Shown piece after piece: positions 1 to 11,645 of a DNA stretch of 11,645 nt. The stretch lies in IMG/VR virus record IMGVR_UViG_3300013103_000848, positions 1 to 11,645 of that record; one strand, 5' to 3'. Position 1 is the first letter of the stretch. The number at the start of each line of letters is the position of its first letter. The notes beneath the pieces are model-generated. The model was not told where the DNA came from and ran no database searches. It saw nothing but the letters and a program-made list of their open reading frames with translations. The stretch is from a virus. The position numbers were made by a program, and so were the translations under genes.

Positions 1-57
1 ATGACTTCTATAAATAATGGACAGGATGTTTTGATTGTAAATATTGAGGAAGCATAA
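1..57 (+). CDS. 3' end of the 53-aa ORF (duplicate of 11541..11597, created by the terminal overlap)
   Basis: Same sequence and frame as the end of ORF 11436..11597 (...MTSINNGQDVLIVNIEEA, stop taa at 55-57). Confidence 0.8.
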   Translation: MTSINNGQDVLIVNIEEA

Positions 58-105
58 AATGGCTCAGGGAGATGTTACCTGTAATCTAACAAATGCTTTA
101 CCTAA
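1..105. repeat. Terminal direct repeat copy 1, an exact duplicate of 11541..11645; this contig self-overlap implies a circular or circularly permuted 11,540-bp genome
   Basis: Compared base by base: 1-105 (atgacttctataaataatgg...aaatgctttacctaa) equals 11541-11645. The repeat cuts through two ORFs, so it is not a defined physical terminus. Confidence 0.95.
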
Positions 106-838
106 AAGATGTGCAGTTTTTGATGGGGTGGATGATTATGTTGAGGTGGCGGATGATGATAGTTTGGATTTTGGAACTGGGGATTTTAGTGTTAGTGCGT
201 GGTTTAAGACATCTGATGGAATAAATCAAATGGATATTATATCTCGTGTGGGTAATACTGGAGCACAACATGTATTTTTTGAAGTGAATAGGAGTGTTCA
301 AAATGGGAAACTTACTATTACTATCAGAGATGCTGATTCAGATAAGGCAGATGTAGTTTCTCAAAATTCTGTGGCAGATAATAAATGGCATTATTTAACA
401 GTAGTTTGGAATGATAGTGCTAATAATGTGAAATTTTATTTAGATAATGCGTTAGAGGGTCAAGATACAAATGCAAATGTTGACACGGTCTTTAATGATG
501 GCAATATCTTAATTGGGAGCTTAACTCCAACTCAAAGGTTCTTCAACGGCTCAATAGACGAAGTAAGAATATACAATAAAGCATTAACTCAATCAGAAAT
601 AACAAAACTCTATCAGGGGGGAAATGTAACAGATGGTTTAGTTTCAAGATGGAAATTTGACAAAGATTATAAAGACAGCGTCGGAAGTAATGACGGAACA
701 AATCACGGCTCTTATTTAACAACAGTAGATGATCAAGTTTCTAAAGCAATATCAGACGCAAGAGTTACAGCAAATGATAAATATTTAATGGCAGTTGTGA
801 ATAATAAAATAATGACTTCTGTCATAGAGGAAGCATAA
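59..838 (+). CDS. LamG / concanavalin-A-like lectin domain protein (Laminin_G_3 type), candidate fibre or receptor-binding/decoration protein, 259 aa
   Basis: The ORF track gives 44..838. I prefer the ATG at 59 (MAQGDV...) because GAGGA at 46-50 lies 8 nt upstream and the preceding ORF stops at 55-57. The motifs FDGVDDYVEV, GDFSVSAWFK, NKWHYLTVVW and FNGSIDEVRIYNKALTQSEI match the characteristic LamG-fold pattern. Confidence 0.85.
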   Translation: MAQGDVTCNLTNALPKRCAVFDGVDDYVEVADDDSLDFGTGDFSVSAWFKTSDGINQMDIISRVGNTGAQHVFFEVNRSVQNGKLTITIRDADSDKADVVSQNSVADNKWHYLTVVWNDSANNVKFYLDNALEGQDTNANVDTVFNDGNILIGSLTPTQRFFNGSIDEVRIYNKALTQSEITKLYQGGNVTDGLVSRWKFDKDYKDSVGSNDGTNHGSYLTTVDDQVSKAISDARVTANDKYLMAVVNNKIMTSVIEEA

Positions 839-1002
839 TGGAAATAACTTTTGAAAAAATAGTTGAAGAAGAAGTTGATGGAGAGATGGTTAAATCATTT
901 GTAGAATGCCCAGAAGAAGAAGCTACTCATAAAAAAATTACATACCCGGAGAGCAGGAGAGAGATGAATCAGGAGAGACCGGGCAAGAGGATTGAATTAT
1001 GA
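838..1002 (+). CDS. Hypothetical small acidic protein, 54 aa (below the ORF-track cutoff)
   Basis: Hand translation: MEITFEKIVEEEVDGEMVKSFVECPEEEATHKKITYPESRREMNQERPGKRIEL. It has a TAATG start/stop overlap with the LamG gene. GAGGA at 827-831 lies 6 nt upstream, and an ATGA overlap joins it to the next ORF. Confidence 0.55.
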   Translation: MEITFEKIVEEEVDGEMVKSFVECPEEEATHKKITYPESRREMNQERPGKRIEL

Positions 1003-1172
1003 CAAATCCAAATAAAGGCACAAAGGGAACTAAAGAAATAAGTAAAAATTATCCTGTAACTTCTGGCTTAGGCGAAGACGACAAACACGAAGGCAGAACT
1101 ATGAACCTCGTCGCTGAGGGTATCAATGGAATAAAAAGTATTGCTTCTAAAAAAAATAAGGTTTTGTTGTAA
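999..1172 (+). CDS. Hypothetical small protein, 57 aa (below the ORF-track cutoff)
   Basis: Hand translation: MTNPNKGTKGTKEISKNYPVTSGLGEDDKHEGRTMNLVAEGINGIKSIASKKNKVLL. It has an ATGA overlap with the upstream ORF and an AGAGGA about 9 nt upstream. It is the last ORF before the promoter at 1186. Confidence 0.5.
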   Translation: MTNPNKGTKGTKEISKNYPVTSGLGEDDKHEGRTMNLVAEGINGIKSIASKKNKVLL

Positions 1173-1185
1173 TTATTCTGTAATT

Positions 1186-1200
1186 AGAAAAGTTTATAAA
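1186..1200 (+). promoter_or_regulatory. Archaeal-type promoter candidate (purine-rich BRE-like agaaaag plus TATA box tttataaa) for the small-gene cluster
   Basis: agaaaag (1186-1192) directly abuts tttataaa (1193-1200). There are 24 nt between the box and the ATG at 1225. The architecture matches the boxes at 4013-4029 and 9711-9725. Confidence 0.6.
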
Positions 1201-1203
1201 GGC

Positions 1204-1221
1204 GTATCTACTTGTATCTAC
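1204..1221. promoter_or_regulatory. Tandem direct repeat GTATCTAC-tt-GTATCTAC between the TATA box and the start codon; candidate operator
   Basis: Exact 8-mers at 1204-1211 and 1214-1221 with 10-bp periodicity. They cover the predicted transcription start region. Confidence 0.5.
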
Positions 1222-1224
1222 ACA

Positions 1225-1299
1225 ATGGAAACAGAATATTTTAAAGACGAACTAACATCTGAACAAGAAGATTTAGTTTTGTCAAGGGAGAATGAATAA
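1225..1299 (+). CDS. Possible leaderless 24-aa first cistron (METEYFKDELTSEQEDLVLSRENE)
   Basis: The ATG sits at the position expected for a leaderless start after the TATA box. A TAATG overlap couples it to the 1299 ORF. It is very short and could instead be a 5' leader carrying the GGGAG SD (1286-1290) of the next gene. Confidence 0.3.
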   Translation: METEYFKDELTSEQEDLVLSRENE

Positions 1300-1487
1300 T
1301 GGGAGAATACAAACACAGAGAATTCACAGCAAGAATGACTTATTATACTTGGTGTAAGTTAAGAAGACATTTTAAACCGCTGAACAGAAGTGAATCAGCA
1401 AGAAATTATTTTTTAAGATTAGCAAAATATCTTGAAGCAGAAAGCAAGCTTGATTTTAAATGGCCTAAAAGGGAGATGGATTTATGA
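1299..1487 (+). CDS. Small basic protein, possible ribbon-helix-helix DNA-binding protein, 62 aa
   Basis: An SD (gggag) lies 8 nt upstream. REFTARMTYYTW-CKLRRHFK-PLNRSES-ARNYFLRLAKYLE fits a strand-helix-turn-helix (RHH) pattern by eye only. Confidence 0.6.
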   Translation: MGEYKHREFTARMTYYTWCKLRRHFKPLNRSESARNYFLRLAKYLEAESKLDFKWPKREMDL

Positions 1488-1675
1488 ACTTAGAACAAAT
1501 AGAAAATCAGTATAGAATACTTGAAGATAGAAGAATCAGATTTAAAACTAAAAATTATAATTTGAGAGAAAGCACAGCATATTTTGAGGGATACACCGAC
1601 GCTATTATTTATGAAAATGAAATCGCAAAATTAAAATTAGAATCAATATTAAAAGAGGATTTGAAAAATGAGTGA
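1484..1675 (+). CDS. Hypothetical protein, 63 aa, predicted helical/coiled-coil
   Basis: It has an ATGA overlap with the upstream ORF and GGGAG 8 nt upstream. Composition is purine-rich and coding-like. Confidence 0.6.
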   Translation: MNLEQIENQYRILEDRRIRFKTKNYNLRESTAYFEGYTDAIIYENEIAKLKLESILKEDLKNE

Positions 1676-1853
1676 ATTACAAGGAGACGCAGGAGACGAA
1701 GAAAGAGTTAAACTAAACTTAATTGAAGCAGCTGCAGAACAAGGAACTTTAAAAAGAACAGAAACTAAAGATGAAATCAGATTTGAGGGAATGATTGTAG
1801 TTAAAGATTTGAAAGGAGGTAAGACAAATGAGGATGGATTTAAAAACACTTGA
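1668..1853 (+). CDS. Hypothetical acidic protein, 61 aa
   Basis: It has an 8-nt ATGAGTGA overlap with the upstream ORF and AGAGGA about 9 nt upstream. Its 3' end overlaps the SD-preceded ORF at 1828 by 26 nt. Confidence 0.5.
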   Translation: MSELQGDAGDEERVKLNLIEAAAEQGTLKRTETKDEIRFEGMIVVKDLKGGKTNEDGFKNT

Positions 1854-1950
1854 AGCAGTAAACGAACTAGTGCATAGACAAAAAGTAGAACCAGATGAGA
1901 TTTTTATAGAGAATGATAAAAGCATTTGTTTAGTATGGAAAAATGAGTAA
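1828..1950 (+). CDS. Hypothetical protein, 40 aa (below the ORF-track cutoff)
   Basis: A strong SD aggaggt (1814-1820) lies 7 nt upstream of the ATG. Translation: MRMDLKTLEAVNELVHRQKVEPDEIFIENDKSICLVWKNE. An 8-nt ATGAGTAA overlap joins it to ORF 1943. Confidence 0.5.
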   Translation: MRMDLKTLEAVNELVHRQKVEPDEIFIENDKSICLVWKNE

Positions 1951-2299
1951 AGTAACAGCAATATGCCAGATGTGCGGGAAGCAGTTTGAATATGATTTAA
2001 AACCCGGCTTTCCAAGAAAATATTGTCCTGAATGTAGTGCTAAAAAGAAAGCAGAATATGAGAGCAGACAGCAAAAAGAAGCACCGGTCCCAGTAGTTAG
2101 GCCGGGTGAGATTGCTAAAAAAGAAGAAGTTAAGAAAGAAATAGCTGAAGATGTTGTCATAAGAAAAGACAAACCGCATTCATATGAATTCGGAAAAGCA
2201 GGAAACAGATTCAAGGTTTATTTTAACACAGCAGAGGAATTAAAAACTTTAATTAAGGAATTGTTAGAAGTTCAGGATGAGATGTTTCCTTTAGAATAA
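1943..2299 (+). CDS. Zinc-ribbon protein, 118 aa (N-terminal CxxC...CxxC finger, Lys/Glu-rich linker, C-terminal domain)
   Basis: It carries CQMCGKQFEY...YCPECS, a four-Cys motif. It is followed by a T7 run. Confidence 0.7.
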   Translation: MSKVTAICQMCGKQFEYDLKPGFPRKYCPECSAKKKAEYESRQQKEAPVPVVRPGEIAKKEEVKKEIAEDVVIRKDKPHSYEFGKAGNRFKVYFNTAEELKTLIKELLEVQDEMFPLE

Positions 2300-2302
2300 T
2301 TA

Positions 2303-2309
2303 TTTTTTT
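2303..2309 (+). terminator. Oligo-T tract (T7) immediately after the stop of ORF 1943..2299; candidate archaeal-type terminator
   Basis: tatttttttg at 2301-2310. Oligo-T tracts are the known archaeal termination signal. Its function here is inferred. Confidence 0.35.
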
Positions 2310-2378
2310 GCCCGAATGTTTGTCGGGTTTCATAGTCAGCGTGCGGGTTGGACTGACAAACCCTTAACGAGACCCGCA
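2310..2378 (+). other. GC-enriched structured intergenic element (multiple mutually exclusive or pseudoknot-compatible stems)
   Basis: Stem cccga (2311-2315)/tcggg (2323-2327). Stem gtcag (2335-2339)/ctgac (2353-2357). Stem tgcgggt (2342-2348)/acccgca (2372-2378). About 56% GC by hand count, in an AT-rich genome. Confidence 0.4.
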
Positions 2379-2391
2379 TTATAATCAAAAA

Positions 2392-2709
2392 ATGAAAAAA
2401 GAAAAAACTTTAAGTGAGAAAAAATGTAATATTCTAACTTTAGAACAATTAGGGGGTATTGGATTATCTTCAAGTGACATTGAGTTAGCAGATGGAACTA
2501 TTTATGGTAAAGAAATTTTTTTTCATCATGGTGAAAATCTTATTTTTAAAAAAGGGTTTTTTGAAGAAGATGTAAAACAAACTTTCAAAAAGATTTTAGA
2601 TGAGATTGAGAAATTAGGAAATATGAGACTATATAGAAGTAAAAGTTGTCAATTATTCAGCAGAAGAATTAAACAAACAATCAAACAAAAAGCAGGAGAT
2701 TTAAAATGA
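2392..2709 (+). CDS. Hypothetical protein, 105 aa
   Basis: ORF-track ORF on the coding strand with no recognisable motif. Its N-terminus MKKEKTLSEK resembles that of the next ORF. Confidence 0.6.
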   Translation: MKKEKTLSEKKCNILTLEQLGGIGLSSSDIELADGTIYGKEIFFHHGENLIFKKGFFEEDVKQTFKKILDEIEKLGNMRLYRSKSCQLFSRRIKQTIKQKAGDLK

Positions 2710-2882
2710 AAAACCAAGAAACTTTAAGTGAGAAAAGTATGACATCTGAAGAAGAATACATCACACCCGAAACAGTGTGGAAAGAAATCTGTAAATTATA
2801 CATTAAATTCACTGATGAACTTGGAGAAAAAATATATGAATTTGATAGGATGATGAAATCTAACAATTCTTCCCAGCAATAA
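2706..2882 (+). CDS. Hypothetical protein, 58 aa (below the ORF-track cutoff)
   Basis: It has an ATGA overlap with the upstream ORF, and AGGAG (2694-2698) lies 7 nt upstream. Translation: MKNQETLSEKSMTSEEEYITPETVWKEICKLYIKFTDELGEKIYEFDRMMKSNNSSQQ. Confidence 0.55.
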   Translation: MKNQETLSEKSMTSEEEYITPETVWKEICKLYIKFTDELGEKIYEFDRMMKSNNSSQQ

Positions 2883-3147
2883 CTTTTTTAACTTTATTTC
2901 TTAAACAACGAGGGCATATCCATTTTTCATCAGGATAAAGCCAAATCAATCCATTTTGATTTTCTGCTGTTGCTTTTCTTAATTCTCTACCGCAAATATC
3001 ACATTTATCAGACAACTCAACAGCAAACTCAACAATGCCTAATCTATCTTTTATTGCATTCTCTAAAATCTCAGAAATATTCACTTCTTTCTCTTTTATC
3101 TTATTATGCAATTCAGAATCTATTGAAGTCATCACCTGTTTTTTCAT
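2860..3147 (-). CDS. Ribbon-helix-helix plus zinc-ribbon transcription regulator candidate, 95 aa; the only minus-strand gene
   Basis: The N-terminus VMTSIDSELHNKIKEKEVNISEILENAIKDRLG fits a CopG/Arc-type RHH pattern. The C-terminus CDICG...CPRC is a four-Cys ribbon. The gene is divergent from the large non-coding region and has its own TATA box. Confidence 0.75.
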   Translation of the reverse strand: MKKQVMTSIDSELHNKIKEKEVNISEILENAIKDRLGIVEFAVELSDKCDICGRELRKATAENQNGLIWLYPDEKWICPRCLRNKVKKVIAGKNC

Positions 3148-3168
3148 ATCAAATAGAAATATATATAC

Positions 3169-3176
3169 TTTATAAA
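3169..3176 (-). promoter_or_regulatory. TATA box (palindromic tttataaa) for the minus-strand regulator gene
   Basis: There are 21 nt between the box and the ATG at 3147 on the minus strand. This matches the spacing class of the + strand promoters. Confidence 0.5.
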
Positions 3177-3226
3177 TATATGTGTTCTGGACAATCTATA
3201 TTTTAAAATTGTCTATCTGGGTTTTG

Positions 3227-3325
3227 ATATATATATATATATGAATATGCATATATATAATAGCCCCCCCACTACGGAGTTATTCTGATTATATATATCT
3301 CTGGAAATATATATATATATATATA
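3227..3325. repeat. Cluster of four (AT)n dinucleotide tracts interrupted by a C7 run; candidate DNA unwinding element
   Basis: (AT)8 at 3227-3242, atatatata at 3251-3259, C7 at 3264-3270, (AT)4 at 3291-3298, and a 19-nt AT alternation at 3307-3325. Confidence 0.9.
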
Positions 3326-3330
3326 AATTC

Positions 3331-3345
3331 GCTTAACCCTTAAGC
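3331..3345. repeat. Short inverted repeat gcttaa-ccc-ttaagc
   Basis: A 6-bp stem with a 3-nt loop, read directly. Confidence 0.6.
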
Positions 3346-3489
3346 CAGGACTTTAAACACCTTTGAAAGCCTCACATAACACTCGGAAGCGTAAATACTA
3401 TTAGATGCTTGACAATTCAAAAAAACTTGATTGCCTATAACTTAAAATTGCCTTTCATTTAAATAATTGTGTTATTACTAGAAAGTGTT

Positions 3490-3505
3490 CCGCTCTCTGG
3501 AGCGG
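3490..3505. repeat. Hairpin ccgctc-tctg-gagcgg
   Basis: A GC-rich 6-bp stem with a 4-nt loop in the gene-free region. Confidence 0.6.
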
Positions 3506-3520
3506 TGCTTTATGGCTTTT

Positions 3521-3535
3521 AGAAAGATTTAAATA
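3521..3535 (+). promoter_or_regulatory. Orphan promoter-like element (agaaaga plus tttaaata) with no ORF downstream
   Basis: It has the same BRE-like purine stretch plus TATA box as the three + strand gene promoters. The 12-mer atttaaataatt occurs at 3467-3478 and 3527-3538. No ATG lies at the expected +1 (about 3558). Confidence 0.4.
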
Positions 3536-3547
3536 ATTCATTCACTT

Positions 3548-3569
3548 GCTTTTTTGCTTGCAAAAAAGC
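3548..3569. repeat. Perfect 9-bp hairpin gcttttttg-cttg-caaaaaagc
   Basis: 3548-3556 pairs with 3561-3569, leaving a 4-nt loop. Confidence 0.8.
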
Positions 3570-3670
3570 CTTCTTCTCATTCCTCTCTTCATCTAAAAGA
3601 CCATAAAGATAAGGGAAATAACAGAAAGAAGAATTGATTATCGGGTGAATTTTGACTTTTTTAGCCAAAA

Positions 3671-3688
3671 TGGGCAAGGTTTTGCCCA
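3671..3688. repeat. Perfect 7-bp hairpin tgggcaa-ggtt-ttgccca
   Basis: 3671-3677 pairs with 3682-3688, leaving a 4-nt loop. Confidence 0.8.
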
Positions 3689-3784
3689 CTCCTCTTCTTT
3701 CGGAGTTCTACCCTCTAATCAATATTGATCATTCTCTAGAATGACTTATTAATTCAAACCAATTCACATCGGTTTATTTCCTAA

Positions 3785-3860
3785 GAACTTCCCCCAACCC
3801 CCTAACCCCCTTCCCCGTGGGAAGGGGGAACTTCCCTCCACCCTCCCCGCCCACCACCCC
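3785..3860. repeat. C-rich (+ strand) / G-rich (- strand) island with two G-quadruplex/i-motif-capable tract clusters, flanked by a 9-nt direct repeat
   Basis: Cluster A: C5-aa-C5-taa-C5-tt-C4 at 3791-3816. Cluster B: C3-t-cc-a-C3-t-C4-g-C3-a-cc-a-C4 at 3834-3860. The 9-mer gaacttccc occurs at 3785-3793 and 3828-3836. Confidence 0.85.
3806..3828. repeat. Perfect 10-bp GC-rich hairpin/dyad cccccttccc-cgt-gggaaggggg
   Basis: 3806-3815 is the exact reverse complement of 3819-3828, with a 3-nt spacer. It is embedded in the C-rich island. Confidence 0.9.
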
Positions 3861-4012
3861 TTTTCTTATTCTTCTTATCTCTTCTTTGCGATTGTTGGAG
3901 TTTTTCTTTTTTTTTTATGTAGGAACCCGCAAAAAAATTTTTTAAAAATATTTTTTCTCTCCGTCATTCTTCAGGGTTCAAAAATATTTCCCAATCCTTA
4001 AATTATCCCCAT

Positions 4013-4029
4013 AGAAAAATCTTTAAATA
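4013..4029 (+). promoter_or_regulatory. Archaeal-type promoter candidate (agaaaaatc plus tttaaata) for the terminase-to-scaffold operon
   Basis: The TATA box lies at 4022-4029, with 19 nt to the terminase ATG at 4049. No SD is present between them. Confidence 0.6.
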
Positions 4030-4048
4030 CTCAGCTACTCTCTTACTT

Positions 4049-5359
4049 ATGAAATATGATATTACCCAGCCATGGAAAACTCTTGACAAATGGCAAAAGG
4101 ACTATATCAATACCCCGCCAGAACAAGACTGCTTTCTTCTAACTGGACGACAATCAGGAAAAACCGCCGCAATGTCCATAAAAATTGTAGAAATGTGTGT
4201 TCACCATTTCAAAAAAGAACAAAATATCTTAATCTGCTCAATCACAGAAAAACAAGCTTATAGAATGCTTGCAAAAGCTCTTGTTTATGCAAAGATAAAA
4301 TATCCAAAATTTGTAATCACAAAAGGCAAAGACAAACCAACCAAACACATAATCAAATTCACAACAGGAGCAGGTATTTACTCCTACGCCGCGGGAGAAT
4401 CAGGCGAAGGATTAAGAGGAGACACAATAAAAAAATTAATGATTGATGAAGGTTCTGGAATGAGCGAAGAATTTTTTGTGGCAACTACCCCTATGTTATC
4501 TGTATCAGGGGGAAGTATGGACATAGCCAGCACTCCAAGAGGAAAATATGACAAAGAAGGAAACGAACTATTTTTTTATAAATGTTCAAAAGATAAAAAT
4601 TTTAAAAAGTTTTATGTCTCTGCTGAGGATTGTCCAAGACACTCAAAAGAATTTCTGCAAAGACAAAAAGAGAGATTTACAAAACTGCAATACGCACAAG
4701 AATATCTGGCACAATTTTTAGATGAAGTTCAATCTTTTTTTGATCTTGACTTAATTAAAAAACTCTGCGTTGAAAAAGTCCCAAAAGAAATAATAACATC
4801 TGGAGATAATTTTATCGGCTGTGATGTTGCCAGAAAAGGAATAGATAAATTCACTTATGAAATCTTTAACAGAACAGGACACAGAGGAAATTACAAATTA
4901 AGACATGTTTTTAATCTCACAACTAACAATATTCCAATTCCAGAAAGCGTAAGAAAAATTATCTCTCTAAATAAATCCTACAACTTTAAAAAAGAATACA
5001 TTGACAGCGGGGGAATGGGAATAGCTGTTTGCGACTTGCTCCGTGAAGATAAAGCAAATAAAAATAAAGTTGTTGAAATAAATAACTCTTCAAGAAGATA
5101 TACAGAAGACGGAGAAAAAAAGAAAACAGGAATTTTAAAAGAGGACTTATATAAAAATCTCGCTGTTCTTATGGAACAAAATAAAATTACTTTTTTGGAT
5201 GATGACGAAGTAAAGAGTTCTTTATCTTCAATCCAATACGAATACAACTCATCAGGACGCTTAATAATCTGGGGTTATAACGACCATATCGCAGAGGGCA
5301 TTGTCAGAGCGGCCTGGTGCATAAAAGACAAAAGTTTAAATATCCTTGCTTTTTGTTAA
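4049..5359 (+). CDS. terL: Terminase large subunit (ATPase plus RNase-H-like nuclease), 436 aa
   Basis: Walker A is GRQSGKT (aa 33-39, nt 4145-4165) and Walker B-like is KKLMIDEGS. Nuclease-domain acidic motifs are FIGCDVARKGIDKFT, YIDSGGMGIAVCDLL and YNDHIAEGIVRAAW. The size and motif order are typical of TerL. Confidence 0.9.
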   Translation: MKYDITQPWKTLDKWQKDYINTPPEQDCFLLTGRQSGKTAAMSIKIVEMCVHHFKKEQNILICSITEKQAYRMLAKALVYAKIKYPKFVITKGKDKPTKHIIKFTTGAGIYSYAAGESGEGLRGDTIKKLMIDEGSGMSEEFFVATTPMLSVSGGSMDIASTPRGKYDKEGNELFFYKCSKDKNFKKFYVSAEDCPRHSKEFLQRQKERFTKLQYAQEYLAQFLDEVQSFFDLDLIKKLCVEKVPKEIITSGDNFIGCDVARKGIDKFTYEIFNRTGHRGNYKLRHVFNLTTNNIPIPESVRKIISLNKSYNFKKEYIDSGGMGIAVCDLLREDKANKNKVVEINNSSRRYTEDGEKKKTGILKEDLYKNLAVLMEQNKITFLDDDEVKSSLSSIQYEYNSSGRLIIWGYNDHIAEGIVRAAWCIKDKSLNILAFC

Positions 5360-5437
5360 TAACATGTTAAGAAAAATCTATATAGCATACTTAAAGATGA
5401 TAATTAAACTCTTGAGCGGCAAAGCAGCAGTAATATA

Positions 5438-5803
5438 ATGACAGACACAGGAATATTTGCAACAACAGAAGAAGTCCAGAGAAAAGCTGGAGCAAACGCA
5501 AACGCAACAGCGAAGTCAGAAGCATACATTAATGACTTCATAGCACAAGCAGAAAGTACGATTAATGTTATGTGCAGATATAATTTTTCTGATAAGTTCT
5601 CAACTTTAAACACAGATGTAAAACAAATTCTCAAAGAAGTTGCTTCAAACCTCGCTGCAATCTATGTAATTAACTATGATATGTCTGGTTTTACTTCAAG
5701 AACTGAAGCAGAAAACATGATTAATATTCTCAGAGATGCCTCATTAAGAGGACTTTCAATATTAAGAAATCAACAAGCGGTGACTTTTATAAATGGCGCA
5801 TGA
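5438..5803 (+). CDS. Possible head-tail adaptor/connector (gp6-like), 121 aa
   Basis: Its size and N-terminal pattern (TTEEVQRKAG...SEAYINDFIAQAESTIN) resemble gp6/gp15-type head completion proteins. This call rests on position and pattern only. Confidence 0.45.
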   Translation: MTDTGIFATTEEVQRKAGANANATAKSEAYINDFIAQAESTINVMCRYNFSDKFSTLNTDVKQILKEVASNLAAIYVINYDMSGFTSRTEAENMINILRDASLRGLSILRNQQAVTFINGA

Positions 5804-6221
5804 TTTTAAAAGATTTCCAGAACTGACAAACTCACAAATGCAATTCTATTATTTTGACAGCCCACACCAGCAAATCACAGAAAGTTTTAGGGCAAGAGTT
5901 GTCAAAGTCATAGATGGCGACACAATAAGGGTAACCTGCGATTTTAGGGATTTTGCTTTTCCAATCCGACTGATAGAAATAAACGCCCCTGAAATGAACG
6001 AAGGCGGACAGGAAAGTAAATCATGGCTTGAAAATCAAATAATAGGCGAAGATATAGATGTAATTGTAGACCCAAACTTTAGAGTGGGAAAATGGGGGCG
6101 ATTATTAGGGAGGATTATCAGCAGAGGACTTGACATGGGAGAGGCAAGCATGCGTTTAGGTTTCTCAACAAAATTCGGAGAAAGAAATTTTGAACAGGAG
6201 ATGAAAAGAATATGGTATTAA
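5793..6221 (+). CDS. Staphylococcal nuclease (SNase/thermonuclease) homolog, 142 aa
   Basis: VVKVIDGDTIRV ... IRLIEINAPE ... WGRLLGRI matches the SNase DGDT / RL-x-x-[DN]-A-P-E / GRxL motif order. Asn replaces the usual Asp of the D-[AT]-P-E motif. Confidence 0.8.
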   Translation: MAHDFKRFPELTNSQMQFYYFDSPHQQITESFRARVVKVIDGDTIRVTCDFRDFAFPIRLIEINAPEMNEGGQESKSWLENQIIGEDIDVIVDPNFRVGKWGRLLGRIISRGLDMGEASMRLGFSTKFGERNFEQEMKRIWY

Positions 6222-6628
6222 ATTTTGGGTTTTTAAAAAGAAGTGTTGAAGAAGCATTATCTCCAAGCAAAGACGCATTAACTAATGACTGGCAATGGAT
6301 AGTAGATAATGGAACTTTAAAATTACTGGATGGGGAGGTAACTAATGGAACAACCACACTTTACACCGTGCCTGCAGGAAAAATATTTTATATGATTTCT
6401 ATGAATTTATCTTCAAAAGAAACAAATTCTTCAACAGGAGCGGTAAACGGAAAAGCTGCGGGAATTGTTTTTATTGCGAATGTTCTTCAAGCGAATGATA
6501 CATTTAATTATTCTGGCTCTTTTCCTATTCCTATAAAACTAACAGCAGGACAAACTATTCAAGTTATATCATATGGAGCAAATATTTATGGAGCATTAAG
6601 AGTCCAAGGATACGAGGTAAGTGCATGA
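6212..6628 (+). CDS. Hypothetical beta-rich protein, 138 aa (possible small structural or receptor-binding protein)
   Basis: ORF-track ORF with AGGAG (6196-6200) upstream and a 10-nt overlap with the nuclease gene. The alternating hydrophobic pattern (TLYTVPAGKIFYMISMNL, GQTIQVISYG, GALRVQGYEV) suggests a beta-sandwich or cupin-like fold. Confidence 0.6.
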   Translation: MVLNFGFLKRSVEEALSPSKDALTNDWQWIVDNGTLKLLDGEVTNGTTTLYTVPAGKIFYMISMNLSSKETNSSTGAVNGKAAGIVFIANVLQANDTFNYSGSFPIPIKLTAGQTIQVISYGANIYGALRVQGYEVSA

Positions 6629-6646
6629 AAATTAAAAATATAGAAA

Positions 6647-7741
6647 ATGACAGAAAATAAAATAGATAGTGCAATTGCAAGCGACTTAACAAACGCTATG
6701 ACAGACTTCTCAGTGGATAGTGCAACAACCGACGCTAACACAAACCAAAAAGAAACCTCATGGATGGACACAAATTTTCCAAAATATCTTGGATACTACA
6801 AAGATGAGAAAACTCCTGAACTAACTGCAGTCATTGACGCCAAGGCAACATGGACTATCGGAAAGGGCTATAAAGCAGATGAAGAGACAACAATGCTTTT
6901 AGATACAATCAAAGGAAACGGAAAAGATACATTCAACACAATATTAGAGAACGCAATGAGAGTAATGCTGTTGGGCGGAAACTTCTACGCTCATATTATA
7001 AGAGATGATGAAGGGAATCTTATTAATCTAAAACCATTAGACCCGTCGGTGATGAAACATATTTTTGGAAGAGATGGAATGCTCATCAGGTTTGAACAAG
7101 TTTCCAAATTTCCAGGAAACAAACCGAAGAAGTTTGAGCCAGAAGAAATATTTTATCTTTCAAGAAATCGGATAGCTGATGAGATGCACGGGACAGGAAT
7201 AGCCCAGAAATTAAAATTAATTATTGATATGAAGAATGAGGCAATGGCAGACCAGAGAAAAGCGTTACACTGGAATGTCATACCCCGTTGGAAATTCAAG
7301 TTAAAAACAGACGACCCGACAGAAATCGCAGCTTACAAAGCAAAGCAGGACGCAGCAACAGGAACAGGAGAAAATATCTATGAGCCGTTTGATGTTTCTG
7401 AAAGCGAATTAATTTCAGTAGCCCCGAACGCAACATTAAACCCTATGGCATGGATACAATATTTAGACAATTTGTTTTATGAAATGGCAGGAGTCCCTAA
7501 AATCATTCTCGGGGGTTCAGGAGAATTTACAGAGGCATCAGCAAAAATTGCTTATCTTGCTTTTCAGCAGGGAGTTGAGGAAGAACAACTTTTTATAGAA
7601 GAACAGGTTCTGGCACAATTAAATCTTTTGATAGAATTAGAGTTTCCAGCGTCACTGGAGAACGACCTTTTATCTGATAATAAAAAAGATGGCGCTCAAA
7701 ATATAGATGCAAGTGAAACTACTGCAGGGGAGGGACAATGA
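6647..7741 (+). CDS. Portal protein, 364 aa
   Basis: Its size and position lie between TerL and the scaffold/capsid genes. The segments TFNTILENAMRVMLLGGNFYAHIIRDDEGNLINLKPLDP and later helix-rich regions resemble Phage_portal family architecture. An in-frame stop lies immediately upstream of the ATG. Confidence 0.7.
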   Translation: MTENKIDSAIASDLTNAMTDFSVDSATTDANTNQKETSWMDTNFPKYLGYYKDEKTPELTAVIDAKATWTIGKGYKADEETTMLLDTIKGNGKDTFNTILENAMRVMLLGGNFYAHIIRDDEGNLINLKPLDPSVMKHIFGRDGMLIRFEQVSKFPGNKPKKFEPEEIFYLSRNRIADEMHGTGIAQKLKLIIDMKNEAMADQRKALHWNVIPRWKFKLKTDDPTEIAAYKAKQDAATGTGENIYEPFDVSESELISVAPNATLNPMAWIQYLDNLFYEMAGVPKIILGGSGEFTEASAKIAYLAFQQGVEEEQLFIEEQVLAQLNLLIELEFPASLENDLLSDNKKDGAQNIDASETTAGEGQ

Positions 7742-8910
7742 CCGTTTATTCAACATATATAGGAAAAGGAAAGGACAGAAAGATTTTAACAAAAAGAAAA
7801 AAAAAGAACACTGGGAAAGAGTTAAGAGATAGAATAGAAAGAGCCAAAGCAGAGGGCTGGGACCCTGACCCTAAAAAAGACACACAAAAAGAAAGAAAAA
7901 GAGAAACAGAAAGAACCCAACCAACAGTCAATATCAACAAAAGAGAAACAGAAAGACCCCCAAGAGTAGAATCTAAAACCGCTCCTGTTGTTAAATTAAC
8001 TCCAAAACCAAAAGAAAAAACAGGACTGGCAAAGTTAAGAGAAGAAGATTCTATCAAAGGAGGACTTATCAGAGCTGCGACAGACTGGAGAACAACAGTC
8101 GCTCTCGTCGGAACACTCGCTACTCTTGGAATTGGCTCAGCAGTTATTGCAGGAGCAGAAGCATCAGCAAGCGCAGGAGCAACAGCAGTAATAACAAGAA
8201 CAGGAACCGCTATCTCAGGAGGAATGAAAGGCGTTACTATGACAACACAAAGAGCATTTATCGGGAGAGCCGCAACTTCAGGAGTTAACAAAATCTTTTA
8301 TGCAGTCAGACCAGTCGCCACAAGATTTGCGACAAATCCAAAATCAACAGCTTTAACAACAAAATTATTTTTAAAGGCAGGGTTAAATACTGGAACAGCA
8401 GGGATTTTATTGGGAGCAATCGGCTCTTATCCATTTGCAGGGTTCATCAAAGAAGAAGCACTACAAACTTTAGGTTTTGCTTTCTCATCAGCAGAGAAGA
8501 TAAATGATATTGAAGGAATGGAAATGGTTACAGAAGAAATAGATGAAATCTTAAATGTTGCTCCAAGTATTTTAGATAAAATCCCGTATGTAAATGTTTT
8601 AAAGCAATTAAACGAATTTTTTAAAGCTGTTGCAGTGAAACAAATTCAGAACAAAAGAACCATAGAAGAAGCAAAAAGAGATATAGAAGGTGAAGGAGAA
8701 TTTGAAACTTCATTTGAAAAATCAGCGAGGGAAAGTGCAGAAAGAGAAGAAAAACAAAGAAAAGAAAGTGAAGAATATTACTCAAGAATTGAAGAAGAAA
8801 ACCGTAAAAAAGAGTTAGAAGAAATGGCTTGGAAATCAGAATATTTTAATTTGATAAGAGAGAAGAAATTTAAGGAAGCAGAAGAACTCCTTAAGGAGAA
8901 AATGAAATAA
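7738..8910 (+). CDS. Tripartite virion-associated protein candidate, 390 aa: basic N-terminus, Gly/Ala/Thr-rich hydrophobic centre, Glu/Lys coiled-coil C-terminus
   Basis: It has an ATGA overlap with the portal gene and a strong SD ggggaggg at 7727-7735. KRETER occurs twice, from an 18-nt direct repeat at 7897-7914 and 7939-7956. Hydrophobic stretches are TTVALVGTLATLGIGSAVIAGA and GTAGILLGAIGSYPFAGFI. No protease motif was recognised. Confidence 0.7.
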   Translation: MTVYSTYIGKGKDRKILTKRKKKNTGKELRDRIERAKAEGWDPDPKKDTQKERKRETERTQPTVNINKRETERPPRVESKTAPVVKLTPKPKEKTGLAKLREEDSIKGGLIRAATDWRTTVALVGTLATLGIGSAVIAGAEASASAGATAVITRTGTAISGGMKGVTMTTQRAFIGRAATSGVNKIFYAVRPVATRFATNPKSTALTTKLFLKAGLNTGTAGILLGAIGSYPFAGFIKEEALQTLGFAFSSAEKINDIEGMEMVTEEIDEILNVAPSILDKIPYVNVLKQLNEFFKAVAVKQIQNKRTIEEAKRDIEGEGEFETSFEKSARESAEREEKQRKESEEYYSRIEEENRKKELEEMAWKSEYFNLIREKKFKEAEELLKEKMK

Positions 8911-9086
8911 TGACATCAAAAAAAAAAGTGGATTGGAAGGTGCTGTGTACAGGATTAGTTTGCATAACCGCCTTAGAAGCTTTTGCCCTAAGTTTAGGTT
9001 TCAACGGGACAATGCTAAAAACCGTTTTGGTTATTATAGCATTAGCAATCGGAATATCAATCCCTACACCGACGATAAAACACTGA
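8910..9086 (+). CDS. Small membrane protein with two predicted TM helices, 58 aa (below the ORF-track cutoff)
   Basis: It has a TAATG overlap, and AAGGAG (8893-8898) lies upstream. Translation: MTSKKKVDWKVLCTGLVCITALEAFALSLGFNGTMLKTVLVIIALAIGISIPTPTIKH. Confidence 0.55.
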   Translation: MTSKKKVDWKVLCTGLVCITALEAFALSLGFNGTMLKTVLVIIALAIGISIPTPTIKH

Positions 9087-9095
9087 AATATTAAA

Positions 9096-9164
9096 ATGGA
9101 ACTCTGGGAGTTAATCATCTGGTTAATAATCGCAGGAGTAGTCGTAGTTGCGATTTTATACTGA
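9096..9164 (+). CDS. Possible 22-aa single-TM peptide (MELWELIIWLIIAGVVVVAILY)
   Basis: It fills the gap between two genes on the coding strand and is strongly hydrophobic. It has no SD and is very short. Confidence 0.3.
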   Translation: MELWELIIWLIIAGVVVVAILY

Positions 9165-9179
9165 AAGGAGGTAAATAAA

Positions 9180-9521
9180 ATGAGTGAAGAACCACAAGAA
9201 GAAACTAAGAGGAAAGAAGTTCAAGAAGGAACGCAGGAAAAGGAAGTTCAGGGAAAAGATAATTCTTCAGACAGGATTTCCGACGGAGTGGCGACAACAA
9301 CACCGCTTATTGAAAACGCCCGTGAGGAAAGAGAAAAGCTGGAAAAAGTCGTTAAAGAACTCAAAGCTGAGAATGACAGACGAGAGTTAATAATGGCAAA
9401 GCAAGCATTAGGCGGACGAAGTGAAGCAGGACAAGAGTTAGTGAAGAAAGAAGAAACTGACAAAGAATATTCTGAAAGAATAGACAGGGAAATCCGAGAG
9501 GGAAAAACAGAATTTAATTAA
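9180..9521 (+). CDS. Scaffolding-protein candidate, 113 aa, highly charged and helical
   Basis: The best SD in the window (aggaggt, 9166-9172) lies 7 nt upstream. The protein is Glu/Lys/Arg-rich with coiled-coil character (REEREKLEKVVKELKAENDRRE). It lies just upstream of the decoration and capsid genes. Confidence 0.55.
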   Translation: MSEEPQEETKRKEVQEGTQEKEVQGKDNSSDRISDGVATTTPLIENAREEREKLEKVVKELKAENDRRELIMAKQALGGRSEAGQELVKKEETDKEYSERIDREIREGKTEFN

Positions 9522-9522
9522 G

Positions 9523-9693
9523 ATGGTAAAATCAAAGGATGGAAAAATTGAAGTTATCTCAAGAGAAGAGGATTATCTTAGAAAGGCATTGGAAAGAACA
9601 AAGGATTTAATCTTTCAATCAGAACAAAATCTTATCATTAATAAGGAGATGGTTAGGATTCTTGAGAAAAAAATAAAAGAATTTTCAAAGTAA
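9523..9693 (+). CDS. Hypothetical helical protein, 56 aa (below the ORF-track cutoff)
   Basis: Hand translation: MVKSKDGKIEVISREEDYLRKALERTKDLIFQSEQNLIINKEMVRILEKKIKEFSK. It starts 2 nt after the upstream stop and fills otherwise empty coding-strand space. Confidence 0.45.
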   Translation: MVKSKDGKIEVISREEDYLRKALERTKDLIFQSEQNLIINKEMVRILEKKIKEFSK

Positions 9694-9705
9694 TCGGTAT
9701 ACCGA
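9694..9705. promoter_or_regulatory. Perfect 12-nt palindrome TCGGTATACCGA just upstream of the capsid-operon promoter; candidate regulator site
   Basis: Read directly. It ends 5 nt before the BRE-like agaaaca at 9711. Confidence 0.45.
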
Positions 9706-9710
9706 ATAAC

Positions 9711-9725
9711 AGAAACATTTAAATA
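9711..9725 (+). promoter_or_regulatory. Archaeal-type promoter candidate (agaaaca plus tttaaata) for the decoration/capsid/fibre operon
   Basis: The TATA box lies at 9718-9725, with 22 nt to the ATG at 9748. The intervening sequence is T-rich and has no SD. Confidence 0.6.
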
Positions 9726-9747
9726 CTTTATTTTTTATTATTTATCT

Positions 9748-10158
9748 ATGGCAGACGAAGCAATCCTAAGGCTTGAAACAAGACAACCAATTAGTTTCAA
9801 TAAAGCCTCTGCAACTGCATTTGAAAAGGGTGCTTTTGTAGATTTAAATGATGATTTAACAGCTGTCGCTGCAACAGCAGACGGGCATGTTGGCGGAATT
9901 GTCGCTGTTGAAGAAGTGGCAAACCAGCACAGCACTGTGGCTGTTTATCGTGAGGGCTTTTTCTATGGAACAGCGTCGGCAGCAATTACTATCGGACAAA
10001 CTCTTGCTTTAACAGGCTCAGGGAATAAACTTAAACCATCTACTGCCTCAGATGTAGCAAGCAAAACCGTAGGCATAGCATTAGAAGCAGCAAGCGGTAA
10101 TGGCGAGCAATTCTTATTTGAACTAAAACCAGGCGTGGGAGTTAACGCATTCGCATAA
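9748..10158 (+). CDS. Head decoration / capsid cement protein candidate (DUF2190-like), 136 aa
   Basis: It is a Gly/Ala/Val-rich beta protein (GAFVDLNDD, GHVGGIVAVEE, VAVYREGFFYG, GQTLALTGSGNKL, VGIALEAASGNGEQFLFEL). It lies immediately upstream of, and is translationally coupled (TAATG) to, the capsid gene, the usual arrangement for DUF2190-type decoration proteins. Confidence 0.6.
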   Translation: MADEAILRLETRQPISFNKASATAFEKGAFVDLNDDLTAVAATADGHVGGIVAVEEVANQHSTVAVYREGFFYGTASAAITIGQTLALTGSGNKLKPSTASDVASKTVGIALEAASGNGEQFLFELKPGVGVNAFA

Positions 10159-11024
10159 TGGCAGATACAGCAGGACAAGCACTAATAAGAGGGATTAACC
10201 TTGATAAGAAAGCAAGAAACTATCAGAATGAAGAATCTATTTTTTACAAGGAAGTTAATGTTAGTGTATCCTCATCAAGAGAAATACGATATTATCAAAA
10301 AACATCAGGATATTTAACTGCAACTTCTCCAGCGAGCATTGTAATCGCAGAGGGTGCTTTGCCTTTTGTTTTAGAAACTTCTTGGACAAGAAACACAGCT
10401 TACACAAAAAAGTATTCTGTTGATAGCCCTTTAATTACTGTGGAAGATGAGAAAGACAGCGAAGTTAGGGTATTTATGGATAATCTTGAGGAAATTACTG
10501 GAGCTGTTGTTAATGAAAGAGAGGGAGACATCTGGGATGTAGCAACAGAAGACCAGACACCAGTTAATATTAATTCTGTAACTTCTACTGCTGCGTGGGA
10601 TGCAGCCTCAGGGCAGGACCCTATGGAAGATGTAGCTGAAGCAGTGCAAAAGATTAGAGAACAAACTAAAAGGAAAGTTGTAAATCCTAAATTATATGTT
10701 TCTGCAAAAGGAGAAAAAGATTTAAAGGTTTGGATTACTTCAATGAAAGGAAGTTCTTGGAGTGAATTAGCTTCTAAAGTAGTTGTGGATGGAGTTTTGA
10801 CACGATTTGGCGGATGTTCTGTTGTAGTTTCTGAAAATGTAACTGCTGATTATGCTCTTGTTGCGGACTTGAAAAAATCTACTGAATACTGGGAGTTCTT
10901 TCCTTTGAAAACTGCAATAATCACAGAAGAATTAATCGGAAGAAAAATAAGAGTGATGACAAACGGAATTGCAGTTTTAACAAGACCAAAATTCAACTGC
11001 TTGATTACAAACACAGAGGCATAA
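10158..11024 (+). CDS. Major capsid protein, HK97-fold candidate, 288 aa
   Basis: It follows the scaffold and decoration genes. The segment TAAWDAASGQDPMEDVAEAVQKIREQT...NPKLYVSAKGEKDL resembles the conserved W-x-(n)-P-[IM]-x-D and following helix region of HK97/lambda-E-type capsid proteins. The call was made by eye. Confidence 0.75.
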   Translation: MADTAGQALIRGINLDKKARNYQNEESIFYKEVNVSVSSSREIRYYQKTSGYLTATSPASIVIAEGALPFVLETSWTRNTAYTKKYSVDSPLITVEDEKDSEVRVFMDNLEEITGAVVNEREGDIWDVATEDQTPVNINSVTSTAAWDAASGQDPMEDVAEAVQKIREQTKRKVVNPKLYVSAKGEKDLKVWITSMKGSSWSELASKVVVDGVLTRFGGCSVVVSENVTADYALVADLKKSTEYWEFFPLKTAIITEELIGRKIRVMTNGIAVLTRPKFNCLITNTEA

Positions 11025-11025
11025 A

Positions 11026-11277
11026 ATGACACTTGAAAACCTTAAAAAACTATACAAGCATTATTCTTTTTTATCTAAAGGAAACTTTACAGCTGAGGAT
11101 TTTTATAAAGAATTTGGAGATGGCGAAGATGCAGGTTTTTCTCATGTGGGAAAACTTCCAGCTGACAGAAGAAAATTAATCATTGCAGACGCACAAAGAA
11201 ATCTTAAAGAACTTCTTAAAAAATATCCTGAGTTAAAAGAAGAAGAAAAACCAATTAAATCTAAGGTGAAGAAATAA
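11026..11277 (+). CDS. Hypothetical protein, 83 aa, Lys/Glu-rich C-terminus
   Basis: ORF-track ORF with AGAGG 6 nt upstream. It lies directly after the capsid gene and may be a head completion protein; that role is unsupported. Confidence 0.6.
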   Translation: MTLENLKKLYKHYSFLSKGNFTAEDFYKEFGDGEDAGFSHVGKLPADRRKLIIADAQRNLKELLKKYPELKEEEKPIKSKVKK

Positions 11278-11435
11278 TGGAGAGTGTGCATGATAAGAAA
11301 TTAGGCACATCTGTGGCAGAAGCGACTTTTGTTGAAAACTCTGGCGGAACTGCAGTAAATGTTGATAGCACATTTGGGGGTTATACTCTTCAGCAAGTTG
11401 TTAAAGCTTTACAAATAGCAGGGGTGCTTGAATAA
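11277..11435 (+). CDS. Hypothetical protein, 52 aa (below the ORF-track cutoff)
   Basis: It has a TAATG overlap, and an SD aaggtga (11263-11269) lies 7 nt upstream. Translation: MESVHDKKLGTSVAEATFVENSGGTAVNVDSTFGGYTLQQVVKALQIAGVLE. Confidence 0.55.
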   Translation: MESVHDKKLGTSVAEATFVENSGGTAVNVDSTFGGYTLQQVVKALQIAGVLE

Positions 11436-11597
11436 ATGGCGGCTGGAGATGTGACTGTTCAGATTGTGGAAAATGCAACTGCGAGTTCAGTGGATACTGC
11501 TATCACAGCAATGAGAAACGGTGCTAATGATAAATGGTTAATGACTTCTATAAATAATGGACAGGATGTTTTGATTGTAAATATTGAGGAAGCATAA
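11436..11597 (+). CDS. 53-aa protein homologous to both termini of the LamG protein (candidate anchor module)
   Basis: It starts directly after the upstream stop, with GGGGTG 9 nt upstream. Translation: MAAGDVTVQIVENATASSVDTAITAMRNGANDKWLMTSINNGQDVLIVNIEEA. See the finding on the nested LamG insertion. Confidence 0.6.
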   Translation: MAAGDVTVQIVENATASSVDTAITAMRNGANDKWLMTSINNGQDVLIVNIEEA

Positions 11598-11645
11598 AAT
11601 GGCTCAGGGAGATGTTACCTGTAATCTAACAAATGCTTTACCTAA
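11541..11645. repeat. Terminal direct repeat copy 2 (exact duplicate of 1..105)
   Basis: Base-by-base identity with 1-105. Confidence 0.95.
11599..11645 (+). CDS. 5' end of the LamG gene (duplicate of 59..105, truncated by the window end)
   Basis: It lies within terminal repeat copy 2 and is identical to 59-105. Confidence 0.8.
   Translation, partial: MAQGDVTCNLTNALP

Follow-up and report, generated by a model that had tools for sequence, protein, structure and literature searches.

Archaeal TBP/TFB promoters probably drive leaderless first cistrons in the complete, 11.5-kb genome of a head-tail virus (the window, the whole stretch analyzed, comprises 11,645 nucleotides), and its host would hence be an archaeon. 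The window holds at least five units led by a shared box, which begin at the ATGs 1225, 3147 (minus strand), 4049, 5364, and 9748. An A-rich BRE, the element recognized by TFB, directly abuts an 8-bp TATA box, the element recognized by TBP, in what would be an archaeal core promoter. Together, they would direct the host RNA polymerase to a start ~22 nt past the box, on or 1–3 nt from the A of the ATG, yielding an mRNA without a leader. The first cistron would then be translated by the leaderless pathway, for which a 5′-terminal AUG is needed and a Shine–Dalgarno (SD) sequence is not, while later cistrons would rely on SD sites or stop-start overlaps (TAATG, ATGA). From this promoter grammar, we infer where transcription starts, that TBP and TFB bind the boxes, that the first cistrons are translated without a leader, and to which domain the host belongs.

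About a hundred relatives were examined, and the family-wide box count covers 96 related contigs or loci plus the window. The boxes were scored with a position weight matrix (PWM), which was trained only on relatives and then applied to the window. The early-unit promoter (1184–1200, plus strand; 10.5 bits) consists of the BRE-like ttagaaaag (1184–1192) and the TATA element TTTATAAA (1193–1200); its box, AGAAAAG-TTTATAAA at 1186–1200, is followed after a 24-nt gap by ATG 1225, and a start 22 nt past the box would fall on A1222, preceded by C, leaving a 3-nt 5′ UTR. The first cistron of these early genes is a 24-codon mini-ORF (1225–1299) without SD, whose terminal TAATG overlaps the ATG of gene 1299–1487. 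On the minus strand, the divergent-regulator promoter (3169–3185; 11.8 bits) carries TTTATAAA at 3176–3169 behind acacatata (3185–3177), exactly 21 nt from ATG 3147. It leads a gene for a 95-residue ribbon-helix-helix (RHH; CcdA/Arc-like) protein with Cys pairs (2860–3147; SD length 0), which matches Pfam CcdA (E = 1e-4) and a PHROG Arc-like repressor (E = 5e-4).

The promoter of the large terminase gene (TerL, 4049–5359, plus strand; Pfam Terminase_6N), a leaderless candidate, spans 4013–4029 (plus strand; 14.3 bits) and combines agaaaaatc, i.e., AGAAAAATC (4013–4021), with TTTAAATA (4022–4029). Its 19-nt gap lies outside the family mode of 21–22 nt; 4049 is the true start, because the N-terminus MKYDI is conserved in homologues. 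Since a fixed 22-nt rule would start the transcript at G4051, with loss of the AUG, transcription of TerL would have to start 2 nt nearer the box than usual. A further promoter (5326–5342, plus strand; 17.9 bits), composed of agacaaaag (5326–5334) and TTTAAATA (5335–5342), is located inside the 3′ end of TerL, so that the final codons K426-D-K-S-L-N-I432 double as the next promoter; across 25 homologues, no variation is seen at K428 and L430 and hardly any at K426. No other promoter in the family is as widely conserved as this box, which separates TerL from the connector-portal block. Exactly 21 nt downstream is ATG 5364 of another 24-codon mini-ORF (5364–5438, plus strand) without SD, which opens the unit running from connector to portal and beyond and overlaps, through a TAATG, the start of the head-tail connector gene (5438–5803), itself without SD. 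In relatives, the connector ATG itself lies 21 nt from the box, and 44 of the 108 genes in the merged connector/SNase protein cluster are box-led.

The late (capsid) promoter (9709–9725, plus strand) has the top score of the window, 22.8 bits, and joins acagaaaca (9709–9717) to TTTAAATA (9718–9725); the box AGAAACA-TTTAAATA (9711–9725) is separated by 22 nt from ATG 9748. The unit it leads encodes cement, capsid, and LamG fibre proteins and crosses the circular junction. Its first two genes (9748–11024, plus strand) are the cement/decoration gene (9748–10158; Pfam Phage_cement_2), a leaderless candidate, and, joined to it by TAATG, the major capsid gene (10158–11024; PHROG major head protein, with PF25209 found in close homologues). 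In relatives, the cement orthologue is box-led in 32 of 44 cases and the major capsid gene in only 1 of 46. Directly 5′ of the late promoter, the palindrome gtAATCGGTATACCGAATAAc (9691–9710) is a candidate operator; its arms, TTATTCGG and CCGAATAA, flank a variable 4-nt center and recur in ~30 relatives, mostly 3–13 nt before the cement-gene box.

The four boxes and ATGs reported in the initial annotation are placed exactly as described, with gaps of 24, 19, 22, and 21 nt and no SD core of ≥4 nt between box and ATG at any of them; a fifth box (5335–5342, ATG 5364) had been listed there as a chance occurrence. Box 3528–3535 had been dismissed likewise, although the element ttagaaaga-TTTAAATA (3519–3535, plus strand), within a 901-bp non-coding region, scores 18.1 bits. 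No ATG follows 19–24 nt downstream, and the box may drive a non-coding RNA with a start near 3557; T-runs lie 3′ of it at 3899–3958, the predicted RNA fold of 3557–3915 has z = −2.97, and about one-third of near-complete relatives carry comparable boxes, likewise without an ATG, in their large non-coding region. Two listed positions also needed correction, from 3468 to 3458 and from 5336 to 5335.

Five of the eight first-cistron ATGs in the window have a box 19–24 nt upstream, whereas shuffling these upstream sequences 200,000 times never gave more than three, and in 94.6% of cases gave none. PWM sites in the window number 7 at ≥10 bits (1.1 expected) and 5 at ≥14 bits (0.12 expected). Across the TerL strand of the 96 loci and the window, a gene-call-free count places an ATG at exactly 21 nt from 145 of 325 distinct TTTAWATA boxes and at 22 nt from 29, against an average of ~6 for other offsets; the opposite strand shows no offset peak in the same loci. 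A separate family tally gave an equally placed sharp peak, with 76 cases at 21 nt and 15 at 22 nt. Because many sites in the family are orthologous to one another, the counts do not represent independent events. In an unbiased ranking of 6-mers by position upstream of 1,174 called genes, TTTAAA, TTAAAT, and TAAATA came top at 23, 22, and 21 nt, respectively (p ~1e-100). Loci outside the training set (L098–L103) carry 3–5 sites each, mostly with an ATG at 21 ± 1 nt and at the same gene boundaries; the closest TerL relatives have the box 21 nt ahead of the first gene in the TerL operon, and box conservation across the family falls at the same module boundaries. Spacing that is kept while the spacer sequence diverges is itself evidence of constraint. 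Within the range of 19–24 nt first proposed, 19 nt (TerL) and 24 nt (1225), two of the five spacings in the window, are off the mode and represent background-level offsets in the family, which counts against the archaeal reading.

The family logo comprises an A-rich BRE from −36 to −30, with A at −34, −33, and −32 in 87–97% of sites, and a TATA element from −29 to −22. Position −10 is T in 68% of sites, −1 is a pyrimidine in 88%, and +1 is A. An SD of ≥5 nt precedes 4% of box-led genes versus 24% of others, and the start codons 21 nt past the box are ATG in 152 cases, GTG in 4, and TTG in 4. Most internal genes are SD-led (core of 4–7 nt) or overlapped (TAATG/ATGA), as had been stated, with the exception of those at 2392 and 6647, which have neither. 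Published archaeal promoters have TATA near −27, BRE near −33, a PPE near −10, and a pyrimidine at −1 (PMC5316973). The logo, the SD, start-codon, and sigma-70 tests, and the geometry in the literature support the reading originally offered, i.e., archaeal BRE/TATA promoters with leaderless first cistrons and SD-led internal ones.

Analogous signals are found in cellular archaea, both in GeneMarkS-2 group D and in the primary transcriptomes of Thermococcus, Haloferax, and Sulfolobus, in which an 8-bp A/T TATA box is centered near −26/−27, the BRE near −33 is rich in A, an element near −10 is rich in A/T, and transcription starts at a pyrimidine-purine step; the box lies ~22–26 nt from leaderless starts, leaderless genes use AUG, and other genes use SD sites. 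The signals of the viral family differ in being read from sequence alone, and their TATA center, −25.5 from the ATG, is at the short end of the published range. The spacing also agrees with that of Sulfolobus spindle-shaped virus 1 (SSV1), whose GenBank record contains mapped starts: transcripts T3, T4, and T9 begin 1 nt before the ATG, with 8-bp boxes ending 21, 20, and 23 nt before it. The TTTAAA/TTTATA "box A" of SSV1 lies 21–24 nt before the mapped start, and T6 has TTTAAATA itself as its box, with GTAAAG in front. However, SSV1 is a spindle-shaped crenarchaeal virus without terminase, portal, or HK97 capsid and is unrelated in sequence, while in the present family the BRE is richer in A and more regular and the spacing is tighter (21–22 nt).

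Pfam and PHROG searches found no RNA polymerase or sigma-like gene among the ORFs of the window; the virus would therefore depend on host machinery, and its host would therefore be an archaeon. The labels of related contigs are mixed. Small contigs of relatives are binned with Woesearchaeota (the closest, at 60% TerL identity) and also with Staskawiczbacteria, Patescibacteria, Spirochaetales, and Actinomycetota; a homologue bears the label Nealsonbacteria, and one relative encodes RusA, a resolvase known mainly from bacteria and phages. These bacterial labels and RusA, along with a perfect TATAAT at 2380–2385, 6 nt before ATG 2392, would fit a bacterial host such as an ultrasmall Patescibacteria/CPR cell, in which the box would be a bacterial or phage-specific promoter element (e.g., an unusual −10, a UP-like element, or a sequence bound by a phage-encoded factor) and short A/U-rich leaders would be translated without SD; we consider this improbable. 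Contigs labelled as four unrelated bacterial groups and an archaeon share one box–21–ATG grammar; some of the bin labels must therefore be wrong, and mis-binning by composition appears to be the cause. Moreover, position 6 of TAAATA is not the T of a −10 hexamer, and a −10 at this site would leave a 12–16 nt leader without SD, although internal genes in these genomes use strong SDs; nor would such a leader need nucleotide-exact spacing. Sigma-70-like promoters are not enriched (43 versus 34.2 ± 5.7 in shuffles), and neither are intrinsic (hairpin) terminators (8 versus 6.1 ± 2.7). On the other side, oligo-T terminators upstream of promoters show only mild enrichment, which counts against the archaeal reading. 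Bacterial leaderless genes (GeneMarkS-2 group C, e.g., Actinobacteria and Deinococcus-Thermus) likewise have a first cistron without SD and a start codon at the mRNA 5′ end; however, their −10 box lies 6–8 nt from the start codon, compared with ~22–26 nt for the archaeal box at leaderless starts (PMC6028130). In the present family, the distance is 21–22 nt, and TATAAT at 4–9 nt occurs in only 8 of 315 first genes.

A still weaker case can be made for the box as the operator of a virus-encoded regulator, e.g., the RHH protein, with the fixed ATG distance reflecting translational or transcriptional regulation by it. The genome does encode an RHH protein, and conserved palindromes adjoin one promoter; yet the box and its conserved context, A-rich on one side and T-rich on the other, form no palindrome, and the box recurs in relatives whose TerL is only 34–47% identical, whereas the RHH protein has just three detectable homologues. 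The motif also equals the generic archaeal BRE/TATA consensus (PMC5316973), and we regard the operator reading as very unlikely. That A/T-rich words such as these boxes arose by chance in intergenic DNA of like composition, a concern raised from the outset and suggested by a G+C content of 35% and by 17 plus-strand occurrences of TTTAWAWA, many inside genes, is virtually impossible, being refuted by the offset count with its flat opposite strand, the 6-mer scan, and the shuffle test.

Archaeal TBP/TFB promoters are a mechanism of an already known kind; the novelty lies in the virus family that carries them, a widespread and so far undescribed group of 11–13 kb HK97-type viruses. The portal and capsid had no matches among 50,697 phage records, and the best isolate match of TerL was the haloarchaeal virus HGTV-1 (E = 7e-23; best bacterial phage, 1e-13). 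The virus has its HK97-type module (TerL, portal, connector, and capsid) in common with the tailed viruses of haloarchaea and methanogens (Caudoviricetes), such as Halogranum tailed virus 1 (HGTV-1); however, the TerL of HGTV-1 is only 24.6% identical and its genome measures 144 kb, and the complete DPANN viruses reported in PMC11310336 measure 41 kb, as against 11.5 kb here. In size (~11.5–12 kb) and possession of a head-tail module, the virus resembles the smallest tailed phages, namely Mycoplasma phage P1 (11.7 kb) and an 11.6-kb Salmonella phage and satellite P4 (both as cited in bioRxiv 10.1101/2025.06.18.659913), but these have bacterial hosts and bacterial promoters, and no sequence similarity to the present virus was found. 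If the archaeal layout has been read correctly, it gives a family of very small tailed viruses an archaeal host.

The first and last 105 bases of the window are identical and form a terminal direct repeat, so the window represents a complete genome, circularly permuted and 11,540 bp long, with 35% G+C and nearly all genes on the plus strand. Profile searches assigned a large terminase (TerL, 4049–5359, Terminase_6N), a gp6-like head–tail connector (5438–5803), an SNase-like nuclease (5793–6221), a portal (6647–7741, Phage_portal), a cement protein (9748–10158), and a major capsid protein (10158–11024; PHROG major head protein, with PF25209 found in homologues that are 87–97% identical), all on the plus strand. 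Together, the predicted terminase, portal, HK97-fold capsid, connector, and cement proteins place the window among the HK97-type viruses of the Caudoviricetes. The same strand encodes a LamG-domain protein (59–838) and a Zn-ribbon protein (1943–2299), while the minus strand carries a ribbon-helix-helix (RHH) regulator (2860–3147) with a weak Arc-like PHROG match and only three homologues, none of which is named. Profile searches of the window ORFs detected no polymerase, RNA polymerase, or sigma factor; tRNA and Rfam searches of the window returned no match; and no replication, lysis, tail-tube, or integrase gene is recognizable in it. Searches against Pfam, NCBIfam, and PHROGs revealed neither an endolysin nor any hallmark gene of archaea or bacteria among the window proteins and 20 accessory-cluster representatives, and the accessory genes of the window and its relatives gave only a beta-helix, a RusA, and the Arc-like match.

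The initial annotation described four transcription units, each opening with a TATA-like box preceded by a BRE-like element at a fixed distance from an ATG. All four are present: on the plus strand at 1186–1200 (ATG 1225), 4013–4029 (ATG 4049), and 9711–9725 (ATG 9748), with gaps of 24, 19, and 22 nt, respectively, and on the minus strand at 3169–3176 (ATG 3147), with a gap of 21 nt; a Shine–Dalgarno (SD) core is absent from all four gaps, as had been stated. The division into an early/regulatory unit, a divergent regulator, a packaging/portal unit, and a capsid/fibre unit needs correction, since at least five promoter-led units are present. The additional one is led by a box at 5335–5342, which had been listed (as 5336) among possible chance occurrences; it scores 17.9 bits on the weight matrix and is followed by an ATG at 5364, 21 nt downstream. 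A further listed occurrence, given as 3468, lies at 3458. The BREs in the window read agaaaag, agaaaaatc, agacaaaag, and agaaaca, with a weak version (cacatata) at the minus-strand promoter.

Coincidence in an AT-rich background, which had been named as an outcome that would refute the promoter reading, is itself refuted by the counts. Eight ATGs come after an intergenic gap, and a box lies 19–24 nt upstream of five of them, a figure that never exceeded three in 200,000 shuffles of the upstream regions. A weight matrix trained on relatives only recovered seven sites scoring 10 bits or more in the window, where 1.1 would be expected, and five scoring 14 bits or more, where the expectation is 0.12. 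An antisense BRE/TATA site of 15.4 bits within the capsid gene (10726–10719, minus strand) has no ATG at a leaderless distance; it would be an antisense promoter or else the single chance match expected at this threshold. A candidate box, AGAAAAATC-TATATAGC at 5370–5386, was dropped because its score is under 10 bits and the ATG at 5397 is 10 nt away.

The protein collection holds 937 homologues of TerL and 446 of the capsid protein, and the contigs do not exceed 12.7 kb and 13 kb, respectively, for the 120 listed in each case. About 100 related loci were examined, and the motif search across them revealed a sharp peak of spacing at 21–22 nt. With a simple ORF caller, TTTA[AT]A[AT]A precedes gene starts by 21 nt in 76 cases and by 22 nt in 15, with 0–5 cases at other distances. 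The peak is independent of gene calling: on the TerL strand, an ATG stands exactly 21 nt after 145 of 325 distinct TTTAWATA boxes and 22 nt after 29, against an average of about 6 for other offsets and no peak on the opposite strand. When the regions upstream of 1,174 genes were scanned for positional 6-mers without bias, TTTAAA, TTAAAT, and TAAATA ranked highest, at 23, 22, and 21 nt, respectively (p about 1e-100), and loci outside the training set contain 3–5 sites each, most of them with an ATG at 21 ± 1 nt.

Alignment of 123 sites with a 21-nt spacing, numbered so that +1 is the A of ATG, showed a conserved BRE/TATA arrangement, with TTTAAATA at −29 to −22 and an A-rich stretch directly on its 5′ side: A occupies −34 and −33 in 107 sites each and −32 in 119 (87–97%), and −36 in 83, while −35 is C or G. 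Downstream, T is found at −10 in 84 sites (68%), within a T-rich stretch, a pyrimidine at −11 in 102, and C or T at −1 in 108 (88%). The sites recur at the same module boundaries, and many of them are orthologous rather than independent events; the spacer sequence has diverged while the spacing has held, as a constraint on distance would produce. Among the relatives, a box leads the cement gene in 32 of 44 cases, the portal gene in 24 of 70, and 21 small early genes; before the connector gene, 44 of the 108 genes of the merged connector/SNase cluster are box-led. Boxes rarely lead TerL (3 of 80 relatives) or the capsid gene (1 of 46). In the window, the portal gene has neither box nor SD; an 11-codon ORF (6625–6660) with its own GAGGT SD overlaps the portal start at 6647.

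Translation signals differ between box-led and other genes. An SD of at least 5 nt precedes only 6 of 160 box-led genes (4%) versus 239 of 1,014 others (24%), and none of the five window cases has one. The codon standing 21 nt after the box is ATG in 152 cases, GTG and TTG in four each, and CTG in one. Such a scarcity of SD motifs and preference for ATG would be expected of leaderless mRNAs, and transcripts whose 5′ end lies at the start codon or only a few nucleotides from it are suggested here by the fixed box-to-ATG distance. Two spacings in the window, 19 nt at TerL and 24 nt at ATG 1225, correspond to background-level offsets in the family, whose mode is 21–22 nt. For the box at 1193–1200, a start 22 nt downstream would fall at A1222 and leave a 3-nt leader, leaderless in practice. 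At TerL, initiation under the same rule would fall on G4051, and the transcript would lack its AUG; therefore, initiation here would have to occur 2 nt closer to the box, or TBP would have to bind in a shifted register. In the two other relatives with TerL as the first cistron, the gap is 21 nt.

The published archaeal layout comprises a TATA element near −27, an A-rich BRE near −33, an A/T-rich proximal element near −10, and a pyrimidine at −1 (PMC5316973), and the distance from the promoter box to a leaderless start is about 22–26 nt in archaea versus 6–8 nt in bacteria (PMC6028130). The family motif, as aligned, corresponds to this archaeal layout in the position of its TATA element (with the distance to the ATG taken as a proxy for the start site), its BRE, its −10 element, and its initiator. 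Putatively, TBP and TFB would bind at the boxes, with transcription starting about 22–25 nt downstream. The spacing resembles that of the archaeal virus SSV1, whose transcripts T3, T4, and T9 have mapped starts (GenBank) 1 nt before the ATG and 8-bp boxes ending 21, 20, and 23 nt before it. The same box–ATG count in SIRV2, SSV1, Streptococcus phage C1, and Mycoplasma phage P1 yielded so few boxes that a peak could be neither seen nor ruled out.

A bacterial reading, in which the units are driven by sigma-70 promoters or are leaderless in the bacterial manner, predicts −35 and −10 hexamers or, for leaderless genes, a −10 box 6–8 nt before the start, and the family shows no such signal. Sigma-70-like sites number 43 against 34.2 ± 5.7 in shuffles, none of them at unit starts, and hairpin-plus-T terminators number 8 against 6.1 ± 2.7. 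In the family, TATAAT lies 4–9 nt upstream of only 8 of 315 first genes, and the positional 6-mer scan upstream of genes is devoid of any bacterial −10-type signal. Taking the TAAATA of the motif itself as a −10 element is also disfavored, as the key T at position 6 is missing and the mRNA would carry an SD-less leader of 12–16 nt, though these genomes use SD motifs elsewhere. Gene 2392 has no box and no SD, and a perfect TATAAT (2380–2385) stands 6 nt before its ATG, a bacterial-leaderless-like arrangement that is not family-wide. The 92-nt spacer before this gene (2300–2391), which follows a T7 run, contains nested inverted repeats, and its fold is not significant (z = −1.2). Oligo-T terminators show no clear enrichment: T-runs upstream of promoters are 2–5 times denser than in coding sequence, but A-runs rise too. 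The archaeal-layout reading is supported by the motif, its spacing, the scarcity of SD motifs, and the preference for ATG.

The connector promoter lies within the terminase gene, with the box at 5335–5342 and its BRE encoded by TerL codons 426–432, K-D-K-S-L-N-I (5324–5344). In an alignment of 25 homologues, neither K428 nor L430 varies, and K426 hardly does. The sequence of the protein tail thus seems to be constrained by the promoter through dual coding; such a constraint would account for the conservation of KDKSLNI, a peptide that is otherwise hard to explain, at the C-terminus of the terminase. In the relatives, the connector ATG itself stands 21 nt past the box, while in the window this leaderless position is occupied by a 24-codon mini-ORF (5364–5438, plus strand), which ends in TAATG on the connector ATG. 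As the connector gene at 5438 has no SD, it may depend on termination–reinitiation. A second 24-codon mini-ORF (1225–1299, plus strand) opens the early unit and likewise ends in TAATG on the ATG of the next gene; the two mini-ORFs are mutually unrelated.

Between the RHH regulator and TerL lies a non-coding stretch of 901 bp (3148–4048), which contains (TA)n tracts at about 3229–3245 and 3291–3327, a C-rich tract, a G-C hairpin (3806–3828), and T-runs (3899–3958). Its box at 3528–3535, another of the occurrences listed as possibly due to chance, scores 18.1 bits and has no ATG at the right distance, and the RNA fold of 3557–3915 has z = −2.97; this box may drive a non-coding RNA that extends to the T-runs. 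Most near-complete relatives possess a non-coding region of 350–1,036 nt, about a third of which include an ATG-less box. In the window, this region is a possible location for a non-coding RNA, an origin of replication, or a site for packaging. Within it, a block at 3832–3954 (CCACC-rich, followed by GCGATT, a T-run, and TATGTAGGA) is 75–79% identical to positions 239–353 of one relative (L036) and 814–888 of another (L038), whose TerL proteins are 34% and about 80% identical to that of the window, respectively. Conservation of the block thus exceeds that of the proteins, with 75–79% identity against 34% for TerL in L036. Directly upstream of the cement/capsid promoter, an inverted repeat (9691–9710) with arms TTATTCGG and CCGAATAA surrounds a variable 4-nt center. 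Repeats of this type are present in about 30 relatives, mostly 3–13 nt before the late-promoter box and in a few cases at other non-coding places, and the repeat is a candidate operator for late-gene control.

The bin labels of the relatives (L030–L036, GTDB) name Woesearchaeota (the closest, with 60% TerL identity), Staskawiczbacteria, Patescibacteria, Spirochaetales, and Actinomycetota, and a further homologue (P0052) is labeled Nealsonbacteria. The binned relatives are whole small contigs that are not flanked by host genes, and no integrated copy occurs among the related contigs listed, all of which are at most 13 kb. The box-21-ATG grammar is common to all binned relatives, so these labels cannot all be right; they likely reflect composition-based mis-binning of small viral contigs. 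Bin, cluster, and source names were rejected as host evidence in either direction, being contradictory or empty. Compared with 50,697 records of phages and archaeal viruses, TerL matched the haloarchaeal virus HGTV-1 best (E = 7e-23, 24.6% identity), with bacterial phages at 1e-13 and weaker; the portal and capsid proteins have no match in these records. From the promoter grammar and the lack of a viral RNA polymerase, we consider it likely that the host is an archaeon. A DPANN host is a reasonable guess from the low G+C content and an apparent freshwater, marine, and sediment origin, as judged only by sample and record names. The initial observation is confirmed and its interpretation supported, with the corrections described.

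BRE/TATA promoters that drive leaderless first cistrons are familiar from archaeal viruses, and the mechanism is thus not new. What appears to be new is its carrier, a large HK97-type family of 11–13 kb at the size floor of tailed viruses, which has been placed at 11.6 kb (bioRxiv 10.1101/2025.06.18.659913); the family is far smaller than the complete DPANN viruses of 41 kb (PMC11310336). No description of it was found in the literature searched, and the family is apparently undescribed. We give about even chances to the full proposal that these genomes form a globally distributed, undescribed family of HK97-type archaeal viruses, plausibly of ultrasmall DPANN hosts (e.g., Woesearchaeales of anoxic lakes, groundwater, and sediments), that they are the smallest archaeal head–tail viruses by a factor of at least two, and that their transcription program is legible in the sequence, with a promoter in the last seven terminase codons and leaderless mini-ORFs from which ribosomes pass to genes lacking an SD.

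Few signals of host domain are contained within a viral genome, and promoter grammar is among them. Though the mechanism is ordinary for Archaea, the signal is unusually clean in this abundant and very small family, and it allows a whole uncultured group to be assigned to Archaea where binning contradicts itself. The box-21-ATG rule further provides a transcription map that is testable against metatranscriptomes, and it corrects gene starts, including the 24-codon mini-ORFs missed by gene callers. If this assignment is right, archaeal head–tail viruses, here with genomes in which replication, lysis, and tail-tube genes are not recognizable, reach the size limit of tailed viruses, at about 11.5 kb.

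Follow-up and report, generated by a model that had tools for sequence, protein, structure and literature searches.

A modular non-coding block upstream of the terminase gene as the probable transcriptional control region of a small archaeal virus

Location and content of the non-coding block

The window, by which we mean the whole 11,645-nt stretch of viral DNA analysed, carries a 105-bp repeat at its ends and represents a complete genome unit of 11,540 bp. The virus host is uncultivated. All genes except one are located on a single purine-rich strand. A block of 901 bp (3148-4048, 7.8% of the unit) lies between a regulator gene and terL. The initial annotation had singled it out as a gene-free stretch, about 8% of a genome that is very compact elsewhere, and this description was confirmed: it is the sole long non-coding stretch, and every other intergenic gap is 126 bp or shorter. 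Every element listed there was found again, with the A/T palindromic block better placed at 3931-3956 than at 3932-3957. An independent assembly of the same virus (L030; loci of relatives also carry L numbers) was 99.9% identical overall and showed zero differences inside the block. The features of the block and its two neighbours are given below, with the strand where one applies.

2860-3147, minus strand: RHH-zinc-ribbon regulator gene, left neighbour of the block
3148-3186, minus strand: predicted regulator promoter, TATA TTTATAAA at 3169-3176, 21 nt before the leaderless ATG at 3147
3190-3213: dyad GACAAT-N12-ATTGTC upstream of the regulator promoter, a candidate operator read from the sequence
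3227-3325: AT microsatellite, four (AT)n tracts as inverted repeats, C7 run at 3264-3270
3331-3345: dyad GCTTAA-CCC-TTAAGC
3457-3468: first copy of the 12-nt repeat ATTTAAATAATT, no purine-rich BRE on the plus strand
3490-3520, plus strand: terminator-like hairpin CCGCTC-TCTG-GAGCGG (dyad 3490-3505), then T-rich, directly upstream of P0
3519-3689, minus strand: mechanical ORF of 56 aa, GTG start
3521-3569, plus strand: P0, predicted archaeal BRE/TATA promoter with a palindrome, 12-nt spacer between TATA and palindrome
3527-3538: second copy of the 12-nt repeat ATTTAAATAATT, part of P0
3570-3663, plus strand: pyrimidine-rich start of the untranslated stretch, long imperfect hairpin, T6 run at 3657-3662
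3671-3688: perfect 7-bp hairpin TGGGCAA-GGTT-TTGCCCA, in the hairpin-dense variable part
3688-3706: hairpin ACTCC-N9-GGAGT, adjoining the preceding one
3785-3860: C-rich island, 10-bp arms at 3806-3828
3791-3828, plus strand: C-run/C-run/loop/G-run element, perfect 10-bp dyad at 3806-3828
3817-3945, plus strand: mechanical ORF of 42 aa, GTG start
3834-3860, plus strand: CCACC-type C-rich tract CCCTCCACCCTCCCCGCCCACCACCCC
3888-3943, plus strand: module D (56 nt), with GCGATT box (3888-3893), T-rich spacer and core GGAACCCGCAAAAAAATTTTTT (3922-3943)
3931-3956: A/T palindromic block AAAAAAATTTTTTAAAAATATTTTTT, an A-tract/T-tract, overlapping the 3' part of module D
3957-4012, plus strand: spacer without any ATG
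4013-4048, plus strand: predicted proximal terL promoter, BRE/TATA AGAAAAATCTTTAAATA, TATA at 4022-4029, 19 nt before the leaderless ATG at 4049
4049-5359, plus strand: terL (terminase), right neighbour of the block

Coding status and structure of the block

Hidden genes were sought among ORFs of at least 20 aa, by Pfam/PHROGs searches with the 56-aa ORF and through alternative stop-codon readings, and were rejected on all three counts. The initial claim that no ORF exceeds about 25 aa held for ATG starts only (longest 30 aa); GTG starts open the 56-aa ORF on the purine-rich minus strand and the 42-aa ORF on the plus strand. These two ORFs, and the fact that TAG is the stop codon of 0 of the 23 genes of the genome, are what speaks for a protein gene that escapes notice through an unusual start codon, stop-codon recoding or the shortness of its product. 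However, neither ORF had a protein-family match or a counterpart among about 90 relatives, where tblastx likewise gave no similarity; the 56-aa ORF overlaps P0 and its palindrome; recoding of any single stop gave at most 107 codons, of low complexity; and independent gene calling on L030 placed no gene within the block. A hidden gene is thus very improbable. Pfam and PHROGs HMM scans of 19 proteins (including nearly all products of at least 54 aa) detected no replication protein and no small terminase, in line with the initial annotation, nor orc1/cdc6 or any other element-encoded initiator.

Perfect hairpins with arms of at least 7 bp are concentrated in the block: five occur in its 901 nt versus one in the remaining 10,351 nt, and dinucleotide shuffles contained 0.72 on average and reached five in 0 of 200 cases. 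Folding z-scores were -5.3 for the plus strand and -6.0 for the minus strand. Terminator-like sites numbered three versus 0.7 expected.

Conservation of the block among relatives

The virus belongs to a family with more than 900 TerL homologues, whose contigs top out at about 12-13 kb; a literature search found no description of this family and nothing directly relevant on virus-borne ORBs. We compared the window with about 90 relatives with TerL 40-80% identical and contigs no longer than about 13 kb. At the corresponding place in their genomes, relatives have 0.5-1.2 kb of non-coding DNA with the same modules, and the modules that they share stand in the same order and on the same strand: P0, C-run element, module D and terL follow one another wherever parts co-occur. 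In every case the block is flanked by RHH-type regulator genes, which fall into three kinds. The initial annotation had proposed conservation among relatives as a check, and the outcome was positive for architecture, with nucleotide identity limited to about 75 nt. When positions 3100-4100 were compared by blastn/tblastx with 29 and then about 90 related loci, only the start of terL and the roughly 75 nt of module D were recovered, and the sequence between modules could not be aligned among relatives. A search of a phage collection with the block gave no match, an IMG/VR search with the module D pattern gave one chance match, and k-mer motif discovery across the gaps returned TATA-like words only. 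As judged from these comparisons, the block is built from modules conserved across a large family and is not a random spacer.

The window is rearranged with respect to relatives. Its regulator gene is inverted and moved, homologues of this gene lying on the plus strand between the gap and terL in L002 and L037, and a miniprotein gene has been lost. The Hjc/HNH, zinc-ribbon and CopG-like genes that relatives carry between the gap and terL are absent. Because of this rearrangement, part of the 901 bp may be leftover sequence.

Promoter P0 and its palindrome

P0 consists of the BRE AGAAAGA (3521-3527), the TATA box TTTAAATA (3528-3535) and a perfect 9-bp palindrome, GCTTTTTTG-cttg-CAAAAAAGC (3548-3569), whose centre coincides with the predicted transcription start at about 3557, 23 nt past the TATA box. 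The initial annotation had noted the TATA-containing repeat and the 9-bp hairpin as separate items; both are present, yet together they make up a single conserved unit of promoter and palindrome. Two other promoters of the window, those of the cement gene and terL, are almost the same as P0 (AGAAAGATTTAAATA); the cement-gene promoter (9711-9725) agrees with it at 13 of 15 positions. An ORF downstream of P0 was found neither in the window nor in any relative.

The promoters of the block, on whose type the initial annotation was silent, are predicted to be of the archaeal type. BRE/TATA sequences are found at 3521-3535 (AGAAAGA-TTTAAATA), 4013-4029 (AGAAAAATC-TTTAAATA) and, on the minus strand, 3169-3176 (TTTATAAA). 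In first-in-operon genes the TATA box precedes the ATG by 19-22 nt (terL 19, regulator 21, cement 22), and internal genes of the window have GGAG-type ribosome-binding sites. The leaderless ATGs, 18-22 nt past the TATA end, lie where transcription is predicted to start (about 20-25 nt past TATA), at the distance needed by leaderless genes of archaea. The divergent regulator promoter and the terminase promoter of the initial annotation were both borne out at these distances.

Since MAFFT put the palindromes out of register, P0 units were counted by a geometric scan. The composite of promoter and palindrome gave 25 hits on the plus strand upstream of terL, in 24 loci including the window (L018 has two), compared with about two in dinucleotide shuffles; the minus strand gave eight, mostly flanking the same palindromes. 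The palindromes are always perfect, with arms of 8-12 and loops of 3-11, and their centres lie 20.5-25.5 nt past the TATA end. The stems are highly variable, 20 different ones being present among 23 tabulated loci, and compensatory double changes separate the near-identical genomes L003 and L005 as well as L016 and L024. A hairpin or cruciform accounts for such palindromes no less well than a binding site for a dimeric repressor, in which the half-site spacing would be fixed. At the position of the terminator-like hairpin upstream of P0, a hairpin or T-run terminator of the early operon is found in L010, L016, L024 and L043.

Module D and the terL promoter

No other non-coding element of the family is as well conserved as module D, which was found in 42 loci, on the plus strand only, mostly as a single copy per genome and upstream of terL except in two or three loci, where the match lies just downstream. 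The two boxes, GCGATT and GGAACCCACAAAAAATTTT, are separated by 38-41 nt in 35 of 38 loci, and identity with L043 and L035 amounts to 79-80% over 60-75 nt. The spacer of the window holds a T5 run (3901-3905) and a T10 run (3907-3916). In many relatives an ATG follows the T-run of the module by 2-20 nt and opens a zinc-ribbon miniprotein, HNH or TerL gene; no ORF directly follows the module in the window. The module is conserved with or without a start codon behind it, and far beyond a usual BRE/TATA, which suggests recognition by a conserved viral protein, for example the terminase. We read module D as either a putative packaging-operon promoter with leader or a putative pac/cos signal.

The A/T palindromic block of the initial annotation is present, yet belongs to this 56-nt module, which had been missed; it could serve as TATA on either strand. 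Relatives have a zinc-ribbon miniprotein gene of 28-55 aa and/or a regulator gene in the place of the spacer at 3957-4012, which is probably a remnant after loss or relocation of these genes.

Hairpins, C-runs and T-runs of the middle part

The first 25 nt or so of the pyrimidine-rich segment resemble L026 and L010. Its T6 run, about 100 nt past the predicted P0 start, might terminate or attenuate transcription early; four genomes (the window, L003, L005 and L008) have T5-T6 runs at +91 to +108, and five have T-runs at +300 to +400. A transcript from P0 would likewise stop at the T-runs of module D, at about +344 to +350. The hairpin-dense variable part is present in all relatives, with 101 hairpins in 7.9 kb of gaps versus 34 in shuffles, an enrichment of at least 3-fold.

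The C-run element reads CCCCC-AA-CCCCC-TAA-CCCCC-TT-CCCC-GTG-GGAAGGGGG. Elements of this type were found in 12 loci, in one orientation throughout (0 on the other strand) and always between P0 and module D. In L043, L032, L010, L037, L034, L006 and L026 a CCACC tract immediately precedes module D. G-quadruplex motifs are confined, within the genome, to the minus strand of the CCACC tract and the C-run element; relatives do not share this G4 potential, and it was rejected as a family feature.

Searches of the block with Rfam 15 covariance models gave zero matches at an E-value of 1 or below, and a tRNA search gave none; in 16 relatives Rfam detected two tRNAs only, both outside the gaps. Mismatches in the 101 hairpins of 19 gaps comprised 10 G-T, 14 A-C and 43 other, in proportions equal to those of shuffles. 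These counts are de-duplicated; an overlapping count (15 G-T vs 31 A-C) lost its difference after de-duplication. Lacking a wobble bias, the hairpins lend no support to a structured RNA, and the ncRNA locus put forward initially was not upheld, with no Rfam match and no G-U bias in the hairpins of either strand.

The regulator side

HMM scans assigned the N-terminus of the regulator to an RHH/Arc/CcdA-like type. The least stable 100-bp window of the genome, 3160-3259 (dG -100.2, 3.3 sd away from a genome mean of -123.4 with an sd of 7.0; GC 0.18), falls on the microsatellite and the neighbouring regulator promoter, and has the character of an AT-rich duplex unwinding element (DUE). The second most stable 100-bp window is 3763-3862. 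Unrelated AT-rich microsatellites adjoin the regulator promoter in relatives, and in 9 of 15 the least stable window of the contig lies there, in the equivalent gap. The dyad at 3331-3345 had no counterpart in relatives.

Interpretation of the block

We consider it probable that the block is the main transcriptional control region of an approximately 11.5-kb archaeal virus with tailed-phage-type packaging and capsid genes. At its left end would lie the promoter of the divergent RHH-zinc regulator, with the AT microsatellite alongside. The terminator-like hairpin would come next, followed by a strong archaeal promoter, P0, starting in the middle of a palindrome; if P0 is active and regulated through the palindrome, the latter would be its on/off switch site. 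P0 would fire into about 350 nt of untranslated, hairpin-rich and C-rich DNA, in which T-runs at about +100 and about +350 could stop or attenuate transcription. The two-box module D may mark the start of the packaging and structural operon, as promoter with leader rather than, or as well as, packaging signal, and the TATA box at the right end would give a leaderless terL mRNA. Of the initial reading, the non-coding control region with promoters stands, but an origin, a pac site and an ncRNA are not established, module D being a candidate for the pac site. A purely transcriptional model leaves the C-run element, the CCACC tract and many unrelated hairpins unexplained, and most of the block would stay untranscribed if the T6 run at +100 terminates efficiently. 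An origin or a pac/cos site inside the block is plausible.

The alternative closest in weight, compatible with the transcriptional reading and quite possible though short of an even chance, is an origin used by host machinery with no viral replication protein: the AT microsatellite would be the unwinding element, and the palindromes, C/G-run dyads and, in some relatives, ORBs would bind an initiator or form structures. The unrecognisable replication protein, the occurrence of the least and second most stable DNA of the genome in one block and the same situation in 9 of 15 relatives agree with it, as do hairpins without wobble bias, which are expected of DNA-level palindromes. In archaea, origins are intergenic regions of 0.7-2 kb in which repeats flank an AT-rich DUE, a layout that the block fits, and in Haloarcula a G-rich inverted repeat is an origin enhancer (PMC5333045, PMC1868953 for the layout; PMC5333045 for the enhancer). 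The euryarchaeal ORB consensus is GTTCCAGTGGAAAC-AAA----GGGGG with invariant cores TTCC and GAA (PMC1868953, PMC1904270). Near-consensus boxes (GTTCCAGTGGAAAT-GAT-GGGG and similar) adjoin the microsatellite in L006, L008, L012 and L017, which points to recruitment of host Orc1/Cdc6 by at least part of the family, and non-coding DNA of the family shows a 6.4-fold enrichment of the core TTCC-N3-GGAA. However, these boxes are not universal and some lie outside the gap. In the window block, a PWM built from the ORB-like sites of relatives scored 3.1 at best (shuffle median 2.8, 95th percentile 8.8), and the only dyad of TTCC and GGAA has an N5 spacer, a spacing class for which non-coding DNA shows no enrichment. 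With both tests negative, the likeness between TTCCCCGTGGGAAGGGGG and an ORB plus G-string was unsupported. The AT block of the window lies about 300 bp left of P0, not beside GC hairpins as in relatives, and AT-rich DNA is expected at promoters as well. A reversal of GC skew, a check suggested in the initial annotation, does flank the block, but it is explained by gene orientation: with all genes but one on one purine-rich strand it is confounded, and we rejected it as an origin marker. The easily melted (AT)n DNA on which the origin had first been based is indeed the genome-wide stability minimum, but no ORB exceeds chance and the origin is not established. Rep-Arvir rolling-circle initiators do not fit, being larger than the early proteins of the genome (<120 aa), and AGV1 has been reported as lacking ORBs. 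With its least stable duplex and its many palindromes, in a genome that encodes no replication gene, the block is where we infer that the host replisome would most likely enter. That P0 triggers replication rather than ordinary gene expression is a bolder and improbable variant, suggested by a start inside a palindrome followed by hairpins and the C-run/C-run/G-run element; transcription from P0 would melt the DNA or supply the host polymerase with an RNA primer, and the hypervariable perfect palindrome would gate expression and replication alike.

Three further readings concern parts of the block. It is rather unlikely, though not negligibly so, that module D, possibly with the A/T block, is a pac/cos site at which the terminase cuts just upstream of terL. 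As a conserved, mostly single-copy site beside the terminase gene, strand-specific in its 42 loci, of nearly constant spacing and kept whether or not a start codon follows, it looks the part; intrinsically bent A-tract/T-tract DNA is common at pac/cos sites, and the module D core is such a tract. HK97-like phages have their cos site between the terminase genes and an HNH gene situated at the end of the genome, and the HNH-bearing relatives L020 and L104 have module D just upstream of the HNH-terL pair. Against this, no small terminase is known that would read the site, and the core abuts the first operon ATG in many relatives, as a promoter-proximal leader would. Family contigs are circularly permuted or end at varied places, which also speaks against it; because contigs are permuted or fragmented, their ends are uninformative on termini and were rejected as evidence. 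A similarly doubtful reading is that P0 makes a discrete functional RNA that starts at 3557 and measures about 100 nt (to 3662) or about 350 nt (to the T5/T10 runs). Its C-rich CCUCC/CCACC 3' part or its hairpins would either work in trans, such as by base-pairing to purine-rich ribosome-binding sites, or serve as a replication primer. A strong conserved promoter with no ORF behind it in any relative, T-runs at consistent distances, the strand specificity of the C-run element and CCACC tract, and conserved-loop hairpins with covarying stems (CC-TCACTCCGTTC-GG) in L024, L002, L037 and L016 would suit such an RNA, but Rfam matches are absent in the window and 16 relatives, hairpin mismatches have no G-U preference, both strands fold equally well relative to shuffles and the sequence between modules cannot be aligned. 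As the predicted start is inside the palindrome, the best-conserved hairpin would even be outside the RNA. Finally, the middle of the block, promoters exempted, might be mostly decaying DNA left by the move of the regulator gene and the removal of genes that relatives have upstream of terL, its palindromes arising by template-switch mutation and not by selection. The missing genes, the opposite strand and side of the regulator homologue in L002 and L037 and the lack of sequence conservation outside modules are compatible with this, but tblastx found no gene remnants, a gap of 0.5-1.2 kb carrying these modules persists in relatives that keep those genes, the rest of the genome is packed very tightly, and element order and strand are conserved. 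We find this account unlikely, well below the packaging and RNA readings.

The family consists of miniature viruses with tailed-phage-type packaging genes, archaeal expression signals and no recognisable replication genes. Lacking such genes, they must carry most cis-acting information in the sole non-coding block: an early/late switch, probably replication and perhaps packaging. The gain is a parts list of testable units, namely the rapidly diverging P0 palindrome, the C/G-run element and the two-box module before the terminase gene.

Comparison with known systems

The cos region of HK97-like phages shares with the block a conserved non-coding module directly upstream of the terminase gene, and relatives with an HNH gene show module D before the HNH-terminase pair. 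The window, however, has no HNH gene and no small terminase, and its module D may simply be promoter and leader. Archaeal oriC-type origins are likewise intergenic blocks of about 0.7-2 kb between divergent genes, with an AT-rich melting segment and GC-rich inverted repeats, and several relatives have near-consensus ORB boxes beside the microsatellite. The window differs in having no ORB above chance, no neighbouring orc1/cdc6 and, in place of iterated boxes, unrelated palindromes.

Transcription-primed (R-loop) origins are known from ColE1 (RNA II), phage T4 (ori(uvsY)/ori(34)) and the mitochondrial LSP-CSB region, and a replication-triggering P0, if true, would be their archaeal-virus counterpart. 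In both cases a replicon without its own initiator has a promoter followed by several hundred untranslated, structured nt, here the predicted P0 and 350 nt downstream, with C/G runs and an unwinding-prone segment. The P0 transcript would however be C-rich, giving a weak RNA-DNA hybrid, and instead of a G-rich transcript or non-template G4, the G4 motifs are on the minus (template) strand and absent in most relatives.

Archaeal repression through palindromic operators over the start site is exemplified by TrmB-family and NrpR-type regulators. As there and in temperate-phage immunity regions, a small regulator gene lies beside a promoter cluster, a palindrome covers the predicted start of P0, and its sequence diverges between related viruses like immunity specificities. 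The block differs in having one palindrome per genome, with variable arm and loop lengths and no repeated operators, and integrase and lysogeny genes are absent.

In the late region of lambda, PR' is followed by the 6S RNA and tR', which is read through by Q antitermination. The block is archaeal, with putative oligo-T terminators, a longer and hairpin-dense leader and no antiterminator identified, but the arrangement is alike in both: a promoter before the packaging and structural genes, an untranslated leader ending in terminators, and the packaging genes next.

Genome unit and gene content

The window carries an exact 105-bp repeat at its ends (1-105 and 11541-11645), and L030, a second assembly of this virus, has a 441-bp self-overlap. 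The genome is therefore complete at 11,540 bp, as a circle or a unit derived from a concatemer. L030 differs from the window at nine positions, none of them inside the gene-free block. This is a very short genome for a virus encoding a terminase, a portal and an HK97-type capsid. The following genes were located:

44-838, LamG-type fibre
2860-3147, minus strand, RHH (Arc/CcdA-like) protein with a zinc ribbon, the RHH-zinc regulator
4049-5359, plus strand, large terminase, terL
5793-6221, SNase-like nuclease
6647-7741, portal
10158-11024, major capsid protein

A cement protein and a head-tail adaptor are also encoded. Pfam and PHROGs scans of 19 window proteins, small early proteins included, gave no match to a replication protein or a small terminase. 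Among the 23 plus-strand genes, 14 end in TAA and 9 in TGA; TAG does not occur as a stop. The last gene (11436-11597) encodes a 53-aa product with 46% identity over 35 aa to the C-terminus of the LamG fibre; both proteins end in ...IEEA, and their N-termini read MAAGDVT (53-aa product) and MAQGDVT (fibre). This product looks like a LamG-less fibre paralogue adjoining the fibre gene across the circle junction. The leaderless ATG of first-in-operon genes is preceded at a distance of 19-22 nt by a TATA octamer, with a purine-rich BRE; genes inside operons carry GGAG-type ribosome-binding sites. This is the archaeal expression pattern of BRE/TATA promoters and leaderless mRNAs.

Structure and conservation of the 901-bp block

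No gene was called at 3148-4048 in either assembly, and every other intergenic gap was at most 126 bp long. Each sequence element listed for this block in the initial annotation was found within one base of where it had been placed. The accompanying statement that no ORF exceeds about 25 aa held for ATG starts only, as there are two ORFs with GTG starts, one of 56 aa (minus strand) and one of 42 aa (plus strand). These two have no homologue in the relatives and no family match, stop-codon recoding of the block revealed no gene, and a hidden gene is highly improbable.

Five perfect hairpins with arms of at least 7 nt lie in the 901 nt of the block versus one in the remaining 10.35 kb, a number reached in none of 200 dinucleotide shuffles. 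Folding z-scores for the two strands were -5.3 and -6.0. The structure content of the block is above chance. The 100-bp stretch of lowest stability in the genome (3160-3259) falls within it, and so do the second most stable stretch of that length (3763-3862) and the only G-quadruplex motifs of the genome (minus strand). The features discussed below are:

3457-3480, minus strand, first copy of a 12-nt TATA repeat with the sequence before it
3521-3569, plus strand, P0, a predicted BRE/TATA promoter with a palindrome: AGAAAGA-TTTAAATA, a 12-nt spacer and the perfect palindrome GCTTTTTTG-cttg-CAAAAAAGC
3888-3943, plus strand, module D, a two-box element: GCGATT, a T-rich spacer with T5 and T10, then GGAACCCGCAAAAAAATTTTTT
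4022-4029, plus strand, second TATA, of a predicted proximal terL promoter, 19 nt before the terL ATG

The block was compared with 29 IMG/VR relatives and later with about 60 more loci (L-numbers). In most relatives with sufficient sequence, this position is taken up by an ORF-poor gap of 0.5-1.2 kb. Conservation, as looked for among relatives, was seen in the same parts, order and strand, but nucleotide similarity did not extend beyond the terL start and the roughly 75 nt preceding it. Judged from sequence, the relatives show the block to be a conserved, modular feature of the family, and that it is leftover DNA is unlikely.

Relatives, likely hosts and gene rearrangement

TerL homologues numbered 925 at E <=1e-30, on contigs of up to about 12.7 kb, and the closest known relatives of the window were in the Loki's Castle marine-sediment assemblies SDBS-SDBU. 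Members of the family also occur in MAG bins assigned to Woesearchaeota, Thaumarchaeota, Melioribacteraceae and Candidatus Nealsonbacteria. As each of these members stands alone as a contig of about 11-12 kb, the bins are unreliable as host assignments; the two bacterial ones probably reflect mis-binning. Two relatives of about 11 kb carry tRNA genes (L008 1639-1713, L018 10843-10891).

Immediately upstream of terL, some relatives encode an Hjc-like Holliday-junction resolvase with the motif SAGSHSPIDV (L003, L012, L013, L017, L031, L087) and others an HNH endonuclease (L008, L009, L016, L019, L020, L024, L045, L100, L102, L104). The window has neither of these and has the SNase-like nuclease instead. 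In many relatives the terL start is overlapped by a gene for a CxxC...CxxC zinc-ribbon miniprotein of 28-55 aa, lying between module D and terL (L003 2818-2928; also L016, L017, L004, L012 and L087). This miniprotein, which may replace a small terminase, is missing in the window, L034 and L035.

In L002 and L037, homologues of the RHH-zinc regulator are encoded between the gap and terL, on the plus strand. In the window the regulator gene, with its promoter and AT microsatellite, is inverted and located left of P0. An AT-rich microsatellite adjoins the regulator promoter in relatives too, with a repeat unit unrelated from virus to virus: (TAC)n, (GTAA)n, (GATA)n, (TTAA)n, (GA)n, (AT)n or a 15-nt minisatellite. 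In 9 of 15 cases no other DNA on the contig was less stable than this microsatellite. From the inversion and the gene absences, the 901 bp would thus comprise two ancestral intergenic pieces and a stretch of lost genes (3957-4012).

The predicted P0 promoter and its palindrome

Scanning for perfect palindromes 8-14 nt downstream of a TATA octamer gave 25 plus-strand matches in 24 loci, the window included, versus about two in dinucleotide shuffles; the eight minus-strand matches mostly flanked the plus-strand palindromes. Among 23 tabulated loci there were 20 different stems, with arms of 8-12 nt and loops of 3-11 nt, and in all of them the palindrome centre lay 20.5-25.5 nt past the TATA end. 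Leaderless genes of the family start 18-22 nt past the TATA end, which is the place of the palindrome centre. P0 and the cement-gene promoter of the window are identical at 13 of 15 positions, and compensatory double changes separate the near-identical pairs L003/L005 and L016/L024 at the palindrome. The initial annotation had correctly noted a TATA repeat (3527-3538) and a perfect 9-bp hairpin but listed them apart; the scan, the geometry and the promoter match indicate that they form one unit. P0 therefore appears to be a strong promoter with the palindrome on its predicted start site.

No ORF follows P0 in any genome. T-runs occur at +91 to +108 (window, L003, L005, L008) and at +300 to +400 (window, L010, L015, L016, L038). 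The palindrome could be the operator of a fast-evolving repressor, resembling an immunity specificity, or it could form a hairpin or cruciform; the latter is favoured because arm and loop lengths vary. On the minus strand, AACACA precedes the first TATA repeat copy (3457-3480), as it does the regulator promoter. This copy could serve as an additional leftward promoter, but there is a T7 run some 15-20 nt downstream of it.

The variable part and the C island

Across 19 gaps, 101 hairpins with at least 7 pairs were found versus 34 in shuffles, most of them perfect and sequence-unrelated. Their mismatches showed no G-U preference on either strand, which argues for DNA-level palindromes over a selected RNA fold. 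Some relatives, unlike the window, have up to five hairpins in a row with covarying stems and a conserved 11-nt loop, TCACTCCGTTC, closed by CC/GG (L024 3572-3793; L002 73-119; L037 2498; L016 4340-4365; L015 3407-3431). The TCACTCCGTTC loop resembles the 16S rRNA 3' end (UCACCUCC).

The C island of the window has two counterparts in relatives, a C-run/C-run/loop/G-run element in 12 loci, always in a single orientation, and a CCACC tract just upstream of module D. Its G-quadruplex potential is not conserved. Directly upstream of module D, L046 carries about five copies of a 15-nt minisatellite, GTATTAGTATGTAGT (45-115); other relatives show a C-rich tract or microsatellites at that site.

Module D

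The two boxes of module D were found in 42 loci, never on the opposite strand, and were 38-41 nt apart in 35 of 38. The A/T palindromic block of the initial annotation is present and proved to be the 3' end of this module. Module D lies upstream of terL except in two or three loci. In many relatives the first ATG of the packaging operon, be it that of TerL, of an HNH endonuclease or of the zinc-ribbon miniprotein, comes 2-20 nt after its T-run. The window and a second subgroup have no ORF there.

Function of the block

The firmest reading is that the block is a transcriptional control region, its promoters being identified from sequence and geometry. On this reading it holds the predicted regulator promoter, P0 as a regulated promoter that would fire into an untranslated leader with T-run stops, module D as the putative start of the packaging and structural operon, and the predicted proximal terL promoter. 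We think it rather doubtful that P0 yields a discrete ncRNA, as Rfam gave no match, a wobble signature was absent and the sequence was not alignable. Module D might be a packaging site. It is conserved well beyond the needs of a BRE/TATA promoter, with or without a start codon after it, and lies just upstream of terL, or of the HNH-terminase pair where relatives have the HNH gene; even so, this role is on the unlikely side.

The block is the obvious candidate for a replication origin, because the genome has no recognisable replication gene, its stability minimum adjoins palindrome-rich DNA, and the block has a size typical of archaeal origins (PMC5333045, PMC1868953). In several relatives, near-consensus origin recognition boxes (ORB), GTTCCA[CG][AT]GGAAA[TC]GAAGG, some with a G-string, adjoin the microsatellite. 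That of L006 reads GTTCCAGTGGAAAT-GAT-GGGG versus the euryarchaeal consensus GTTCCAGTGGAAAC-AAA----GGGGG (PMC1868953). Exact TTCCACAGGAAA recurs in at least four distinct genomes, and the core TTCC-N3-GGAA is 6.4-fold enriched in non-coding DNA of the family. ORB-like boxes, mostly in non-coding DNA, were located as follows:

L004, 5
L006, 1303
L008, 2790 and ~2830
L010, 1560
L012, 1790 and 6784
L014, 450
L015, 2551, 2684 and 4035
L069
L085, 172

However, these boxes are neither universal nor always within the gap, and the block of the window itself gave a negative ORB test. The best ORB-like site of the window, TTCCACAGTAATTAAAGGG (10427-10445, minus strand; PWM score 16.5), lies outside the block, inside the capsid gene, and is probably due to chance. 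The GC skew does reverse around the block but follows gene orientation, which confounds it as an origin marker. An origin here is a real possibility, though somewhat short of probable.

Comparison with known systems

Neither the virus family nor the start-site palindrome, the C/G-run element and the two-box module was found in the searchable literature. The block, of which these three are the parts, is a viral non-coding control region and possibly an origin. It is like an archaeal origin in composition but has no ORB boxes above chance, the defining feature, and it is like an HK97-type cos region in position only. Transcription-primed origins have a similar layout but a different strand composition. 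In the way it would work, the block corresponds to a control region of a phage to which the leader of a late operon is joined.

Follow-up and report, generated by a model that had tools for sequence, protein, structure and literature searches.

What does a short C-rich island do in the only sizeable non-coding region of a small, AT-rich virus genome? The window, by which we mean the whole stretch of 11,645 nt that was analysed, has a terminal overlap of 105 bp and represents the entire virus genome, of 11.54 kb. It encodes a terminase, a portal and an HK97-like capsid protein, and the gene for the large terminase subunit (TerL) opens a long plus-strand operon. Directly 5' of TerL lies a 901-bp control region, and the other intergenic gaps are all shorter than 130 bp. 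From 3791 to 3860 the plus strand of this region contains 41 C, 11 A, 10 G and 8 T, in a genome with a C fraction of 0.15, while the richest 70-nt stretch outside the island holds 23 C. A second, independent assembly of this genome in ENA (L030) carries the island unchanged, so that an assembly artefact is excluded. The island is a real, two-part composite element.

The virus and its control region

The virus appears to belong to a very large family of uncultured, unusually small viruses of about 11–12.7 kb. A TerL search returned 925 homologues at E < 1e-30, and the portal and capsid proteins gave zero matches among 50,697 GenBank phage records. The assemblies close into circles, with break points that differ between them. 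The best isolate match for TerL is Halogranum tailed virus 1, and the host bins disagree (Woesearchaeota, Staskawicz- and Nealsonbacteria, Patescibacteria, Actinomycetota, Spirochaetales); a lone tRNA-Met in L008, considered as a host clue, is not diagnostic. No recognisable replication or integration protein was found in the window or in 74 accessory ORFs of nine near-complete relatives.

On its other side, the control region is bordered by a gene that is transcribed away from it and encodes a ribbon-helix-helix (RHH) and zinc-ribbon protein, a candidate DNA-binding regulator; a sequence search of the PDB with this protein gave no significant match. The window also codes for a 118-aa zinc-ribbon protein (1943–2299). 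Its homologues in L096, L051, L002 and L088 lie on the TerL strand, 250–350 nt 3' of the conserved promoter-like block described below, and the gene is therefore inverted in the window lineage. A hidden minus-strand ORF at 3519–3689 is without a homologue in about 125 related loci. The features of the region are as follows.

2860–3147, minus strand: RHH-zinc-ribbon protein, 95 aa (Pfam CcdA, 1e-4; PHROG Arc-like repressor, 5e-4)
3148–4048: sole large non-coding region, 901 bp (ORF map)
3220–3330: (TA)n-rich low-complexity block (repeat search families D1-D5, inverted repeats I1-I5)
3490–3505, plus strand: hairpin CCGCTC-tctg-GAGCGG (terminator-like match)
3548–3569, plus strand: hairpin GCTTTTTTGC-tt-GCAAAAAAGC (terminator-like match)
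3783–3793, plus strand: AAGAACTTCCC, first copy of the bracketing repeat, a near copy of the family box GCGAACTT
3791–3816, minus strand: cluster A G-quadruplex (G4) motif GGGGAAGGGGGTTAGGGGGTTGGGGG (G4Hunter −2.88, pattern match)
3826–3836: GGGAACTTCCC, 11-bp palindrome and second copy of the repeat
3832–3860, plus strand: cluster B, CCCACC-type repeat TTCCCTCCACCCTCCCCGCCCACCACCCC (G4Hunter, G4 pattern, conserved beside the promoter-like block)
3834–3860, minus strand: cluster B G4 motif GGGGTGGTGGGCGGGGAGGGTGGAGGG (G4Hunter −2.40, pattern match)
3861–3887, plus strand: pyrimidine-only, TTCTTA-like spacer (sequence reading)
3888–3899, plus strand: upstream box GCGATTGTTGGA, where an archaeal BRE or a bacterial −35 element would be
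3901–3917, plus strand: T-run TTTTTCTTTTTTTTTT at the TATA position, also an oligo-T terminator-like tract
3919–3949, plus strand: core motif TAGGAACCCGCAAAAAAATTTTTTAAAAA (nhmmer, 52 bits against the family profile)
4008–4030, plus strand: second, standard promoter-like element CCCCATAGAAAAATCTTTAAATA
4049–5359, plus strand: TerL (Pfam Terminase_6N, 3e-11; PHROG 2, 1e-33)

Direct repeats of 22 nt (3196–3217 and 3435–3456) flank the (TA)n block. The hairpin at 3490–3505 sits about 25 nt 3' of a TTTAAATA box at 3459–3466, and the segment 3438–3479 is 79% identical to L040 394–355. At the other end of the region, the TATA box of the CCCCATAGAAAAATCTTTAAATA element ends 19 nt before the TerL ATG, with no Shine-Dalgarno sequence.

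Anatomy and predicted structures of the island

All sequence statements of the initial annotation on the island held. On the plus strand cluster A (3791–3816) reads C5-AA-C5-TAA-C5-TT-C4, the dyad CCCCCTTCCC-cgt-GGGAAGGGGG is perfect (arms 3806–3815 and 3819–3828, 10/10 complementary), and cluster B has the described order of tracts over 3834–3860. Only the description of the island as almost pure C/T/A slightly overstated the case: the C-richness stands, and nine of the ten G form the right arm of the dyad. The direct repeat GAACTTCCC said to bracket the island is present at 3785 and 3828, and a repeat search extends the match to 16 nt at 88% identity; from its sequence, this GAACTT repeat is better read as two near copies, AAGAACTT and GGGAACTT, of the family's promoter-upstream box GCGAACTT. 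Of the 26 TTCCC/GGGAA pentamers in the whole genome, five fall inside 3789–3836. The exact dyad has no match in IMG/VR.

Two simple identities can be set aside. A tRNA-derived attachment site does not fit, with no tRNA in the window, no integrase and no likeness of the island to a tRNA. Nor is the dyad an intrinsic terminator, defined as a GC stem followed within 0–2 nt by at least five T: it is followed by AACTTCCC, not a T-run, and a terminator scan does not report it. True terminators of the hairpin and T-run kind occur elsewhere in relatives (L010 at 1768, L045 at 393).

The proposal of two G4 motifs on the minus strand was borne out computationally. If a motif is defined by four or more G3+ tracts, loops of 1–7 nt between them and an absolute G4Hunter score above about 1.5, both 3791–3816 and 3834–3860 qualify, with the canonical pattern and scores (25-nt window) of −2.88 over 3775–3824 and −2.40 over 3827–3874; nowhere else in the genome does the absolute score exceed 1.52. 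Four G3+ tracts with N1-7 loops match twice genome-wide, both times on the minus strand within the island, whereas genomes simulated with a first-order Markov model would have 0.023 matches each. When the sequence is folded as single-stranded DNA, its energy minimum is the dyad (−12 kcal/mol, z = −2.66), and 0/200 shuffled sequences fold as well. This predicted hairpin uses two tracts of cluster A, so that the competition between hairpin and G4 that had been suggested is also upheld by computation. An i-motif would fold at acidic or near-neutral pH; its sequence requirement, four C-tracts on one strand, is present on the plus strand. A pyrimidine-motif triplex (H-DNA) was rejected: the Y-Y-R order is present as C-run, C-run, G-run, but the outer C-tract copies the Watson-Crick arm and does not mirror the purine arm (CCCCCCTC occurs twice in L085 and L124, CCCCCCT twice in L020), and the outer C-tracts of the window likewise do not mirror GGGAAGGGGG.

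A promoter-like block and its conservation in relatives

Next to cluster B, across a spacer whose length among relatives is 10–35 nt (L048 has five 15-nt tandem repeats there), lies a conserved block made of GCGATTnTT, a T-run and then TAGGAnCYCACArAAAAATTTT. It is strand-specific, with 89 occurrences of the core motif on the TerL strand and 4 on the opposite strand. The exact motif occurs only five times in 2.9 million IMG/VR contigs, and four of these belong to this virus family. Its spacing is also kept: GCGA lies 38–41 nt 5' of CYCACA in 66/79 motif instances, and GCGAAYTTTAA occupies −40 to −27 relative to CYCACA in 66/79. In about 30 relatives an ATG, of a zinc-ribbon ORF or of TerL, follows 13–23 nt downstream; ending that close to the first late gene, the block resembles a promoter with a short leader.

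From its sequence the block therefore looks like the promoter of the late (packaging and structural) genes, with transcription predicted to start at about 3926–3931. On that predicted start, its geometry fits an archaeal promoter, in which a purine-rich BRE stands 5' of an A/T-rich box about 26 nt before the start; by eye it could also pass for a weak bacterial −35/−10 promoter. A sigma-70 scan (TTGACA, 16–18 nt, TATAAT) gave no site at 3880–3950, and the by-eye candidate (TTGGAG, 19 nt, TAGGAA) is a poor match. A Rho rut-like site, looked for as a general depletion of G 5' of the block, was also rejected, as the G content falls to 5% or less in only 2/76 instances. After the block, the window has 118 ORF-free nt and then the second promoter-like element.

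Both parts of the island recur in relatives as classes, while the dyad itself is absent from the closest relative, L045, whose TerL is 80% identical. Cluster A and the dyad belong to a hairpin class (C-run, 2–3 nt, C-run, 3–4-nt loop, G-run) found in at least 12 related lineages, and compensatory stem changes across 12 lineages (T/A, TT/AA, TC/GA, TTCCC/GGGAA, GCC/GGC) indicate that the class is under selection. The CCCACC-type repeat occurs 10–35 nt 5' of the conserved block in at least eight lineages with TerL identities of 34–80%, and cluster B is kept beside the block in L040, L041/42, L045, L010, L096 and L048. Positions 3832–3948 of the window are 75% identical to L040 over 118 nt, where TerL identity is just 34%, and also align with L010, L002, L041/42, L045 and L048. 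G4-prone C-tracts recur in relatives on the same strand and in the same place. Strong ones (G4Hunter ≤ −1.5) occur in the 150 nt 5' of 5/12 GCGATT-type and 2/44 GCGAA-type copies of the block, against 0.8% of random windows, and are almost always C-rich on the TerL strand. A degenerate CCCACC..GCGATT scan of IMG/VR proved too loose, with more than 100 chance matches and, from the family, only L180. In relatives the hairpin and the promoter-like block are 120 to 930 nt apart, as much as 1.4 kb with several genes can separate the hairpin from TerL, and many relatives have a GC-rich multi-hairpin array in place of the C-tracts.

Candidate functions and known parallels

We tentatively propose, at a probability of about 0.3, that this composite, strand-asymmetric island serves the late promoter as a control element in cis, 70–145 bp 5' of the point where transcription of the late (packaging and structural) genes is predicted to start. 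Its first part (3791–3828) is the selected GC hairpin, whose C-arm is preceded by extra C-runs, and its second part (3832–3860) the CCCACC repeat joined to the block of GCGATT, T-run and core motif. The module would act at the level of DNA, controlling and bounding the promoter from upstream. Either a protein would bind the C-tracts and the array of TTCCC half-sites, or negative supercoiling behind diverging polymerases would extrude the hairpin and allow a G4 on the template strand; in both cases promoter activity would be set, by protein binding or by non-B structure. What we observe are the island's anatomy, its conservation, its strand bias and its place next to the promoter-like block; the block's role as a promoter, the transcription start, any non-B structure in vivo and the protein partner are inferred.

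In favour of this proposal are the position of the island in the only large non-coding region of the whole genome, the conservation of cluster B and the sequence downstream, the strand-specificity of the block, the enrichment of C-tracts and the selection on the hairpin. The RHH-zinc-ribbon gene, which in relatives is the first recognised gene 3' of the block, would complete a typical autoregulatory layout. On the other side, the promoter and start site are predictions, the spread of hairpin-promoter distances is loose for a promoter-proximal operator, and the ORF-free stretch and second promoter-like element after the block of the window sit poorly with it. Since multi-hairpin arrays replace the C-tracts in many relatives, the common need may be structure and not promoter control. 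Finally, a genome with no recognisable replication genes needs an origin, and the non-coding region is the obvious place for one.

That last point leads to a host-dependent replication origin, or an auxiliary part of one, which we regard as possible though doubtful. The GC hairpin and C/G-tracts, beside a strongly asymmetric T-rich and AT-rich stretch, would mark a host opening or priming site, possibly with the help of a transcript held at the G-tracts in an R-loop or hybrid G4. Consistent with this are the uniqueness of the island in the genome and its place in the control region, the AT-rich and (TA)n tracts nearby, to which relatives add short tandem repeats, and the relatives' hairpins with their covarying stems and constant strand. 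There are precedents: Haloarcula oriC1 is enhanced by a G-rich inverted repeat, GGGGAGGGGG/CCCCCTCCCC (PMC3936714), HCMV oriLyt cannot do without its G4 (PMC11350156), and mitochondrial DNA replication is primed by CSB II (PMC4176368). However, neither canonical origin recognition boxes (ORBs) nor DnaA boxes are enriched (13 matches to TTATNCACA against 14.5 expected, one of them in the intergenic region and no cluster), and there is no initiator gene. The conserved promoter-like block fires away from the island, GC skew is inseparable from coding-strand bias, and much of the argument depends on no replication gene being recognised where many ORFs are tiny and unannotated.

A structured non-coding RNA of about 300–430 nt on the plus strand, with the island as its 3' domain, is an alternative that we think rather improbable. 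Its transcription would begin at the TTTAAATA boxes (3459 or 3529) and stop at the T-runs of 3861–3917, with the island as an unpaired C-tail bearing one hairpin. GC-rich structured islands in AT-rich genomes usually signal RNA genes, and plus-strand TATA-like boxes and oligo-T tracts bracket the region. A hairpin with a conserved 13-nt loop, GTGGGYTGCCTCA, and covarying stems is present in at least 11 lineages, and relatives keep a fixed order on the TerL strand: GTGGGYTGCCTCA-loop hairpin, C-run hairpin or C-tract, T-run. The window, however, lacks the GTGGGYTGCCTCA hairpin, and Rfam 15 gave no relevant match in the window and none in eight relatives. All stems are pure Watson-Crick, so that RNA is not separable from single-stranded or cruciform DNA, and the T6 at 3655–3662 should halt an archaeal polymerase short of the island.

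We consider unlikely an origin that is primed by transcription, needs no initiator and has the island as its core. In this scheme the host RNA polymerase would start in the palindromic A7T6A5 stretch or a neighbouring TATA box and go leftwards; the polypyrimidine template would yield a purine- and G-rich RNA held as a stable R-loop or hybrid G-quadruplex along the G-tracts (3860–3791), and the hairpin would halt the polymerase so that the host DNA polymerase could extend the RNA 3' end.

Less probable again is a packaging recognition or cleavage site (pac or cos), where terminase would nick or bind the GC-rich palindrome about 230 bp 5' of TerL. In lambda, cosN and cosB are upstream of Nu1; an alternative model is herpesvirus pac1, in which C/G tracts lie on both sides of a T-rich core. 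The island, with its perfect dyad, occurs once per genome, directly 5' of TerL, and the family has nucleases next to TerL (in L008 an HNH match, PHROG 3.7e-8; in L032 a weak resolvase-like match; in the window an SNase-like protein). An HNH gene beside the terminase gene is associated with cos packaging. A cos site of the lambda/HK97 type would have fixed genome ends with cohesive overhangs. Yet the assemblies are circular or permuted, with ends that vary between assemblies, and locus ends, viewed as candidate genome termini, share no terminal sequence and do not pile up at one island position. A symmetric nicking site would also leave the extra C-runs and the strand asymmetry unexplained, the hairpin of relatives can lie far from TerL, and no small terminase subunit was identified.

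The initial annotation had likened the dyad and its G-string to an archaeal ORB bound by host Orc1/Cdc6, a reading that was not borne out and that we regard as very improbable. ORBs do combine a TTCC..GGAA dyad with a G-string (PMC1904270), a G-run does follow the TTCC...GGAA symmetry here, and the promoter geometry and the Halogranum tailed virus 1 match hint at an archaeal host. But the invariant ORB core TTCC...GAA has 4 nt between its halves, as in TTCCAGTGGAACT, against 6 nt in the window (TTCCCCGTGGGAA) (PMC1904270). Origins of this kind have at least two copies, typically inverted, that flank an AT-rich unwinding element; the window has a single copy, and its dyad and G-string are not arranged as inverted copies around an AT-rich region. 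The canonical 13-mer TTCCAGTGGAAAC, with up to three mismatches, gives 5 matches against 3.7 expected, none of them in 3148–4048, and GGGAAGGGGGAAC occurs once, its near matches being overlapping C-tracts of the same island only. Neither the genome nor the nine near-complete relatives encode Orc1/Cdc6, the dyad is not kept in L045, and the equivalent stems in relatives are plain C6-7/G6-7 with no TTCC/GGAA core.

Known systems offer partial parallels. The SV40/polyomavirus control region, which separates divergent transcription units, combines an origin palindrome with an AT tract and GC-box repeats of 21 bp. SV40 and the window virus are both small, circular dsDNA viruses with one compact non-coding control region, a perfect GC-rich palindrome and a strand-asymmetric AT/T tract that doubles as the TATA region; the G4-prone CCGCCC repeats of SV40, like the C-rich repeats of the window, lie just 5' of the promoter. 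However, the sequences are unrelated, the host of the window virus is prokaryotic, and SV40 codes for an initiator that recognises GAGGC pentamers, the large T antigen, to which the window has no recognisable counterpart. The c-MYC NHE III1 CT element is a supercoil-responsive G4/i-motif element 115–142 bp 5' of promoter P1. It resembles the island in its C-rich, CCCCACCCTCCCC-type strand at a similar position (about 70–145 bp 5' of the predicted start in the window), in a G-rich strand that serves as template and in non-B structures, predicted for the island, that compete with the duplex, but it is eukaryotic and nuclear, is bound by hnRNP K, CNBP and NM23-H2, and has no built-in hairpin.

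Among origins, that of yeast mtDNA has GC clusters A, B and C with a promoter, clusters A and B forming a hairpin. It and human CSB II, downstream of LSP (PMC4176368), share with the window GC or G-tract clusters in an AT-rich genome beside a promoter, a predicted one in the window. Both belong to replicons that need transcription-derived primers, but their promoters read through the G-rich element, whereas the block of the window points away from it and a leftward promoter is hypothetical. The Haloarcula hispanica oriC1 arms GGGGAGGGGG/CCCCCTCCCC resemble CCCCCTTCCC/GGGAAGGGGG of the window and flank an AT-rich unwinding region between two inverted ORBs, beside cdc6 (PMC3936714); in the window the arms are 3 nt apart, there is neither an ORB pair nor cdc6, and the core spacing is wrong. 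Herpesviruses, which share the terminase/portal/HK97-fold lineage with the window virus, use G/C-tract elements in cis-acting replication and packaging signals, namely the HCMV oriLyt G4 (PMC11350156) and pac1, although both differ from the island in size, spacing and sequence.

In genomes this small, a single non-coding region must answer for copying, the late switch and packaging. Three conserved, strand-specific elements are now located in it: a hairpin flanked by C-runs, a near-perfect GGGTGGGTGGGG-type G4 motif, and a bipartite promoter-like block with a conserved leader. To our knowledge, conserved, position-specific quadruplex motifs have rarely been linked to function in prokaryotic viruses, and these elements provide defined oligonucleotides and mutations with which G4 and hairpin function can be tested in one. 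If the transcription-primed origin were true, mitochondrial LSP/CSB II or ColE1 RNA II would have in the island its counterpart from a prokaryotic virus.

An island of C-tracts in a very small viral genome

The window closes into a circle: bases 1-105 recur at 11541-11645, which makes it a complete genome with a unique length of 11,540 bp. Its only large non-coding region (3148-4048), which contains the C-rich island, separates a divergently read ribbon-helix-helix (RHH) gene from a long plus-strand operon headed by the large terminase gene (TerL).

44-838: LamG-domain fibre-like protein
838-2882: about ten tiny ORFs
2860-3147, minus: RHH plus zinc-ribbon protein
3785 and 3828: copies of the bracketing repeat GAACTTCCC
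3791-3816, plus: cluster A, C5-AA-C5-TAA-C5-TT-C4
3806-3828: dyad, CCCCCTTCCC-cgt-GGGAAGGGGG, a perfect 10-bp inverted repeat
3834-3860, plus: cluster B, a CCCACC-type repeat
4049-5359, plus: TerL
5438-5803: head-tail connector-like protein
5793-6221: SNase-like nuclease
6647-7741: portal
9748-10158: scaffold/decoration-like protein
10158-11024: HK97-like capsid protein

The 70 nt of 3791-3860 hold 41 C, against a genome C fraction of 0.15 and 23 C in the next-richest 70-nt stretch. G4Hunter scores the island at -2.88 and -2.40, with a maximum of 1.52 elsewhere in the genome, and the only two G3+N1-7 quadruplex motifs genome-wide are clusters A and B, both on the minus strand; 0.023 motifs are expected per simulated genome. 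For single-stranded DNA, the predicted fold of lowest energy is the dyad (-12 kcal/mol, z = -2.66), and 5/26 of the genome's TTCCC/GGGAA pentamers lie within 3789-3836. An identical island occurs in L030, an independent ENA assembly. The clusters, dyad and repeats of the initial annotation are all present, and what it says of G4 motifs and the hairpin holds at the level of the sequence. The island is genuine and conserved, departs from random expectation, and forms a module that occurs once in the genome, strongly prone to quadruplexes and asymmetric between the strands. The bracketing repeat does occur at both positions, but the best interpretation is a pair of near copies, AAGAACTT and GGGAACTT, of the family box GCGAACTT.

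With 925 TerL homologues at E < 1e-30, the family is a large one, and every contig among the best 120 hits measures <=12.7 kb. The best isolate match to TerL is Halogranum tailed virus 1 (24.6% identity), tblastn finds no match for the portal or capsid protein in 50,697 GenBank phage records, and host bins are inconsistent (a Woesearchaeota archaeon, several CPR bacteria and others). A 53-aa ORF (11436-11597) is paralogous to the last ~50 residues of the LamG protein (ends ...NDKWLMTSINNG...IEEA and ...NDKYLMAVVNNK...IEEA), and a small domain has been duplicated beside this fibre-like gene. One relative, L008, carries a tRNA-Met (CAT) gene (1639-1713; 57.8 bits in Rfam) with a TTTAAATA box ~14-21 nt upstream; in another, L009, positions 1-1190 (~1.2 kb) are 66% GC versus 39% for the whole contig, which could reflect chimeric assembly or acquisition of this segment.

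A conserved promoter-like block adjoining cluster B

Comparison with related loci shows that the island consists of two parts differing in conservation, cluster B on the one hand and cluster A plus the dyad on the other. When the intergenic region was searched against 40 related loci by sensitive blastn, window 3832-3948 gave a 118-nt alignment at 75% with L040, though the two TerL proteins are just 34% identical, and it also aligned with L010 and L002; profile searches and further loci extended the alignment to L041/42, L045 (TerL 80%), L048, L047, L096, L113, L082, L015/L106 and others. From left to right, the conserved unit comprises a C-tract block, a 10-35 nt spacer, GCGATTnTTrr, a ~17-nt T-rich stretch and (A)TGTAGGAnCYCACArAAAAATTTT. 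Tracts of the cluster B kind lie just upstream of the GCGATT box in relatives, and their minus strands carry GGGTGGGTGGGG-type quadruplex motifs with 1-nt loops.

Cluster B and its counterparts
Window: CCCTCCACCCTCCCCGCCCACCACCCC
L040: CCCACCACCCACCCCACCCACCCTCC
L042: CCCCCCACCCACCCCACCCACCCACC
L045: CCCACCACCATTTCCCAGCCACCCACCCC
L010, L096, L048: similar tracts

Strong C-tracts, present in just 0.8% of random windows, precede 5/12 promoter copies of the GCGATT type versus 2/44 of the GCGAA type, and a G-rich tract was seen upstream in one case. Across ~125 loci the strict core motif has 89 copies on the TerL strand versus 4 on the other; 66 of the 79 distinct instances have a GCGA box (consensus AGCGAAYTTTAA) 38-41 nt further upstream, and in ~30 an ATG 13-23 nt past the first C opens a 35-45-aa zinc-ribbon ORF or TerL. 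The exact 20-mer of the core occurs five times in IMG/VR, four of them within the TerL family. The CCCACC block tightly and conservedly adjoins a strand-specific promoter-like block ahead of the packaging genes. In bipartite form (AGCGAAYTTTAA or GCGATTnTT, ~27 nt spacer, TAGGAC-CYCACArAAAATTTT, often followed directly by ATG), the block is found at window 3885-3950, L003 2767-2822, L114 916-970, L042 12363-12424 and ~75 other loci, is far more conserved than the surrounding proteins and is present twice in L019, L022 and L029.

The geometry resembles that of an archaeal BRE/TATA promoter with a predicted start at CYCACA and a short conserved leader; judged by eye, it could alternatively be a weak bacterial -35/-10 promoter, and a sigma-70 scan reported nothing at the block. 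We treat it as a predicted late promoter, which would place the island at about -145 to -70. A second, standard promoter-like element, CCCCATAGAAAAATCTTTAAATA, lies at 4008-4030, a leaderless distance from the TerL ATG.

Directly before TerL, many relatives (L003 2821-2931, L004, L016, L017, L036, L012) carry a 35-45-aa double-CxxC zinc-ribbon mini-ORF, L008 an HNH endonuclease (3517-3792; PHROG 3.7e-8) and L032 a weakly resolvase-like protein. In the window all three are missing from this position, and the SNase-like nuclease follows TerL.

A recurrent hairpin class

Conservation in relatives, which the initial annotation had proposed as a check, holds for cluster B. Cluster A plus the dyad is absent from the closest relative, L045, but fits a recurrent class (C6-8, 2-3 nt, C6-7(x), 3-4-nt loop, (x')G6-7) with members in L020/21, L036, L051, L061, L071, L084, L085, L092, L095, L124, L029 and the window. 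Since the loop-proximal stems differ among lineages yet always stay complementary (T/A, TT/AA, TC/GA, TTCCC/GGGAA, GCC/GGC), the pattern points to selection for base pairing. Eight further lineages have a mirror class (G-arm, TCC loop, C-arm, C-tract), likewise with two C-tracts to each G-tract on the TerL strand, so that the strand asymmetry is conserved. The outer tract of L020, L085, L124 and L071 repeats the inner arm together with its T or TC, which would permit alternative Watson-Crick hairpins and disfavours a mirror-repeat triplex.

Another hairpin, whose 13-nt loop GTGGGYTGCCTCA hardly varies and whose stems covary fully, lies in every case on the TerL strand, upstream of both the C-tract/hairpin and the promoter block (L003 1661, L005 800, L040 111, L041 2205(-), L071 384, L079 69, L082 33/59/84, L085 248, L092 51, L109 232, L111 2377). 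It is absent from the window, and may be a structured RNA or single-stranded-DNA recognition element. Many relatives have an array of 3-10 GC hairpins in place of the island (L002 95-188, L008 2230-2790, L015 3335-3446, L024 3730-3793, L088 2500-2650, L097 1000-1130), whose apices repeatedly show GC-TCC-GC, C-TTCG-G or 11-nt loops, for example TCGCTTCGCTC and TCACTCCGTTC. Some loops are UUCG-type on the plus strand; on the minus strand they are GNA triloops (GGA, GAA, GTA), a type noted for being unusually stable when the DNA is single-stranded.

Possible functions of the island

We tentatively propose, with a probability of about 0.3, that the island would act upstream of the predicted late promoter as a control or boundary element. 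This reading ranks first because the coupling to the promoter block is the only direct comparative signal, and because an RHH-zinc-ribbon gene sits on the TerL strand just downstream of the block in relatives (L096 645-896, L051 1215-1490, L002 563-811, L088 3480-3746). The window's copy (2860-3147, minus), however, is inverted and found at the opposite end of the intergenic region; the control region has therefore been rearranged. A 42-nt TTTAAATAAT-containing block at 3438-3479 (+) is 79% identical to 394-355 (-) of the distant relative L040; its orientation relative to TerL is opposite in the two genomes, and in both it points towards the C-tract block.

A host-dependent origin follows closely as a possibility. 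Replication or integration proteins are recognisable neither among the window's genes nor among 74 accessory ORFs of nine near-complete relatives, the island shares the only large non-coding region with AT-rich tracts and tandem repeats, and G-tract elements have precedents in origins (PMC3936714, PMC11350156, PMC4176368). Within the region, 22-nt direct repeats (82% identical; 3196-3217 and 3435-3456) flank a (TA)n-rich block (3220-3330), possibly an unwinding element or a simple low-complexity expansion. Short tandem repeats between or beside the C-tract and promoter block in L048 (40-112; 15-nt x5), L032 (100-200; AGTAGCC-containing x4), L039 (420-450), L092 (370-398; (GA)n) and L042 (12480-12500; (GA)n) look like iterons. 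The nearest origin-related likeness to the dyad comes from Haloarcula oriC1, which is enhanced by a G-rich inverted repeat, GGGGAGGGGG/CCCCCTCCCC (PMC3936714), although the arms of that repeat, unlike those of the island, flank an unwinding region between two origin recognition boxes (ORBs).

Somewhat more doubtful is a structured non-coding RNA of the plus strand that would end in the island: relatives keep a fixed order of GTGGGYTGCCTCA-loop hairpin, C-run hairpin, T-run and promoter, but Rfam has no match in the window or in eight relatives and the window lacks the first of these modules. A pac or cos site is unlikely; the position and the nucleases beside TerL would suit one, whereas the strand asymmetry would be left unexplained and the contig ends lend no support. 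That the dyad and its G-string form an ORB, as first suggested, is very improbable: TTCC and GAA are 6 nt apart rather than the 4 nt of the invariant core (PMC1904270), the canonical 13-mer is not enriched in the genome and absent from the intergenic region, the arrangement is single-copy, no orc1/cdc6 gene is present and the equivalent stems in relatives consist simply of C/G runs. Nor is there any enrichment of DnaA boxes.

The island is of the same kind as the GC-cluster and non-B-DNA elements of viral and organellar control regions, in a new variant, and its function is directly testable. It belongs to an undescribed family of very small viruses which, if tailed, would be among the smallest known.

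What the first reader, a model, noticed from the sequence alone, without database searches (positions are those of the whole stretch)
4049..11597. Head-only miniature HK97-lineage genome with no recognisable tail, replication or integration genes
In 11.5 kb I recognise TerL, portal, scaffold-like, decoration-like and major capsid genes, a gp6-like adaptor candidate, an SNase and a LamG lectin protein. I recognise no tail tube, sheath, tape measure, nozzle or baseplate gene. I also find no prohead protease, small terminase, DNA polymerase, primase, helicase, Rep or integrase. The remaining coding capacity is about 17 ORFs of 22-140 aa plus one 390-aa protein. The smallest characterised tailed viruses I know of (roughly 11-20 kb) carry a protein-primed polymerase and clear tail genes. 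Capsid-forming satellites in bacteria (cf-PICI type) carry head and packaging modules without tails, but they are integrated elements. A free, circular, head-module-only element with archaeal-type promoters does not fit either class. It could be a minimal archaeal virus with a highly reduced tail built from the small ORFs. It could also be a capsid-forming satellite that borrows tails and replication functions from a helper or the host.
Basis: partly seen in the sequence, partly recalled or inferred. Interest (0 to 1): 0.85.

Follow-up and report, generated by a model that had tools for sequence, protein, structure and literature searches.

The report
Tiny archaeal head-and-fibre virus genome
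This is the complete 11.5-kb genome of an uncultured archaeal virus from a large, undescribed family whose members build a phage-type head and carry fibre-like proteins, yet have no tail tube, DNA polymerase or integrase, which puts them among the smallest known head-tail-lineage viruses.

Summary
The gene calls are confirmed. The window is a closed 11,540-bp genome (exact 105-bp end overlap, and a 99.9% identical independent assembly). It encodes TerL, portal, scaffold-like, cement and HK97-type capsid proteins, an SNase and a LamG protein. Profile searches find no tube, sheath, tape measure, baseplate, protease, TerS, polymerase, primase, helicase, Rep or integrase.

It is neither a fragment nor an insert. 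About 190 related contigs never exceed about 13.6 kb, except one chimera and two concatemers. At least 12 close on themselves at 10.2-13.2 kb.

The host is archaeal. In 68 of 93 distinct relatives, a BRE+TATA box sits 28-32 nt (65 of 68 at 29-30) before the ATG of the cement-capsid operon.

"Head-only" overstates the case. ORF 6212-6628 lies in a hypervariable slot before the portal gene. Its model is a jelly-roll knob on a flexible N-terminus. In relatives the same slot holds a beta-helix spike-like protein, and 24 of 44 long relatives add a 300-650-aa protein with tail-fibre homology.

Best reading: an autonomous, host-replicated mini-virus with a stub or no tail. A tail-borrowing satellite is not excluded. 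I found no published description.

The parts
1..105 (.). Terminal overlap, identical to 11541-11645. It closes the genome at 11,540 bp.
   Evidence: Exact 105-bp match. The independent assembly L154 wraps around the same junction.
59..838 (+). LamG/concanavalin-type lectin protein (259 aa). It looks like an s53-like small module with a LamG domain inserted. It is a candidate adhesion or receptor-binding protein.
   Evidence: PF13385, 5e-30; phrog_8510 'virion structural protein', 1e-17. Its C-terminal 35 aa are 46% identical to the 53-aa protein at 11436-11597, and both start MAxGDVT. Present in 21 of 44 long relatives.
838..1002 (+). 54-aa protein of unknown function.
   Evidence: Found in 3 loci only. 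No family hit.
999..1172 (+). s57: a conserved 42-57-aa peptide. In relatives it lies just before the big fibre gene or is fused to the C-terminus of LamG-type proteins. Inferred to be a fibre or lectin anchor.
   Evidence: Present in 40 of 44 long relatives. Fusions in L007, L039 and L041. No family hit.
1187..1200 (+). BRE/TATA-like promoter of the early gene block. Its TATA starts 32 nt before the ATG at 1225.
1225..2882 (+). Early or accessory block of small ORFs (24-118 aa). It includes a zinc-ribbon protein (1943-2299) and two paralogues (2392-2709 and 2706-2882). No replication protein is recognisable.
   Evidence: Only weak zinc-ribbon hits. The region has almost no nucleotide similarity to relatives. 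The paralogue starts repeat each other (D8).
2860..3147 (-). Ribbon-helix-helix (CcdA/Arc-like) plus zinc-ribbon protein, 95 aa. Probably a regulator or a DNA-recognition factor. In L002 and L004 its homologue lies directly upstream of TerL.
   Evidence: PF07362, 1e-4; phrog_3180 'Arc-like repressor', 5e-4. Synteny. Its own TATA box starts 29 nt upstream.
3148..4048 (.). 901-nt ORF-free region. It contains (TA)n palindromes at 3222-3330, a perfect BRE/TATA at 3522-3535 with no ORF behind it, a C-rich hairpin at 3806-3814/3820-3828, and a T-run at 3900-3917. It is a candidate origin and/or pac region, and possibly encodes a non-coding RNA.
   Evidence: 3556-3920 folds with z = -3.08. No Rfam match. 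Most complete relatives have one ORF-free region of more than 500 nt.
4016..4029 (+). BRE/TATA promoter of the TerL-to-scaffold operon. Its TATA starts 27 nt before the ATG, so the mRNA is probably leaderless.
4049..5359 (+). Large terminase, T4-type ATPase plus nuclease.
   Evidence: PF03237, 3.4e-11; phrog_2, 1.4e-33. The best isolate match is the haloarchaeal virus HGTV-1, 24.6% identity, 7e-23.
5438..5803 (+). 121-aa core protein, tentatively a gp6/Ad1-type head-tail adaptor.
   Evidence: Present in 44 of 44 long relatives. Three sub-threshold hits to the same family. Only 1 of 39 members hits PF05135, and hhalign against HK97 gp6 is negative.
5793..6221 (+). Staphylococcal-nuclease-like endonuclease.
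   Evidence: phrog_452, 1.8e-12; PF00565, 5e-4. Present in 17 of 44 long relatives.
6212..6628 (+). 138-aa protein with a flexible N-terminus, a short helix and an 8-stranded jelly-roll knob. It occupies the hypervariable slot before the portal gene. It is a candidate receptor-binding fibre or knob.
   Evidence: AF2 pLDDT 81. Foldseek matches virus protrusions, trimeric cement proteins, C1q/TNF heads and phage fibre tips, at TM about 0.5. The slot holds 58 distinct proteins of 125-390 aa, including the L035 beta-helix (PF13229, 3e-17). 6251-6500 has no nucleotide similarity to any relative.
6647..7741 (+). Portal protein.
   Evidence: PF04860, 2e-10; phrog_12, 1.4e-13; TIGR01537, 1.3e-7.
7738..8910 (+). 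390-aa protein with a basic N-terminus, a hydrophobic Gly/Ala-rich segment (about residues 118-140) and a confident all-alpha C-terminal half. Inferred to be an internal or ejection ('pilot') protein; a scaffold-like or portal-associated role is also possible.
   Evidence: 188 homologues. AF2 gives pLDDT above 85 for residues 200-389. No fold match in the PDB, best E = 0.83. No family or PDB profile hit. Hydropathy and charge.
8910..9086 (+). 58-aa protein with two hydrophobic helices. It is a small membrane protein, possibly holin-like or virion-associated.
   Evidence: Hydropathy. Found in 12 of 44 long relatives. No family hit.
9180..9521 (+). 113-aa acidic, Glu/Lys-rich, scaffold-like protein.
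   Evidence: Found in 43 of 44 long relatives, always upstream of the capsid gene. No family hit. The function is inferred from position and composition.
9523..9693 (+). s56: a conserved 56-aa protein of unknown role.
   Evidence: Found in 38 of 44 long relatives. No family hit.
9712..9725 (+). BRE/TATA promoter of the cement-capsid operon (GAAACATTTAAATA). Its TATA starts 30 nt before the ATG.
   Evidence: Conserved in 68 of 93 distinct relatives, 65 of them at exactly -29 or -30, against a 1.3% background.
9748..10158 (+). Capsid cement/decoration protein.
   Evidence: PF09956, 7.4e-9, above the cut-off. Present in 44 of 44 long relatives.
10158..11024 (+). Major capsid protein, HK97 type, 288 aa.
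   Evidence: phrog_1650, 1.4e-8. Homologues carry PF25209 Phage_capsid_4. 446 homologues were found. The profile finds only 212 of 1.84 billion representative proteins.
11026..11277 (+). s83: an 83-aa protein with a basic C-terminus. It is a candidate head-completion or connector protein.
   Evidence: Found in 33 of 44 long relatives. No family or PDB hit.
11277..11435 (+). s52: a 52-aa protein of unknown function.
   Evidence: Found in 9 loci. No hit.
11436..11597 (+). s53: a 53-aa module (MAAGDVTV...IEEA), paralogous to the ends of the LamG protein.
   Evidence: Found in 24 loci. Alignment to the LamG protein.

Best explanation
The window is the complete 11.5-kb dsDNA genome of an autonomous, mostly non-integrating archaeal virus of the HK97/portal/terminase lineage (Caudoviricetes-like). 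It belongs to a large uncultured family with genomes of 10.2-13.2 kb.

Shown here:
- The genome is closed.
- The family never occurs inside larger contigs.
- Three or four BRE/TATA promoters with mostly leaderless first genes organise the genome. One block is early or accessory (1225-2882). One operon runs from TerL to the scaffold gene (4049-9693). One operon runs from the cement and capsid genes across the junction to 1172.

Inferred mechanism:
- A 113-aa scaffold and the portal nucleate a very small capsid. A published size model puts the average T=3 genome at 11.8 kb. The capsid is built from the 288-aa capsid protein, stabilised by the cement protein, and matured without a protease.
- The T4-type TerL fills it by a headful mechanism. 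This would explain why the genome assembles as a circle.
- The portal vertex is closed by the 121-aa adaptor-like protein and small conserved proteins (s83, s57, s53).
- Instead of a tube, the vertex carries short fibres or knobs: the 138-aa jelly-roll protein and the LamG lectin here, and beta-helix spikes or 300-650-aa fibres in relatives. These proteins determine host range.
- The 390-aa basic, hydrophobic, helical protein is packaged and ejected to make the DNA conduit.
- Replication relies on the host replisome, recruited to the 901-nt ORF-free region with the help of small zinc-ribbon and RHH proteins.
For: Closure and independence:
- Searches show closure and a second assembly.
- Of about 190 related contigs, none exceeds about 13.6 kb except L091, L152 and L153.
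- L091 is a chimera with two TerL and two portal genes.
- L152 and L153 are head-to-tail repeats with units of 13,152 and about 11,900 bp.
- Twelve contigs carry terminal overlaps, closing at 10.2-12.8 kb.

Core gene set:
- 33-44 of 44 long relatives carry each of the core genes.

Archaeal promoters:
- The BRE+TATA sits 28-32 nt before the ATG (65 of 68 at -29/-30) in 68 of 93 relatives, against a 1.3% background.
- The window has 11 motif matches against 2.6 expected; none of 200 shuffles reached 11.
- Hjc-like resolvases occur in 12 relatives.
- The nearest TerL among isolates is a haloarchaeal virus.

Own host-recognition genes:
- The slot before the portal gene is hypervariable, with 58 distinct proteins. 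About half share an M[AVPGTS]L start; many read M(A/V)LxFG.
- The nucleotide similarity gap at 6251-6500 falls between conserved flanks.
- The jelly-roll knob model has pLDDT 81.
- L035 carries a beta-helix in this slot, with tail-collar and spike PHROG hits.
- A fibre family occurs in 24 of 44 relatives, with tblastn hits to annotated tail fibres at 1e-13 to 1e-6.
- The LamG protein hits virion and tail-fibre PHROGs.

Non-integrating:
- Only one integrase was found in about 150 loci.

Size model:
- PMC7762592.
Against: - No tail tube, nozzle or needle homologue was found in any family member.
- The adaptor assignment is sub-threshold.
- The window itself lacks the large fibre present in 24 of 44 relatives.
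- The knob fold also matches capsid cement and protrusion proteins. It and the LamG protein could therefore decorate the head rather than the portal vertex.
- The 390-aa protein has no structural relative, so its role rests on composition and gene position only.
- No replication gene or origin has been demonstrated. An element with no replicase and no tail is also what a satellite would look like.
- No particle, host or transcript data exist.
Confidence: 0.58

Rival explanations
1. This is a capsid-forming satellite of an unknown larger archaeal tailed virus. It makes and fills its own small heads, ending in an adaptor ring. It then takes tails, and perhaps replication functions, from a helper. 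In function it would resemble bacterial cf-PICIs, but it would be extrachromosomal.
For: - No tube, sheath, tape-measure, nozzle or baseplate gene is recognisable in the window or in any relative.
- No replicase is recognisable.
- A conserved protein with sub-threshold similarity to gp6/Ad1 adaptors, which form the tail-docking interface, is present in 44 of 44 long relatives.
Against: - The family invests in its own hypervariable fibre, spike and lectin genes, including tail-fibre homologues. These would be redundant if helper tails supplied host recognition.
- There is no integrase, no primase-Rep and no helper-sensing module; 1 of about 150 loci has an integrase.
- None of about 190 contigs sits in a host or helper genome.
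- The capsid, portal and 390-aa families have no close relatives in larger viruses. The MCP profile finds only 212 of 1.84 billion representatives, nearly all 280-300 aa. The portal has no match among 50,697 phage records.
Confidence: 0.22
2. This is a truly tailless HK97-lineage virus. The fibre, knob and lectin proteins decorate the capsid, and the portal is merely plugged. The DNA conduit is built only at infection by the ejected 390-aa protein, by analogy with the phiX174 H-protein tube.
For: - The knob model's best PDB matches are capsid protrusion and trimeric cement proteins.
- The 390-aa protein has a basic N-terminus, a hydrophobic segment and long confident helices.
- No nozzle or tube gene is found.
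- The adaptor assignment is weak.
Against: - Relatives' fibres resemble tail fibres, and the spike-like beta-helix has tail-collar and spike PHROG hits.
- In the known portal-bearing prokaryotic viruses (tailed phages and archaeal tailed viruses) some tail is attached to the portal (established knowledge).
- The evidence is by analogy only.
Confidence: 0.15
3. This is a fragment of a larger virus, or a prophage or island inside a cellular genome, or a phage of CPR bacteria.
For: - Two related contigs are binned in MAGs: a 3-kb contig in 'archaeon GMC4.concoct.133_sub' and a 9.5-kb contig in 'Patescibacteria AMOR_Bin_147'.
Against: - Both binned contigs are short, virus-only pieces.
- The genome closes, with independent assemblies and a family-wide size ceiling.
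- The family-wide BRE/TATA promoter with a leaderless first gene is archaeal, not bacterial.
Confidence: 0.03

Closest known systems
Smallest isolated podoviruses (Salmonella phage astrithr, 11.6 kb; Mycoplasma virus P1, 11.7 kb; phi29-like phages)
   Same: They have the same genome size class and the same predicted T=3-range capsid (PMC7762592). They also have a terminase, a portal/connector and a major head protein, and a short tail or none.
   Different: Astrithr spends 2.1 kb on a DNA polymerase, has an endolysin, and has only 15 genes. The window has 27 ORFs, with no polymerase or lysin. It has a T4-type TerL, a cement protein and archaeal promoters. Neither its capsid protein nor its portal has a tblastn match in 50,697 phage records at E < 1e-3.
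Capsid-forming PICIs (cf-PICIs) of bacteria
   Same: They encode head and packaging modules and adaptor-type proteins, have no tail tube genes, and are about 10-15 kb.
   Different: cf-PICIs are integrated, have an integrase and a replication module, encode TerS and usually a protease, and carry no receptor-binding proteins (recalled from the literature; see 10.1101/2025.02.11.637232, listed). This family is extrachromosomal and archaeal, and it carries fibre, spike and lectin genes.
Archaeal tailed viruses (haloarchaeal HGTV-1 and relatives; Asgard verdandiviruses of about 19.5 kb and up)
   Same: They have archaeal hosts, an HK97-type capsid, a portal and a TerL. The window's TerL is closest to HGTV-1 among isolates (24.6% identity, 7e-23).
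   Different: Those viruses are from about 1.5 to more than 10 times larger and have recognisable tail modules; many also carry replication genes. Similarity is limited to TerL. Verda V2 is 19.5 kb (cited in 10.1101/2025.06.18.659913).
'Twilight-zone' mini HK97 entities of the human gut (about 8.9 kb; Aguilar et al., bioRxiv 2025.06.18.659913)
   Same: They are small DTR genomes with HK97-fold capsid genes and no tail genes.
   Different: Those entities lack a portal and a terminase, encode an integrase and RepA or a helicase, and come from the gut. This family has a portal and TerL, no Rep or integrase, and comes from sediments, the subsurface and marine samples.

Membership tests
Caudoviricetes / Duplodnaviria (HK97-lineage tailed viruses) | HK97-fold major capsid protein | tested here: met
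   phrog_1650 'major head protein', 1.4e-8. Homologues carry PF25209 Phage_capsid_4. The evidence is from sequence profiles only; no capsid model was built.
Caudoviricetes / Duplodnaviria (HK97-lineage tailed viruses) | Portal protein and large terminase (ATPase plus nuclease) | tested here: met
   PF04860 and PF03237 both score above their cut-offs. phrog_12 and phrog_2 also match.
Caudoviricetes / Duplodnaviria (HK97-lineage tailed viruses) | A tail (tube or nozzle, with or without sheath, tape measure and baseplate) | tested here: not met
   No such hit in the window or in relatives. The 390-aa model has no fold match. Only fibre, spike and knob-type proteins were found. Divergent stub-tail proteins could escape detection.
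Head-tail adaptor Ad1 (HK97 gp6 / SPP1 gp15 / YqbG family) | Profile match above the family cut-off, or the fold | tested here: inconclusive
   PF05135 scores 21.0 bits against a cut-off of 21.2; phrog_137, 0.048; YqbG, 0.035. Only 1 of 39 members matches. hhalign against HK97 gp6 is negative. The PDB profile search is empty.
Capsid-forming PICI-type satellites | Integrated in the host chromosome, with an integrase | tested here: not met
   No integrase in the window. One integrase in about 150 related loci. No contig has cellular flanks.
Capsid-forming PICI-type satellites | Own head and packaging genes but no tail genes | tested here: inconclusive
   The head and packaging genes are present. 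Tube-type tail genes are absent. Fibre and spike genes are present in the family.
Capsid-forming PICI-type satellites | Dependence on a helper virus for tails and induction | not testable with these tools
   This needs co-infection experiments or co-occurrence analysis across samples.
phi29-like / astrithr-like minimal podoviruses | Protein-primed family B DNA polymerase (and terminal protein) | tested here: not met
   No polymerase hit in any window ORF. Astrithr has a 709-aa polymerase.
Archaeal viruses (host domain) | BRE+TATA promoters at the archaeal spacing, with leaderless first genes | tested here: met
   68 of 93 relatives have TTTAWAWA (65 of them at -29/-30), preceded by (C/A)GAAA. 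The window sites are at 1187, 3522, 4016 and 9712.

The most novel reading that the evidence does not exclude
These are portal-bearing HK97 viruses with no pre-formed tail tube at all, in a predicted T=3 capsid. The portal vertex carries only an adaptor ring with exchangeable fibres and knobs, and the DNA channel is made at infection by the ejected 390-aa basic, hydrophobic, coiled-coil protein. Replication is wholly outsourced to the archaeal host. If so, this would be the smallest head-tail-lineage virus genome plan found in this comparison (10.2 kb, against 11.6 kb for the smallest isolates), and it would fill the 'missing small tailed phage' gap.
Probability: 0.25. Interest if true: 0.9.

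Novelty: new variant of a known kind. Interest (0 to 1): 0.72.

Why it matters
The smallest isolated tailed viruses are about 11.6 kb and carry their own polymerase. T=3 tailed capsids have been predicted but not seen (PMC7762592).

This family matters for four reasons:
- Its closed genomes run down to 10.2 kb.
- It is archaeal.
- It occurs in deep-sea sediment (Loki's Castle), deep-sea sulfide deposits, groundwater and Tara Oceans data.
- It has no replicase and no tube-type tail.

It therefore probes the lower size limit of the HK97/portal/terminase design. It shows how little is needed for a DNA-delivery device. It also bears on whether archaeal tailed viruses can depend fully on the host for replication.

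If it is instead a satellite, it would be the first HK97-type satellite in Archaea. Only pSSVi and pSSVx, which are satellites of spindle viruses, had been described before that 2025 preprint, which itself proposes further spindle-virus satellites (10.1101/2025.02.15.638363).

The compact, conserved head module would also make a good target for structural work.

Tried and rejected
- Profile searches of the adaptor-like, s83, 390-aa and fibre N-terminus families against PDB sequences found nothing significant.
- hhalign of the adaptor-like family against HK97 gp6, and of s83 against HK97 gp7, was negative. Both were single-sequence targets, so the test is weak.
- Foldseek of the 390-aa model against the PDB gave a best E of 0.83.
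- tblastn of the capsid and portal proteins against 50,697 phage records gave no match.
- A single-protein MCP scan of IMG/VR found nothing. The alignment-based scan worked.
- I tried to find larger viruses sharing the adaptor or portal with the search for related loci.
- Rfam on the window returned only a chance snoRNA hit.
- Eight full-text literature queries, plus close reading of the five most relevant of the papers they returned, found no description of this family.
- The contigs longer than 13.6 kb were examined as possible larger genomes or integrated copies. They were rejected as one chimera and two concatemers.
- A host in the CPR bacteria, suggested by one MAG bin, was rejected on promoter evidence.

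Full report
**1. What is in the window**

The two ends of the window are identical over 105 bp (1-105 = 11541-11645), so the unit is 11,540 bp. A contig from another ENA sample, L154 (11,981 bp), is 99.92% identical and wraps the same junction with a 441-bp overlap. G+C is about 35%, and there is no tRNA.

Twenty-seven ORFs fill the genome, apart from one 901-nt ORF-free region (3148-4048).

- TerL, 4049-5359: PF03237, 3.4e-11; phrog_2, 1.4e-33.
- Portal, 6647-7741: PF04860, 2e-10, above the cut-off; TIGR01537, 1.3e-7.
- Cement/decoration protein, 9748-10158: PF09956, 7.4e-9, above the cut-off.
- Major capsid protein, 10158-11024: phrog_1650, 1.4e-8. Its homologues carry PF25209 Phage_capsid_4.
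- SNase-like nuclease, 5793-6221: phrog_452, 1.8e-12.
- LamG lectin protein, 59-838: PF13385, 5e-30.

The 'gp6-like adaptor' (5438-5803) is less secure:
- Three libraries give sub-threshold hits to the same family: PF05135 at 21.0 bits against a cut-off of 21.2, phrog_137 at 0.048, and YqbG at 0.035.
- Only 1 of 39 family members matches PF05135.
- hhalign against HK97 gp6 is negative.

No ORF matches a tube, sheath, tape measure, nozzle, baseplate, prohead protease, small terminase, polymerase, primase, helicase, Rep or integrase at E < 0.1 in Pfam, PHROGs or NCBIfam.

**2. It is a complete genome of a large family, not a fragment or an insert**

The capsid protein has 446 homologues in the 5.8-billion-protein collection. 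The longest contigs carrying them cluster at 11.4-13.0 kb. Alignment-based scans returned 63 IMG/VR loci, 80 of 124 JGI/NCBI metagenome loci, and 2 MAG-binned contigs.

Twelve contigs have terminal overlaps and close at 10.2-12.8 kb.

The only contigs above about 13.6 kb are artefacts:
- L091 (16.3 kb) carries two TerL and two portal genes, so it is a chimera.
- The 22.6-kb contig behind L152 repeats itself exactly at an offset of 13,152 bp.
- The 15.8-kb contig behind L153 starts a second portal gene about 11.9 kb after the first.

No contig has cellular flanks. A profile of the capsid family finds only 212 of 1.84 billion representative proteins, and nearly all full-length hits are 280-300 aa. 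The family is therefore sharply delimited.

The identifiable sources are Loki's Castle deep-sea sediment (SDBS-SDBV, LAZR01/LCGC14), deep-sea sulfide deposits (PRJDB5792), a Hainich groundwater sample and Tara data.

**3. The host is archaeal**

In 68 of 93 distinct relatives, the cement-capsid operon is preceded by TTTAWAWA. The first T lies at -29 or -30 from the ATG in 65 of those 68. The motif is immediately preceded by (C/A)GAAA(G/C)A. This is a BRE+TATA promoter at archaeal spacing with a leaderless first gene. The same motif occurs in 1.3% of random windows.

In the window, the BRE/TATA pattern occurs 11 times against 2.6 expected; none of 200 shuffles reached 11. Its positions include:
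- 1187-1200, before the early block.
- 4016-4029, before TerL.
- 9712-9725, before the cement gene.
- 3522-3535, inside the ORF-free region.

Genes inside operons have GGAGG-like ribosome-binding sites.

Supporting evidence:
- Hjc-like resolvases occur in 12 relatives.
- The best isolate match of TerL is the haloarchaeal virus HGTV-1.

The 'Patescibacteria' bin is therefore most likely a binning artefact.

**4. The family plan, and why 'head-only' is too strong**

Among 44 loci of at least 10 kb, gene presence is as follows:

| Gene | Present in |
|---|---|
| Adaptor-like protein | 44 |
| Cement protein | 44 |
| Capsid protein | 44 |
| Portal | 43 |
| Scaffold-like protein | 43 |
| TerL | 42 |
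| s57 peptide | 40 |
| s56 | 38 |
| s83 | 33 |
| Large fibre | 24 |
| LamG protein | 21 |

Between the adaptor-like gene and the portal gene there is always a slot. It holds 58 distinct proteins of 125-390 aa. About half of them share an M[AVPGTS]L start; many read M(A/V)LxFG. Their C-terminal domains are unrelated to one another.

In L035 this slot holds a right-handed beta-helix (PF13229, 3e-17) with tail-collar and tail-spike PHROG hits. In L034 it holds a repeat fibre ending in the same 'YTVPGG' domain as the window's protein.

The window's member of this slot is ORF 6212-6628:
- Its AlphaFold model (pLDDT 81) has a disordered N-terminus, one helix and an 8-stranded jelly roll.
- The best structural matches are virus protrusions, trimeric cement proteins, C1q/TNF-type heads and phage fibre tips, at TM about 0.5.
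- At the nucleotide level, 6251-6500 has no similarity to any relative, while the flanking SNase and portal genes are conserved. This is the pattern expected of a host-range determinant.

Twenty-four of 44 long relatives also carry a 300-650-aa protein after the s57 peptide:
- It has a basic N-terminus, a conserved IPNHSG...NKKYVDD motif and variable distal parts.
- The L001 copy matches annotated tail fibres of cyanophages and a Pseudomonas phage at 1e-13 to 1e-6.
- L057's protein matches phrog_5795 'tail protein' at 1e-8.
- The window and its closest complete relative, L002, lack this large fibre.

The LamG protein looks like an s53-type module with a LamG domain inserted. In three relatives, LamG-type proteins are instead fused to the s57 peptide. 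These small modules therefore behave as anchors for exchangeable adhesion domains.

**5. The 390-aa protein**

It belongs to a family of at least 188 proteins that always follow the portal gene.

It has a strongly basic N-terminus (+9 in the first 30 residues) and a hydrophobic Gly/Ala-rich segment at about residues 118-140. Its C-terminal half is confidently predicted as all-alpha, with helices of 34 and 50 residues.

It has no fold relative in the PDB (best E = 0.83) and no profile hit. It is therefore not a recognisable tube, nozzle or tape-measure protein. Its role as an internal or ejection protein is inferred from composition and position only.

**6. Replication, integration and packaging**

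No replication protein is recognisable in the window. None was recognisable among the early-region proteins of relatives that I scanned.

Accessory genes in relatives:
- HNH endonucleases beside TerL, in 11 loci.
- Hjc-like resolvases, in 12 loci.
- A 106-176-aa family of unknown function, with one 414-aa outlier, in 21 loci. It is absent from the window.
- One tyrosine integrase, in L051 (PF00589, 1e-17). It is the only integrase in about 150 loci.

The window's RHH plus zinc-ribbon protein (2860-3147, minus strand) has homologues directly upstream of TerL in L002 and L004. It is a candidate DNA-recognition partner or regulator.

The T4-type TerL and the circular assemblies fit headful packaging of permuted DNA. 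The physical ends are untested.

**7. Comparison with what is known**

The smallest isolates, astrithr (11.6 kb) and Mycoplasma P1 (11.7 kb), are podoviruses. Astrithr carries a 709-aa polymerase and an endolysin (PMC7762592). The published capsid model predicts an average of 11.8 kb (range 8.1-17.1) for T=3 tailed capsids, which is where this family sits.

cf-PICIs share the head-plus-adaptor, no-tail plan. They differ in being integrated bacterial islands with an integrase and a replication module.

The gut 'twilight' HK97 entities lack a portal and a terminase and are temperate.

Before the 2025 preprint, only the spindle-virus satellites pSSVi and pSSVx had been described in Archaea; the preprint itself proposes further spindle-virus satellites.

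I found no paper describing this family.

**8. Verdict**

It is weakened for the adaptor. It is corrected for 'head-only'.

My estimates for the three main readings:
- About 0.58: an autonomous archaeal mini-virus with a stub tail or no tail, its own exchangeable fibres and knobs, and host-dependent replication.
- About 0.22: a tail-borrowing satellite.
- About 0.15: a truly tailless particle.

The fragment, insert and bacterial-host readings are effectively refuted.

This is a new, very reduced variant of the head-tail virus kind. It is of clear interest for the lower size limit of that design.

Noticed in passing
window 3522-3920: A perfect BRE/TATA (GAAAGATTTAAATA, 3522-3535) lies inside the 901-nt ORF-free region with no ORF behind it. 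The stretch 3556-3920 folds better than shuffles (z = -3.08) and ends in a T-run (3900-3917). This could be a non-coding RNA. There is no Rfam match.
   Followed up: partly
window 3222-3330 and 3806-3828: (TA)n-rich palindromes (arms of up to 40 nt) and a C-rich hairpin (CCCCCTTCC / GGAAGGGGG) lie upstream of TerL. They are candidate origin-unwinding or pac elements. Most complete relatives also have one ORF-free region of more than 500 nt.
   Followed up: partly
L025:2539-2613, L035:1792-1859(-), L045:7836-7910, L034:9104-9193, L036:10950-11037: Several 10-12-kb relatives carry tRNA genes that pass the Rfam gathering score. Three are tRNA-Met. L034 and L036 (plus L118, identical to L034) have 88-90-nt tRNAs with an insertion in the anticodon region, which looks like an archaeal-type intron. 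In L025 a BRE/TATA lies about 40 nt upstream of the tRNA.
   Followed up: partly
L051:8254-8901: This is the only tyrosine integrase (PF00589, 1e-17) found among about 150 related loci. At least one member may be temperate.
   Followed up: partly
window 59-838 vs 11436-11597; L007, L039, L041: The LamG protein starts and ends like the 53-aa protein, so the domain appears to be inserted into a small module. In three relatives, LamG-type proteins are instead fused to the conserved s57 peptide. Both patterns suggest modular anchors for adhesion domains.
   Followed up: partly
L002:1260-2516, L071:4301-5452, L047:4280-5788 and others; window 6212: Post-portal proteins of several relatives end in LNFGLL or LNFGIL, while the proteins in the slot before the portal begin M(A/V)LNFG. 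This may be a shared docking motif. It is unexplained.
   Followed up: no
L029:3114-3545 and 51 other loci: A conserved protein of about 145 aa lies between the scaffold and cement genes in 52 loci. It has no family hit and is absent from the window.
   Followed up: no
L029:10418-10711, L004:3669-3953 and relatives: HNH endonucleases lie next to TerL in 11 loci. Hjc-like (archaeal Holliday-junction resolvase-like) proteins occur in 12 loci. The window has neither, but it has the SNase.
   Followed up: partly
L091 (SDBT01008902.1, 16,330 bp): This public contig joins parts of two related genomes. It carries two TerL genes (one on each strand) and two portal genes, so it is an assembly chimera.
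   Followed up: yes
window 2392-2709 and 2706-2882: Two adjacent early ORFs share a 34-nt start (91% identical). They resemble the 'MSLSDKI...' small proteins of relatives, so they are tandem paralogues of unknown function.
   Followed up: no
L070 (JAOZNG010000178.1) and L071 (JANBVK010000006.1): Virus-only contigs of this family are binned into an 'archaeon' MAG and a 'Patescibacteria' MAG in GTDB genomes. The second is probably contamination of the bin.
   Followed up: partly
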